A stretch of DNA of 58,265 bases, filler included, from Jimgerdemannia flammicorona (Eukaryota): assembly GCA_003990765.1 (NCBI GenBank). It is 2 parts of 2 records of this genome, joined end to end, with 100 filler letters (N's around TTAATTAATTAA, not from the genome) between each part and the next. Parts side by side here need not be neighbours in the genome. Positions count along the whole stretch, not along the records: positions 29,190 to 58,265 come from RBNJ01000521.1; 1 more part is not named here. One strand, 5' to 3'. The position numbers and the translations under genes are program-made. This document shows positions 1-58,265 of this stretch, in pieces. Below the pieces are notes generated by a model. That model was given only the letters and a program-made list of their open reading frames with translations. It did no database searches and was not told the origin of the DNA. How positions within the stretch are numbered: the stretch's first letter is position 1; every line of letters starts with the position of its first letter.

Positions 1-381
1 GGGTCTGCAGTACCTAGGTTGACGCTAGGAGTCCTTCTTAAGTGGGTCTCCATGTCTCTTCTGATGTCTTGAAACATCCTTTCTTCGACCAAGATACCTT
101 GATGATTCCTTGACCTTGAGATTTGGCGGGCAGCAGGCATTTTGTTTGTAGTAAGTCTTTGAGCTATTTTGGGATTGGGGTTCTTGTTGGCTGCTGCTAC
201 TGCGGTTCCTTGATCCTTCTTTTATATTCTTCAGGATGCTTGTGCTGTGGTCACAATGACTCACAGTTGGTCATCGTTGCTCATCTCATATGTCGTATGA
301 TCTTCTTGTACTCTGATCTGGTGGCTTGTAAAGAAAGGCTGTCTCCTGTGCTGATGTCATCATTCTGGGGTCACCGTTACA
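1..381 (-). repeat. 5' portion of a family A Ty3/Gypsy LTR, inserted into the gag of a family B copy; runs off the window
   Basis: Reverse complement starts TGTAACGGTGACCCCAGAATG at 381 and matches the LTR starting at 19112. It retains more CpG than the other copies. An open frame MPAARQISRSRNHQG... starts at 140. Confidence 0.9.
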
Positions 382-3222
382 ATATATATTTTGTTCTAAT
401 AGAGATATATCTCCTTTGATAGTATATTTAAGATCAAATTTACTGAGATACTCCTCCTCCTCTTTGGTTTGGTCCCTATATAATTGAGTTTGCTCAGCAT
501 CAAAGTAGATAGTATCAGTTATATATTAGATTTCAGATGGACTTAATTTAAGAGTTTGATCTAGTTCAGTATTAGTTTCAGATTCAGATAGGGCTATAGC
601 TAGACCTGCTTCTGGTTTAGGGTTAGGTTGTTAACAGAAAGTTTCTCTGACTTCTTCTTTAAGAATATGGTGAGTCTTGCAATTTTGAAAGCAGTAGTAT
701 AAGGTGGTTTTGGTTCTGGTATAGTAAAAGTCAGTAGAGTTGAGATACTTGGCTATGGAGACTCAGGCTTCATAAGAGACTAAGGCTAGAAAGTTGGTTG
801 CTGGTTATCCTAGATTACTCAGATTTGTAGAGCTGATAAAACTCTTATTGAGAAGAGTAAAGAAGGCTTCTATAAGATCTTCTTTATTTTGACTTGTGGA
901 GTATAGAGCAAGGAGTTCAGTGTATAGAATTTTGCCTATCTGCTGATTTAATTGGAGTACTTTTTTTTATAAATAAAGTCTGTCCCACTTATTACAGGTG
1001 TGGAGGTCAAATTGTCTATGTACATTAGGTTCAATTCTCTCCAGATTGTCAGATGGTTCAGAATAAATCCCAGTTCAGAGGTTGGACTTTATACCAACTT
1101 ATAGGAATTCTCATAGAGATTTTGTAGTGGGGTGAGAAAGTATCTTGAAGTGAAATTGGATTGTAAACTGCTACTACTAAGTTATAACAGAGTTACTAAT
1201 TAAAGTACCATTATGTAGTTCTAGAAGATTTTTCTGAAAGTTCTAAATATTCTAAAAGACTGTTTTCTTTAAGTTAAGATCAATTTCATATAGAGTATAT
1301 TCTCTATGCTTATTGATTTCAAAATTAGATTGATATCTCAACCAAAGTCCTTTTTTGGACTAGTTCTGGATGTTCAGGATTTTTCATATTTTAGGAAGTT
1401 CAAGAAACTAAGACTAGCTTAGTTGAATTGGCATATTGCTACAGACAATATCTAATTAGGAAATTTTGTGATATAGTTAGGAGTGAGATCTAATAGAGTG
1501 TAGATTTACTTAAGAGTAGTTTGTAGATTATTAAATAGATTTATTCACTATTTATGATATTGCTATACTAAGAGTAGTTATGTAAAGAGATATTATCAGA
1601 AGTTGTGTTTGGATTGTTCTTATCTATTTAAGTCTGAGATTCTGAGGTCTGGGAGAGAGGGTATTTATACTAATAGGAGGCTATCTGAACTATGCTAAAT
1701 ATAGATATAGTACTTAGTACCTTACTGAGTCAGAATATAGTCACATAGTATAAGTGTGAACTGATATATCAAGATATCATCTGACTACTGAGTCAGTTTA
1801 CAGTCATATCATACAAGGCTAATCTAACTATATTAATAACTACTAGGCTATCTATAGGTTTAGATGCTATCTGAATAGTCTTCAATGATATCACCATTAA
1901 TGACATCATCTCTGATGAAGTAGTCATCTAAGAAGAGTAGTTCTTGGATTGCTTCTCTCTGTTCACTTAGATAATAATATATTAAAACTTCATTGCTGTT
2001 CTACAGGATAGCATCATCTGTCTCACATGTTGGATAAGAAGTTGGTGGATAAAGAAGAGGTGCATCATCTTTACTTTTATCAGATTTGCTATCTGTATAT
2101 CTTCTATAGGCTATAGTGCTGTATTGCAGAGTTGTAGTATACTAGTAGCTATGCTTTATATCACTCATACTTGAGTAATAGAGTTATCAGTTTGATCTCA
2201 AGAGTTGTCTAGATATATAGATTGTGTTCTCTAGTCTCTTCATTATAGTTGAAGTAGTTGGGTATAAATGTGGGTTAATACTCATATCAGTGGTCATTGT
2301 CTCAATAGATCTCATAGGTAATTATGAACTATTGTAAGTTCATTAGTAAGATTGGTGGAGTGATCAGAGCTGGCAGAGATTCTTGGCTCAAGGTCATATT
2401 GATATCAGAGAGATTGTTATCTTCTGCTTCATCATCATCAAACTGAATTATATTGTAGATATTCTTCATAGTATATCCAACTTGAGATATTTGCAGGATA
2501 TGGTTGTTGGGGTGCAGAAAAGTTCTGTCTATAGTTTGAATATACTCAATATACTTGTAGTTGAGTTCTTGTACCATACTGTTGATTTGGCCATAGAACA
2601 AAGTTGCAACCATTTTGGTAGTAGTAACTTGAAGGTGAGGAATAAAGGTGCTATACTCATAAAAGAGTTCTCAATGTTTGTATATAAGGGGTTTCTGGTA
2701 TTGAGATATCTGGATAATATCTATATCATAGTGGTATTTGACTATATCTTCTAGGAGACAGCTGATCTGGTAGTAGCTTGAGATTTGTCTGATTCAGTGG
2801 ACTTTGCTAAGTATGTTCAGAGTATTCCATCAGACTTCTATGAAGTAGAGGAGTGCCAGGCTATGGATGTTCATGAGAGGCAGAGGAGAAGTGGTCTGAT
2901 TAATAATGACATTCTAAATATCAGTATGGATATAGTTATAGATCTCAGTGGTCATAGTTGTGGGTATTATTTAAGAGTTGTAGTTGTTTGTTTTATTTGT
3001 TATAGTTCTCTGTTTCAATATATCTGAGTATTGGGTATATATATATTTGATCCTGATTAGTAAGATTCTATTTGTGTAAATCTTATATTCTATAACTTTA
3101 AGTTGACTCATTTTTATACTCTGTGACTTTGGTTTAACTCAGCTTTATGATCTTACATGTGATTTCTGGTTTTATTCAAAAATGATATGTAATTTCAGTG
3201 GCTTGAAGATTGTATACTTATA
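382..3222 (-). mobile_element. Family B Ty3/Gypsy fragment: 5' LTR (1183-3222), putative PBS (about 1163-1182) and start of gag (382-1160)
   Basis: Colinear with 37620-40442. LTR termini TATAAG..GTTATA are consistent with mutated TGTAAG..TTACA. The LTR is followed by ACTTAGTAGTAGCAG, a mutated TGG-type PBS. Confidence 0.88.
1860..2955 (-). pseudogene. Degenerate accessory ORF (about 365 codons) inside LTR B; function unknown
   Basis: Starts MTTEIY at 2955 and includes ORF-track 2329..2613. The same frame is recoverable in the copies at 29860-30953 (+) and 39092-40185 (-). Stops are transition-derivable and frameshifts are private to each copy. Confidence 0.75.
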
Positions 3223-3531
3223 GCAATAGTAATGAGTATAAGGGAGAATTCTGGTAATAACTCACAGTAACCCTTCAGATCTTGGAATTTATAGACCTCA
3301 TAGCTATATATATGATAGTCTTTTTAGAGCAGCTAATAGTAGATATAAATAGGTTGCCTTTTTACTATTATATTTAAATTCCCACAGTATAACCAAGTTT
3401 ATTTCATACTATTTCTCTTTTTCTTAGGGTCTACAGCTCTATAGTGAGATCTGCTGACTTTATTCACATTATCTGATTAAGATGAAGAAAGACTGAAAAA
3501 TGTTATGAGGCATATTTTTGGTGGCTGAGCT

Positions 3532-5410
3532 TATAACAGTTCTAGTTTCTAAATGAGGAAGCAACTAGTTCTGGTGATCCTAAGTAGCTTGAGGATTTAA
3601 GTGTTCTTGAAGTATTTCTGGGAAAAATATTCTGAGGCTTTATTCATGAGAACAAAGGGGATATTTATACAAGATCTGAAAGAAGAATCTGGAAGGATCT
3701 GAGAAATTAAAGAAAAATACCAAGAGAAAAGTTCTTGGTAAAGATGACAAATGATGATAAATAAAGTTCTATAAGTTTTCAGGATATTCCATGACTAGCT
3801 AAATAAGTACTAGTTAATGCTCAGCACCAAGAAGAAAATTTCTAAGTATGCAGAAAGTGCTGGAAGGTTATAGAATATTCAAGAAAGACAGAGAAAAGAA
3901 ATAAACTATGCTAAAATGTTACATCTCCCCCTCCTTAAGAATCAATGTTCTCATTGAATTCTTAAAGTTACATATAATAAACAATAAGACTAAAAGAAAC
4001 TTCAAATTAAATATATCAACTCATTGGCAAGGATTGGCCATCCTTGTATAAGGCAAGGGCCAAAGTATCATCTTGATTGGATGAGAACTGGTTCAAACCT
4101 CATTGGTTGCAGGATTTATAGGATTTTTCTATATCTCTTATTTCTGATACTATATTCCTTAGAGAGCCCTAATATATAATGTGCCTGATCAGCACAGTAG
4201 GTCATCTACTATCCAAGGGGAGAACCTTATGGGCAGTCAATGAGTTCCTTTTTGCTCGAACTCTTAGATGAGGTCTTGGGAGTTCTTCAGATTGGCAACA
4301 GATTCCCAGATAGTGTCATATTCAGGGTAACCCATCCACTTGACTAGGTATTCTGTGTGATGGTATTGGACTTGTTTGTCTAAGATTTTCTCAACTTTAT
4401 ACTCAATGTGGTCTTCAACTATGACTGGTGCTGATGGTGTCAGAATTCAGCCAGGATATAGGGGTGACTGGTTCTAGGCCTTGAGTTGTGAAACATGGAA
4501 TACTGGGTATATATGTATGGTTGTTGGCAAGTTGAGATGGTAAGACCAGGTGGAGATTTACTCAGTAATCTCAAAGGGTCCAAGATACTTGGGCTGGAAT
4601 TTGGCTGACTGGTGATTAACTTGAGATTGAGCCTTGATGTTATTGACTTTGAGTAGAACCATATTACCAATATTGTATATGACATCTTGCCACTTCTTAT
4701 CTGCATACTTAGCTTGATGTTGCTGAGCCTTTTGTAGGTTTATAGTGGCGATCTTGAGAAGGGAATCTATTTTGTTAATAAGATTCTGGGCTGTGGGGAC
4801 TTATGTGTGACTGGATTGCTGGAATGGGACTAGGCTTGCAGGAGTCTCAGGGTTTTGACAATGAAGTAGCTGAAATGGGGAAAGGTCAGTTGATAATTGG
4901 TTGACATTATTGTAAGCGAACTCAGCATAGGTTAGATAGTGGTCCCAATCATCTTGCTTATAAGACATATAGTTTCTGGGCATTTGTTCAAGTATTCTGT
5001 TCATTCGCTCTATCTGTCTATCAGTTTGAGGATGGAAGGCAGTGGATATAGCAATTTGGGTTCCAAGGGTCTTGAAGAGTGCTTGCCAGAAGTGACTTGT
5101 AAACTTGGGGTCACAGTTGCTGATAATTACTCAGAGAAGTCCATAATGGTGGAAGACAGTCTTAAGAAGATTCTTGCAATTTCTGGGGCAGTGATATTGG
5201 TTGTGGTTGGCTTGGTAATTGTAATCTTGGTGAGATGGTCCACAAATACAACAATAGTATCATAGCCTGTTTTGGTTCATGGGAGTTACACAATGAAGTC
5301 CATTGTGACTTGTTCAAACTTCTTGGTTGGAATTTGCAAGAGTTGTAGAAGACTGGCAGGTGCTTGATTGCTTGACTTGTTTCTTTGATAAAGATCATAG
5401 CTTTGAACAT
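3532..5410 (-). mobile_element. Family C chromoviral Ty3/Gypsy 3' end: integrase core, chromodomain, PPT, 392-bp 3' LTR
   Basis: rve motifs MDFI..VFVDHLTK..DPKFTSHFW..FHPQTD..ERMNR..AEFAYNN (about 5300-4880). Chromodomain EYKVEKILD..EYLVKWMGYPEYDTIWES..NLKN (about 4410-4285). PPT AGGAGGGGGAGA at 3924-3935. LTR 3532-3923 bounded by TGTAACA..TGTTATA. Confidence 0.92.
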
Positions 5411-6185
5411 ACTCCTTTACCAGTAGTTGTACTACTCTGGGATCCTATCTCAGGCAACATATCATAGAGACACACACCTTACCAATAGTCAAACCAACCT
5501 TTAGTACCTCCTTTAAAGGCTCTGCCTCCTCAAAGCCCACCTTCACTCCCTCTAATCTCTTCAGAAACTTTACTGATACTGCTCCAGCCACCTGCTTAGC
5601 AATAAGCCCCAGCACTATTTTCACCATCATCACTAGGCTTCAGAAGCACAGTGTAACTGCAAATGTCAAGATCAATTTTTTAAGTAATAGGGCCACTGCC
5701 AGGTCTGTCACACCATCTGCTAAGTCCCTCTGCCCTCTAAGCCCCTACTACTCAGCTGTGCCATCAGCAGTCACATTTGAATTTTTTTTCAGATTGGCAG
5801 TCCTGTTGCTATCAGCCATCATACTCACTCCAGCCACTACTTCCCCAGCCCCACTGCCCTCACTGCTAAGGGCTACTTCCCCATGAACTGCTGTCTTCTC
5901 TATCTCCTTGCCTTTTCTCAGCCATCCCTCCAGCCCAGATGTCTGCTGTCTCTCCTTCACCATCTCTACAAAGCTTGTTCTCTCAGCCCCCTATTCTCCA
6001 CCACTACCTTCTCCCCCTCCTTGTCCTCCCACCAGTAGCCCCCTCATACTCCCTCCCAGGCCAGTACCTCTCCCCACCTGCTACTAGTTGAATGTGCTAG
6101 AACCACCCTGCCCAGTATGTACCCCAGATTGTCTGTTAATCACTATGTTGTTAGTCTCTTTTCTCCAAAAATGATATTGTAAGTG
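5411..6185 (-). mobile_element. L1-clade LINE fragment (5' end and N-terminal ORF1)
   Basis: Peptides 5445..5633 and 5748..5963 (VLGLIAKQVAGAVSVKFLK.LEGV.VGFEE) match ORF1 of the copies at 25592 and 57425..58216. Confidence 0.88.
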
Positions 6186-6199
6186 CTTACTAAAGATTG

Positions 6200-6538
6200 T
6201 ATAACCTGAATGGTACTAGAGAAAGGTATTGCATTCTTGTCTTTTCTTGGTGCCAAGTATCTGGTCTTAGCTAGTCATAGAACCTTTTGGAACATTATAA
6301 AATAATATTAATCAGCTTTGCTAAAAACCTATTTCTTGGTATTTCTCTTTCTTTCTAAGATCTTTCTTTCAGATCATGTATAAATATCCTTGTTCTTTGC
6401 TTAAATAGAGCTCAGAATATTTTCTCCCAGAAATCCTTCAAGAATACTTGAACCTTTAAGTATCTCTTTGATCTACTTTAGGCCAACCAGAACTTTCAGA
6501 TTTAGCTGCTTTCTCTTAAAGAAACTAGAACCATTATA
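6200..6538 (+). repeat. LTR related to the family C LTR (solo or remnant)
   Basis: Shares blocks with the reverse complement of 3532-3923 (TTAGCTAGTCAT, TTCTTTCAGATC.TGTATAAATATCC, CTCAGAATATTT, GAAACTAGAAC..TTATA). No TSD seen. Confidence 0.75.
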
Positions 6539-8940
6539 AGTATACTCAAGACTAGTGCTTCTAATAGGTCAATTTAATCTGGATTGGATTTAGATAGATT
6601 TGGATTGAATCCCATCCAGATCAACTTAGATGGGATTCAAATCCCATCTGGATAGATTTGAATCAATTATTGTTTTAATTTCCAAATTAGACAATTAAAT
6701 GTTTACATTAATAACTTGATGAATAATTATCCAAATTTAATATCTTAGTAATATTTGAAAGCCCTTAATAAGGCCTATCTAATGATACTAAGAACATTGA
6801 AATCAGATCATATATTGCTGAGTTATGAAGGAAACTATATAAATTACCCCCTTTTTGAAAATTATTTGATTTGCCAATTTTGGAAATTTCATCAAATAGA
6901 ATGTTTTCCTTAATATCTCAGCAATATATGATCAGATTTTAATATTTATAGTATCATTAGAAAGGCCTTATTAAGGGCTTTCAAATAATACCAAGATTAT
7001 CAAATTTAGATGATTATTCATCAAGTTATTGATGTAAATATTTAATTGTCTAATTTGGAAATCAAAACAATAGTTGATTTGAATCCCATCCAAATCTCAT
7101 CTGGATTGACTCATTCAGAGTACTACTCAAGACAAAGAGTGATCTAGCTAAGAGCAAAATTTTGATTAAAGATAGAGTCATCAATTCTAATTATATTAGA
7201 GAAATCTTACTCATTACTAGAAACTATAACTCTATAATTACATTTGCAAACTGACTTATATAAATACTGATCTTCTCAGTATTATAATCCAAGATTCTGA
7301 AAGTCAAGAAGTTAGAAAAAACTAAAAGAAGAAGAAAAGAATTCAGATCTACAAAAAGAGGAGTTTTTATCAGCACCAAGATTACTAAACTAGACTACAA
7401 GAATGAGAAAATCACAGATAAGTACAGCTATATTATTGGAAATAAATTTCTATTTGAAAAAGAACACAAGAAGCTGCTGTATAAATTTGAGGATATTCTT
7501 ACTACTAATTTCAAGGATATCAAAAGAAAGATACTATAATACTATCATAATATAGATATAGAAGATACTAAGCCAATCTATTAAAAAGCAAGACCAATTT
7601 CACTAAAATATTATAAATAGCTCAGAGAAAAATCAAGTAGATGAAAGAAACTGATATTATTAAGGAGACTATTAGTCTATAGTTCTCACTAATTATACTA
7701 ACTTTAAAGAAAAAAAGCAAGTTAGAAGAATTTGCTCCAAGACTCTATATAGACTACAGAAAACTCAATAAAGTTATCAAGAAGAATTATGAATTACTAT
7801 TTCTCATTAGTAATATTCTAATAATACTAGGAGATAAAGTACAATATTATACTATCTTGGATTTATACTTAGAATTCTATCATTGGTCTTACTAAGAAAG
7901 CTAGTGAAAAATCAGTCTTTATTATTTCAGACAGAACCTATATCTATCTGAGAATATTATTTGAAATATACAATACCTTAGCAAGTTTCTAGATAATAAT
8001 AAATAAGATCTTTTAAGAAAATATGAAAAAATAGATAATAGTCTATATAGATAATATAATTATCTTTAGTAAGATAGCTAAGAAACATCTGAACCACATC
8101 TATTGAATCTTGCAGAAACTGAGAGAATATAGCCTATTTATCAAGCTAAAGAAGTACAAGTTTATAAAAATTGAGATCTTCTATCTTAGACATATTATCA
8201 ACTAGACTGAAATCTATATAAACTCTATCAAAATTTAAGCAGTTGCAGCCTATCCAAGACTCATTATAATTACTAAAGCTTAAGTCTTTATGAGACTCAC
8301 TATTTATTATAAGAGGTTTATTAAAGAATTTTTCAATATTACAGATTCTATCTATAAACTGTTCAAGAAGAATACTAAGTTTTAATAGACTGGTAGGTAA
8401 TAATAAACTCTCAAATATCTCAAGATCTGTTTGACCAGATATCTATCTTGAGAAGACCTAACTGGTCTCAAGAGTTCATTCTATAGATAGATATAAGCTC
8501 AATTAGACTAAGAGCTATCCTTATATAAAGAAAAATAATGTCAAATATAATTATATATCTTAGCTGAAAAATCTATAAAGGAGAAAGAGAATATAAATTC
8601 TATAAGCTAAGGTATCTCACAGTCATCTAGGCTATAGAAATGTTTCACTACTATCTTGCAGGAAGATACTTCACTATTCTGACTGATCATTTAGCTCTTA
8701 TCTGATTATTGACTATAAGTAGATCTAAAGAAATATTTACCAGATAGATTATAAAACTGCAAGTCTATAATATAACTATTATATACTACTTAGAAAGAAT
8801 TAATACTAATATAGATATACTCTCATAGATATTCTAAATAATTTGCAACCAGCAAAACCAAAATAAATAAGAAACTCTATTATAGAATTATTATCTGTCT
8901 GAGATAGTAAAAGATACCCCAATGAGATTAACTTATAGTA
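6539..8940 (+). pseudogene. Family A-like Gypsy pol remnant (dUTPase, RT, RNase H, start of IN)
   Basis: Colinear with 15795-17630: KTKSDLAK..VINSNYIREI (dUTPase), IDYRKLN, VYIDNIIIFSK at 8041, TDHLAL at about 8680. Many stops. Confidence 0.85.
6553..7125. mobile_element. hAT-type MITE, 573 bp, long internal palindrome
   Basis: Degenerate TIRs TAGTGCTTCTAATAGGTC / GACTCATTCAGAGTACTA. Exact 8-bp TSD CTCAAGAC at 6545-6552 and 7126-7133. It interrupts a dUTPase remnant. Confidence 0.9.
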
Positions 8941-9389
8941 AGGTATATGATCCTGAGTCAAAATTTTGTCTGGGCTAAATGTGATGAATCAGAGATCAAT
9001 GAGCTGACTACAGCTAGCTAATCAGATTGAGCAAGCAAATTTGTCAATGAGAAAAAATAGTTACTTCTATATGGAAAAAATATAGAACCCCATCTCCCAC
9101 ATTATGGAAAAAATATAGAAAAAATAGAATCTCAATAAAAATGAGTAGGTTTTGTCAGCCTTAAGGTACTAAGAAAAAACTACATCTAAGTAGATTAAGT
9201 ATATCTCAACAAGAGTCATACAGAATTATTTTCACTAAGGTACACAACTGAGATATATTGACTTCTATTATTATTTTTACAACTAAAAATTCATATTAAT
9301 GAAAATAAATACATTAAGTATATTCTCAGATTTCTGAGATAATACTTATATTATTTGTTTAATACAGATTTATGAAAAAATTACATTAT

Positions 9390-10385
9390 AATAATATCTT
9401 TTATAAAAAATAAGAAATTTTATTAATAATTAATAGTAGTTATATAGTAATTATATCTAGTACTCCTAATAAGTCAATTTAATCCAGATTGAATTCAGAT
9501 TGATTCATATTGAATCCTATCTAGATCAACTCAGATAGGATTCAAATCTCATCTAGATCAACTATTATATTGATTTCCAAATTAGATAATTAAATGTTTA
9601 CATCAATAACTCAATAAATAATCATCCAAATTTGATAATCTTGGTGTTATTTGAATGCCCTTAATAAGGCCTTTCTAATGATATCAAGCTCATTAAAATC
9701 AGATCATGCATTGCTGAGTTATCAGGGAAAATGTCTGACATACTGATTTCAGAAATTATTCAACTTGCCAATTTGGAAATTACATCAAAAGAATGTTTTC
9801 CTTAATATCTTAGCAATACATAATCTGATTTTAATGTTCTTAGTATCATTAGAAAGGCCTTATTAAGGGCTTTCAAATTACATTAAGATCATTAAAATTA
9901 GAAAATTATTTATTGAGTTATTTATGTAAATATTTAATTGTCTAATTTGAAAATCAAAACAATGATTGATTTGAATTGATCTGGATGAAATTTGAATCTC
10001 ATCTGAATCAACTCATTCTGAGTACTAATTATATCATTAACTAATAAAAAGAAAAAAAATAAATAAAATTTAGTTATACTTTTATATTATAATATTTTTT
10101 ATAAGTTTATTATATAAAGAAATCTGCAGAATTTAATAAAATATATATAAATATTATATAACTATAGCTTAAAAGATCAAGATATACTAATTTTATATAA
10201 ATAAAGAATAAAGATAAATTTTGGTAAAAATCAATAGTAGTTATAGTAATTGTACTATTTACTAATAGAAATATTATAATATCTTTATGAATTTATATTA
10301 TAGAGAAATCTGTAGAATTCAGCAAAAAATATATATAAATACTATATAACTATAGCTTAAAAGATTGAAATATGCTAATTTCTAA
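9390..10385. repeat. Degenerate AT-rich tandem repeat (unit about 185 bp, 2-3 copies) interrupted by the MITE
   Basis: GAAATCTG(C/T)AGAATT..ATAACTATAGCTTAAAAGAT..CTAATTT recurs at about 10120-10195 and 10305-10381. AATAGTAGTTAT recurs at about 9432 and 10232. Confidence 0.6.
9458..10027. mobile_element. hAT-type MITE, second copy of the 6553-7125 family
   Basis: TAGTACTCCTAATAAGTC..AACTCATTCTGAGTACTA termini. 8-bp TSD ATTATATC at 9450-9457 and 10028-10035. Confidence 0.9.
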
Positions 10386-10670
10386 TTATGGTTATATGAT
10401 TTTACTCTAAATAATAATTTATAATAAAAAATAATAATTTAAGAAGCTTGAGACTTATTAAAAAGTTCAATATAACTGATTAATAATATAATTTAAGCTC
10501 AAGAGACTCAATATATATATATATATTATATTGATCTTATTATATATAGATTAATAAAATAGCATATATCTGACTCAATATATATATTATTAAATTGCTC
10601 ACATTATTATCAATATATATAGTAAGCTCAAGCTAGTATACTTAGTATAACAGTGATCTCAGAATGGTGA

Positions 10671-11860
10671 GGTCCTTTCTCTACTACCTTACTGATCACA
10701 ATGGTTTGGTAGACAACCTTCTGAGCCCACTTTTCACAATTATTACTCCCTCTACCTTGGGTTGGTTTGCTGTATCTGTTGCAGGGTAGTGGGGGGAAGG
10801 TAATGGTAATGAGTTGCCCTTTTATTGGTATTGGATCAGTATCTTCTCCACTTTTTCATGGTTTCTGGTGCCTTTGGCTGCATCTGGAGTGAATTCATTT
10901 TGATGCAGCACCTTCTTCCTTTTGCTATCACCAACAAGGTGCTGTCTCAGTATATTATGGGCTATATAGGAAGTCAGTCAACCATGGGCATTAAGTACTC
11001 AGTATAGGTTACCTATAGGTCCTTAGTATCTGTAGTAGGGCTCTCTGGCTTTGGCAAGCTTTCCAACAAGCACAGTTCTGGTATAGGTGACTGTTTTTTG
11101 GATGTTGTCAGGATGAGAGGGGAGATGGCTATCACAGATAGGAGAAAGGGCAATTATGGTGAACTAGTCAGATACCAGGCTGGGGGCAGTCATCAGGGCT
11201 GGGGCAAGTATTGCTTCAGTGGGGCCTTTTGATTGATGCGGAGTAGTTAGGTGATAGGTGATACTCTCAGCTTCTTTTGGTGACTCAGCAGATTGGGCTC
11301 TGGTCATTGGGAGGGGTCGGAGGGCCTGAGGTTACCCATTTCAGACATCTTAGCTGTACTCAACTAAAACTGGGAGCTAATATAGCAATGTAATTGAGGC
11401 CCACAGGCTTGAGTAGTGGGGTATTGGGAGTCTCCTCCTACCTTATATATAAGTCCTTTACTCATCTTAACTAAAAGAACTAGGCCCTATCCACCATGAT
11501 ATACTTTGATAAGGGTTTTTTCTTTGCCTATCATTTTCTTTGGGGTGGCAGGGGCTATTCTATTTGGCTTAGACATAGCCTTGTATATATATTGGGATCT
11601 CAGGCATGTGCTTTTGGTCATTGGCATATGGTTGGATTCCCCCTGGTAGTAGGGAGAGCATGGTGTGCAGAATGAGATGTAGGCCAATATAGGCCCTGCT
11701 ACACCTGGCATGGTCAAGCTGCTGGACAATAGCTAGCCTAGGTTAATGGGAGGGCAGTGCTTAGTGGGTAGTGGGGAAGGGTTTTGGCCTATATAGTCTA
11801 GGTTCTCTTTTAATAAAAATCTGTAGGACATTGAGTCTGTTAAAAAAAAAAAAAAAAAAA
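10671..11860 (+). mobile_element. Poly(A)-tailed retroposed insertion of unknown family inside the 5' LTR of element A
   Basis: AATAAA at 11812-11817 and A19 at 11842-11860. 18-bp TSD GTGATCTCAGAATGGTGA (10653-10670) / GTAATCTCAGAATGGTGA (11861-11878). Confidence 0.88.
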
Positions 11861-12106
11861 GTAATCTCAGAATGGTGACATCATCATAGAAGACAGCCTT
11901 TTCTTACAAACTATCAGATCAGAGTACAAGAAGATCATATAGTATGACTCACCCAAGTTATAAAATAAGTAATGATGACAAACTATAAGTTATAATAACT
12001 ATAAGATAGATGTCTCAAGGAATATAAAAGAAGAATCAAGAAACTACAGTAGCAGTAACTTAAACAAAGCTTACAAAAATAGTTCAAAAGACTTATTATA
12101 AACAAA

Positions 12107-12931
12107 ATGCCTGCTACTTGCTAAACCTCAAGATTCAGGAATCACTAAGACTTCTTAGTCTAAAAAAGGATATTCTAAGACATCAGAAAAGCTATGAGGA
12201 CCTGTACAAGAAGGACTCCTAGCCTCAACCTGGGTACTAGTGACCTCTATCATTATATTCTCAATTACTATGAAATGGAAACAAGGATCACCATTACTAC
12301 TGAATACCTCTAAATGTGGCAGAAATATGAAATAAGAAATCTCCTCTACCAGGAATTCCCTCAGACCAGTTCCTAAGAAATACAAGATATTACTTTTATA
12401 AATATGTATAAAATAAGGATAGATAAGAAGATTTATCAGATCTTCAGATATATATTATGGTCAATCTCCAACTTAGAGTATACTAGAATCTCAGACTTCA
12501 AGGAACTATCAGTCTGCCATACCAATGTACTGGAGGCCATGGTGACCACAGAAGCCTAGTCTACTATTACTCTCAATAGTGATAAGATAGGAAAGTTCTG
12601 GAATTCTATCCTCAAGGACAATTCTGATCAATTTCTGCAGAGATTAATCTCAGTATTTCAAGACCCCAGTATCCAGGTTAGACCTCTCTAAGACCTCACA
12701 TTTGTTCCTTATTTTGTAGAAGAGAATATTATAGATTGGAGAGCCCCTACTACTGCTGAATAAGATGATGTCATCTGTGATGATGTCATCAGTAATGATA
12801 TCATCCTACATGATATATATGAAACATATAAAATAGATGAAATATTCACAAACCTCATTTCCTTCAAGGATATCCTGGTCTCTAACAGTGATGAAGATGA
12901 AGCCTCTGTGGTTCTAATTATTCTACTCTAA
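12107..12931 (+). pseudogene. Accessory ORF (275 codons) inside 5' LTR A; function unknown
   Basis: The ATG-to-TAA span is 825 bp, a multiple of 3. Internal stops are explainable by transitions. The same frame is present in the 3' LTR and in the 1-140 copy. Confidence 0.78.
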
Positions 12932-13458
12932 GTTCTTAGTAATACTGAATTTTACTAGCATCTTTTTTCTATATGTATAACTGTTTTTTTCTAGCATTCT
13001 AATCATATATAACTCAGAAATTCTTCTGATATCGTTTTTCTGTACTACCAAAATCTACTGGCATTTTGAACTTATACAACCATTTATACAGATACTTGAA
13101 TTTATACTTACAACTATAGTTTTCTGTATTTCAGTATTTTATTTAGTTATTAGAATTTATATTTAGTCTTATAACTTAGTAACTATTGAATTATATTTTA
13201 TATAAATACCCCTCTTATTTCCTTTGAAATAAAGTCAGTTAAGTTTACTATACTCAGTTTTATATAAGTAATCTAAGAGATAATAAGATAGTTTAAAGAT
13301 AAGAAGTTTGAGGACTATAAGACCTTAGGAAGGTACTCCAATAAGAACTTGCTTATAACAAACTTGTGGTTAGTCTAAGAGATATACCTTGAAGAGAATC
13401 TGATATATTTAAAGGACTCAGCAACCACTATATGACAACTTAGTACCTATTGGCTGAT

Positions 13459-16400
13459 GATTCAAGATAAATCCCTCACTTTCAAGCTAAAAAATAAATA
13501 ACTACCACAATAACTACTCTGACTACAAGAGTCACTCCTATAAGAATTCAAGACAAGATAGAAATATATCTCCTAACATTCTATGGATATATTACTAAAG
13601 AGTCAATTCTGACCTTTATTGAAGACTTTGAACAATTTGCTGCCATATGAGCCCTCAATATTAATATACACTTGGTCCTTCTATCTGTTAGCCTTAGAGG
13701 ACCTAACAGAGACAAGTTCAATATAGTTACTATTACTAATGCTGATGTAGCCAAACTTACCAATATAAAGACCTTCCTCAGAACTATATACTATACTGAA
13801 GAGATCAAGCAAGCTCTCAAAGATCAACTCAATACTATCTATCAGGGACTCAGTGAAGACCCTAACTCATTCTATACCTGAATCTATCACTAGATTGTCT
13901 TAGCTGGCTATAATGACTACCTTAAGAAACAAATAGCTGATTCAACCTTTCTCAAAGAAGTTCACTCTGAAATTACCCTAACAATCCAGTCCACTCCAAC
14001 TGCTTTGACCTTAACTAGAAAGTGATCTTTGTATAGAGATATATATTGGACTGCCAGACACTCTACCAAATACTCAATAGAGAAAATAACTGGTATTAAG
14101 ATGGAGCCACAAAAGCCAACCAGTATTATATCTACTATAGTTGTAAACAGACAATCATTTCCACCTATCCTTAAGGTAGCTAAAGTGGAGGAACTTGCCA
14201 AGTAGTTTGCTGAGATGACTACATATCTTGGTGATATTATTAGAGAAGTCCAAAGCACCAATAGGAGACCAGTATAGAGATTTATAGCTATTATAGAAGA
14301 ATGTAATATTACATGCTTCAGATATAGAAAAGAAGACCACTATGCAAAGAGTTGTATAACTAAAATAAGATACAAAACCTAACCAAGCAATGTTACCAGA
14401 ACCAGAGAATAAATCAATACAGTAGTCATTAAGGAAATTGGTGACACTGATGATGAAGAATACTACAAAGAGTCCAAATTCTACCCTGTTACTAAAGGTA
14501 CCAGAACCCACTCCAAGCCCTATGACAAGAAGGACAACAGTAAGCCAGTTGGAAGACCAAAGAAGACCCTAGCTATCACTATTCAAAGTAAGATCCAATC
14601 TGAGGAGATTGATCAAGACATAGAGTTAGATGAAGCTGTTCACCAAATTATTGAAAGTACTACTCCAGTCTCAGGAAAAAGCAAGAGTAAGAAAGAACAG
14701 AAGCTGTACAAGACAAAGATCCACTAGTATGATATCTATAAAAATCTCAAGAAACAGAAGGTCAATGCTACTTTTAGATAACTAGCTGAAGTCTCTGCCT
14801 TCAGACAGCAGTTGAGAGTAGAACTTGCATCTACTGTCAAGAACCAAGAGTACAATATTGTAGAAGCTCACAATGTATAAGAAGAATCTGAGAACTCAGA
14901 TAAAGAATCTGAATTAGCCTACACTCTATATCAGATTGAAGATTATATCTTTAATGCCATTATTGATACTGGTGCTAGAAAATGTCTCATGAGTAAGAAG
15001 ACAATTGACTGCCAGACTGAAACATTGAAGAGTTTATCAAAATGGCCTATATTATAGTAGATAATATATGAGCTACTCCCCTAGGCAAGATCTAAGAAGT
15101 CTCTATCAAGATAGGAGGAGCTACCATCTCAATAGATATGATTGTTATAAGTACCACTAACTATGATATCCTTATTGGCAACTAATGACTTCACAAGGCC
15201 AAGGCTTTTATTGACCTCAATACTCAGAAGATGCAGATCAACTATAAAGAAAGAAAGGTACAAATATCTATCAATATCTACAAAGAAGTACTACTAGACA
15301 TAAAGGAAGAAGATGAAGAGAACACAGAAGTCTTCATGCACCCAGTATATAAGAATAAGAGCAAGATATCCAAGCTCACAGATGAGCAGTGGTATAATAA
15401 GATTATTGATAGCTATACTCCTCAAGAAAGATGCCCTTATGATACTAAGATATACTGCTCTGAACACCTGAATGACTACTGGTCCTATATTAGTAAAGTT
15501 AAGAAAATCTATCAACAAAAGTATGAACAAGAAGCTGCTGAAGTAAAAAGGAAAGCTGAAGAAGATGATTAGCTCCCAGAGCTTCAAGCTAATAGTAATG
15601 ATGAAAAGGAACAAGAACCAGAACATCACCCTCAAGGTCAAGAAGTTTTACCCTAAAGCTAAGATCCTAGAATATAAGACTAAAGAAGTCATAGGAATAG
15701 ACCTTACCAGTATCCAAGATGCTATTCTTGAACTATAGACTACCACTCTACTTAGCACTGAAATTGGAGTCAAGTTGCTAGAGAATTATGCCAGAATTAT
15801 CAAGACCAGGAGCAGTCTGGCCAAAAGTGAAATCTCAGTTGAAGAAGGAGTAATTGACCCTAATTATACTGGTGAGATCTTTCTCATAGTCCGGAATCAT
15901 AACCCCACTACTCTATTTGAAGTCAAGAAGTATGACAGTATTGGCCAGATACTAATTCATGAAGTTAAGAAGTCTAAGATAACTGAAGCCATTGAACTCA
16001 TCAAGACTAAGAGAGGAGAACAATACTTTGGATCTACTGGAAGAGGAGCCTATACTGCTATCAAGATTACTAAACTCAAGTATAAGAAAGATGAGGATCA
16101 GAATAAGTATATATATATTATTGGAGAAAACATTTCTCTGGAAGAATAACTTCTCAAGATCCTATACTAGAATGAAGAAGTACTTGCTACAGACTTCAGA
16201 GATATCCACAATTAAGAACCTAAGTACTATTATAAAGTTGACACCAGTAATACTAAGCCCATCTATCAGAAAGCCAGACCCATACCATCTGCCTACAGAG
16301 AATAGCTGCAAGCAGAACTTAAGAAAATAGAAGAAGCTGAAATCATCAAGCAAGCTATCAGCCCCTGGGCTTTACCTATTGTCCTCACTCTAAAGAAAGG

Positions 16401-17527
16401 AAGCAAGCCTGGAGAGTTTGCCCCAAGACTCTGTATTGATTATAGGAAGCTCAATATAATTACTGAAAAAGGATAGACAGCTCTTATAAAATATTCAAGA
16501 AATCCTTACCATCTTTGGAAGCAAAGTCAAATACTATACCATCTTAGATCTGTTCTCAGGTTTCCATCAGATTGGTCTCACTCAAGATATCAGTAAGAAA
16601 TCAGTCTTTATCATACCTGATACCACCTATATCTACCTGTGAATACTATTTGAAATATACAATATTCCAGCAAGTTTTCAGTAAATGATAAACATGGTCT
16701 TTAGTAATAAGATTGGAAAATAGCTCTTTGTCTATATTGATGATATGATCATCTTCAGCAATACTATATGGAAATATGTCAACCATATACAGCTAGCCCT
16801 CAAGAAGCTCAAGGAGCATGGTCTCTACATCAAGCCTAAGAAGTATAAGTTTGCAGCTCAGAAAATCACCTACCTAGGACACATAATCAACCAGATCAGA
16901 ATTCACACAGACTCTATAAAGATTGAGACTGTTGCAGCCTACCCAAGACCCAGAACAACTACAGAAGTCTATGCCTTTCTTAGACTGATCTCCTACTATA
17001 GAAGATTCATCAAAGGATACTCCAATATTATAGTATCTATCTATGAGCTACTGAAGAAGGAGACCAAATTCAAATAGACCAAGAAATATCAAGAAATCTT
17101 CAATAAACTTAAGACCATATTGACCCAAGTATCTATCCTCAGAAGACTAGATTGGAACCTAGAGTTCATTCTGCAGACAGATACAAGCACTATAGGACTT
17201 GGAGTAGTCCTAGCTCAGAAGAAAGATGGATATGAATATATTATCTCCTATACAAGCTGAGGCATCCATAAAGCAGAACAGAACTATGAGTTATATAAGC
17301 TTGAATACTTAGTAGTAGTTTGGGCAGTAGATAAGTTTCACTATCTAGCCAGGAAATACTTCACTATTCAAACAGACTATTCTGCTCTTGCTTGGCTATT
17401 TCACACTCTGAACCTTAAAAAAATATATACCAGATAGATCTACAGACTATAAGAGTATAACTGTACTGTTAAGCACCACTTAAGAAGAACTAATGTTAAT
17501 GCTGATGTACTCTTAAGGATATCCTAA
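13459..17527 (+). pseudogene. Element A gag-protease-dUTPase-RT-RNase H
   Basis: Zinc knuckle CFR(Y)RKEDHYAKSC about 14314-14355. Protease AIIDTGA about 14957. dUTPase RSSLAK..GVIDPNYTGEI..RGEQYFGSTG 15775-16040. RT LCIDYRKLN, VYIDDMIIFS about 16730. RNase H LQTDTS..NVNADVL. Stop TAA 17525-17527. Confidence 0.93.
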
Positions 17528-17552
17528 AATACCCCTATCAAGACTATTTAAT

Positions 17553-18798
17553 ATAAATAAGGAGCTATACTATGGATTAATCAGCTATCTTGGGCAGCAG
17601 AAGATACTCAACCACCTCAAACTCTGAACTATCACTATCATTAATTAGACTTGAAAATAATTTGAACTAGACAACACCATACTCAGAAAAGGAGAAAAGC
17701 TTATAATATCTAAATACAAGAAGTATCAAGTAATGAAGAAAGTATATGAACAAGAATACTTAGGAGGAACCAATATATATAACAAGGCAAGAAGAACCAT
17801 GTGGTGATCCAAGATAGAAGAAGACCTATACCAATTTGTCAAAGAGTATGATAAGTGCCAAAAACAGAAATAAGATCAGTAAGACCAGATATTTAAGTTA
17901 TCAAGAATTGAACCTATCCACTTTCACTATATTGCAATAGATATCATTGGACCACTACCAGTAACACTATCAGAAAACTACTATATTATAGTTATCATAG
18001 ACCTCTTTACCAAATAGATAGAAGCAGGAGTATTATAAGAAGCCAATGCTCTCTCTATAGCTGACTTCCTGAACTTAGAAATCATCTGCTACTACAAGAC
18101 ACTAAGGCAAATTATCACAGACTATAGCACAGAATTTGTCAATAGATTCTATGAAATAATATATCAGAAATATAAGATTCAGCATATCAAGATCACTACA
18201 TACCACTCTCAAGGAAATAGATAGACAGAAAGAATCAACAAGACTGTTAAGAACATCCTGGCAAAGATCTCAGACATATATGACAATTGGGATAACTATC
18301 TCCCAACTGCCCTCTCTGTCCTATAAGATATACAGTTACAGAGTTACACTTTATCCCAAAAGAACTGCTCTTTAGAGAAGAAGATTTCAATGGAATCTCA
18401 GCCATAAATCTAGACCTAACTTGGTGACAGATTGACTCAGAAATATAGAGACTACACTAAATCAAGAAGAAGAAAGAAGATTATATCATTAAGTTATAAG
18501 TACTGATAAGAAAGAATGCAGAAAAGAATCACAAGACTCTAGAATCTATCTAAATCAGAGAAAAGATCCTACTATATTAAAATATAGTAGAGGTCTTATG
18601 GTCATGAAAACTGGAGCCCAAATAAGAAGGACTCTTCTATGTGCAAGATATCAAGGGAACTATCTTCTGGCTTAGAAAAATCTCAGGGATCATACTGCCT
18701 ACTACAGTACATAGAAACAGACTCAAGAAGTACCATGAATCTATATAGAAGAAGTAAAACATAATAACTGCCCATGAGGTTCTAGTCCACAAATCATA
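17553..18798 (+). pseudogene. Element A integrase, apparently a separate ORF, no chromodomain
   Basis: Degenerate HHCC region, IAIDIIGPLP..YIIVIIDLFTK..TYHSQGN..TERINKT, and a GPF-like motif near 18630. It begins 25 nt after the RNase H stop in a different frame. Confidence 0.88.
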
Positions 18799-19353
18799 AC
18801 AGTATGTCCTATAACCAGCAGGCTATCTGTCTAGACTATTCTCTAAGAGATACAGCGTCAGCAACTCTCATCTGTAAGACTTTTGAAGCTAAAAAAGTTT
18901 GAACCATCAACTGATTGGTCAAGATCAGAATCAGGCCCTTACTCTATATGAAGAGAGCAATCTTTCACCATCATACCAAAATATAAAGGGAAGATACTAG
19001 TCTATAAACATCACTTTTTGACCCCTTGCCAAAGATTATGGGATCAGCAAATTTTTCAAAACTAGACCAATGAATAAGGAAATTCAAGAAAATTCTTATT
19101 CAGGAGGAAGATGTAACAATGATCCCAGAATGATGACATCAGTATAGGAGATAGTCTTTCCTTGCAAGCCATCAGATTGAAGCACAAGAAGATCATACAG
19201 CATACAAGATAAGTAATGATGACCAACTATGAGTCATTGTGACCACAGTATGAGTATCTTGAGAAATATAAAAGAAGGATCAAGGAACTGCAGTAGCAGT
19301 AACCAACAAGACTCACCAATCCCAAAATAGCTCAAAGACTTACCACAAATGAA

Positions 19354-20182
19354 ATGTCTACTGCTCACCAAACTTCAAGGTCAAGGAACCACCAAGGCAT
19401 CTCAGTCAAATAAAGGATGTTCCAAGACATTAGAAGAGCCATGAGAATCTACTCAAGAAGGACTCCTAGTGTCAACCTGGGTACTGATGACTCTTATCAT
19501 TATATTCTCTACTGTCATGAAATGGAAACAAGGATCACCATTACTACCAAATGCCTCCAAATATAGCAGGAGTATGAAATAGGAAACCTCCTCTGCCAGG
19601 AGTTCTCACAGGCCAGCACTCAAGAGCTACAAGATGCCACTCTCATAGATATATATGAAATAAGGACAGCTAAGAAGATCTATCAGATCTTCAAGTATGT
19701 ACTATGGTTGATTCTCAACTTGGAGTATGTTAGAGTCTCAGACTTCAGAGATCTATTAGCCTGCCATATCAATATACTAAAAGCCAGAGTGGTTATAGAA
19801 GTCCAGTCCATTATCACCCTCGACAATGATAAAGTAGAAGACTTCTGGCATTCCATCCTCTAGGACAACTCAGACCAATTCCTGCAAGGATTGATCTCAG
19901 TATTCTAAGACCTAAGTATCCAGATTAGACCTTCCCAAAACTCTATATTTGTTCTCTATTTTGTAGAAAAGAACCTCATAGACTAGAGAGCCCCAGACCT
20001 CCTTGTTCCCACCAATGCCAAACATAATGATATCATTGGTGATGATGTCATCCTGTATGATATATGTATATGAAACATATGACCTATGTAATGATGATAA
20101 ATTTGCAAACCTCATCTCCTTCTAAGACATCCTGACCTCTAATGAGGATGAAGCCTCTATGGTCTTGAACATTCTGCTCTAA
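19354..20182 (+). pseudogene. Accessory ORF inside 3' LTR A
   Basis: MSTAHQTSRSRNHQG..YEIGNLLCQEF..YEIRTAKKIYQIF..DNSDQFLQGL..FANLISF..MVLNILL*. A few transition-type stops and one frameshift near 20065. Confidence 0.78.
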
Positions 20183-21539
20183 AGTCCTTTGATGATACTG
20201 AATTATGCCAGCACTGGCATTCTAATGTGATACTGAATTATTCTAGTACTATTTTTCTATACCACCAAAATTATATCAGTATTCTGAATCTATATAACCA
20301 TCAGTGCCAACTCTGGAACTTAGCAGTTTTTTTTGTTCTGACATTTTATTTTAGTTATAAATTTATATTTAGCTTTATATCTTAGCAACCATTGAATTAT
20401 ATTTTGTATAAATATTCCTCTTATTTCCTCTAAAATAAAGTTAGTCTTCTCAGTACAATATACACACTTCCTTACAAGTAATTTAAGAGATAATAAGATA
20501 GTTTAAATATAAGAAGTTTGAGGACTATAAGATCTTGGAAAGGCACTCCAATAAGAACTTGCTTATAACAAACTTGAGTTAGTCTAAGAGATACACCTTG
20601 AAGAGAATCTGGCATATTTGAAGGACTCAGTAACTACTATATGATAATAAATTATATATTTATTTAATTCTCACTTAATTATACTTGCTTATTATAACTA
20701 TTATATCCTTCTAATTTATCTATCATCTTTTTGATACTTTATATAATTCTTTATCTATCTATATTAATATCTGAATATACTGCAATAAATTGATCTATAT
20801 CATTTTAATAACTAATATATTCTTTATACAGATGCTATAATTTAAGCATAATATAAAAAATTTGAGAAATTAGTATAATTTGATATTTTGTCTACTAAAA
20901 TATATAGTTTACTAATGATTTTTACCTATTTCTATCTATTTTAAATAAATTGATTCTTATCTTATATTTAGAAACTATATTCTTAAAAATATACCAATTA
21001 GTTATATAGTAGTATAAATCTGTAATCTACTTAATTATTCCATCCTCTTATTGATGAATAGTCTTTACAATATTCTTTACTTGAGAAATAATAGTAAGAG
21101 TGAGTATACTTGAGACAATCTGTATTACTATTGATAATAGCTCAGCTGTTTTGATAGATTCAAATATGTTTGCTTATAAAAGAGTATTTCTGAAAGATCT
21201 TCAGATCTTATATTGTATGCACAATTCTCAAAAGACTTCTTAGATGTAGTTCAGTTTGCATATCTAAGTACTTTATCATATCTATAATTGATTCTCAAAA
21301 ACTTCAAATCCTTATAAACAGTGATAGAATCTTAAATATTTATCACTAAACCACTATCTCCAAGCCTAAGAAACTTATATAACTACTCTTACAACTCATC
21401 TCTTTTCATATTTCTGGACAGCTTTGCTTCTTTAGATAATTTGCTATTTATTTATTTAAAAAAATCTTTCAAAATACTCATATATAAATAACTAAGGAAG
21501 ATGTTGACAGGAATATTATACTTGTCTGCAAGGAAAACT

Positions 21540-21712
21540 AATAATGAGCTGATAGTAACTTAGATAGATAAGAATAAGATAGCAATATCTTGGGTAAACA
21601 AAGATAAAAAAGGGCTGACAATAGCTTGAGATGACAAAGACAGGCCAGCAACAGCTTTAGATAATAAAGACAGGTAAACAATAGCTTAGCTAGATAAAGA
21701 GATAACAGTAAG
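21540..21712. repeat. Degenerate minisatellite, unit about 30 bp, about 5 copies
   Basis: Recurring GA(T/C)AAAGACAGG..CAA(C/T)AGCTT units. ORF 21538..21723 shows 10-aa periodicity (L.KLL). Confidence 0.55.
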
Positions 21713-22019
21713 AGTATGGTCACACTATCTGGAAATAATAGCAGCTAATATAGGTGTAGAAGTATTAGAAGCAGATAAGGCAGATGAAGTAGAAAAAGAA
21801 GACAATATCATATAAAAAACTCTATTATGCAAAATTTTTATATATATAAGCCATGGAAAATATGGTTACCAAAGAGATTAAGATCTTACTAATTCTCAAA
21901 AAAGGTCTTAATCTAGGTTCAGTTAGCTATAATAGATCCCATACCTCAAAATATTCACATAAACTTCAAATTTTTTTTTTATAGCCAAATTGACATATCT
22001 CAGTAAGAATTCAAAACTA

Positions 22020-23500
22020 ATTGAGAAATACTAAAGAAAGAAAAACTACTAGTTATATTAGAGTATAAGAAAGAATAAGCAATAAAGTTAGTATATAAAC
22101 TTAGTTACTTAGGAGAAACAAATATCTATAACAAAGTAAGAAGAACAATATGATAGTCTGAAATAGAGAAAGATATATATTAGATAATTTGTCAAGATCT
22201 GTAAAATTAATAAAATCAGATACTAAGACTAGCAGATATAGAACTAGTACTATTTGCCCATATTACAATAGATATAATTAATTTATTATCTCTGATATTG
22301 ACTGATAACTGATATATTATTATTATCATAGACCTTTTTATAAAATGGTTTAAAGTAGGATCTCTAAAAAAAAGTCAATATATAGTTAATTACTGATTTC
22401 TTCTATAGAGAAATCATCTGTTAATTCAAGACATCAAAGTAAGTAATAATAAATAAAGGAACAGAATTTATAAACCAACTCTTTGAGGTTCTATACAAGA
22501 AGTATAAGATTTGGTATATTCAAACTATAACTTATCATCTATAAAAAAATAGACAGACTAAAAGAATTAGTAAGATACTTAAGAATATTATTATCAAGAT
22601 CTATAATAACTATGAAAATTGAGACTACTATCTGCTAATAATATTATCTACTCTCTAGAATATATAATCACAAAGCACTTATTTTATTTCTTAAGAATTG
22701 CTATTCAGAGAAGAAAGTTCTAAAGAAATACTATTATTCAATAGAGTTATAATATGAAAATATATGAAAATATATAAATATTATAATATAAAAATTATAC
22801 TAAATAAGAAAGAAAGCTAAATATTATATAATTAAGTATAGATATTATAATAGAATAATATAGAGAAGATCTATAAGCTCTTAGAGATTATTAAGATAGG
22901 AGACAAAGTTCTAATATATTAGAATATGATAAAAGTTTCATAGTTATAAAAACTGGAGAAGAAACTATCTTTTGGTTATAAAAACTATCAGATATAATTA
23001 TTTTTACTACTATTTACAAAAACTGACTCAAGAAGTACTATATATAGCTAACTAATTAAATACTACTCTAGTCCTTAAGATCACAAGTACTACCTAGTGA
23101 GCTATAAAAAGACAATAGTAATCTACTGAGTTATCAATTATAGAGGATTCTTTTGATAATATTCAAAGTATTGTACAGATCTATCTATTATATATTTTAT
23201 ACTTTAGAGCCTACCAGAACTATGCTAAGTTTTAAAAGTACTTTAAGCTGAAACAATTATTAAATAAGAAGAAGAATATGATCAAAGAAAAGTAAATTGC
23301 TAAGTACTAAATATTCTATACCCAAATTACTATTATCAAGTAGGTCTATAAACTATTTAAGAATAAAAAACAAGTTCTGACCTATTTTCAAAAAGTAGTC
23401 TTAGGAAATTTCTAGTAAGTAAAGTAATATTTTTGAGAGAATATAATCAAGCAGATTATATAGTATAAGTATATATAATTGGTTAAAGTATAGGAGTTTG
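22020..23500 (+). pseudogene. Highly decayed family A-like integrase plus downstream region
   Basis: Colinear with 17680-18790: YIIIIIDLFIKW, YHL..NRQTKRISK, KIGDKVL, DSRST. Confidence 0.75.
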
Positions 23501-24139
23501 AATAAGGTGATTCAGAGATAAAATCACTTATTTAGAAGAAATTTGTGATAATTGATCTGAATTAGAAATAACAATTAGAGAATAGATATTTGATTATAAT
23601 ATCTAAATTTAATCTTTGATATAATATAGTATATAGTTTAGCAGTTATTTGATCTCTTAGTTATATAATTTGTATAGCTATATAAAATTCATAATTATAT
23701 AGATTATATAGATATATAGATCTCTCAACTATATAAAATAACTTATAGAAAAAGAAGTCCAACTTAGCTACTATATATTGAAATATCTCAGTTATAGAAA
23801 CTTAATATATAGTAGTATAATCTGACTACATTATCATGTAAATATTATCAATACATATAAAAATATATAAGCTATCAATAAATAAACACTACTTCTTCTC
23901 TCCACTCTTCTTCAAGTATTCTACAATAAAATATTATAAGCCTTACTAGTAAAAACAGATAATAACAAAAATACCTCTTTAATATATATACTTACTATAT
24001 AAAGAAAATATCATTATATCAAATATATATAAACTTGCCAAGTAGTATAAGTAAAATAGAATCTAGAATAGATACTAACAGTATAAGCATATCTATTATA
24101 ATAGTCACAACTACAACCATTCTTATAGTAGTACTAATA

Positions 24140-25200
24140 ATAATAAAAAGGATGATTTCTATCTTTGATAATAAGAATTATATTATATGAGTATACTATA
24201 TGAAGAATCTCTTGAAAGAATATAGTCTGGAGAACTACTAGAAGCCACAGATATAAATAATAAGATATAATACTATAAGAGATTACAAAGCACTAAGAGA
24301 GATCATATTTACTCTTTCAAATAAAACTTATCATCAATGCTATAATAGCAAATAAAGTCTGGGAGATTTTACATAATTACTATCAGTAAGTATCTATATA
24401 TAGTGCTCCCAACAAATCGAATCGAATCGAATTTGGCCCAAACTCGATTCAATTCGATCAAATCAAGGGTCCAATTCAATTCGAAGTTTGATTCAAACCT
24501 TAATTTTCAAAATGTAATAACTCGACGAAAACTCATCCAAATTTAACATATTTTAGCTTGTTAGATTCACTGTATTAATGTGATTCTAACAAGCTAAAGT
24601 ACGTTAGATTTGGATGAGTTTACGCTGAGTTATTGCATTTTTAAAATTAGGGTTCGAATCAGACCCTCAATTTGATTCAATTCAAATTGATTTGACTCAT
24701 TTGGGAGCACTATCTATATAAAATAGATTTCATCTAAAAGTACAACTATTCAATTTCTAAATAAAGTCTAAGAAGAGTATCTGAAACTATACCAACTATA
24801 TTGATAATCTGATAAATTAAGTAAATTTTCTTTCTATATTGGTAGATCTCATCAAGGATAAAGACAAGGTTCTGACTCTTATATGTGACCTTTCTGAGAT
24901 ATATAACATAGTTATTACTATTATGAGAGAATTCAAAAAACTATTAGACTATAAGTATATAATTATATGTCTTTTAAATAAGAAATTGAGACTGGGTGAC
25001 AATAACAGTAATGAAGATAATAAGAAAGCATTCTATGAGTATATAGATAAGGCAAAGATAAGCTGAACAAAGAACAAGGACAAAACCAATAGTATAATAG
25101 TTAGTGCAATAATTAATAAGTCAAATTTAATGATAAATACTTCTATTGTAATATGTAAGTGTAGATACTGTGAGTAAGACTAACTATAAGAAGAAGAAAA
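24140..25200 (+). pseudogene. Ty1/copia-like gag remnant, interrupted by a MITE
   Basis: FDNKNYII(W)VYYMKNLL, ANKVWEIL and IKDKDKVLTLICDLSEIY resemble copia gag N-terminal and UBN2 segments. Degenerate FYC knuckle at about 25140. Confidence 0.6.
24401..24712. mobile_element. hAT-type MITE, 312 bp, young (CpG retained)
   Basis: Perfect 12-bp TIRs TAGTGCTCCCAA / TTGGGAGCACTA. 8-bp TSD TCTATATA at 24393-24400 and 24713-24720. Subterminal ATCGA repeats and a central palindrome. Confidence 0.93.
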
Positions 25201-25439
25201 AAGATAAGTAATATAAACAGATAAATATTATGAATACTAACTACATATAATAAAAGTAATAAAGATAGTAAAGATTTATTTTTTACAAAATTAGCAATCT
25301 ATCTATATGTAGAAAAAAATATAGAAGTAAATTTGGAAACTATTTTTATACTGATGAAAAATGATAACATAAGTACTAGTACTATTATAAGCTATATATA
25401 CATATAGTAAAGACATCATCTTTCTTTGCTACAATTCAC

Positions 25440-28400
25440 ATTATACACACTCTTACAACACACTTTCAAGTTATTTATTGGAGAAAGATATTAAGGTAAT
25501 GTCTACCAGTAAGTAAGCAGATATATATACTAGCTTAGATAGAGCTGGAACCTTTAACTGGCAATATGTTGGATAAAGAGATGGGCTTGGAATGGAGTCC
25601 TTCAGTGGTCTGAGTGGGAGAGATAGTTCAGGCAGTAGAAGTGATGCTGGTAGTGGGGCTGGAGGGCTGGCAGAAAAGAGCTTTGTGGATATACTGAGGA
25701 GTGGTGGTTGGCCAGTGGGGACTCAGAGTAGACAGGTGGGTGGGAAGGGAAAGCAGAAGGTTGGAGAAGCTGGAGAAGCTGGAGGAGCTGGAGCTCAGCT
25801 AATGAGTAGTAGGACTGGTGGGGTGGCTACTAGAAGTAGTGATGGGACTGCTAATAGTGGTGTGAATGGGAATCTAGAAAAAAATCCAGATGTGACTATT
25901 GATAATGGGGCTGGGCAGATGGGTCTGAAGTGGAAAAGAGACCTGGCTGATGGTGTAATGGGGCTAGCAGTAGCACCATTACTCAAAAAGTTGATTTTGG
26001 AGTTTGTGGCTACTTTGTACTTCCAGAGCTTAGTAGTGATGGTAAGAATAGTCCTGGGGCTTATCTCACAGCAGGTATCTGGGGCAGTCTCGGTGAAGTT
26101 TCTGAAGGGGCTGGAGGGGGTTGAGGTGGGCTTTGAGGAGGTAGGCCCACTTGATGAGACTCTGAAGACTAAAGTGGTGGTCAGGGAAGTGATGGTCCTG
26201 ATGGTGTGATGCCTAAGGTGGGATCCCAGAGTAGTACAGTTGCTGGTGAAGGAGATATCTGTGGTGACAAAAGCTGAGACTAGGAGGAGGGTGAAGGAGA
26301 TGATGGCAGAGTATAGTGACATAGTGGATATTGACTTCCAGATGTGGGAGGGGATGATCTTTAGAACTAGTGATATTGATGTCAGGATTAGACTAGCTGA
26401 GAGAGAGGCCACAGAGAAGATGAGTGACTGGCCCTCAGTATTGATGTGGGGGGCATTTGTCTGTAAGGTATCAAAGGTGAAGAGGAATGAAGAGGAGGAG
26501 AAGAACTTGTTGGAAGTGCTGGAGGAGTTGAGTGGTGCAGTTGAGCAGCAGGTGAAGGCCTGGAAGCTATATGTGGAGTCGACACACTTGGAGATTATTG
26601 ATGGGAAGTATATTCATACTGACAAGAGACAGTGAGAGAGAGCTCAAGGGCACAAGAGGCAGTGAGAGCTGCTGGTGAGCATGGAAGAAGAGGTGAAGGT
26701 GAAGGCTGGGGATACTAAGAAGTCTGAGGGCATGAAGGCAAGTATCTGGGCTAACAAGCAAGGAAGTGAGGGGGAGGAGGGACTGGGTGGGGCTGAGAAG
26801 GTGCTGCATACAGACCTATTTGCTAATGGCACATTTGAAGTATGGGACTTGGTCATAGAGAACACTCTCTCTCTGATCAAGTGGGGTCTGGCTGCAAGGG
26901 GTCAGGTAGAGGAGGATGTATTGATGAAGGGTGTGTAGAGAGTTCACTTTGGGGTTCCTGATGTGGTGAAGGGGGATCAGGTGGTGGTAGTTGGTAAGAA
27001 TGAGCTGGTGGATGTCCCAGAGGAAGAGTAGGATGAAACCACCAGTATAGGGATGGACACAATGATGCTCAATACAAGGAGGCTGGGGATGTCAGAGAGA
27101 AAAAAGGTGGGGAACCTGCTGTAGATGAGTAAGATGATGGATAACTTTGCAGCTGAGAAGTTGGGGGAAGTGGACCTGTATATGATGCCAGAGGAGCAAT
27201 GGGCACAGATTCTGTATGGTGATGGGGTGGTGGAGGCACTGAAGGCAGAGATTTTTGTGATTTTTTTGAAAAAGGAAGGATATGAGGTTGATGTAGTGAG
27301 AGAGGCTGAGATGGCAGTAGTTGCTAGTGAGCAAGCTGCCTACTGTTGGGCTAAGTGGTATGGGTTGTAACTCTGGTAGGAGGCATGCCTGGAGTATCAT
27401 GAGGACTTTGAGAAAAAAGAGGATGGAGTATTGGCTGAACTTCTGGTAGGAATAGAGGTACAGGTGGCTGAGAAGAAGGCTCTGGCTGTAGAACATGATT
27501 TGAATTTAACACAGGAGGAGTTGAATGCAGATTTGTAAAGGATGGGATTGTTCAATGCTATTATTCCTTATGAACAGTATAACTAATATTTTCTTACTGA
27601 ATGTGAATGGGCTATGGGGTTCTGGGTGGCATAGAAACATTTTTACTTAGTTTAAAGGATTAGAGGCTGATCTCTTTTTATTGCAGGATGTATAGTGTGA
27701 GGATGAGGATAATCAGGTAGAGTGGACTAGATAATGGGGAGGAGATACTACTTAGTTTGGCAAAGTGGTGATTCTGGTGAAGAAGGGAAAAGGAGACTTG
27801 GGCAGGGTCAAGAGCTGGGGCCACTGCTTGGTCTGGAGAGATTGGAATTGGCCAGGGTGGGAGCTGGTGAGAGTTGGCTCCTACTACTATCCTGCAGTTA
27901 GAGGTGAGAGGATTGCATGGATTAGGGATCTGCTGAAGGAGGATATTCTTTTAGAGGAAGGAGTAGATGTTCTGGGTAGTGATTTTAATATGGTTTGGGA
28001 TCTGCAATTAGATTGAACTAATGGAGGGAGAAATGCAGATAGGAGGAGTGATGGTCTGGATGTATGAGAGAAGGTGGAGAATCTTAGCTCTCTTGGAGAT
28101 ATGGGCAGAATATGGTGGGGCAATATAAGAGTCTATATTTATTGGGTGAATGGCTTGGGTACAAGGATTGACTGGATTCTGACAGCCAAATATTGGGGTA
28201 TTGATGTTTGGAAGACTTTGGAGACAGAGTGGTACCCATAGTCTGATCACTGGGGGACTATTAGAGCAGGGGCAGTTTGGGGAGAGTAGAGACAGACCCA
28301 GATATTGGCACCTTAACTCCTCTCTGCTGGCTGAGAAGGTGCTGTGAGACTCATGAGTAGAGGCCATCCAGGCAAAGATACCTATCTGGAGGCATGAGGG

Positions 28401-29089
28401 TGTGTCTGTGGGCATCTGTTGAATGAGTTTGAAGGAGGCTGCAAGGATTTATTGAGGAGAGGCTGGTAGGGAGGCTAGGTGGTAGAGAAGGAAGTGAGTT
28501 AGGTGTGCTTCTAATAGACTGATGAGGTTACAGTTGGAGTGGGTGGATTTGCTTTCTTCTATAGAGATGGAAGATTGGAGGTTGGAATAAGCAAAATTAG
28601 AGATAATGGAGCTACAATAGATATTGAGAGATAAGGAGATGTATATGAAAGGGATGGCTGCTAGGCTATAATGGCAGGAGCTTGAGGAGAGAGAGTGGCT
28701 TACTAGGTACTTGTCTAGACTCCCCAAAGCTAGGAGGGTATGACATTGATAGAATGGGGTCTTGAATGCTGAAGGGAATATGGTGTATAGTATACAATAG
28801 ATATTGGAGATATTGAAGGAGAGATGGCAGGATCGGTGGAGTGAGAAGGTAGGGGGTGCTGATGAGGAGACAATTGAAGATACACTGGAGGAGTGGAAGC
28901 TGAGGGGTTTGGTATAGTGTATCTCTCAGAAGAGTGGTGGGAGGATTCAGGTAGTGGGTAATTAGGTTGTATTTGGGCAGAGAGAGGTCGAGGGAGGAGG
29001 GTTGGGTCCACAGAGCATTAGTTGAGGATTTGGGGTGACATTGTATTGTTAGAAGTATAGATGGCAGTAATAAAGGTCAGTCCAAGGGA
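25440..29089 (+). mobile_element. L1-clade LINE with ORF1 and APE endonuclease, RT internally deleted
   Basis: ORF1 pieces 25592-27540. ORF2 start MNSITNIFLLNVNGL at about 27570, then GSDFN, TRIDWIL, SDH. The sequence jumps at about 28830 to the ORF2 C-terminus. The 3' end AATAAAGGTCAGTCCAAGGGA abuts the gap. Confidence 0.9.
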
Positions 29090-29189
29090 NNNNNNNNNNN
29101 NNNNNNNNNNNNNNNNNNNNNNNNNNNNNNNNNTTAATTAATTAANNNNNNNNNNNNNNNNNNNNNNNNNNNNNNNNNNNNNNNNNNNN
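29090..29189. other. Assembly gap (100 bp) with artificial TTAATTAATTAA linker
   Basis: 44 N, then TTAATTAATTAA (29134-29145, stops in all six frames), then 44 N. Confidence 0.97.
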
Positions 29190-29345
29190 ATAACAAGATA
29201 GTTAAAGATAAGAAGTTTGAGGACTATAAGACCTTGGGAAGGCACTCCAATAAGAACTTGCTTATAACAAACTTGAGTTAGTCTAAGAGATACACCTTGA
29301 AGAGAATCTGGCATATTTGAAGGACTCAGCGACCACTACATGATA
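29190..29345 (+). repeat. 3' end of a family A LTR
   Basis: Near-identical to 20490-20646 and ends ACCACTACATGATA. Confidence 0.92.
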
Positions 29346-31631
29346 ACATTTAAGAAGATTTCTTAAAGGAAATTCTCCAGTAGTAAATAACATTAGAATC
29401 ACTTCTAGTATATGGTATTAAATACATAACTCTTTAATATATGAATCTAATGTATTAGGCAACTGTACTATGAGTATGCCACTTTCTGAGAAAAATAAAT
29501 ATTACTGAACTTTTGATTATTTAAATAGTATAACAATATAAGACCAAAATTAGAAGATCTTGATGAGGACATCAAAAGCTAAGAAGAGAAGAGTTGTAAG
29601 TACATAACTTCTAAGTTACTAAAATTATACATCACCCTCTGAATAAATCTGAAAATCATATATAAGATTATGAAGCTGAGTTAAACTGAAGTTATAGAGC
29701 ACAAAGCTGAGTTAACTCAAAGTTACAGAATATAGGATTTACACAAATAGAATCTTACTAATCAGGATCAAATATATATACCAAATACTCAGACACATTG
29801 AAACAAAGAACTACAACAAACCAAACAAATAATTATAACTCTTAAATATATACACAAATATGACTACTGAGATCTATAACTACATCTATACTGATATTTG
29901 AAATGTCATTGTCAACTGAGTCACTCCTCTCTTACTCCTTATGAATATCTATAGTCTGGCACCTCTCTACTTTATGGAAGCCCAATGAAATGCCATGAAT
30001 ATACTCAGAAAAGCTCACTGAATTGGACAAATCTCAAGCTACTATCAGATTAGCTGTCTCCTAGAAGATATGATCAAACACTACTATAATATAGACATTA
30101 TACAGATATCTCAATACTAGAAACTCATTGCCTACAAATACCAAGAACTCTTCTATGAGTATAGTATCTTTATTCTCTATCTCTGAGTTACCATCACTAA
30201 AATAGTTACCACTCTGTTCTATAGCCAAATTGATGATATAGTACAAGAACTCAACTACAAGTATATTGAGTATATTCAAACTACAGATAGAACTTTCTCA
30301 CACTCTGATGACTATATTCTACAAATGTCTCAAGTTGGATATACCATGAAAAATATCTACAATATAATCCAGTTTGATAATAATGAAGTAGAAGACAATA
30401 ATTCCTCTGATACCAACATGACCTCCAGCCAAAGATCCTTGCCAGCTCTGATTATCTTATCAATCTTGCTGATGAACTTATAATAGTTTATAACCACCTA
30501 TGAGACCTATTGAGATAATGATCACTGGTATGAGTACTAATATGTATTTACCTTCAACTACTTTAACTATAATGAGAAAACTGAAGAACATAATCTGTAT
30601 CTCTAGACAACTCTTGAGATCAAACCAACAACTCTACTATCTGAGTATGAGCAATATGAAGAATAGCTACTAGCTTACTACAACTCAGTAATACATAGCA
30701 CCATAATCTATAGAAGGTATATAGATAGTGAATTTGATAAAAGTGAAGATGATGCACTCCTCCTTCATCCACCAACTTCATATCTAGCATACAGACAGAT
30801 GATATCCTATGGGATAGTAATATGGTCCCAATGTATTATTACCAGAGTGAACAGAGAGAAGTAATCTGAGAATTACTCTTTCTAGATGACTACTTTATCA
30901 GAGATAATATCATCAACAGTAATATCATTAAAGACTATCTAGATAGTATCTAAATCTATAGATAGCTTAGTAGTCATTAGCATAAATAGATTAGTCTCAT
31001 ATAATATAATTATATACTGACTTAGTAGTCAGATGATCTCTTGATATATTAGTTCACAATTATACTATATGACTGTATTCTGACTCAGCAAGGTACTAAG
31101 TGCTACATCTATATTTAGCATAGTTCAGATAGCTCTCTATTAGTATAAATACTCTCTTTTCTAGACCTCAGAATCTCAGACTTAAACAATTCAAATATAA
31201 CTTCTAAATACTTTTCTATAATATTCCTTCACATAACTACTCCTAGTATAGTAATATCATGAATAATAAATAAATCTATTTAATAATCCACAAACTATTT
31301 TTATGTAAATTTATACTCCATTAGATCTTACTTCTAACTATATTATAAAAGTTCCTAATTAGGTATTATCTATAGTAATATACTGATTTAACTAAGCTGG
31401 TCTTAGTTTCTTAAACTTCCTGAAATATGGAAAATCCTGAACATCTAGAACTAGTCTATAAAAGGACTTTGATTGAGATATCAACTCAATCTAGAAATTA
31501 ATAAGTATAGAGGATATACTCTATATGAGATTGATCTTGACCTTAAAAAAACAGTCTTCTAGAATATCCAGAACTTTCAGAAAACCCTTTCAAAACTATA
31601 TAATAGTACTTTTATAAGTAATCCTCTTATA
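29346..31631 (+). mobile_element. 3' end of element B: internal tail, PPT (29581-29594), 2037-bp 3' LTR (29595-31631); inverted relative to the rest of the element
   Basis: GAGGACATC..TAAGAAGAGAAGAGT precedes TGTAAG. The LTR matches the reverse complement of 38414-40442. Its downstream flank CATCC matches the element-sense upstream flank CATTC of that LTR. Confidence 0.85.
29860..30953 (+). pseudogene. Accessory ORF inside LTR B
   Basis: MTTEIYNYIYTDI*NVIVN*VTPLLLLMNIYSLAPLYF..YYQISCLLED..Y*KLIAYKYQELFYEYSIFILYL..DYLDSI*. It stays in one frame for about 255 codons before the first frameshift. Confidence 0.75.
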
Positions 31632-32095
31632 CATCCCAATTCTTCTTTAGTACATCCTGCAGTTCATCCTCACCAGCAGCCCCACCTAGTACTCTATACT
31701 TAGAGTGCTCCCTCTTACCCATCTCTGTATCTTTCACAACTACACTCAACCCAGGGTTACCTCTCACTCCCTGGGTCACCTCCAGAGTCACCTCTTTCTT
31801 CCCCACTCAGATACTCACTTATAATCCAGTATCTTCAATAGTGGTCCCCCCTGCTGTCTCCTCTCTCAATGTTGCCAATAGCTCTTTCTGAATCTGCCTC
31901 CCCTGTGCCCACTCCCAGGCTGCCTAGTCTAGCTGCACCTTCTTGCCATTGATAATCTCTATAACTATCTTGGTCTCATACTCCTTCCAGGCCAATCTCC
32001 TCCTCTCTACAGCTTCAGCCAGGTTCTCCAATACCTCAAGTAAGTTCTCTTTCTCCTCCAGTATCTCTTTTACTCACAAGACCTTATACTTCACT
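31632..32095 (-). mobile_element. L1 ORF1 fragment, the inverted upstream continuation of the L1 at 40443
   Basis: Reads EEKENLLEVLENLAEAVE..AWKEYE..GEDELQDVLKKNWD and continues as ESARR at 40447 on the + strand. Confidence 0.82.
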
Positions 32096-33465
32096 TGTAA
32101 TAACTCTTATTTCTATCTCTTTCTAATCCTTTAGATACTTAGGGAAATAAGGTATTACTTAGGGACTTAGTATATAATATATATCAAGAAGTCTTTAGTT
32201 TGAGAAAGTGCTTACTTGAAAGTAGTTATAGTAGCAGTATCTTATTTTTTAAAGATCTTTCTTATTTGTCCTATCTTTTAAGAGTCTTATTCTTTGCTAT
32301 ATACAGACTAAATTTACTTTGGAATTTAGGTTCAATGAGTTTACTTAAGTCTTTTGTAATTTATATACTAGTCTCAGTTCTGGTAGAAGTTAGCTAGACT
32401 TCTGGAGTTTAGTCAAAAATACTAGAGTTACTTAGATATTATTACTAAGACTTAGGGAAATATATGTATAGAGGGGGAACTTGATTCTTATATCAAGAAC
32501 TGAACTAAAACTACTTTATTTCAGATAGAAACTGGGGAATATTTATACAAGTTGGTCCATGATTTCTGACTAAGTATGAGTAACTAATTTGATAACTATA
32601 GTGAGATTTGTAATCATGATTTTTATCAGATATTTTGTGACAAAATACACTTTATAATCAGGACCTCAATTACTAGGTAATGATCAGCTACTATAGCAAT
32701 AGTTGCTATAGTGCTAATTACTAAGGATAAGCTGGATATCATTTTTCATATTAATTACATCATTCATTACATTCATCATTCATAATATTATATATCATGC
32801 TCAATCATATAATGATATCATTACTGAGTCATGTGATCACTCATTGTATCTCATCTGTTCACTTATTCATTCTATTATATCTTTTTTTCCTTAAAAATTA
32901 ACATCTTTATTGATTCAGAAATTGAGAACCAGGGGAGAGAAAGGTGGAGAATCTTCCTCAGTATTGTTGTCTTTTCTTTTAGTAGTAGGGGGGATAGTTG
33001 CTGATGGCTCAATATCTAGAATAAAGAAGTTAATGAGATCTGCAAATAGTTCTCAAACTGGTATAAGCATTGGTATAGGGATTCTCTATCTAATGCAGTT
33101 GGGGTCATCTAAGTAGGATTCTTAATTCTCATGCCTGAGAATATCTATTTGGATAGGTGGTCCTTCAAAGAGGTCAGAGAGGCCTTGAAGTCATTGGTCT
33201 GGATTGTCATTTAGAAGGAGACTCCAGTGGAGTTTGTAGTTAGTAGACTTGAGAGTAATCTAGAAGTTGACTTCTTAGGCTACCTTAATCTTTAGCTCAT
33301 CAATCTTGGAGAATAAGAGGTTCTGAAAATCCTTCAGTTATACATAGTTGAGGTTAGAGATTGTAAAAGATGCATGATATATGATTTGATAGACCTTTTT
33401 GGCTAGTCTTTACTCATGCCTATCCAGGTGGGTCCAGTCTGAGATCTGTTCAGTAGGTGGCTAGG
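32096..33465 (-). mobile_element. 3' end of LTR element family D: accessory ORF remnant, PPT, 784-bp 3' LTR
   Basis: LTR 32096-32879 bounded by TGTAATA / TATTATA. Purine tract at 32880-32892. It is not alignable with LTR B by eye. Confidence 0.75.
32915..33460 (-). pseudogene. C-terminal two thirds of an accessory ORF homologous to the LTR A ORF
   Basis: HE*RLAKKVYQIIYHASFTISNLNYV*LKDFQNLLFSKIDELKIKVA*EV..ITL..WSLLLNDNPDQ*LQGL..FADLINF..LVLNF*, in a single frame of 182 codons. Confidence 0.82.
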
Positions 33466-36400
33466 TTTTGTTAGTGTTGAGGACTTGTTGCATTGACAGG
33501 TATCACAGAAAGTGATGTAGGTCTTCATCTAATCTACTATATAGAGTCAATAGAAGTTTCAAGAAATAACTTTATAGTATTTGTCAAATCCTAAATATCT
33601 AGCTATAGGGGCATTATAATATTTAAATAGGATAGTTCTTCAGAGATCTCAATTATTAGAAATATACAATCTGTCCTTATTATAGATGGTATTATTCTTC
33701 AGTTAGTATTAATGATACTGAATATACTTGTTAATATCATTACTGCTCAGGATTTCTCAGAGTGCTTAGGCTTCTTTATTATCAGTGCATGCTATAATAA
33801 TTTATTCTATGATAGAATTGATAACTAAGGTGAGGATTTGAATAACCGCTTTAATTAATAGTCTAAAAATTACATTGATAATAATATTCTCCTTACTAGA
33901 ATAATACTGGATTTCATAGTCAAAGTTGGTAAGGACTTTCATCCATTTGGCTTAATTTTAGAAAAGAGTAGTCTGGGTCTTAATATTAACTAATGATTTG
34001 TAGTCTATTAAAACAGTGAAGTGTGCTCCTTTGAAGTAAAGTCACTATTTAATCAGAGTATTTATAATGGCTAATATTTTCTTCTCATAGATTATATAGT
34101 TGATTTCAGCATCATTAAATTTGCAAAAATAATAGACCACAGGGTATCCTTCTTATATGAGTACTGCTCCAAGAGCTAGGTCAGAGGCATCAGTAGTGAC
34201 TTTATATAAGAGAGCAGGATTTGCTTCTTGAAGTACTAGAGTGGTTATCAAGGCATCCTTCAGAGCTTAAAAGGCTATATATTGTTCAGGTTACCAATTT
34301 ACAAGATTGTTGAAGTCTTTTTCTTACTTTATGGTCCAAGGCTATTCTTCTTTCTTACTATACTTAGTTATTTAGATAAGGGCAGTAGCAATTTTAGCAA
34401 AGTTTGCAATAAATTACTAGTAATAGTTTTTTAGTCCTAGGAATAACTGGAGGTCCTTCAACTTCTTAGATCTGGGCTATTCCTTGATTGCAGAGATTTT
34501 GCTGAAGTCTACTTTGATTTTATTTAGTATGATAATATATCTAAGGAATTTAATTTTTTTCCAAAGAAATTCATATTTGCTGAGTTTTGCAAAGAGTCTA
34601 TTTTCTTGAAGCTTCAGTAGTATTAGTTTAAGATGTTTGAGATATTTCTCCAGAGTTTTGCTGAAGACTAGGATATTGTCAATATAGATAACAAATTTGT
34701 CTAAATATAGATATAGAATGGTATTCATTAGTATCTGGAAGATTGCAGGAGTATTAGTTAAGTCAAAGGGTATAATCAAAAACTCAAAATATCTATAGTG
34801 AGTTCAGAAGACTGTCTTGTAGATGTCTTCTTCTTTCATAGCAATTTTCCAGTAACTATTTTGCAGATCAAAAGAGCTTATAAATTATAAGTTAGTAAGT
34901 CTATCAAATATTTCATCAATTTGAAATAATGGGTAATAGTTCTTGATAGTCTGTTTATTGAGGTTATAGTAGTCAATATACATTTTCAGGTCTTCTCTTT
35001 TCTTAACAACAAAAAGGACTAGTGTACCATAGGATGATATACTAGGTCTAATGAATCCTTATTCTAGAAGTTCATAAATTTCTTTTTTGAGTATATCAAT
35101 TTCTCTAAGAGATACATATATATATAGTAGATTGACTTGAAGGTGAGTTTGGTATCTGGAATAGCCTTGATGGTAACTACTCATTTAAATAATAGGCCTT
35201 TTAAAAGTTTCTTTGAAAATATGTCTCAGAATTTTTAAAGTAATAGTCTAATATGGCTGTTAACTTTGGAAATGTCTTCTTCAATATTTTTAGATTCTTC
35301 TTTAGATGAATGGATAGAGATAGCAAAAAAGAGGATATTCTTGGCTAGTTTCTTGAGTTATAGCTTGTTGATATAAGTGATCTTTAGACTAGAGTCATTA
35401 GAACTAAGTGGGTCTTTTTTGTCTTGTAGTTTGAAATTGTAGTATCTCTTCTTGATAGTTAGAAAATGATTTACTCAATCAATCATAAGGTTCTCTTATT
35501 TTAACCATAGGGTTTCAAGGATGATTTCATTGTCAGAAAGTAGTATGATCTAGAGTATAATATATACTTGGTAGTCACCAATTCAGAAGGGTAGGTTGCA
35601 GACTTTCTTGTTAATAATATGTAAGATTCTATTAGCTATAGCAACTGCTTGAGTCTATTGTACTGGAGAGGTCAGAACCTTGAGTCTGTTGGCTATTTCT
35701 TTATTGATGAAGTTGCCTGAGATACTACTGTCTATCATAATCTTAACAGGTGCTCAGTTGACAAAAGCTTAGAGGATAAGTAGTTTGTCTAATCTAATAG
35801 TGATAATTTCAGTTATAGAAGTTTTCTTTCTATTGATTCTCCTTTGGACCAGTTTGTTGATATAAAAGAAGCAATTATTGATCATTCAGGAAGAGTATAT
35901 TTCAACATTATGAGGGTATTGGCTACTTGGTATAAATCTATCTTTGATTTTCTTATAGAATTATTCTTCTTTACTTATAGTAGATTGTACTGGGGTCTTG
36001 TTTGATGAGCTAAATCCTTTGGATCCTCAGATAGTAGGCAGTAGTTCAGGGACTTCTTTGACTATCAGAGTTGATTCAATTTTCTTGAATAGGATCTGGG
36101 CAATATAAAAATTGATAGGGATCTTAAATAGTATCCAACTATAGTTTTGCATAAGAACAATAATTTCACCTATATAATCTTTATCAATGATTCCTCCTTC
36201 TACTGAGAGTTCTTTTAATACTAGAGAGCTACAATAGTATATTCTTCCAACATGTCCTTTAGAGATTTGAATACTGATTCCTATATAGACTTGCTTGACT
36301 TCTCAGTTGGAAACTGTAGCTTCTTCAGCTATATATAGGTTATATCTAGCAGCTTTTTGACTTTCTTTGATTAGAGCCTTGGTAGTTGGTCTTAACTTGA

Positions 36401-39400
36401 CAAAGTCTACTATCTTGGTGATCAGATTATTGAGATGATACAGAGTAGTAACAGTTGCTCATATTACTGTTCAGAGTTTTCAGTTGAGATAGACACTAGT
36501 CATATATCCTATCTTTTAGCAATAGAAGTATACTTTACTTCTTCAGAGTTCATTTCTTTCTCCTTTTGTAAGTTCTTGAAGATACTTAGCTAAGTAGGTT
36601 TAGAATTTCAGAGTGTCTAAGAGATGAATGTAGAGAGAGCTCATCTTTTTTAGTCCAAGTTTTTTCCTTGTTATTGAATTGTCTTCAGGGCAGAATTGGT
36701 CCAGCTGTTAGAATTTACTTAATCATAGTCTTGATTCTTGTCAGGTATTATTATTGGTGATCATAACCAACTAGATATCTTTGTTCTTAGATTTTTCTTG
36801 TAAGCCATTTAGGTAGAGTATCAAACAAATAGTCTGCTCTTGTACCATTTCATGCTTTGTCATTGACAATATATTCTAGACCAATGATGTTCAAGAGTGA
36901 CTTGAGTTTTGTATAGAAGGTTTCAAATTTCTTTTTCCATATACATCAAATTTGAGATTGTAGAGTTTCACTCAAGATTCAGTAATTAGAGTTTTATTGC
37001 AATATTAAGCAATCATGAGTTGTTTGAGTCCAGGGGCCACAGGGTGGTCTCCATATCTCAGGGTATTATTTGCTATATTTTGGGTAATAACTATAGGTCA
37101 GGTGTCTCATATGAGGGGTTTTTCAGAAAGAGTTCATCACTATTCTTCAGCAGGTCCTCAGAAGAATGTAACAACTCAGTGGACATAAGCTGTAGTGATA
37201 GCAAAGAGTTGTTCCAGAGTGTAGTCTTGATTGTTTGTCAGAAGGTAGTCAGCAACTTATTCATTAGTTTATTGGTTAACTTTAAAGTTAGTATTAACTA
37301 TACTAATAAAGCTTTGAACTTCCTGTATGGTATCATTAAAGGTAGATAGGTTCAGACTTTTTGTTGGTCAGATCTGTTCAGCTAGGGCAGTAATGGTTGC
37401 TGTCATTATAGCTATCTATACTATAAGGTCTAGAATCTGTTAGTTTACTATGTTATTTACTAGAGGTGGTTGGACTACTGATACTAAAGTTACTAATATA
37501 ACTTGAGATACTAATATAGAGTGTGATGGTGTTCTTTGAGTCTATATAAGTTGCTGAAGTAACTGTTATAGGTCTGGAGTAAGAGCTTGATAGATAACTG
37601 TCTATTACTATATAGGTGTATTTTGTCCTGATGGAGGTGTATCTCCTTTGGTAGTATATCTAGAATTGAATTTACTGAGATACTCCTCTTTCTCTTTGAT
37701 TTGGTCTCTATATAATTATGTTTGCTTAGCATTGAAGTAGATAGTATCAGTTATATATTAGATTTTAGATGGGCTTAAATCAAGAGTTTGATCTGATTCA
37801 GTATTGGTTTCAGTTTCAAGTAGAGCTGTAGCTGGGCCTGCTTCTAGTTCAGGATTAAGTAGTTGATGAAGGGTTTTTCTTACTTCTTTTTTAAGAATAT
37901 GGCAGACCTTATAATTCTGGAAGTGATAGTATAAGGTAGTCTTGGTCCTGGTGTAGTGATAGTTAGTAGAGTTGAGCTACTTGGCTATAGAGGCTTAGGC
38001 TTCATGAGAAATTAAGGCTAGAAAGATAGCTGCTGATTGTTCTAGATCACTTAGATTTGTAGAGCTAATAAAACTCTTATTGAGAAGAGTAAAAAAGACT
38101 TCTATAAGACCTTCTTCATCTTGACTTATAGAGTATAGAGCAAGGAGTTTGGTATATAGGGTTTTGTCTATCTGCTGATTTAATTAGAGTACTTCTTTTT
38201 GTAGATAAAGTCTGTCCCACTTATTGTAAGTATGAAGGTCAAATTGTCCTTATATGTCAGGTTCAATTCTCTCCAGATTGTTAGATAGTTTGGAATGAAT
38301 TTCAGTTTAGAGGTTGGACTTTATATCAACTTATAGAAATTTTCATAGAGGTTTATAGTAGAGTAACAAAGTATCTTGAAGCAGAATTGGATTGTAAACT
38401 ATTACTACTAAGTTATAAGAGGGTAACTTATAAAAGTACCATTATATAGTTCTGAAAGGATTTTCTGGAAGTTCTGGATATTCTGGAAGATCATTTTCTT
38501 AAGATCAAGATCAATCTTATATAGAATATGTCATTTATACTTATTGATTTCTAGATTGAGTTGATATTTCAACTAAAGTTCTTTTACAGACTAGTTCTAA
38601 ATATTCAGGATTTTTCATATTTCAGGAAGTTTAAAAAACTAAGACTAGCTTAGTTGAATTGGTATATCACTGTAGACAATATTTAATTAGGAACTTTTAT
38701 GACATAGTTAGGAGTAAGATCTAATAGAGTACAGATTTACTTAAGAGTAGTTTGTGAATTATTAAATAGATTTATTTGCTATTTATAATATTGCTATACT
38801 AAGAGTAGTTATATAAAGAGATATTGTAGAGAAGTGTTCAGAAGTTGTATTTAGATTATTTAAGTTTAAGATTCTGAGGTCTGGGAGAGGGGGTATTTAT
38901 ACTAAAGGGGGGCTATCTAGACTATGCTAAATATAGATATAGTACTTAGTACCTTATTGAGTCAGAATGCAGTCACATAGTATAATTGTAAACTGACATA
39001 TCAAAAGATCATCTGACTGCTGAGTCAGTATACAGTTATATCATATGAGGCTAATCTATCTATACTAATGACTGCTAAGCTATCTATAGATTTAGATACT
39101 GTCTAGGTAGTCTTCAATGACATCACCATTGATGACATTATCTCTGATGAAGTAGTTATCTAGAAAGAGTAGTTTTTAGATTACTTCTCTCTATTTACTT
39201 TAGTAATAATATATTGGGACCATGTTACTATTCTACAAAATATCATCTGTCTCATATACTGGATATAAAGTTGGTAGATAAAGGAGAGATATATCATCTT
39301 TGCTTTTATCAGATTCACTATCTGTATACCTTCTATAGGTTATGGTACTATGTATTGCTGGGTTGTAGTAAGCTGGTAGCTATTCTTCATATTACTCATA

Positions 39401-40442
39401 CTCAGGTGGTAGAGTTGTCAGTTTGATCTCAAGAGTTATCTGGAGATATAGATTATATTCTCCAGTTTTCTCATTATAGTTGAAGTAGTTAGAGGTAAAT
39501 GTGGATTGATACTTATACTAATAGTCATTATCCCAATGGTCTCATAGATAGTTATGAACTATTATAAGTTCATCAGCAAGATTGGTGAAGTAATCAGGGC
39601 TTGCAGAGATCCTTAGCTAGAGGTTATATTAGTATCAGAGAGATTATTGTCTTCTGCTTCATCATTATTGAACTAGATTATATCATAGACATTCTTCATA
39701 GTATATCCAACTTAGGGCATTTGCAAGATGTAGTCATCAGAGTACAGGAAGGTTTTGTCTATAGTTTAAATATACTCAATATACTTGTGATTGAGTTCTT
39801 GTATCATATTGTCAATTTGGCCAGAAGACAGAGTGGTAACCATTTCAGTAGTGGTAACTTGGAGGTAGAAAATAAAGGTGCTATACTTATAGAAGAGTTC
39901 TCAGTGTTTGTAGATAATGAGTTTCTAGTGTTGAGATATCTGTATAATATCTGTATCATAGTAGTATTTGACCATATCTTCTAAGAGACAGCCAATCTAA
40001 TAGTAGCTTGAGATTTGTCCAATTCAGTAAGCTTTGCTGAGTATATTCAGAGTATTCTATCAGGCTTCTATAAAGTAGAGAAGTGCCAGACTATGGATAT
40101 TCATAAGGGATAAGAGAGAGATGGCTCAGTTAACAATGATATTCCAAATATCAGTATAGATGTAGTTGTAGATCTCAGTAGTTATGTTTATATATATATT
40201 CAAGAGTTGTCATTGTTTGTTTGGTTTGTTGTAGTTCTTTATTTCAATACTCAGTATATATACATTTGGTCCTGATTGGTAAGGTTCTATTTGTATAAAT
40301 CTTATATTCTGTAACTTTGAGTTGACTCAGCTTTATGCTCTGTGACTTCAGTTTGACTCAGCTTTGTGATCTTACATGTGATTTTCAGATTTGTTCAGAG
40401 GGTGATATGTGATTTTGGTGGCTTGGAGGTTGTGTGCTTATA
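33466..40442 (-). mobile_element. Element B 5' part: 5' LTR (38414-40442), PBS, gag, dUTPase, protease, RT, RNase H, IN zinc-finger domain
   Basis: Degenerate CCHC at about 36490-36530. dUTPase AARYNL / SSL / EGGIIDKDYIGEI / GSKGFSSS at 36410-36005. Protease MIDSSISGNFI at about 35730. RT PFDLTNTPAIFQ..YIDNILVFS (34477..34779). RNase H VTTDASDLALGAVL at about 34190. IN CDTCQCNK at about 33500, then truncated. Confidence 0.92.
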
Positions 40443-43400
40443 GAATGAGTCAGCAAGGAGGAATACTGAGAGAGGGTAGGCAGAGGAAGTGAAGAGGGTG
40501 GCCCAGAGAGTTGAGAAGACTGTAGATAAGGAGAAGTAACTGTGGAAAATGCTGGAAAATGTAGTGGCTGAGGAGCTAGGAGGGGAGGACTTTTAGGTAC
40601 TTAGTAAGAGATACTAGGGTGAAATTCTGTATAGTGAGAAGGTACTAAGAAAAATCTATGATGAGATAATAGCAATATTACTGGAGGCTGAGACTTATCA
40701 AGTGGATAATAACAGGAAGGCAGTGCTTAGGATAATTGCAAATAATTATGCTACTTATATATGGGGTCTAAGGAAGAGACTGGAAAAGTAGCAAGTAATA
40801 TATGAGGAGTACCAGTCAGAGATAGAGGCTATGGATGGGACAGATTGTCAGGAGATCTTAGTGATACTAGATACTTAGCAGAAGGAGACAGATAAGTTAG
40901 TAGTAGAGAGGAACTTGGATCTTATATGTGATGAGATGAGTATAGAATTATAGGGTGGGTGCTTTCATTCAAAAAACATTATTCAATATGAATAGTACAA
41001 CTAGAATCTTCTCTTTGAATATCAATAGACTGAGAGATACAATGAGGTATCAGAATATCTTTAGTTGGTTGAAGAGACTGAATGTTGATCTTTTCTTATT
41101 ATAGGATGTGGGTTATGATATGGACTTAGACTTACTGGACTAGATAAGAGAATAAGGAGATACAGTGATATGGCAGGGTCAAGTAAATATTCTAGTTAGA
41201 AAGGGGGAGGGGGACATTGGAGATATTGGACATTAGGAGAGCTAATTGATATGGAGAGTATAGAGGAGGCCAGGCTAGAGCCTCCTGACTGTTGGGTCAT
41301 ATTACTGTCCAGCAGAAAGGAGGAAATATATGGATTAGATAAGGGGTCTGCAGGAGGTAGGTATTCTGATAGTTGTAGAAATTGGCTGTTTAGAGGGTGA
41401 CTTTAATATAATATATAATGGAAGGATAGATTGAACTGATGGAGAGAAGAGAATAGTAGGTAGGAGTGGAGGAATAAAAGATTGAGAGAAGTTGGAGAGA
41501 CTGAGCTCTTTGGTAGATGTAAGAAGACTTAGGTAGGGAGATCATTAAGTCTATACTTACTGGGTAGCAGGGTTGGAATTATAAATTGACTGGGTATTGA
41601 CAGCTGAGTGCTGAAGAGCAAATATCTGAAGCAAGATGGAGATGGTCTGGTGTTCTTGGTCTGACTACTGGAAATTGCTAGATGGAGAGAGGTTTGGAGA
41701 TAGGGGAGAGGGGTCTGAATATTGATATCTAAAGACTTCACTGCTGGGAGACCATACCTTGTAGGAAGAATGGGTGGTAGATGTTAGCACTAGGATTATT
41801 AGCTAGAGGGCACAGAGATTGGAGATTGGGAATTATTGACAGTAGTTGAAATCTGATACTCAGCAATACTGGGGAGATATGGGGAGAGAGAGGGGTACTC
41901 AGCAGAGGTGTTAAGCTTGGTGGACATCAAGAAGGTTGGAACAACTACTGGAGAGGTGGGCTAGGTCTTTGACTTACTGTGAGGAAGGAGATTGGAGAAT
42001 TTAGCAGATTTAGTAAGAGATGAAAGAACTAAAGAGACTGCTTAGATAGGAGGAGGAACTGCAGATGAAGGGACTGGTAGTAAGGCTATAGTGGTAGGGT
42101 CTAGAGGAGGGGGGGTAGCCTATAAAGTTTTTATTACAGTTGTTACAGACTAGGAGGATGAGGTAGTGGTGGGAAAAAGTATTAGATAAGGTAGAGAAAA
42201 TAGTAATTGGGATACCTGAGATCTTGGACATACTGCAGTCTTACTGGAAGCAACTGTAGAGTGAAGAAAAAGGTGGTGAAGATACCATTGGCATTAAAAG
42301 GCAGTTGGAGGATTAGCACTTAGACCCAGCTATAGACCTAGACAAACTTAGAGCTCCTATATAAGAAGAGGAGGTGTGTCAGATTTTAGTGATAATAAGT
42401 ATAAAGATAGCCTTAGGAGAAGATGGGTTACTATGAAACTTTTGGAAGAAGATAGCTAGAATCATAGTTGTACTAAAGGAGATAGTATAGATGTGTGATG
42501 AGATCATTAGCTCAGAGACCTGGATTGGGAGACAGTGACTGGGGCTTATAGCTCTATTATATAAGAACAAAGGAAGAAGGGAGAATTGGAAGAACTAGAG
42601 GCTAATTATGCTCCTGGATATAGATTGCAAGTTGGTGATGAAGATATTAGTAGCCAGACTGCAGAGAGTGACTCATCAGATATTGGGGGCTGAACAGAGA
42701 GACTTGTTTGATCTATAATAGAACAGCATAGGTTTATAGTATTATCGAGAGTGTGCATACAGCTGGGGTCAATAGTTGACTAGTTTTTCTGGACCAAGAG
42801 AAAGCTTATGATAGAGTTTAGTATATATGACTGAAGAGAGTATTGAAGTAGATAGAAGTCTCTCCAGGATTTAGAAGATCGTTGATTTGTCTGTTAGAGG
42901 AGAGTCAAATAGCTATTATAGTAAAGAGATATAGAGGAGAGTTCTTTCCCCTAGGCAGAGGAGTACCACAAGGAGACCCACTGTCACTGATCCTCTATAC
43001 TCTCTCATTGGAACTTCTGTTGAATAGAATATGGTACAAAGTTAGGGGTTTGAATATTTTGGGAGTAAATTGAAAGATTAGAGTCTTTGCTGATAATATA
43101 GTAGTCAGGCTGAGCTCTGTAGAGGATGTGGCAGTACTGAAGAATGCAGTAGAGTGATATGAGGAGTGCTCAGATACCAGACTCAATTGACATAAGTGCA
43201 AGACTTTAGTTCTAGGAGGAGAAATAGTTGGTGGTGATGTAATAAACATAGTAGTCTCAGCTGGAGAAGTAGTCTACTATCTGGGAATCTATTTTTTGAT
43301 GTATGGCTTCTTGCTATCTCATGGTTGGTGGGAGCAGTGACTACTCATATGAGGGGATATTCTCTTGCAGTAAGAAGACCATTATATCTTACTAGCAGGA

Positions 43401-44815
43401 AGAGTAATAGTGCTGAATGTATACTGCTACCTAAGCTGTGGTATTTAGGACATCACTTGGACTTTCCAGTATAGGTGGTTAAGAGGCTAATAAAGATGGC
43501 AAGGTCATGAATCTGGGCAGGGCAGTGGAGTCAGATTGACTGGGAGGTATTGACAATACCAGTAGATAGAGGAGGACTGGATCTAGTGAACTTTACCAAA
43601 TACTTATACTGCTTGAGGGCATAGTGGCTGAAGAAAGTAAGTGAATTGTAGGGCTGCAAGTGGATACTCCTTATATAGTGAGTATGGGAGGCTTGATGCT
43701 TCTCCTGGGATACAACAGGTGACCTGCTTGCTCTGATGGCTCTTGAAGAGAGTAAAAAGATATACTATAAAGAATTCTGATGGAGAGTAGTGAATAGTGC
43801 TCACTACATTGATCTCAGATAGAGGAGTGATGAGAGAAAAGAGGAATGGGGACCCCAGATGTGGAGATGGAACCATCTACTGTTAGGAGGTACCCCAGTA
43901 GATAACTTTCAACTAAATGATGGCATAGAGTATCTATGGAAGTATGAGAGGGATCTGTGGCCAGAGGCTTGGCAGGGGGTAGAGATTCATGAGAAGTGGA
44001 ACTGGATTAGTATCTGGTCTTGGTACAAGAAGGTGGTAAGATAGCTTCTCTCCAAGTTTTGTATAGTATAGTGGAGGCTACTATGATACAATATGATACA
44101 AAACTACTGATTGGGAAATTTGATAGAAGGAGGTATTCTGAAGTATAGAGAGTATCTGAATATCAGACAGGAGGGGGACATAGTGCAGATCGCTAAGTAT
44201 TGGCTGGGGGAGTATAAGGTGTTGGGAGATTTCTGACAAATTGTCAAAGATCAGATAGGACTACAGTCTTTAGAGAGAGTAGAGGGGGTGAGGTGGGATA
44301 ATCTTTAGCATAGGCTGGTGGAGGAGGAAGAAGGCCCAGCGGGAGCCAAGGGAGCGAACCCAGAGCCAGTGTCAAAGTGAACAGAAGACATGTGGAAGAG
44401 CATGTATAAGGGGGACAAACAAAGAATGTAACTGAAAATGCATTAGCCATTTATTGCTATGTAAAAATGTGGTCCTTATATACAAAATACGACATCCCAA
44501 AAGGGAGGATGCACCACAACTCGGGGCGAACCGAATTAGGAACCACATGACCACTGGAGATAGGTGGAGATAAAGGGAGAGCCAATCCCAGTTGCAGGAT
44601 AAAAATCACAAACAAATACAAACAAAACAAATCCAAATCGAGATTAAAAAACATCCACAGACCCCGGAGGGGTGAGCGTAAGCGAGGGGTGAGGCCGAAA
44701 TGGAGCGAGCTGCAGCGAGCCCGAGTGAAGCGAGGGGCTGAAGGCAGCAGAGGGGAGTGGAGTGAGGCCGAGACCCCGGAGCGAGCGCGAGACTCCGGAA
44801 GGGGCAAGGATGTTT

Positions 44816-46734
44816 TTAATCCTCTTCGGCAGAACTGGAGGCACCAGAAGGTGATGAAAACGCAAAACGAGAGCAATGGATTGAAGAAGAAATAGAAGGA
44901 AGATGTGAATGAACAATCAGAGGGCGTCGGGAAAGAGATGAAAGTCCATGGCATGAAAGAGAAGAGTGCAGGACGGTATCAGAGCATTGAGCAACCCAGC
45001 AAGCACGATCAAATGGTATGATAAGAATCAGGGGTGGGAAAGAAGAGGGGGTACAGAGAGGGTAAGAGGGGAGAGAGGGAAGGGAGGGGGGATAAAGAGA
45101 AGAGAGTAGGGTAGAGCAAACAACAGACCATTCAACAGAAGCAAGCAGATCACAAACGATAGAAATAGGGTAGGCACGATGATGGACCATGAAGTTGCCA
45201 AGAACCCGAATAGCAGACACCCAATCAGAACGATGGGAGCAGTATAATGCAAGATGACAAGCCTCACCCCAAATGCATTCAAGAAGAGTGCGACGAGGAT
45301 GATTGGACAAGAAGTCAGGGAACTGTTGGGAATGGGGAAAACGAGAATAAACAATAGTTTGAAAAGGAGAAAAAGAAATGAAAAGGTCCAAAAAGGGAAT
45401 ACTAGTCGTACTGCACATCCAGGTAATAGAATGGTGGGGAGGGTAGATGCTCAGGAATACACTAGGGATATCAACACCAGTAACAGTAAAGACAATAAAG
45501 TCATCAATGTATCAGTAAAAGAAGATATCTCCAGCCCGGAACACAATGGAAAGAGGTGAAGTAATATCATATAACACACGCAATTCGTGGGCCAGGCCAA
45601 CAAGGTTGGCAAGGGTGGGGGCACAATTCGTTCCCATGGCAATACCAGAAGTCTGGTGGAAGGAGCCAAGGGCCGACTCAAAATAATTAGAGCCGCAGAC
45701 GAGGAGCGTAAGCTCAACAATGGAAGCCAATGAAACTGGGGAATCCAAAGGAAAAACAATGAAACCCAAGAAACAAAGGCAAGCATCGATCTCATCAAAA
45801 TGAATAGCAGTATAAAAGGAAGAGAAGTCACCAGAGGCCAAGTGGGAAAAATGATGAACAGGCACAATGGTGGAGCAGAGAAGGGCGAGCTCCTGAGTAT
45901 TACGAAGAATGGTATACTCAGGCCCAAGATGGTGTTGTAAGAGAGCCATCCAGGAGAGAAAGAAGTGGGATAACCACTTTGAAATCTTGGTGGTAGGAGA
46001 ACTGTAAGCAGCTGTAATAGGATACCAAGCTTGTGAACTTTAGGAAGAGCATAGAAAACCAGAAGAGAAATATCCGGGGAGGATAAAGAGTCCTGAAAGA
46101 AGTTAAAAATGGGGTTTGCGAATGGAGAATCCAAAAGCAATCTAGCATGAGCCAGAGATATCCGAAGAAGAGTGAGAACCTCACCCAATCCAAGAGCACT
46201 AGGCTCGTAAGCCGTGGCTCGAAGGAGGGCAGAAAGGCCATCAAGGTAGAGTGACTTAGGAATAAGTGCAAAACCCTGATTCTTATCAGTGACTATGAGC
46301 AAATGTATAGGCAATTGCTTGATCAATTTAAGTGTGGTATGTATGGCACAGTCCGAAACCAAGCAAGAGCAAGCGCATCCAGGAATGAACAACAAGCAAG
46401 CCATGTTGAGGAATACGCAGTGTGAAGAGACATTGGGAGGGGGGATCCAATCACTAGGAACAAAATAGCAAGAGAGCATCTCACTGTGATCTTGAAAGAA
46501 AATGGCAAGGTCAAGAGCATGATGAAAGCATGTGAGATGAGCCAGATCGGTGAAGGAGAATTGTGAGAGAGTTGCAGGAAAAACAAAGCGAGGACCCAAG
46601 GATAAGACAAAGACTTGAAGGGGAGAAAGGGGGCAGTTAGCCGAAGAAAAAGGAGGAGACAAAAGAGCTCCAAGAGAAGAATAAACCCAAAAGTTCGGGA
46701 CAAGCAACTGGGAAAGGCGAAGAGGGGACAGCAT
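44816..46734 (-). pseudogene. Penelope-like reverse transcriptase (several frameshifts, one stop), no GIY-YIG seen
   Basis: VLSLGPRF, SDWIPP, TDKNQG, FYALPKVHK, GDFSSFYT, QTSGIAMGTNCAPTLANL, FY*YIDD (RYIDD), IPFLDL, SNHP..GE..CS..RAYP thumb. It terminates SAEED* at the pseudo-LTR boundary. Confidence 0.9.
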
Positions 46735-46820
46735 GAGGAACTACTCAGGGCGCACCAGAAGTGACAACAGAATCCGAGAAGGGATGGGGACACCGGAGGA
46801 GAACCACACCCAGGGGAAGT

Positions 46821-48037
46821 TTAAGAGCAGGAGGCCTTCTCCTTCCCTCTGACTTTTTTTGAAGGTAGCGAACTTGACGAATGAGAGCACACCCCATCAG
46901 AGTGCCAGACCTTGCAGCCACAGGCTTTTGTGCAGCCCTTACATTCAGGGGCACAGAGGGAGGAGGCAGAGGAGGAACTGGCAGAGGAGGCCAAAGGCAA
47001 GTGAGCAGTCAAAGGGGCAGCAGCGCAAGGAATACCACCATGAGGACAGACAGACTTGGCCGGGTGCCAGTAGCACAGTGGAGGTGACCGGAGCAGACAG
47101 CACAAGGCCAAGCCCCAACAGGGCAAGAACCAAGTTGGCAGCCATGCTTGGGGGCAGGGGGAATGGAGGAGGAAGCCTTGGCGGGGGAGGGGGACTGAGA
47201 AGAGGCCGATGAAGCCTGATTGGGCTTGGTGGGGGACTTGGCGGGGGTCTTGGAGGGGGCCTTGGCGGTGGCAGCAGCGAAGGAACAAATCTCAGTACAG
47301 GCAGCAGCACAAGCTTTGGCACGAATGGCCTCGGAGACCGAAACTTCAGGGGAAGCAGGCAGGGGAGCAGTGGCGGCAGTGCGAGCAGCAGCAGCAGTAT
47401 ATGATGTCTCCTGCTCATGAAGACAAGTGACAAAAGAGGTGCCGGCGAGGAGGAAACGACACACAGCATCGATGTCAGCAGCGACAGAAGGAACATCTTG
47501 GATGGTGAAGCTACAGAAGGGGGCAGCATCTGAAAGGCAGGAGGAGGCGAAGGCCACAAAGGCGGCACAGGCACATTGGAAGGAGGCAGAGGCAGTGGTG
47601 GCGGAAGCAGCGGCGGCATCAGTGGTAGCAAGCTTGGCAGCGGTAGTGGCAGCACGAATCTCTTCAGAGAGGGCTTGGCGGCAGGCCTCAGGGAGAATGG
47701 AATAGCGGATGGCAGGCGGAGTGACGGCATCGACGTCATGGTGGAGACGAGCCTCCTTAGTAGAGAGGGCAAGAACTGACCGGAACTGGGAGAGGAGCAG
47801 ATGACCAGAGGGACAAAGGTCCAAGAGAAGGGAAAGGATGGCAGACAAGACATAGGCCTCAAACGAGACAGTGGTGGGGGTGAAGGCAGGGAGAGGGGGA
47901 GGAGGAAGTTCCTTATCCATGAGCTCGTCGATGAGGACGGTGGCCCTGAGGGCAGGCGGTACAGCAGAGGAGGAAGAAGGCCCAGCGGGAGCCAAGGGAG
48001 CGAACCCAGAGCCAGTGTCAAAGCGAATAGAAGACAT
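46821..48037 (-). CDS. PLE ORF1, Ala/Pro/Ser-rich with a Cys/His-rich C-terminus; probable frameshift near 47060
   Basis: 342-aa ORF 47009..48037 starting inside the pseudo-LTR, continued by the frame of 46821..47288. TATATAA-like box at about 48122-48128 upstream. Confidence 0.65.
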
Positions 48038-49210
48038 GTAGAAGAGTGTGTATAAGGGGGACGAATAAAGAACATAACCGAAAATGTATCAGCCATTTAT
48101 TGCCATGTAAAAACGTGGTCCTTATATACAAAATATGATGTCCCAAAAGGGAGGATGCACCACAACTCAGGGCGAACCGAATTAGGAACCACATGACCAC
48201 TGGAGATAGGCGGAGATAAAGGGAGAGCCAATCCCAGTTGCAGGATAAAAATCACAAACAAACACAAACAAAACAAATCCAAATCGAGATTAAAAAACAT
48301 CTGCAGACCCCGGAGGGGTGAGTGCGAGCGAGGGGTGAGGCTGAAACGGAGTGAGCTGCAGCAAGCCTGAGCGAAGCAAGGGGCCGAAGGCAGCGGAGGG
48401 GAGCGGAGTGAGGCCGAGACCCCAGAGTGAGCGCGAGACCCCAGAGGGGGCAAGGATGTTTTTTAATCTCGATTTGGATTTGTTTTATTTGTGTTTGTTT
48501 GTGATTTTTATCCTGCAACTGAGATTGACTCTCCCTTTATCTCCGCCTATCTCCAGTGGTCATGTGGTTCCTAATTCGGTTCGCCCTGAGTTGTGGCGCA
48601 TCCTCCCTTTTGGGATGTCATATTTTGTATATAAGGACCACACTTTTACATGGCAATAAATGGCTGATGCATTTTTGGTTATGTTCTTTGTTTGTCCCCC
48701 TTATATATGCTCTTCTACATGTCTTTCATTCGCTTTGACACTGGCTCTGGATTCGCTCCCTTGGCTTCCGCTGGGCCTTCTTCCTCCTCGGGGGTATTGG
48801 AAATAAGTAGTTGACTTTTGAATAGACTCTGACCATTTGGATTGGGCTCACTGGACATTAGCTCTATATATTTGAAGATGGACAGCACTTAGTATTTGGG
48901 GTATAAGTTGTACAATGAGAGTGGTTATTACTGGACATTCTGAATAGTTGGTGGCAGGGGTAGGGACCTAGAGGGAGAACTTGTAGGAGACTTGTAGAAT
49001 GTATTTGTGAGAAGAGTAGAGGGAGGATTGGGGTCACTGGGAAGTTAATATCTCTTTAGAGAGGGAGGGGGAGGGGAGGAAGAGAGGGTTCTGTGTAAGA
49101 TTGGGTAAAGAGTATATTGGTACTTTTGTATTAATAGAATGTAAATTGGATGATAATTAGTAATAAAGTGGAAGTCCAAGTGACTATAAAAAAAAAAAAA
49201 AAAAAAAAAA

Positions 49211-52200
49211 GAGAAGTAGCTATAGAAAATACTTAAGAATGTGGTAGCAGAGGAGCTGAGAGTGGGGGGGGGAACTTTAGAGTACTGAGTGAGAGGTACT
49301 GAGGTGAAATCCTGTATAGTAAGAAGATATTGCAGAAACTCCAGGATGAGACAATAGTAGCTTTGTTGGAGGCTGAGGTATATTAAATAGATGATGACAG
49401 AGAGGTAGCTCTTCTAGTAATTTCAAATGATAGAGCTGTATATATATGAGATCCAAGAAAGGGGCTGACAAAGTGGTAGATAGTGTGTAAAGAGTACCAG
49501 ATGGAGATTGAAGCTATGGATAGTGTGGATTGTCAGGAGATCTTAGAGATATTAAAGGCTCAGTAGAGAGAAGTAGATGAGCTTGAGGCAGAGAGAAATC
49601 TAGATATTGTAGGAGATATAGTAAGTATGAAATTATAGAGTGGATGGCTATTCTTCCAATAATGCTATTTAATATGAATAGTATAACTAGAATTTTATCT
49701 TTAAATATCAATAGGCTATAAGGAGTGATAAGGCATCAAAATATCTTTAGATAGCTAAAGGAGATAGATGCAGATTTATTCCTACTATAAAATATTAGAT
49801 ATAATAGAGACTTGGATATTCTGAACTAGATGAAGGAATGGAGTAGTGTGGCTATTTGGTGTAGACATATGGACATTCTAGTTGAGAAGAATAAGGAGAA
49901 CATTGGAGATATTAGATATTGGGGGAGTAGAGTAGTGTAGAGAGTTTGGAAGAGACCAGGCTAGAGGCTCTTGATGATAGAGTTGTATTATTGTCCAGCA
50001 GAAAGAGGGGAGAGAGTGAAATGGATTTGAGGACTACAAGAGTCTAGAGTGCTGATAGAGGTGGGGATTGACTGTCTAGAGAGAGACTTTAATATAATAT
50101 ATAATAAAAAGATAGACAGAACTGATTGGAGAAAGAGAATGGCTAATAGGAGTAGTGGTATGGAATGGAAGGAAGTCAAATGTCTGAGCTCATTAGTGGA
50201 TGCTGGGAGGCTTAGATGGAGAATTATAGAGTCTATACTTACTGAGTGGTAGGGCTGGACTTGAGGATCAACTGGATGTTGACTGCTGAATACTGGAGAG
50301 TTGATATCAAAACTTTGAAAACTATTTGATGTCTGTGGTCAGATCACTGGAGTCTTCTAGGTGGGGAGTGTTTTGGGGGAAGCAGGGAGGAGCCTGGACA
50401 TTAGTATCTAAATATCTCTTTGCTAAAAGAGGTCTCTCTATGAGATGCATGAGTAGTAGATATTAGCTCCAAGATACTTGGTTGGAGAGTAGAGGGGCTG
50501 ATGATTGGAGATTGCTGAAAGAGATTGAAATCTGATATATAATAATACTGAGGGAAGATAGGAAAGATGCAGGGTACTCAGAGGAAGAAGCAAGTGAGGT
50601 GGGTCTCTTAGAGGTTGGCAAGATTGTTGGTATCTTGGGTAGATCTGTTGAATGATGATAAGAAGGGGAATTGGAGAATACAGTAGATTAGGCTGGAGGT
50701 GGAGAAGTTAAAGAATATACTGAGACAAGAAGAGAACCTATAGGTTAAGGATATGGTAGCCTGGTTGAGATAGCAGGAGTTAGAGGAGAGAGAGAGGCCT
50801 ATCAAATTTTTGTTATAGCTTTTGTAGATAAGGAGAGTATGGCAGCAGTAGGAGGAAGTCTTGGATGAGACTGAGAGATTGGTTGTTGAGATACTGGAGA
50901 TTTTGAACTAGTTGAGCAAACAGTGGGGGTGATTGTAGAGTAAGGAGAAAGGGGGGATAAGAGTACAGGACATTGAAAGATATCTGGAGGACAGCACTCT
51001 AATCTGGCAGAGAGCTTAGGTGACCTTAGTGCTTCTGTCTAAGGAGAGGAGATTCAGCATGTACTGATGATGATGAGCTCAGGAATAGTACTAGAGAAAG
51101 ATGGCCTACTGTAGGACTTTTGAAAAAAGATAGCAGGAGTTGAGTTAATTCTAGAGGAGATGATAGTAATATGCAAGGAGGTTATTAGTTCAGGAGAGTA
51201 GATTGGGAGATAGTGCTTAGGTCTAGTAGCTCTACTGTTTAAGAATAAGAGAAGAAGAGAGGAGTGGAAAAACTAGAGGCTAATTATGCTTCTAGATATA
51301 GATTACAAACTAGTTATAAAGATACTAATGACTAGACTACAGAGAGTAGCTCAGCAGGTTCTGGGGGCTGAGCAGCAAGGATTCATAAGAGATGTCTGAT
51401 CAGAGATAAGACAGCCTGAGTATATAGTGTTATTAAAGGAGTTTATACTACTGGGGTAGATGGAAGACTGGGTTTTTTGGACCAAAAGAAGACTTATTAC
51501 AGGGTCCAGCAAGTATGGTTAGAAGGAGTGCTAAAGTATATAGAGATCTCCAGTGAGCCTTGATCAGTCTACTGAAAGGGAGTCAGGTAGCAATCATGGT
51601 AAATGAATACAGAGGAATTTTATTCTCTCTGAGTAAAAGAGTACTGCAGGGAGATCCACTATCACTGATCTTATATATATTGTCCCTAGAGCCTTTTTTA
51701 GACAGAATAAGATAAAAGGTGGGGGGGTTGGACATTCTGGGAGTTAATTGGAAGGTAGGGGCCTTTACTAATGATATGGTGGTTGGGTTGGGATTAGTGG
51801 AAGATGTAGCAGTACTAAAAGGTACAGTAGAGTGATATGAGAGATACTTGAGTACTAAGCTTAACTGATATAAGTATGAGACTTTGGTATTAGAAGAAGG
51901 AATAATAAGTGGAGATATAATTAGAACAATTGTCCCTATAGGTGAGACTGTTCACTATCTGAGAATCTACTTTTTGATATATAGCTCTTTATTACCTTGT
52001 GAATAGTAGAAGCAATAGTTAATAGAGTAGAAGAGTACTCTCTTAGAGTGGGGTGATCAGTATATATCTCTGGTAGGAAGGGTGACTGTACTGAATATAT
52101 ACTGATTGCCTAAGCTATAGTATCTGGAATACCACTTAGACTTTCTGATATAGATGGTTAAGAGATTGTTAAAAATGACCAAGATTTGAATATAGGTAGA

Positions 52201-52661
52201 GTGATAGAGTCAGATTAACTAGAAGGTATTGACCTTGTCAGTGGATTTTGCCAAGCATCTTTATTACTTAAGGGTATCATGGCTGAAGTGAGCTAGTAAG
52301 TTGAGAGATAGAGAGTAGGTTTCCCTAATATAGAAGGTGTGGAAGGCCTGGTTCTCCCTCTGTAGTATGACTGGAGATCTACTATCTCTGGTAGCTTTAG
52401 AGGAGAGTCAGAGGATATGTTATAGGAGATTCTGGTAGGGGGTAGTAGATGAGACTCACTATATTAGTCTCTAATAGTAGAGTGATAAGGGAGAGAAAGA
52501 ATAAAGACTTGTAAGACCATCTTCTGTTGGATAGGGTGCCAGTAGATAACTTTTGCTTAGAGAATAATATAGAGTACCTTCAGGAGTATGAGAGAGATCT
52601 ATAGTCTGAGGTATAATAGAGGGTGGAGATTGGAGAAGAGTGAAACTAGAATAGTATTTAG
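49211..52661 (+). mobile_element. Older degenerate L1 copy that hosts the two flanking L1 insertions
   Basis: ORF2 start MNSITRILSLNIN at about 49673, DFN, WSDHW, QGDPLSLILY, AFTNDMVVG. Cut at 52661 by the poly(T) of the next copy. Confidence 0.9.
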
Positions 52662-52744
52662 TTTTTTTTTTTTTTTTTTTTTATAGTCCCTTGGACTCTG
52701 TCTTTATTACCAGTCTATGAATAAGTATACAATATCACCACCCA

Positions 52745-55700
52745 CTATCCGATCTCCATCAGGTGGCCCCACCCCACCTCGTCACATATAAAGACCACCC
52801 TCTCACCAACAACTCCAACTCTCCCACTACTCTGACCACAGATTTTCACCACCAAGCGGCGCCTCCGACCCCCCTGCAGCCCCCAACCAAGCCACCAGCC
52901 TGTCAAGGTATCCTCCATAAGGAACTGCCACCTTGCTAACCGGCTCCCCAAGCTCGGTCGCTTCTCCTCCTCAAACACAAATAGCTAGTGGCTGGCCAAC
53001 CCAATCCAAATAGCCAATGCCCAGCCTAGAGTAATCCACTCTTCCCCAACCCCTCCTATCAATCGATCCCTCAGGTCCTCCCACCTCCTCTGTACATCAT
53101 CACTCCTACGCCTTACCCCCAAGTGGTCCCCAACAGCCTGCCAAAAATCTCCCAACACCTCACACTCCCCTAGCCAATGTTCTGGTATCTGTACCAATCC
53201 CCCTACCTGCCCGACATTATGGCACTCCTCGCAGTCAAAGCAGTCCCCTACAACAAGGTGTCCTGAGCAGAAGTTAAGCATTACATTCCTCCTCAGTACA
53301 CGCCACCAGACTATCCAGTACTTCAGCAGTATCCAATTTTTCACTGCGGCACTCCAGGTCCAAACCCCCTGCCAGTTCCACTCCTCACCAATTCCAACTC
53401 CTTACCAACCACTAGGCCACAGATCCTGGCCTGGACCCCTTTGACATTCAATGCCATCACTAATGTTGAACTCCAGTAAAGGCATGCCTCTCAGAAGAAT
53501 GCTATTCCATCTCCACATCACCGGGTCCCAAGCTCTCTCTCCCTCATCCCCTCGCCAGCGAATACCAATGCAGTGTGCCCCCTCGGCTATCCTCCACCAG
53601 AAGCCTTTATATCTCAGTTGCACAGTATTCTGAAGCCCAACCAATGAAAGAAGATCACCAGTCAAGCCTCTAGGTGACATCCACCTCTCCCATATCTTCT
53701 GCAGCAGAGGGACCCAGCCCCCTCCATGCAACTCTACTGCCCTCCTCAGCCACCAAGCCCTCAAGCAGTGTAGTCATTTGGGGAAGTCCACCAGCCCAAG
53801 ACCACCTCTCACCACCGGTAGGGACAAAGTCTCCCAACCAATCTGACTCCGTCTGCCAGCCCAAATCCATCCCTTGGCCATCTTCACCAATCTCTTCACT
53901 ACCCAGGCTGGGAAGTCCAGATGATAGGCCAAATACCACAGCTTTGGCAGCCAGTATACATTCAAAATCGAGATCCTTTCTGCTAGTGAGAAGTGTCGAC
54001 CCCCCCAACCCCGCAGGTCCTCCTCCCAAATTCCAATCCTCTGCTCCCACCACAGCCTGGGTAAAACAGACCCATAGACCAACAAATAGATGCCCAAATA
54101 CCACACTGTCTCTCTGGTGGGGACAATTGTTCCAATAACTTCTCCACCCACCAAGCCATTGCCCAGCACCATTGTTTCACACTTGTGCCAATTCAGCTTC
54201 GCCCCAGAGTTCTCCTCATACCACTCCACTGTCTTCCGGAGCTCCTCGACATCCACAGTCACTCCCAAACCAACCACCATGTCGTCCACAAAGGCTCCAA
54301 CTTTCCAGCCAATGCCATAGATAGAGAGCCCCACAATCTTCTGCCAAATCCTGTCCATCAGAGGTTCCAAGGAAAGAGCATACAAAATGGGGGACAGTGG
54401 GTCCCCCTGGGGCACTCCCCTACCCAGAGGGAAAGCCACCCCTTGATGCTCATTGCACACAAGCGCAGCCCTACTCCTTTCCAGTAGGCTGACCATAACC
54501 AACCGAAATGGGCCTGGAACTCCAATTCTATCCAATACTTTCACCAGCCAGACTCGCCGTACCCGGTCATAAGCCTTCTCCTGATCCAAGAAGACAAGAT
54601 GCCCATCTAGTCCACAGGCTCAAGCACCTTCAATAACTCCATATACCCAGGCCATGCCATCTCTAATAAGCTGACCCCCTATGAAGCCCCTCTGCTCAAC
54701 ACCCACAATTTGCTGGGCTATCTTCTGTAGCCTTGCAACCACCACCTTAGTCACCAACTTCCTGTCCATATCTAGCAACATTATCGGTCACTAGTTCTTC
54801 CAGTCCTCTCGCCTTCCCTTGTTCTTATAGAGCAGTGTCACCAGCCCAAGGTCTTGCTCCCCCACTCATCTCCCTGACCACAATATAGAGTCACACAGTG
54901 CTGTCAACTCCCTCAATATGCCCGGAACTCCAACCATTTGCTTCCAGAAGTCCCAAGGGAGGCCATCCTCCCCAGGTGCCATACCCGAGGCTATCACGGC
55001 AAGAACCTGGTGGATCTCGTCCTCCTTTACAGGCATCACCAGGTCACCTAGTTCCTCAGCTTGTGGTGGGTGCCAATCTTCTAATATTTGGTCAATGGCT
55101 GTAACATCCACCCCACCCTCCTCCTCACTCCACAATCCACTCCATCATACCTTCAGCGTTCCAAGGATGTCCTGTACACCATGTACTAGTACATCATCCG
55201 AGTTAAGTACCCCTTCCCACTGCTGCTGTATCCTTCTCGCTCGAAGTGTCCTTGTGAGAAACTTGGAAGGCCTCTCCCCTTCCTCCAGCCTCTGTCAATG
55301 AAGCCGTGCCACCAGGCCTTGCACCCTTGACTCTTCCTCTTCCCGTAGCACCTGTTGCAGTTCCCCAACCTCCATCCTTACCCTCGTTATTCTCCAATCC
55401 TCTTCTCCCTCCACTGCCGCCAGTCTCACCCACTCCTCCAGGAGCCTAGCCAATCTAGTAGAAGCCCAACACACCTTCTGCCTTCGCTGCTTCTCAGCCA
55501 CTCTGCCAGCCTCGCTCCAATACATCCTGGCCATCTCTTTCATCCTCATCCACCGAACCCCAATCACGGCCCCTTCCTGCCGCCAATTCGCCACCTTCAG
55601 CTGAATGTCTTTCGCCCACTCCTCCCAACAGGCCTCATCATCCAACAAGGAGGAATTTAGGTGCCAATGTCCAGGCCCATCCCTACTTCCCCCAAAACAC

Positions 55701-56401
55701 CCCTGTCCCAAGAGGCCCCAGTGATCTGACCACAGACACCATTCTACCTCTAACATCTTCCAAACATTGTGGCCCCAACAGTTGGCTGTCAGAATCCAGT
55801 CAATCCTTGTCTCCAGATCTCCAGCCCAATGCATATATACCCTCCTGTCCCCCCAGTGCTCCCTACCAGCATCCACTAGTGCTCCTAGCCATTCAACCTC
55901 CTCCCACATCGCTAACCCCCCACTCCTGCTCTCCGCACCCTATCCTCCATCAGTTCTATCCATCCATGTATCCCGAACCATATTGAAATCTTCTCCAAGC
56001 ATATCCAACTCAGCTTCAGCAAGGATCCTACTCTCCAGGAGCCCTTTCACCCAATCCACATGCTCCCCCTGCACAGCAGGACAGTAATAGGAGCCAATAG
56101 TGACTGGCTTCCAACCTGCACAAATCCACTCACCCCAGACCAGTCTCTCCCCCCAGCTCCTCACATCCTTTATCTCCCCTCTGCCTTTCTGAACCAGAAT
56201 CCTGACCTTGCTATTCCAAATTACCATACCACCCCATTTCTTAGTCCATTCCATCCTATCAGTACTATCCTCGCACCTGATATCCTGTAAGAGGAAGAGA
56301 TTGGCCTCCAATCCCTTCAACCAAATAAAAATATTCCTGTGTCGAACCGTGCTCCTCAGCCCATTCACATTCAAAGAATAAATGTTGGTTGTACTGTTCA
56401 T
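52745..56401 (-). pseudogene. L1 ORF2: APE endonuclease, RT, C-terminal CCHC
   Basis: YSLNVNGL, LLQD, GEDFN, TRIDWIL, WSDHW, APGEDGLP, DQEKAYDRV, GVPQGDPLSPILY, AFVDDM, YLGI, GGLGL, CEEC..EHWLGEC. Several stops and frameshifts. Confidence 0.93.
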
Positions 56402-56429
56402 AGTAAAATACGGTTTGTTCTCAATCAAT

Positions 56430-58216
56430 CCCTACTGCTCCATGCCCCTCTTCTCCTGTGCTGTGTCCAAATTATGTTCTGCCATCACCTCCTCCTCTTC
56501 AGCCCTCTGAGCCTCCAGTCCAGCCAACAGCTCATTCATCTCCTCATCAGCCTTCTCCTCAAACTCCTCTCGGTACTCGATGCAAGCCTCCTGCCAAAGC
56601 TGCAACCCATGACACCTGTTTCAACAGTACTCAGCCTTCTCCCCAGCAACCACCACCAACTCTGCCTCCCTCTCCTTATCCACCTCATACCCTTCCTCCT
56701 CCAGATACACTGTGAGGATTTCCACCTTCAGCACCATCGCCACTCCTTCCCCCTGCAAAATTCTCATCCAGTGCTTGTCCCCCATCCCATGCAAGTCCAC
56801 CTCCCCCAGCTCTTCTGCCGCCAGGTTGTTCATCATCCAGCACATCCAAAGTAGGTTCCCCACCTCCTTTCCACCAGGGGTCACTGGCCTCCCTCCATCC
56901 AGCATTGTGGTGTCAGCTCCCGCACTCGCATCCTCATCCCATACCTCTGGGACATCCACTAGTTCCTCCTCCCCTGCCATCACTACTCGGTCCCCATCTA
57001 GTACCTCTGGAATGCTGAATTTCACCTGCTGGGTCCCCAGCATCATCGCGTCCTCCTCAGACTTGTTCCTGGAAGCCGGGCCATGCCTGATAAGAGGGGA
57101 AGGGGTGGGGGAATTCTCCCAGACTTCATCCCAAACCTCCAAGGTGCTGTCAGCATATAGGTCGCTAATCTTTTCCTCCTTAGCCTTCCCTGACTTTGCC
57201 CCATCATTCCCACTCCTCTCACCAGCCCAGACACTCGCTCTGGCCCCTTCTGCACTCATCTTCATGCTCGCATCCTTCTGTGGTCCACCCCCCAGCTTAG
57301 CCAGCAGATCCTTCTGCCTCTTCTGCCTCTGAGCCCTTTCCCACTGCACCTTGTCCACTCAAATCCTCTTTCCATCCACCACCTCCAGGAGCATCAACTC
57401 CTCAAAAGTCTTCCAGGCCTTAGCTCACCATTCCACAGCCCCATCTAGCTCCTCCAGTGCTTCCAATAAATCTTCCTCCTCTTCTTCACTTTCTTTCACC
57501 CATGTCACCTTGTACAGGAAAACTCCCCAGACCAACACCGAAGGCCAGTCCCTCATCTTCCCGGTAGCCTCTTTCCCAGCCAACCAAATCCTCACATCCA
57601 CATCCCTAGTCCTGAGTGTGGTCCCTTCCCAGACCCTGAATCCAATATCCACCACCTCTCCATACTCCACCATGACATCCTCCACTCTCTTCCTCGTCTC
57701 CATTGCCGTCACCATGGGTACTCCCTTCACCAGCAGTTGGACTACCCTTGGATCCCATTTCAGACACCTCGCCATTGGAACACACACCTCCCCAACCACC
57801 AACCCAACCTTCAGTGCCTCCTCCAGTGGTTCAACCTCCTCAAATCCCACCTCCACCCCCTCCAGTCCCTTCAGAAACTTCACCAAAGCCGCTCCCACCA
57901 CCTGCTTAGCGATAAGCCCCAACACCATTTTTGCCATCACTACTAAGCCCCGGAAGCACAGCGTGACTGCGAACACTGAGATCGACTTCTTGAGTAATGG
58001 AGCCACCGCCAGTCCCATTACACCATCCACCAGGTCTCCGGGCCTTGTGCCCTTCCCACCACTCGGCTCACCATCAGCAGTCCCATCTAGATTTTTTTCC
58101 AGATCACCCATCACACCCCCATCAGCAGTCCCCACCCCAGCTGCTACCCCCCCAGCTCCACTCCTATGGCCTGCTAGAGAGGAACCCCCAAGAGGTTGCT
58201 GCCTGGAAGCCGCCAC
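56430..58216 (-). pseudogene. L1 ORF1
   Basis: ORF pieces 57425..58216 and 56621..57358 lie directly upstream of ORF2 and are homologous to 25592-27540. Confidence 0.85.
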
Positions 58217-58265
58217 CAGTACCTTCCCCCCTCTCAGCCAGCTCTCCAGTCCAGCTCCCTGTCGA

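Follow-up and report, generated by a model that had tools for sequence, protein, structure and literature searches.

Extra genes mark the route from simple retrotransposons to complex retroviruses, and to our knowledge very few extra genes of retrotransposons have been described outside animals and plants. In a 58,265-nt stretch of Jimgerdemannia flammicorona DNA joined from two records (hereafter the window), a first-pass annotation made by eye noted similar open reading frames (ORFs) within the LTR of one retrotransposon (A) and just upstream of the polypurine tract (PPT) of another (D). This raises the question of whether the two ORFs represent one gene, on which side of the LTR border that gene lies, and what its promoter and product might be. 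The overall reading favored here, and considered probable on balance, is that of a genuine element-borne accessory gene that lies in the LTR (probably U3) of A, where it would form an LTR-contained transcription unit, and internally in D.

Structures of elements A and D

Both A and D are Ty3/Gypsy LTR retrotransposons with a dUTPase, a Gag zinc knuckle, LTR ends and a PPT. The features of element A and of other copies of its LTR are:

11864..13439, plus strand: LTR A, 5' copy, first ~6 nt replaced by a run of A; direct repeat with 19122-20647
13440..19101, plus strand: internal region of element A (X-read frames scanned with Pfam; tblastx; L001 integrase)
~14876-14908, plus strand: Gag zinc knuckle
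15081-15215, plus strand: possible protease (weak Pfam match)
15655-16041, plus strand: dUTPase (Pfam, E 3e-18)
16469-16888, plus strand: RT (Pfam RVT_1)
17078-17458, plus strand: RNase H (Pfam RT_RNaseH)
17718-17873, plus strand: integrase H2C2 (Pfam Integrase_H2C2)
17934-18206, plus strand: integrase core (Pfam rve)
19102..19111, plus strand: PPT, AGGAGGAAGA
19112..20649, plus strand: LTR A, 3' copy, TGTAAC...ATAATA, from ...ATAACA
1..381, minus strand: third fragment of LTR A, inverted and truncated by the window edge
29190..29347, plus strand: isolated end of LTR A (last 158 nt), adjoining the N run

As a direct repeat, the 5' copy of LTR A and 19122-20647 were 73% identical in plain DNA and 90% identical in purine/pyrimidine coding, in which transitions are ignored. 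The third fragment matched at 98% in the latter coding, and the isolated end was 92-94% identical to 13280-13439 and 20490-20647. Three copies had the same 5' boundary of LTR A, although the sequence flanking it upstream differed in each.

The corresponding features of element D are:

33478..37604, minus strand: internal region of element D (Pfam scan, tblastx)
~36802-36770, minus strand: Gag zinc knuckle
36374-36003, minus strand: dUTPase (Pfam, E 1e-18)
35771-35448, minus strand: possible protease (weak Pfam match)
35004-34537, minus strand: RT (Pfam RVT_1)
34296-33922, minus strand: RNase H (Pfam RT_RNaseH)
33651-33478, minus strand: integrase H2C2 (Pfam Integrase_H2C2)
33454..33478, minus strand: junction at which the integrase zinc-binding domain is joined directly to accessory ORF residue ~93
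32880..32892, minus strand: PPT of the D-type element, AAGGAAAAAAAGA, 22 nt past the ORF stop
32096..32879, minus strand: D-type 3' LTR of 784 bp with terminal inverted repeat TATAATA...TATTACA

The RT sequences of A and D were just 35% identical over 113 aa, in keeping with the earlier proposal that the ORF is carried by different LTR-retrotransposon families. The dUTPase was placed differently relative to the protease in A and D, as judged from weak protease matches (E 0.007 and 0.009), and variation in dUTPase position is described among fungal Gypsy elements in the available portion of PMC2864245. No integrase core was detected in D, either by Pfam or by tblastn with the integrase of L001, an unmutated metagenome contig; the L001 integrase was 71% identical to that of element A. 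The junction at 33454..33478 reflects either a deletion of ~2 kb or a chimera. On its 5' side D is adjoined by a 2.84-kb LTR-like block of a different type, and D may thus be a chimera of two elements.

An accessory ORF common to both elements

Copies of the accessory ORF were located at four places in the window:

12107..12931, plus strand: copy A1, 275 codons with 11 stops in a single frame
19354..20182, plus strand: copy A2, frameshift near 20053-20095 (tblastn, family profile)
140-3 (within 1..381), minus strand: codons 1-46 in the third LTR A fragment (tblastn, family profile)
32915..33463, minus strand: remnant in D retaining the C-terminal two thirds and a TGA stop codon (32917-32915)

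Homology between the ORF of LTR A and that of D was confirmed by tblastn searches of the window (E 1e-15 to 1e-21, with 35-38% identity in alignments of 124-141 aa), the queries being three frames translated with X in place of stops. Thus, A2 (19354-20181) matched D (33454-33032) with 37.6% identity over 141 aa at E 1.3e-18, or E 1.3e-21 in the reverse direction, and A1 (12107-12928) matched D (33448-33077) with 34.7% identity over 124 aa at E 1.2e-15. The A1 and A2 ORFs were 59.7% identical over 236 aa by tblastn, and the motif strings first quoted by eye for A and D were found in the reading frames. In purine/pyrimidine coding, 19639-19939 and 33433-33134 agreed at 79% along 304 nt, a score of 183 bits, whereas the top match of the same query elsewhere than in the A copies and D reached 77.6 bits. 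P0001, an intact protein from the database, aligned at all four places, with 62% identity to A1 over the whole length and 40.8% identity to D over 125 aa (E 1.8e-22). Searched against a six-frame translation of the window, the family profile found only these four places and one noise match (E 6).

The window copies have been degraded by C-to-T/G-to-A hypermutation, with ~10 in-frame stops in each of A1 and A2 and seven in D. L001, the one locus found in a metagenome scan with P0001, was collinear with 17381-19474 at 81% identity, and C>T or G>A accounted for 271 of the 363 differences of the window from this contig. Among sequencing runs, no RNA run was listed as containing the sequence. In one soil-metagenome DNA run, 8% of query words were present, and 2171 short contig pieces were obtained from it at a likeness of 80%; among 156 places of difference from window to contig, 53 were A->G and 70 were T->C. 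Cover from the soil run was thin at 20003-20344 and past 20686, gaps from which no conclusion is drawn.

Intact relatives of the encoded protein

Eleven intact, unmutated relatives, belonging to at least four diverged subfamilies, were found among 5.8 billion proteins. P0001, P0002 and P0010 are of the A type and P0005 of the D type; P0007 on the one hand and P0011, P0009 and P0012 on the other are further intact members. Several matches (P0003, P0004, P0006 and P0013) are partial. Open frames of 214-342 codons were evident in subfamilies only 27-47% identical, each full-length relative begins MPxxR, and the MPxxR start, a VLNF end and internal blocks such as LQDNPDQxLQGL are conserved across subfamilies with intact ORFs. 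The suggestion of one real protein family is borne out by these homologues. The family is tiny (11 proteins on short contigs), and gene callers report open frames only. A further candidate, P0008 (2033 aa, repetitive, 14 short matched stretches), was dropped as spurious on reading its sequence.

No relatives were found in viral contigs searched with P0007 and P0005 or in prokaryote genome contigs searched with P0005, and no fused or longer forms of 600-2000 aa were noted among 8000 candidates, which is weak evidence. Pfam assigned none of the 11 members to a family, the only match being ATG5_HBR in two of them at E 0.088, which was treated as noise, and a profile search of PDB sequences returned no matches at E up to 10. 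As judged from these searches, the protein appears to represent a small, previously undescribed family of dUTPase-bearing Ty3/Gypsy retrotransposons, possibly the same as the 'add. ORF' drawn for fungal elements in the available portion of PMC2864245.

Since frames have stayed open in at least four diverged subfamilies, past selection, which had been claimed from protein conservation, can be argued. In a codon-position test, transversions between A2 and D over 140 codons numbered 40/31/46 at the three codon positions, a coding-like order in which the difference was not significant, and a second count of 32/28/42 was not significant either. An ORF that encodes no functional protein, being instead open by chance in some copies within non-coding LTR sequence that is conserved or within a captured host fragment that is decaying, would accord with the outcome of this test, with the partial state of several relatives and with the reporting of any open frame on short metagenome contigs by gene callers. 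Such an origin is very unlikely in view of the length and conservation of frames open at 27-47% identity, the restriction of A-D DNA likeness to the accessory ORF and two short signals, and the failure to find a host-like relative among 5.8 billion proteins or among proteins of 600-2000 aa. The ORF, which has a sense orientation, lies inside the element borders and is kept between element families, is best regarded, from its sequence, as a retroelement accessory gene.

Position of the gene relative to the LTR

The order in family A is PPT, terminus TGTAAC, 150 nt, TATA, 89 nt, ATG, ~275 codons (271-275), 225 nt, a core of the form TATAAATA-N-AAATAAAGT, 210 nt and LTR end. The ORF starts 242 nt past the PPT, and the gene is wholly inside the 1.54-kb LTR. 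The same order was seen in L001, in which the pol stop (position 1420) is followed by the PPT and LTR start (1737), TATA (1904) and ORF ATG (1989); the accessory gene of A is therefore within the LTR, probably in U3.

The D copy lacks the first ~92 codons of the ORF and covers only residues 93-213 of intact P0005, to which it is 52% identical, and only positions 86-270 of the family profile. After its stop at 32915 come a purine run and TATAATAG (32892-32872), so that the ORF ends 22 nt before a PPT/TGTAAT terminus homologous to that of A. A difference in gene position is supported because this stop is followed by a PPT, an A-like LTR terminus and a 784-bp LTR with the same TATA/AATAAA core as LTR A. 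Since D is broken (no integrase core, no ORF residues 1-92) and holds only one LTR of its type, the internal position depends on a single junction. Thus, of the claim that the gene moved between LTR and internal positions, the A side was upheld and the D side was supported by one junction in a broken copy.

In an alternative explanation, D too would carry the gene inside its LTR, the purine run and TATAATAG would resemble a junction by chance, and the apparent shift would be an artefact of the ~2-kb deletion, in which the true PPT and LTR start were lost. The stretch missing from D, between integrase H2C2 and ORF residue 93, is indeed where A has its PPT and LTR start, and the 5' boundary of the single D-type LTR is without a confirming second copy. 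Purine runs are also frequent in DNA as AT-rich as this, and at least two matches to a 16-nt pattern consisting of a purine run and TRTAAYRR arose in 9 of 100 shuffles. Against this, the pattern matched only twice on both strands of the 58-kb window (0.49 expected), at the PPT/LTR junction of A and at the D junction, the latter match being 22 nt past the stop in the correct orientation. Moreover, the first 8 nt of the D-type LTR equal TGTAATGG of unmutated A after G-to-A changes, and the inverted terminus ATTACA sits where homology to another repeat family, matched beyond ~32090, begins. A gene that is LTR-borne in both elements is for these reasons considered unlikely, and an internal gene in D is preferred.

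The first-pass statement that the LTRs of A and D do not align held only in part, since the two are not wholly unalignable, having in common the PPT/terminus and a 35-nt TATA/AATAAA core. Local alignments in purine/pyrimidine coding between the D LTR and parts of LTR A, the 5' side of D and block X gave z values of -0.8 to 2.7, which are uninformative.

Candidate promoter and poly(A) signals

Signals of two kinds were noted in relation to the ORF:

12021..12030, plus strand: candidate TATA box in the 5' LTR A, AATATAAAAG
19265..19274, plus strand: candidate TATA box in the 3' LTR A, 89 nt before the ORF ATG
13201..13235, plus strand: TATA/AATAAA core, 5' copy of LTR A (pattern search)
20407..20441, plus strand: TATA/AATAAA core, 3' copy of LTR A, proposed genomic promoter and poly(A) signal
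32513..32547, minus strand: TATA/AATAAA core, D-type LTR (pattern search)

The 35-nt core pattern, which was written after the alignment had been viewed, matched three times in the window (LTR A twice and the D LTR) with 0 matches expected. Because the D-type LTR, which is without the ORF, keeps this core, the latter can be argued to be a shared genomic promoter and terminator. With the core probably acting in this way, the ORF of A, which is upstream of it, would therefore lie in U3.

Sequence AATATAAAAG was kept in four of four aligned copies, but as these are close copies only, its conservation is uninformative. In L001, 10 ATGs were present in the 168 nt before this upstream TATA and none in the 84 nt after it, up to the ORF ATG. 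If the upstream TATA (LTR offset ~155) were instead the genomic RNA promoter, the ORF would be the first cistron in a long R/U5, an arrangement that fits both the location of the TATA 85-89 nt before the ATG, with no ATG between in L001, and the presence of the ORF in the 5' LTR. This arrangement is improbable in that it needs an R or U5 of ~1.3 kb and translation of Gag past a 275-codon upstream ORF, and in that the ORF-less D-type LTR still keeps the downstream core.

In the preferred explanation, the gene would encode a regulator that acts in trans, and its transcription unit would be confined to the LTR. The upstream TATA would direct synthesis of a short mRNA that has the start codon of the ORF as its first AUG and terminates at the poly(A) signal of the LTR itself. 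Any LTR A, even a solo one, would then amount to an entire gene. The corresponding unit of D would be single-copy and internal, the difference between A and D having arisen by movement of the PPT/attachment site relative to the gene. It is suggested only tentatively that LTR A is indeed a complete gene, that solo LTRs keep supplying the trans-acting factor and that the sister families record relocation of the PPT from downstream to upstream of the gene. If so, solo LTRs would be dispersed genes rather than inert scars, with a bearing on how a family persists under genome defence such as hypermutation.

Predicted properties of the protein

The accessory proteins have a pI of 4.5-5.9 and a net charge of -8 to -28, the first 45 residues being basic in four of five. 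Maximum Kyte-Doolittle values for a 19-residue window were 0.59-1.07 in all five, indicating no membrane segment. An AlphaFold2 model built from 14 sequences was helical within residues 18-184 and disordered in the tail, at a poor pLDDT of 51.8; the acidic tail carries DLIxF and VLNF motifs. The product is thus predicted to be a soluble acidic protein, largely helical, in which a mildly basic N-terminus contrasts with an acidic tail that is disordered. No matches were obtained with Foldseek against PDB at E up to 0.001; the best scores of two ESM Atlas queries were 0.83-0.85 with TM of at most 0.33, below the acceptance bar, and a wide search with VIA-align gave a top Z of 4.1, none of 48,161 chains reaching Z 5.

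That the protein is not Gag, Pol or Env was evident from the zinc-knuckle Gag elsewhere in the element and the absence of any 19-residue window above 1.07. An Env or fusion glycoprotein was specifically ruled out by the lack of a transmembrane segment and by the polar, basic N-terminus. The suggestion of a small DNA-binding protein was not supported, such binding being unlikely because of the strongly acidic charge, and no DNA-binding domain was found by Pfam or the wide structure search. Nor did any search or model provide evidence for the proposed transactivator or anti-silencing (VANC-like) role.

A role in RNA handling, as an export or expression factor of unspliced genomic RNA comparable to CERV of Cer1 or to Rev/Rem, would suit a small non-structural extra retroelement protein with an arginine-rich N-terminus in the A type, and has a precedent in an LTR retrotransposon (PMC10309623, as available in part). 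The arginine-rich stretch is absent from P0007 and P0011, so that a Rev/Rex/Rem-type factor was rejected by motif, the protein is acidic overall, and no similarity to such factors was found by Pfam, PDB, Foldseek or wide structure searches; this role is accordingly quite unlikely. By analogy with foamy-virus Tas, the protein might act in trans in the nucleus, as an activator or adaptor by which expression of the element is raised, an assignment that is itself doubtful. In the tentative reading of LTR A as a complete gene, both fold and function of the product would be without seen precedent. As a conserved orphan family whose position differs between related elements, it exposes how an LTR can take in a gene.

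Comparison with known systems

Extra ORFs of obscure role, sometimes common to several families, are attached to Gypsy elements elsewhere. According to the available portions of the sources, these include ORF0 upstream of gag in Retrosat2/RIRE of grasses (PMC3485330), ORF3 types common to several bdelloid retroelements and encoding enzymes or Env-like proteins (PMC5408684), the antisense brtn of Boty in Botrytis (PMC8365987) and the 'add. ORF' of fungal elements (PMC2864245). Unlike the gene of A, none of these is described there as LTR-located, and the accessible text on Crapaud of Podospora describes variable 5' halves of the LTR and no LTR ORF (PMC10787394). The accessory protein resembles CERV of the C. 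elegans Gypsy-type element Cer1 in being a lineage-restricted novel protein of an LTR retrotransposon. CERV, as described in part of PMC10309623, is a nuclear protein produced from a spliced mRNA that is needed in trans for element expression and acts in genomic-RNA export; it differs in having no sequence or fold relation to the accessory family and in not being LTR-borne.

If the gene of A is a transcription unit contained in the LTR, each A insertion would carry two copies of it, and the arrangement would be the counterpart, in a retrotransposon, of those of sag and nef. The Tas (Bel1) gene of foamy viruses is a small 3'-end accessory gene with an internal promoter and a product with an acidic C-terminal region. 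The accessory gene is similar in its 3'-end location, candidate promoter upstream of the ORF and acidic C-terminal region, and differs in that the family has no Pfam match, foamy-virus families included, and in that DNA binding is unlikely from charge. In MMTV, a vertebrate retrovirus, sag is a superantigen gene in U3 of the LTR, and its product is a type II membrane glycoprotein. Like the gene of A, sag is a complete sense ORF present in both LTRs; it lies inside a long U3 upstream of a promoter/poly(A) module, as the gene of A probably does. Unlike Sag, the accessory protein is without a hydrophobic segment, has no sequence similarity to Sag and belongs to a Gypsy-type host element. In HIV and SIV, nef spans the 3' PPT into U3 and encodes a myristoylated, membrane-associated protein that has no homology to the accessory protein. 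The likeness is instead one of location, both being accessory genes at the pol-distal end with a flexible position relative to the PPT/U3 border, and the D type, whose stop precedes the PPT by 22 nt, and the A type, whose start follows it by 242 nt, flank the nef arrangement on either side.

Host elements A and D

The window is made up of nested, decayed repeats (G+C 22-54%), among them two decayed Gypsy-type retrotransposons, A on the plus strand and D on the minus strand, each of which carries the accessory ORF. The two direct repeats of LTR A were 73% identical in plain DNA and approximately 90% identical when transitions were ignored by purine/pyrimidine coding.

LTR A, accessory ORF and dUTPase features of the window
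1-381, reversed: third LTR A copy, first 380 nt (98% in purine/pyrimidine coding)
140-3, minus strand: accessory ORF fragment (family profile)
11864-13439, plus strand: LTR A, direct repeat
12107-12928, plus strand: accessory ORF, copy A1 (family profile)
15655-16041, plus strand: dUTPase domain of A (Pfam)
19112-20649, plus strand: LTR A, direct repeat
19354-20179, plus strand: accessory ORF, copy A2 (family profile)
29190-29347: last 158 nt of LTR A, repeated (DNA comparison)
33463-32912, minus strand: accessory ORF of D (family profile)
36374-36003, minus strand: dUTPase domain of D (Pfam)

Between the repeats of A, Pfam indicated a weak protease (PR), dUTPase (E 3e-18), RT, RNase H, integrase zinc domain and integrase core, and a Gag zinc knuckle was found by tblastx. 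Element D has a zinc knuckle and dUTPase (E 1e-18), along with a protease that matched weakly, RT, RNase H and integrase zinc domain; integrase core was not found in D either by Pfam or in a search with the integrase of L001, an unmutated metagenome contig. With RT sequences 35% identical over 113 aa (tblastx), A and D are only distant relatives. The order of domains is apparently PR-dUTPase-RT in A and dUTPase-PR-RT in D, as placed by protease matches that were weak (E 0.007 and 0.009). Variable placement of dUTPase relative to protease is described for Gypsy elements from one basidiomycete (PMC2864245).

Homology and decay of the accessory ORF

The proposal of the first-pass annotation that the ORF of LTR A is homologous to that of D, made from alignment by eye, was borne out by translated alignments, DNA comparison and a family profile. 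Thus, A and D frames with stops read as X reached 35-38% identity in alignments of 124-141 aa (E values from 1e-15 down to 1e-21), and the corresponding DNA in purine/pyrimidine coding was 79% identical over 304 nt (183 bits), the best match beyond the A copies and D scoring 77.6 bits. The family profile, run against a six-frame translation of the window, identified exactly four places, which are those listed, and one noise match (E 6).

In the comparison of L001 with window positions 17381-19474, 271 of 363 differences were C>T or G>A. C>T changes were fewest at CpT (10/113), with 64/204 at CpA and 41/154 at CpC, a tally that is usable for these three contexts only and from which no context preference is drawn. 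From a soil-metagenome DNA run came 2171 short contig pieces with a likeness of 80% or more, in which G or C mostly stands in place of an A or T of the window. Together, the L001 differences and the soil pieces indicate that the window copies are the hypermutated ones.

Position of the gene in A and D

L001 (2109 nt, 46% G+C) is collinear with 17381-19474 at 81% identity. Its integrase frame stops at 1420, followed by the polypurine tract (PPT) AGGAGGAAGA, then TGTAATGG at 1737, AATATAAAGG at 1904 and the ORF ATG at 1989. Since the same LTR start recurs in the window with three differing upstream flanks (at 19112, approximately 11864 and, on the minus strand, 381), and given the order in L001, the accessory gene of A lies within the LTR and is present in both LTRs of the full element.

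Element D matched P0005, a related database protein, over residues 93-213 only and the family profile over positions 86-270 only, and the ORF match started no more than about 25 nt from the integrase zinc domain. This truncated match adjoining the zinc domain indicates a loss of approximately 2 kb, comprising the integrase core, intervening DNA and the N-terminal third of the ORF. The stop codon of D (32917-32915) is followed by 22 nt, then AAGGAAAAAAAGA, then TATAATAG, which is TGTAATGG after G-to-A changes. On both strands of the window, eight purines followed by TRTAAYRR occurred twice, in D and where PPT and LTR meet in A, with 0.49 occurrences expected by chance and two or more matches in 9 of 100 shuffles. 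A chance look-alike at D is unlikely because the second match lies 22 nt past a homologous ORF and in the right orientation. An inverted terminus, TATTACA, lies 784 nt farther on, and the sequence just past it matches another repeat family. The D LTR carries TATAAATATTCCCCAGTTTCTATCTGAAATAAAGT, the same TATA/AATAAA block as both LTR A copies; this pattern, composed post hoc from the alignment, gave three matches with none expected. These sequence features make it quite probable that the gene of the D type is internal, ending just before the PPT. A second D-type LTR was not found in the window, and D may be a chimera because its 5' side adjoins an unlike 2.84-kb TG..CA block, X. Thus, of the earlier suggestion that the gene moved between LTR and internal positions, the LTR location in A stands, while the internal location in D is drawn from one LTR junction.

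By eye, the frame past the D stop (32914-32830, minus strand; INKDVNF...SEQMRYNE) is faintly like the 50-aa C-terminal extension of P0007, another related protein (INDLTTR...TEQMQHF). If this likeness is real, the frame of some members would continue across the PPT region in the manner of nef.

Other repeats in the window

Block X, which had no Pfam match, is present in three copies of 81-85% identity. On the minus strand it starts with TGTAAG and ends with ACA, like a long LTR, and one copy adjoins D on its Gag side, another the LTR A start. D lies between two X copies in inverted orientation, at 29597-31631 and 38414-40440.

Other repeats and remnants
377-3223, plus strand: block X
37605-40443, plus strand: block X
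29597-31631, reverse complement: block X
22007-23120, plus strand: integrase remnant, 35-38% identical to L001 integrase
5127-4513, minus strand: integrase remnant, 26% identical to L001 integrase
25844-28545, plus strand, and 58132-55427, inverted: G+C-richer, strand-skewed repeat family
40528-44021 and 49208-52665: G+C-richer, strand-skewed repeat family
53774-54619, minus strand: G+C-richer, strand-skewed repeat family; open frame

No relative of the accessory ORF was found after either integrase remnant with the family profile in the six-frame translation. The open frame at 53774-54619 has, by eye, an RT-like FVDDMVV motif and may belong to a non-LTR element. N runs at 29090-29133 and 29146-29189, separated by 12 nt (TTAATTAATTAA), directly precede the isolated LTR A end; read in the analysis as an assembly gap or masked stretch, they are the filler joining the two records.

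Proposed LTR transcription unit

The close TATA-AATAAA spacing of the shared 35-nt core is presumably like that of retroviral LTRs with a short R. The core is read as the probable genomic promoter and terminator, which would place the ORF of A in U3. In L001, there were ten ATGs in the 168 nt from the LTR start to the upstream TATA, whereas the 84 nt from that TATA to the ORF ATG contained none, a distribution that fits a predicted separate, LTR-contained mRNA. Such an mRNA would start past the upstream TATA, use the poly(A) signal of its own LTR and have its first AUG as the site of translation start. In the window, this predicted mRNA of approximately 1.1 kb would begin between the TATA (19265) and the ATG (19354) and finish 10-30 nt beyond AATAAA (20434-20439), with 5', 3' and solo LTRs all producing it; genomic RNA would begin just past the core (20407-20441). 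The D type would have this transcription unit in single copy.

Protein family

When 5.8 billion proteins were searched with a word index, four of 149 candidates matched, including P0001, an uninterrupted protein of 271 aa that was 62% identical to A1 along its full length. Searching 1.84 billion representatives exhaustively with HMMER gave six matches at E <= 0.001; P0008 (2033 aa), which was among them, was dropped as repetitive once its sequence was inspected. A profile search identified 11 proteins among 8000 scored candidates. A separate search for members of 600-2000 aa, again among 8000 candidates, gave none. Members fell into at least four groups with 27-47% shared identity.

Groups of related database proteins
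A type: P0001, P0002, P0010 and fragments
D type: P0005 (52% identical to D)
Further groups: P0007; P0011/P0009/P0012

Full-length members start with MPxxR, VLNF lies close to the C-terminus of members complete at that end, and blocks such as KKIHQxFRH, LQDNPDQxLQGL and FxGPxI are common to members. These searches indicate that the accessory ORF represents a real protein family. Past selection, which the first-pass annotation had read from protein-level conservation, is argued for, short of proof, because frames of 214-342 codons stay open across such divergence, an argument limited by the fact that gene callers report open frames only. Transversions between A2 and D at codon positions 1, 2 and 3 (40, 31 and 46, respectively) did not differ significantly.

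Candidate function and comparison with known extra ORFs

Proteins of the family have a pI of 4.5-5.9 and a net charge of -8 to -28, with a basic first 45 residues in four of five proteins and a very acidic tail; they have no membrane segment. A structure model (pLDDT 51.8) placed helices at 18-184, then a small hairpin and disorder from residue 218 on. Pfam, PDB sequences, Foldseek, VIA-align and Atlas gave no lead for the family. The acidic charge and other properties speak against direct DNA binding, one of the roles suggested earlier, and fit an adaptor or acidic activator. Activator or adaptor ranks first among the candidate roles, at a low probability. An RNA expression factor of the type of CERV, the protein of the C. 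elegans element Cer1, is a clearly more doubtful candidate, and an antagonist of host silencing is about equally so.

Extra ORFs are known from other LTR retrotransposons and include ORF0 of Retrosat2 (PMC3485330), the rotifer ORF3s (PMC5408684), the antisense brtn of Boty (PMC8365987) and CERV of Cer1 (PMC10309623). Nothing resembling the accessory family and no retrotransposon ORF described inside an LTR were found in the literature search, in which the 'add. ORF' of PMC2864245 was judged from the figure legend only. That 'add. ORF', drawn for fungal elements with its function given as unknown, may be an earlier sighting of the accessory family.

Follow-up and report, generated by a model that had tools for sequence, protein, structure and literature searches.

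Block Y, a 151-nt stretch in the pseudo-LTR of a decayed Penelope-like element (PLE), is bracketed by an inverted repeat, and it is exactly on this repeat that an inverted copy of the pseudo-LTR is joined to the direct one, with positions 48455–48468 serving both. The element lies in the window, by which we mean the whole stretch of Jimgerdemannia flammicorona DNA that was analysed (58,265 nt including filler). Our preferred reading, which we put forward tentatively, is that Y is the loop of a ~185-nt hairpin-forming module at the 5' edge of the pseudo-LTR, and that the repeat bridges antisense cDNAs or folds them back. A preliminary description of this DNA had drawn attention to Y for a cluster of cGNAg mini-hairpins; the robust structure is the flanking inverted repeat and not these mini-hairpins. 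The spot occupied by Y probably has its effect while cDNA is made, through the priming of the second strand or through joining, and what points to this is the repeat at the inverted junction and not the mini-hairpins. How PLEs come by their tandem and inverted pseudo-LTRs is still open, as far as the available parts of PMC8557442, PMC3846280 and PMC11167929 go, and the element studied here is a clean single example in which the inverted and the long copies share a cDNA start and meet on a built-in repeat.

The element is the sole PLE within the 58-kb window, and its minus strand carries a decayed single ORF of a PLE-type RT (44819–48037, with the RT core at 44819–46039). On this strand we read the motifs DKNQG, LPKVHK, GDFSSFYT, SGIAMGTNCAPTLANL and YIDD; a PLE-type RT is recognised by a DKN/DKG motif upstream of the RT, by LPKVHK, GIAMGT..AP..AN and YIDD, and by relatives that are PLE RTs, and all of these were found. 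The ORF is damaged by frameshifts and by an in-frame TGA at 45512–45514, and it ends ~230 residues past YIDD, at about the same point as in the relative P0002. Its stop codon, TAA at 44816–44818 on the minus strand, lies inside the right-hand arm of the inverted repeat around copy A of Y. An exhaustive phmmer search returned 957 proteins at E ≤ 1e-3, the best of them being P0002, a 406-aa metagenome protein with 45% identity (E 5.6e-95). Named relatives came from the fungus Racocetra fulgida (P0005) and the amoeba Stenamoeba (P0010), a metagenome scan gave distant PLEs only (23–32% identity), and a search for homologous proteins of greater length found none. When Pfam was applied, RVT_1 scored weakly on the window protein (19 bits against a cut-off of 29.6), while among 13 relatives RVT_1 was detected in 10 and RVT_1 together with GIY-YIG in two (P0021 and P0031). 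Because a scan of six ORF pieces detected no Pfam family, GIY-YIG included, and because GIY-YIG was absent from the three closest relatives tested (P0002, P0004 and P0006), we assign the element, on sequence grounds, to the PLE type without an endonuclease domain, its decay leaving some room for a domain that has been lost.

A unit of 3,646 nt is present in 1.13 copies, which gives direct pseudo-LTRs at 44321–44821 and 47967–48468, 91.8% alike over 502 nt. The downstream arm (copy A, 44321–44656, minus strand) holds the leader, a TATA-like box and the beginning of the ORF (the ATG and ~70 nt); its direct repeat, the upstream arm (copy B, 47967–48301, minus strand), is 93% alike and has its ATG at 48037–48035. 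Head-to-head with the upstream pseudo-LTR stands an inverted, 5'-truncated copy (48455–48796, its own sense strand being plus), and a partial tandem with such a truncated copy beside the upstream pseudo-LTR is the layout described for PLEs in the available part of PMC8557442. Measuring 342 nt, the inverted arm is shorter than the direct pseudo-LTR of ~500 nt; its likeness is 94%, the two arms being 153 nt apart, and a separate comparison gave 94.3% over 335 nt. An assembly artefact as the source of this 342-nt inverted repeat was ruled out, as the arms differ at ~6% of sites. Compared in pairs, the three arms are 92–94% alike, and divergence as nearly equal as this would fit a single insertion event.

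All three arms lose homology at one shared point, GAGGAGGAAG on the plus strand, 71 nt after the ATG at 48037, that is, within the early ORF, where the cDNA of a PLE is expected to start; the 3' terminus of the element is at 44321. The TATA-like TATATAAG (sense strand, 48128–48121) is located 91 nt before the ATG and was retained in all three arms. Along the sense strand the ORF end is followed by the repeat half with the TAA, then by Y', the other repeat half, the TATA-like leader, the ATG and finally the 3' terminus. No target-site duplication was visible at the flanks of the element. The anatomy of the junction is known from this one composite insertion.

Y itself occurs twice on the plus strand, at 44657–44807 (copy A) and 48303–48453 (copy B), and the two copies, 151 nt each, align without a gap. 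Of the 151 sites 19 differ, each by a transition, and for 16 of these the restored context is CpG. Copy B contains 70 G, 38 A, 34 C and 9 T on this strand (46%, 25%, 22% and 6%), and copy A is likewise purine-rich there, C/U-rich on the sense strand and internally repetitive. The T content of the plus strand is 12–15% across the whole element, so that purine richness is not peculiar to Y. The plus strand is antisense to the RT ORF, and Y on the plus strand therefore has the polarity of first-strand cDNA. In copy A, a left half of the inverted repeat at 44640–44656 pairs with a right half at 44808–44824, the one containing the stop codon; the repeat is 17 nt long and 82% complementary, with 151 nt between its arms. 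The preliminary description had claimed two purine-rich, T-poor copies within the pseudo-LTR, cDNA polarity and an enclosing inverted repeat, and on all these points it was accurate. In copy B the left half (48286–48301) is identical to 44640–44655, and the first 14–16 nt of the inverted copy (48455–48471) double as the right half, the inverted partial copy lengthening the repeat to 342 nt.

Repeat and Y together were predicted to fold into a single long hairpin on both strands. Their folding energy gave z −2.84 as RNA and z −2.08 as DNA, values equalled or bettered by 0 and by 7 of 200 shuffles. We searched for the exact 29-nt arm/repeat string and obtained no match in genome contigs and none in viral contigs. 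All 13 sequencing runs listed as carrying such sequence have small shares of it, and none is an RNA run. Contigs from three soil runs (X1, X3 and X4) align over Y at ≥80% likeness, 190 contigs of X1 match the element at 80–99%, and those of X1 and X4 confirm the internal order, Y and then the ORF end. One contig in each of X1 and X4 has an extra T behind 44812, which makes six T, a match for the six A of the left half, and thus a better pairing of the repeat. A single X3 contig spans Y into the inverted arm (48355–48505) and possibly represents this very locus in a relative. The imperfect pairing of the repeat in copy A (82%) was counted against reading it as part of a module. Two further origins of the block were rejected. 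An intron, suggested by the C/U-rich tract of Y' that ends in CTGCAG in copy B, does not agree with CTGTGG in copy A or with the lack of a GT at the 5' side, and a small foldback or MITE insertion does not agree with the lack of a duplicated flank or with a right repeat half that overlaps the ORF stop codon.

A similar arrangement has been described for the EN+ Penelope elements of the rotifer Adineta vaga, where, according to the available part of Arkhipova et al. 2013 (PMC3846280), palindromes occur at the 5' end of the pseudo-LTR and at inverted junctions. In these rotifer elements the inverted pseudo-LTR is shorter than the direct one and overlaps it by 15 bp, and self-priming was proposed (same part of PMC3846280). 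Our element has the same edge features, an inverted repeat at the pseudo-LTR's 5' edge and a shorter inverted pseudo-LTR that overlaps the direct one there; as far as the rotifer elements are described there, the two also share two direct and one inverted pseudo-LTR, an overlap of ~15 bp, the first ORF codons within the pseudo-LTR and a palindrome or inverted repeat at the junction. The palindrome reported for Adineta vaga is compact (18–38 bp), whereas the repeat halves in our element are 151 nt apart and enclose a GC-rich repetitive loop. Unlike the rotifer elements as presented in that source, ours is without GIY-YIG and without a visible target-site duplication, and its nearest named relative is fungal. 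Y and the repeat together are a feature of the same kind as the rotifer palindromes, with a long repetitive loop.

The module would consist of two parts, a 16–17-nt A/T-rich inverted repeat and a 151-nt GC/CpG-rich block of degenerate, short-word direct repeats. We propose two antisense first-strand cDNAs with a common internal RT start, ~70 nt into the ORF, each of which would be primed from one of the opposite DNA ends of the target, be it a break or a cut. Both being antisense, they could pair with each other only through the inverted repeat. The short cDNA would anneal to the long one by this repeat and each would copy the other, with the layout seen here and a full second strand as the outcome; the pairing would in this way supply both the short inverted pseudo-LTR copy, head-to-head with the long copy, and the primer for the second strand. 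Alternatively, a single cDNA may fold back on the repeat. That the inverted copy ends at the canonical 3' end would follow less simply from fold-back than from bridging, and the sequence fits either. Bridging or fold-back, like any role of Y itself, is what we infer, whereas the anatomy, the position of the junction on the repeat, the shared 3' ends, the repetitiveness of Y and the lack of a hammerhead core were observed. Y could be a spacer, or its repeated words could offer binding sites, as a platform in that part of the pseudo-LTR which lies upstream of the promoter.

Some of the proposed steps have a parallel in the Poseidon PLE of Anolis carolinensis studied in vitro, in which the cDNA starts internally, 111–118 nt into the ORF (Frangieh et al. 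2024, PMC11167929), and both target strands are cleaved and extended (PMC11167929). The start in our element is nearer to the ATG, at ~70 nt, and both lie inside the early ORF. Poseidon possesses an endonuclease and, where its ORF starts, a protein-assisted hammerhead, whereas our element has neither and is known from its sequence alone. The shared 3' ends fit an internal RT start of the Anolis type, and extension on two strands fits two convergent cDNAs.

LINE-1 twin priming, which yields 5' inversions, is said to have been described by Ostertag and Kazazian in 2001, and it resembles our proposal in its two cDNAs from two target strands, its microhomology joint and its inverted segment. The second priming in LINE-1 takes place at a variable internal site of the RNA, whereas the cDNAs of our element would share one defined start, and the joint lies on a built-in inverted repeat, unlike that of LINE-1. 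A literature search on twin priming and Penelope gave, judged by title, nothing on PLE structure.

Coprina and Athena, reportedly described by Gladyshev and Arkhipova in 2007, are PLEs deficient in endonuclease. Both are treated in PMC8557442 and PMC13159263, and, as far as the available parts of these two sources show, our element shares with them the missing endonuclease domain, a long N-terminal region followed by the DKN motif, RT and thumb, and relatives in fungi and protists. It differs from them, again as described there, in lacking reverse-complement telomeric repeats at its 3' end, whose sense strand is ...GGCCTTCTTCCTCCTC. Neither such repeats nor a telomeric array were found near the element, and the telomeric repeats in the window amount to one 12-mer with a mismatch at 617–628, against 0.42 expected by chance. 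The layout of pseudo-LTR and inverted pseudo-LTR is, as the available part of PMC3846280 states, not shared by the EN-deficient PLEs of fungi and protists. Our element, contrary to that statement, has this layout, and it has it without endonuclease and without telomeric repeats, a combination not seen in fungal and protist PLEs according to the same part of PMC3846280.

We also looked for ribozymes. No hammerhead core was found in the pseudo-LTRs on either strand, as had been noted before; such a ribozyme in the pseudo-LTR is typical of PLEs and not universal. The string CTGANGA occurs at 55 sites in the window and at none in a pseudo-LTR, and a scan of the pseudo-LTRs that allowed one mismatch returned a single weak candidate, CTGCAGA at 48301, on the antisense (plus) strand and in copy B only, with none on the sense strand. 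Rfam returned nothing for the window at gathering score, and for 43800–49300 it listed no ribozyme even at E ≤ 10, with the caveat that it also missed the plain hammerhead-like core of the relative L050, which the motif scan caught. For the same reason its lack of any match at gathering score in 40 related loci is uninformative.

The composition of Y would also allow a different reading, in which the block acts as double-stranded DNA, namely as a homotypic cluster of short binding words in that part of the pseudo-LTR which lies upstream of the promoter, or as sense RNA, where a C/U-rich tract of the 3' UTR or of the leader would bind protein; in either case the hairpins would be irrelevant. 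We consider this possible, if unlikely. Repeated words are strongly in excess in both copies, which contain 15 and 13 repeated 8-mers against 1.5 and 1.8 in shuffles, a number that 0 of 1000 shuffles reached. With 68–69% GC, Y has a CpG observed/expected ratio of 0.70–0.92 (0.92 in copy A), the highest in the element and to be compared with 0.45 in the rest of it. In addition, Y is located 175–325 nt upstream of the TATA-like TATATAAG on the sense strand, and the pseudo-LTRs of Penelope and Chlamys contain the transcription start according to the available parts of PMC8557442 and PMC3846280. Repeated words, however, can be produced by slippage without any function, and a role as DNA or RNA, although compatible with the position of the inverted junction on the flanking repeat, does not explain it.

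In a further reading the block has no function: it would be low-complexity filler, a short repeat that has expanded within the pseudo-LTR, and the flanking repeat with the junction on it would be a coincidence of microhomology-mediated repair. The excess of repeated words suits this reading equally, and Tandem Repeats Finder detected a 19-nt unit in 2.2 copies within Y (48406–48446); Y alone gives no structural signal and has no counterpart in distant relatives. We nevertheless regard it as rather unlikely. Between the two copies Y has kept its full length with zero indels, the contigs of X1, X3 and X4 cover it at the likeness given above, and the repeat, 16–17 nt long, shares sequence with the stop codon, its pairing being improved in the contigs of X1 and X4. 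Palindromes at exactly such a position also recur in PLEs, as reported in the available part of PMC3846280.

The relatives show how far the arrangement extends. In the post-stop regions of 19 distant, endonuclease-less relatives the structure was mixed, with z-scores spanning +1.65 to −8.07; four of the 19 scored below −2.5. A repeat of 9–11 bp near the stop was found in one family of four loci and at one further locus; in the family (L015, L037, L051 and L052), (CCCTAA)2.5 lies on the stop codon and the 9–11-bp inverted repeat encloses 144–148 nt. Because few of the 19 have a post-stop repeat or strong structure, the module of repeat and loop is, as judged from these sequences, not general among PLE relatives. 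A stronger form of our reading would make repeat and Y a dedicated cDNA-stage module that programs the inverted pseudo-LTR layout and second-strand priming, with the cGNAg hairpins compacting the loop so that the repeat halves or the convergent cDNAs meet, in an endonuclease-less lineage that inserts at chromosomal breaks and not at telomeres. We think this improbable; if it were true, the unexplained origin of the inverted repeats of PLEs would become testable with a defined sequence.

Mini-hairpins of the d(GCGAAGC) type, with GNA loops, are reportedly known from the work of Hirao and co-workers on phage single-stranded DNA origins and similar sites. It was on such hairpins that the preliminary description had built its main proposal, a selected signal folded on the first-strand cDNA and serving as second-strand priming site, end cap or protein platform. 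Five of the six hairpins it had listed are present in copy B as written, and GC-GCGA-GC, the remaining one, did not turn up in that form: at 44781–44788 copy A reads GC-GAGC-GC, and at the corresponding site of copy B only one pair can form. The five are CCCC-GGA-GGGG, GC-GAA-GC (48371–48377), GCC-GAA-GGC (48383–48391), CCCC-AGA-GGGG (48439–48449) and GC-GGA-GT, the last with one C-G pair and one G.T. Copy B resembles the known signals: its cDNA strand carries GCGAAGC once in exact form, besides three further C-GNA-G triloops with stems of 2–5 bp. Unlike those signals, the hairpins are not kept in copy A, where Watson-Crick pairs remain in the first hairpin only (ACCCC-GGA-GGGGT), are not clearly in excess beyond the words that compose them and were not seen in distant relatives.

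We counted cGNAg triloops with a stem of at least 2 bp and compared them with dinucleotide shuffles. The claimed density held for copy B, with 4 hairpins against 0.46–0.48 in shuffles (P ~0.0005–0.0007), and did not hold for copy A, with 1 against 0.52–0.56 (P 0.41–0.45). Restoring the CpGs gave no more than 4, against 0.78 in shuffles (P 0.005), and P rose to 0.055 when any loop class was allowed. On both strands of the 58-kb window there are 11 such hairpins on plus and 3 on minus, and Y-B is the sole site with at least two per 151 nt. The word CGNAG was itself in excess (8 against 2.7 in shuffles), and given these words the flanks paired in 1/2, 4/6 and 4/8 cases (P 0.42, 0.03 and 0.14, the first value being that of copy A and the second that of copy B). 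Triloop hairpins of all kinds were rarer than in shuffles, 4 against 8.5, 7 against 8.8 and 8 against 10.6. Since Y is repetitive, CGNAG is in excess and stems are not clearly in excess given the words, the cGNAg hairpins appear to be mostly a by-product of repeated words such as CGGAG, CGAAG and similar ones, and not of selection for stems.

Folding Y without its repeat gave a comparable picture. The expected excess of structure did not appear, the z-scores being +0.89 (copy B) and −0.03 (copy A) for DNA on the plus strand and 0.06 for RNA on the minus strand, no better than shuffles, although the ViennaRNA DNA energy model may under-credit GNA loops. Nor did conservation appear in the distant relatives: in all 19 post-stop regions of distant relatives the cDNA strand carried at most two cGNAg hairpins per 151 nt, namely none in 14, one in four and two in one. 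The location of Y-B at the inverted junction, the kind of place for which the available part of PMC3846280 reports that PLE self-priming was proposed, speaks for the proposed signal, as do the strand, the exact heptamer of copy B and its nominal excess of cGNAg hairpins, on the strength of which the hairpins may have some role at the level of the cDNA. A selected single-stranded signal nevertheless seems very doubtful to us, with the excess in one of two copies, made up mostly of repeated words, no excess of folding and no counterpart in distant relatives. The weak support for reading the GNA hairpins as functional comes from one copy and one repeated word, and the claim adds little. We also noticed by eye that GGGG runs on the plus strand of Y, considered as a possible G-quadruplex, are spaced 12–45 nt apart.

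The reading frame of the Penelope-like element (PLE), which occupies positions 44321-48468 on the minus strand, is disrupted by frameshifts and by an in-frame TGA at 45512-45514. Adenine makes up only 12-15% of the sense strand across the whole element, and with so little A, composition alone is enough to produce long open stretches in several frames of the PLE. We also compared the element with contigs of the same PLE family from the soil sequencing run X1, in which the differences were mostly transitions (A>G, 149; G>A, 124; T>C, 115; C>T, 78).

The sequences flanking the PLE (42000-44320 and 48797-51000) showed a strong skew of G over C, with C at only 9-12% and G at 29-30%; the direction of the skew flips past about 52 kb of the window (52001-58000). 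The window contains 88 N. The PLE insertion is flanked by direct repeats at 41189-41626 and 49875-50308, which lie 8.7 kb apart and are 70-73% alike, and may mark the two termini of an older element that received the PLE. Retroelements are abundant in the window. An ORF piece at 53777-54619 on the minus strand, matched by the Pfam family RVT_1 (E 5.1e-20, 72.5 bits), is a second reverse transcriptase, unrelated to the PLE.

Among the related PLEs, the L050 contig represents a unit of 4,185 nt, circularly permuted. Its terminal repeat (1-99 and 4186-4284) carries a hammerhead-like core, located about 430 nt downstream of the ORF stop, in which CTGATGA is followed by a short helix, GAAA and then a palindromic GCGCGC; an Rfam search of L050 did not report this core, even at E ≤ 10. 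Two further contigs of about 4 kb, L039 and L016, have identical terminal repeats and an ORF running across the contig ends, and probably represent tandem PLE units assembled as circles.

In a related family lacking the endonuclease, the sequence TAACCCTAACCCTAAC was found at L015:1637-1652 and likewise in L037, L051 and L052. It consists of reverse-complement telomeric repeats that begin on the stop codon, and next, 43 nt downstream, comes an inverted repeat of 9-11 bp around 144-148 nt.
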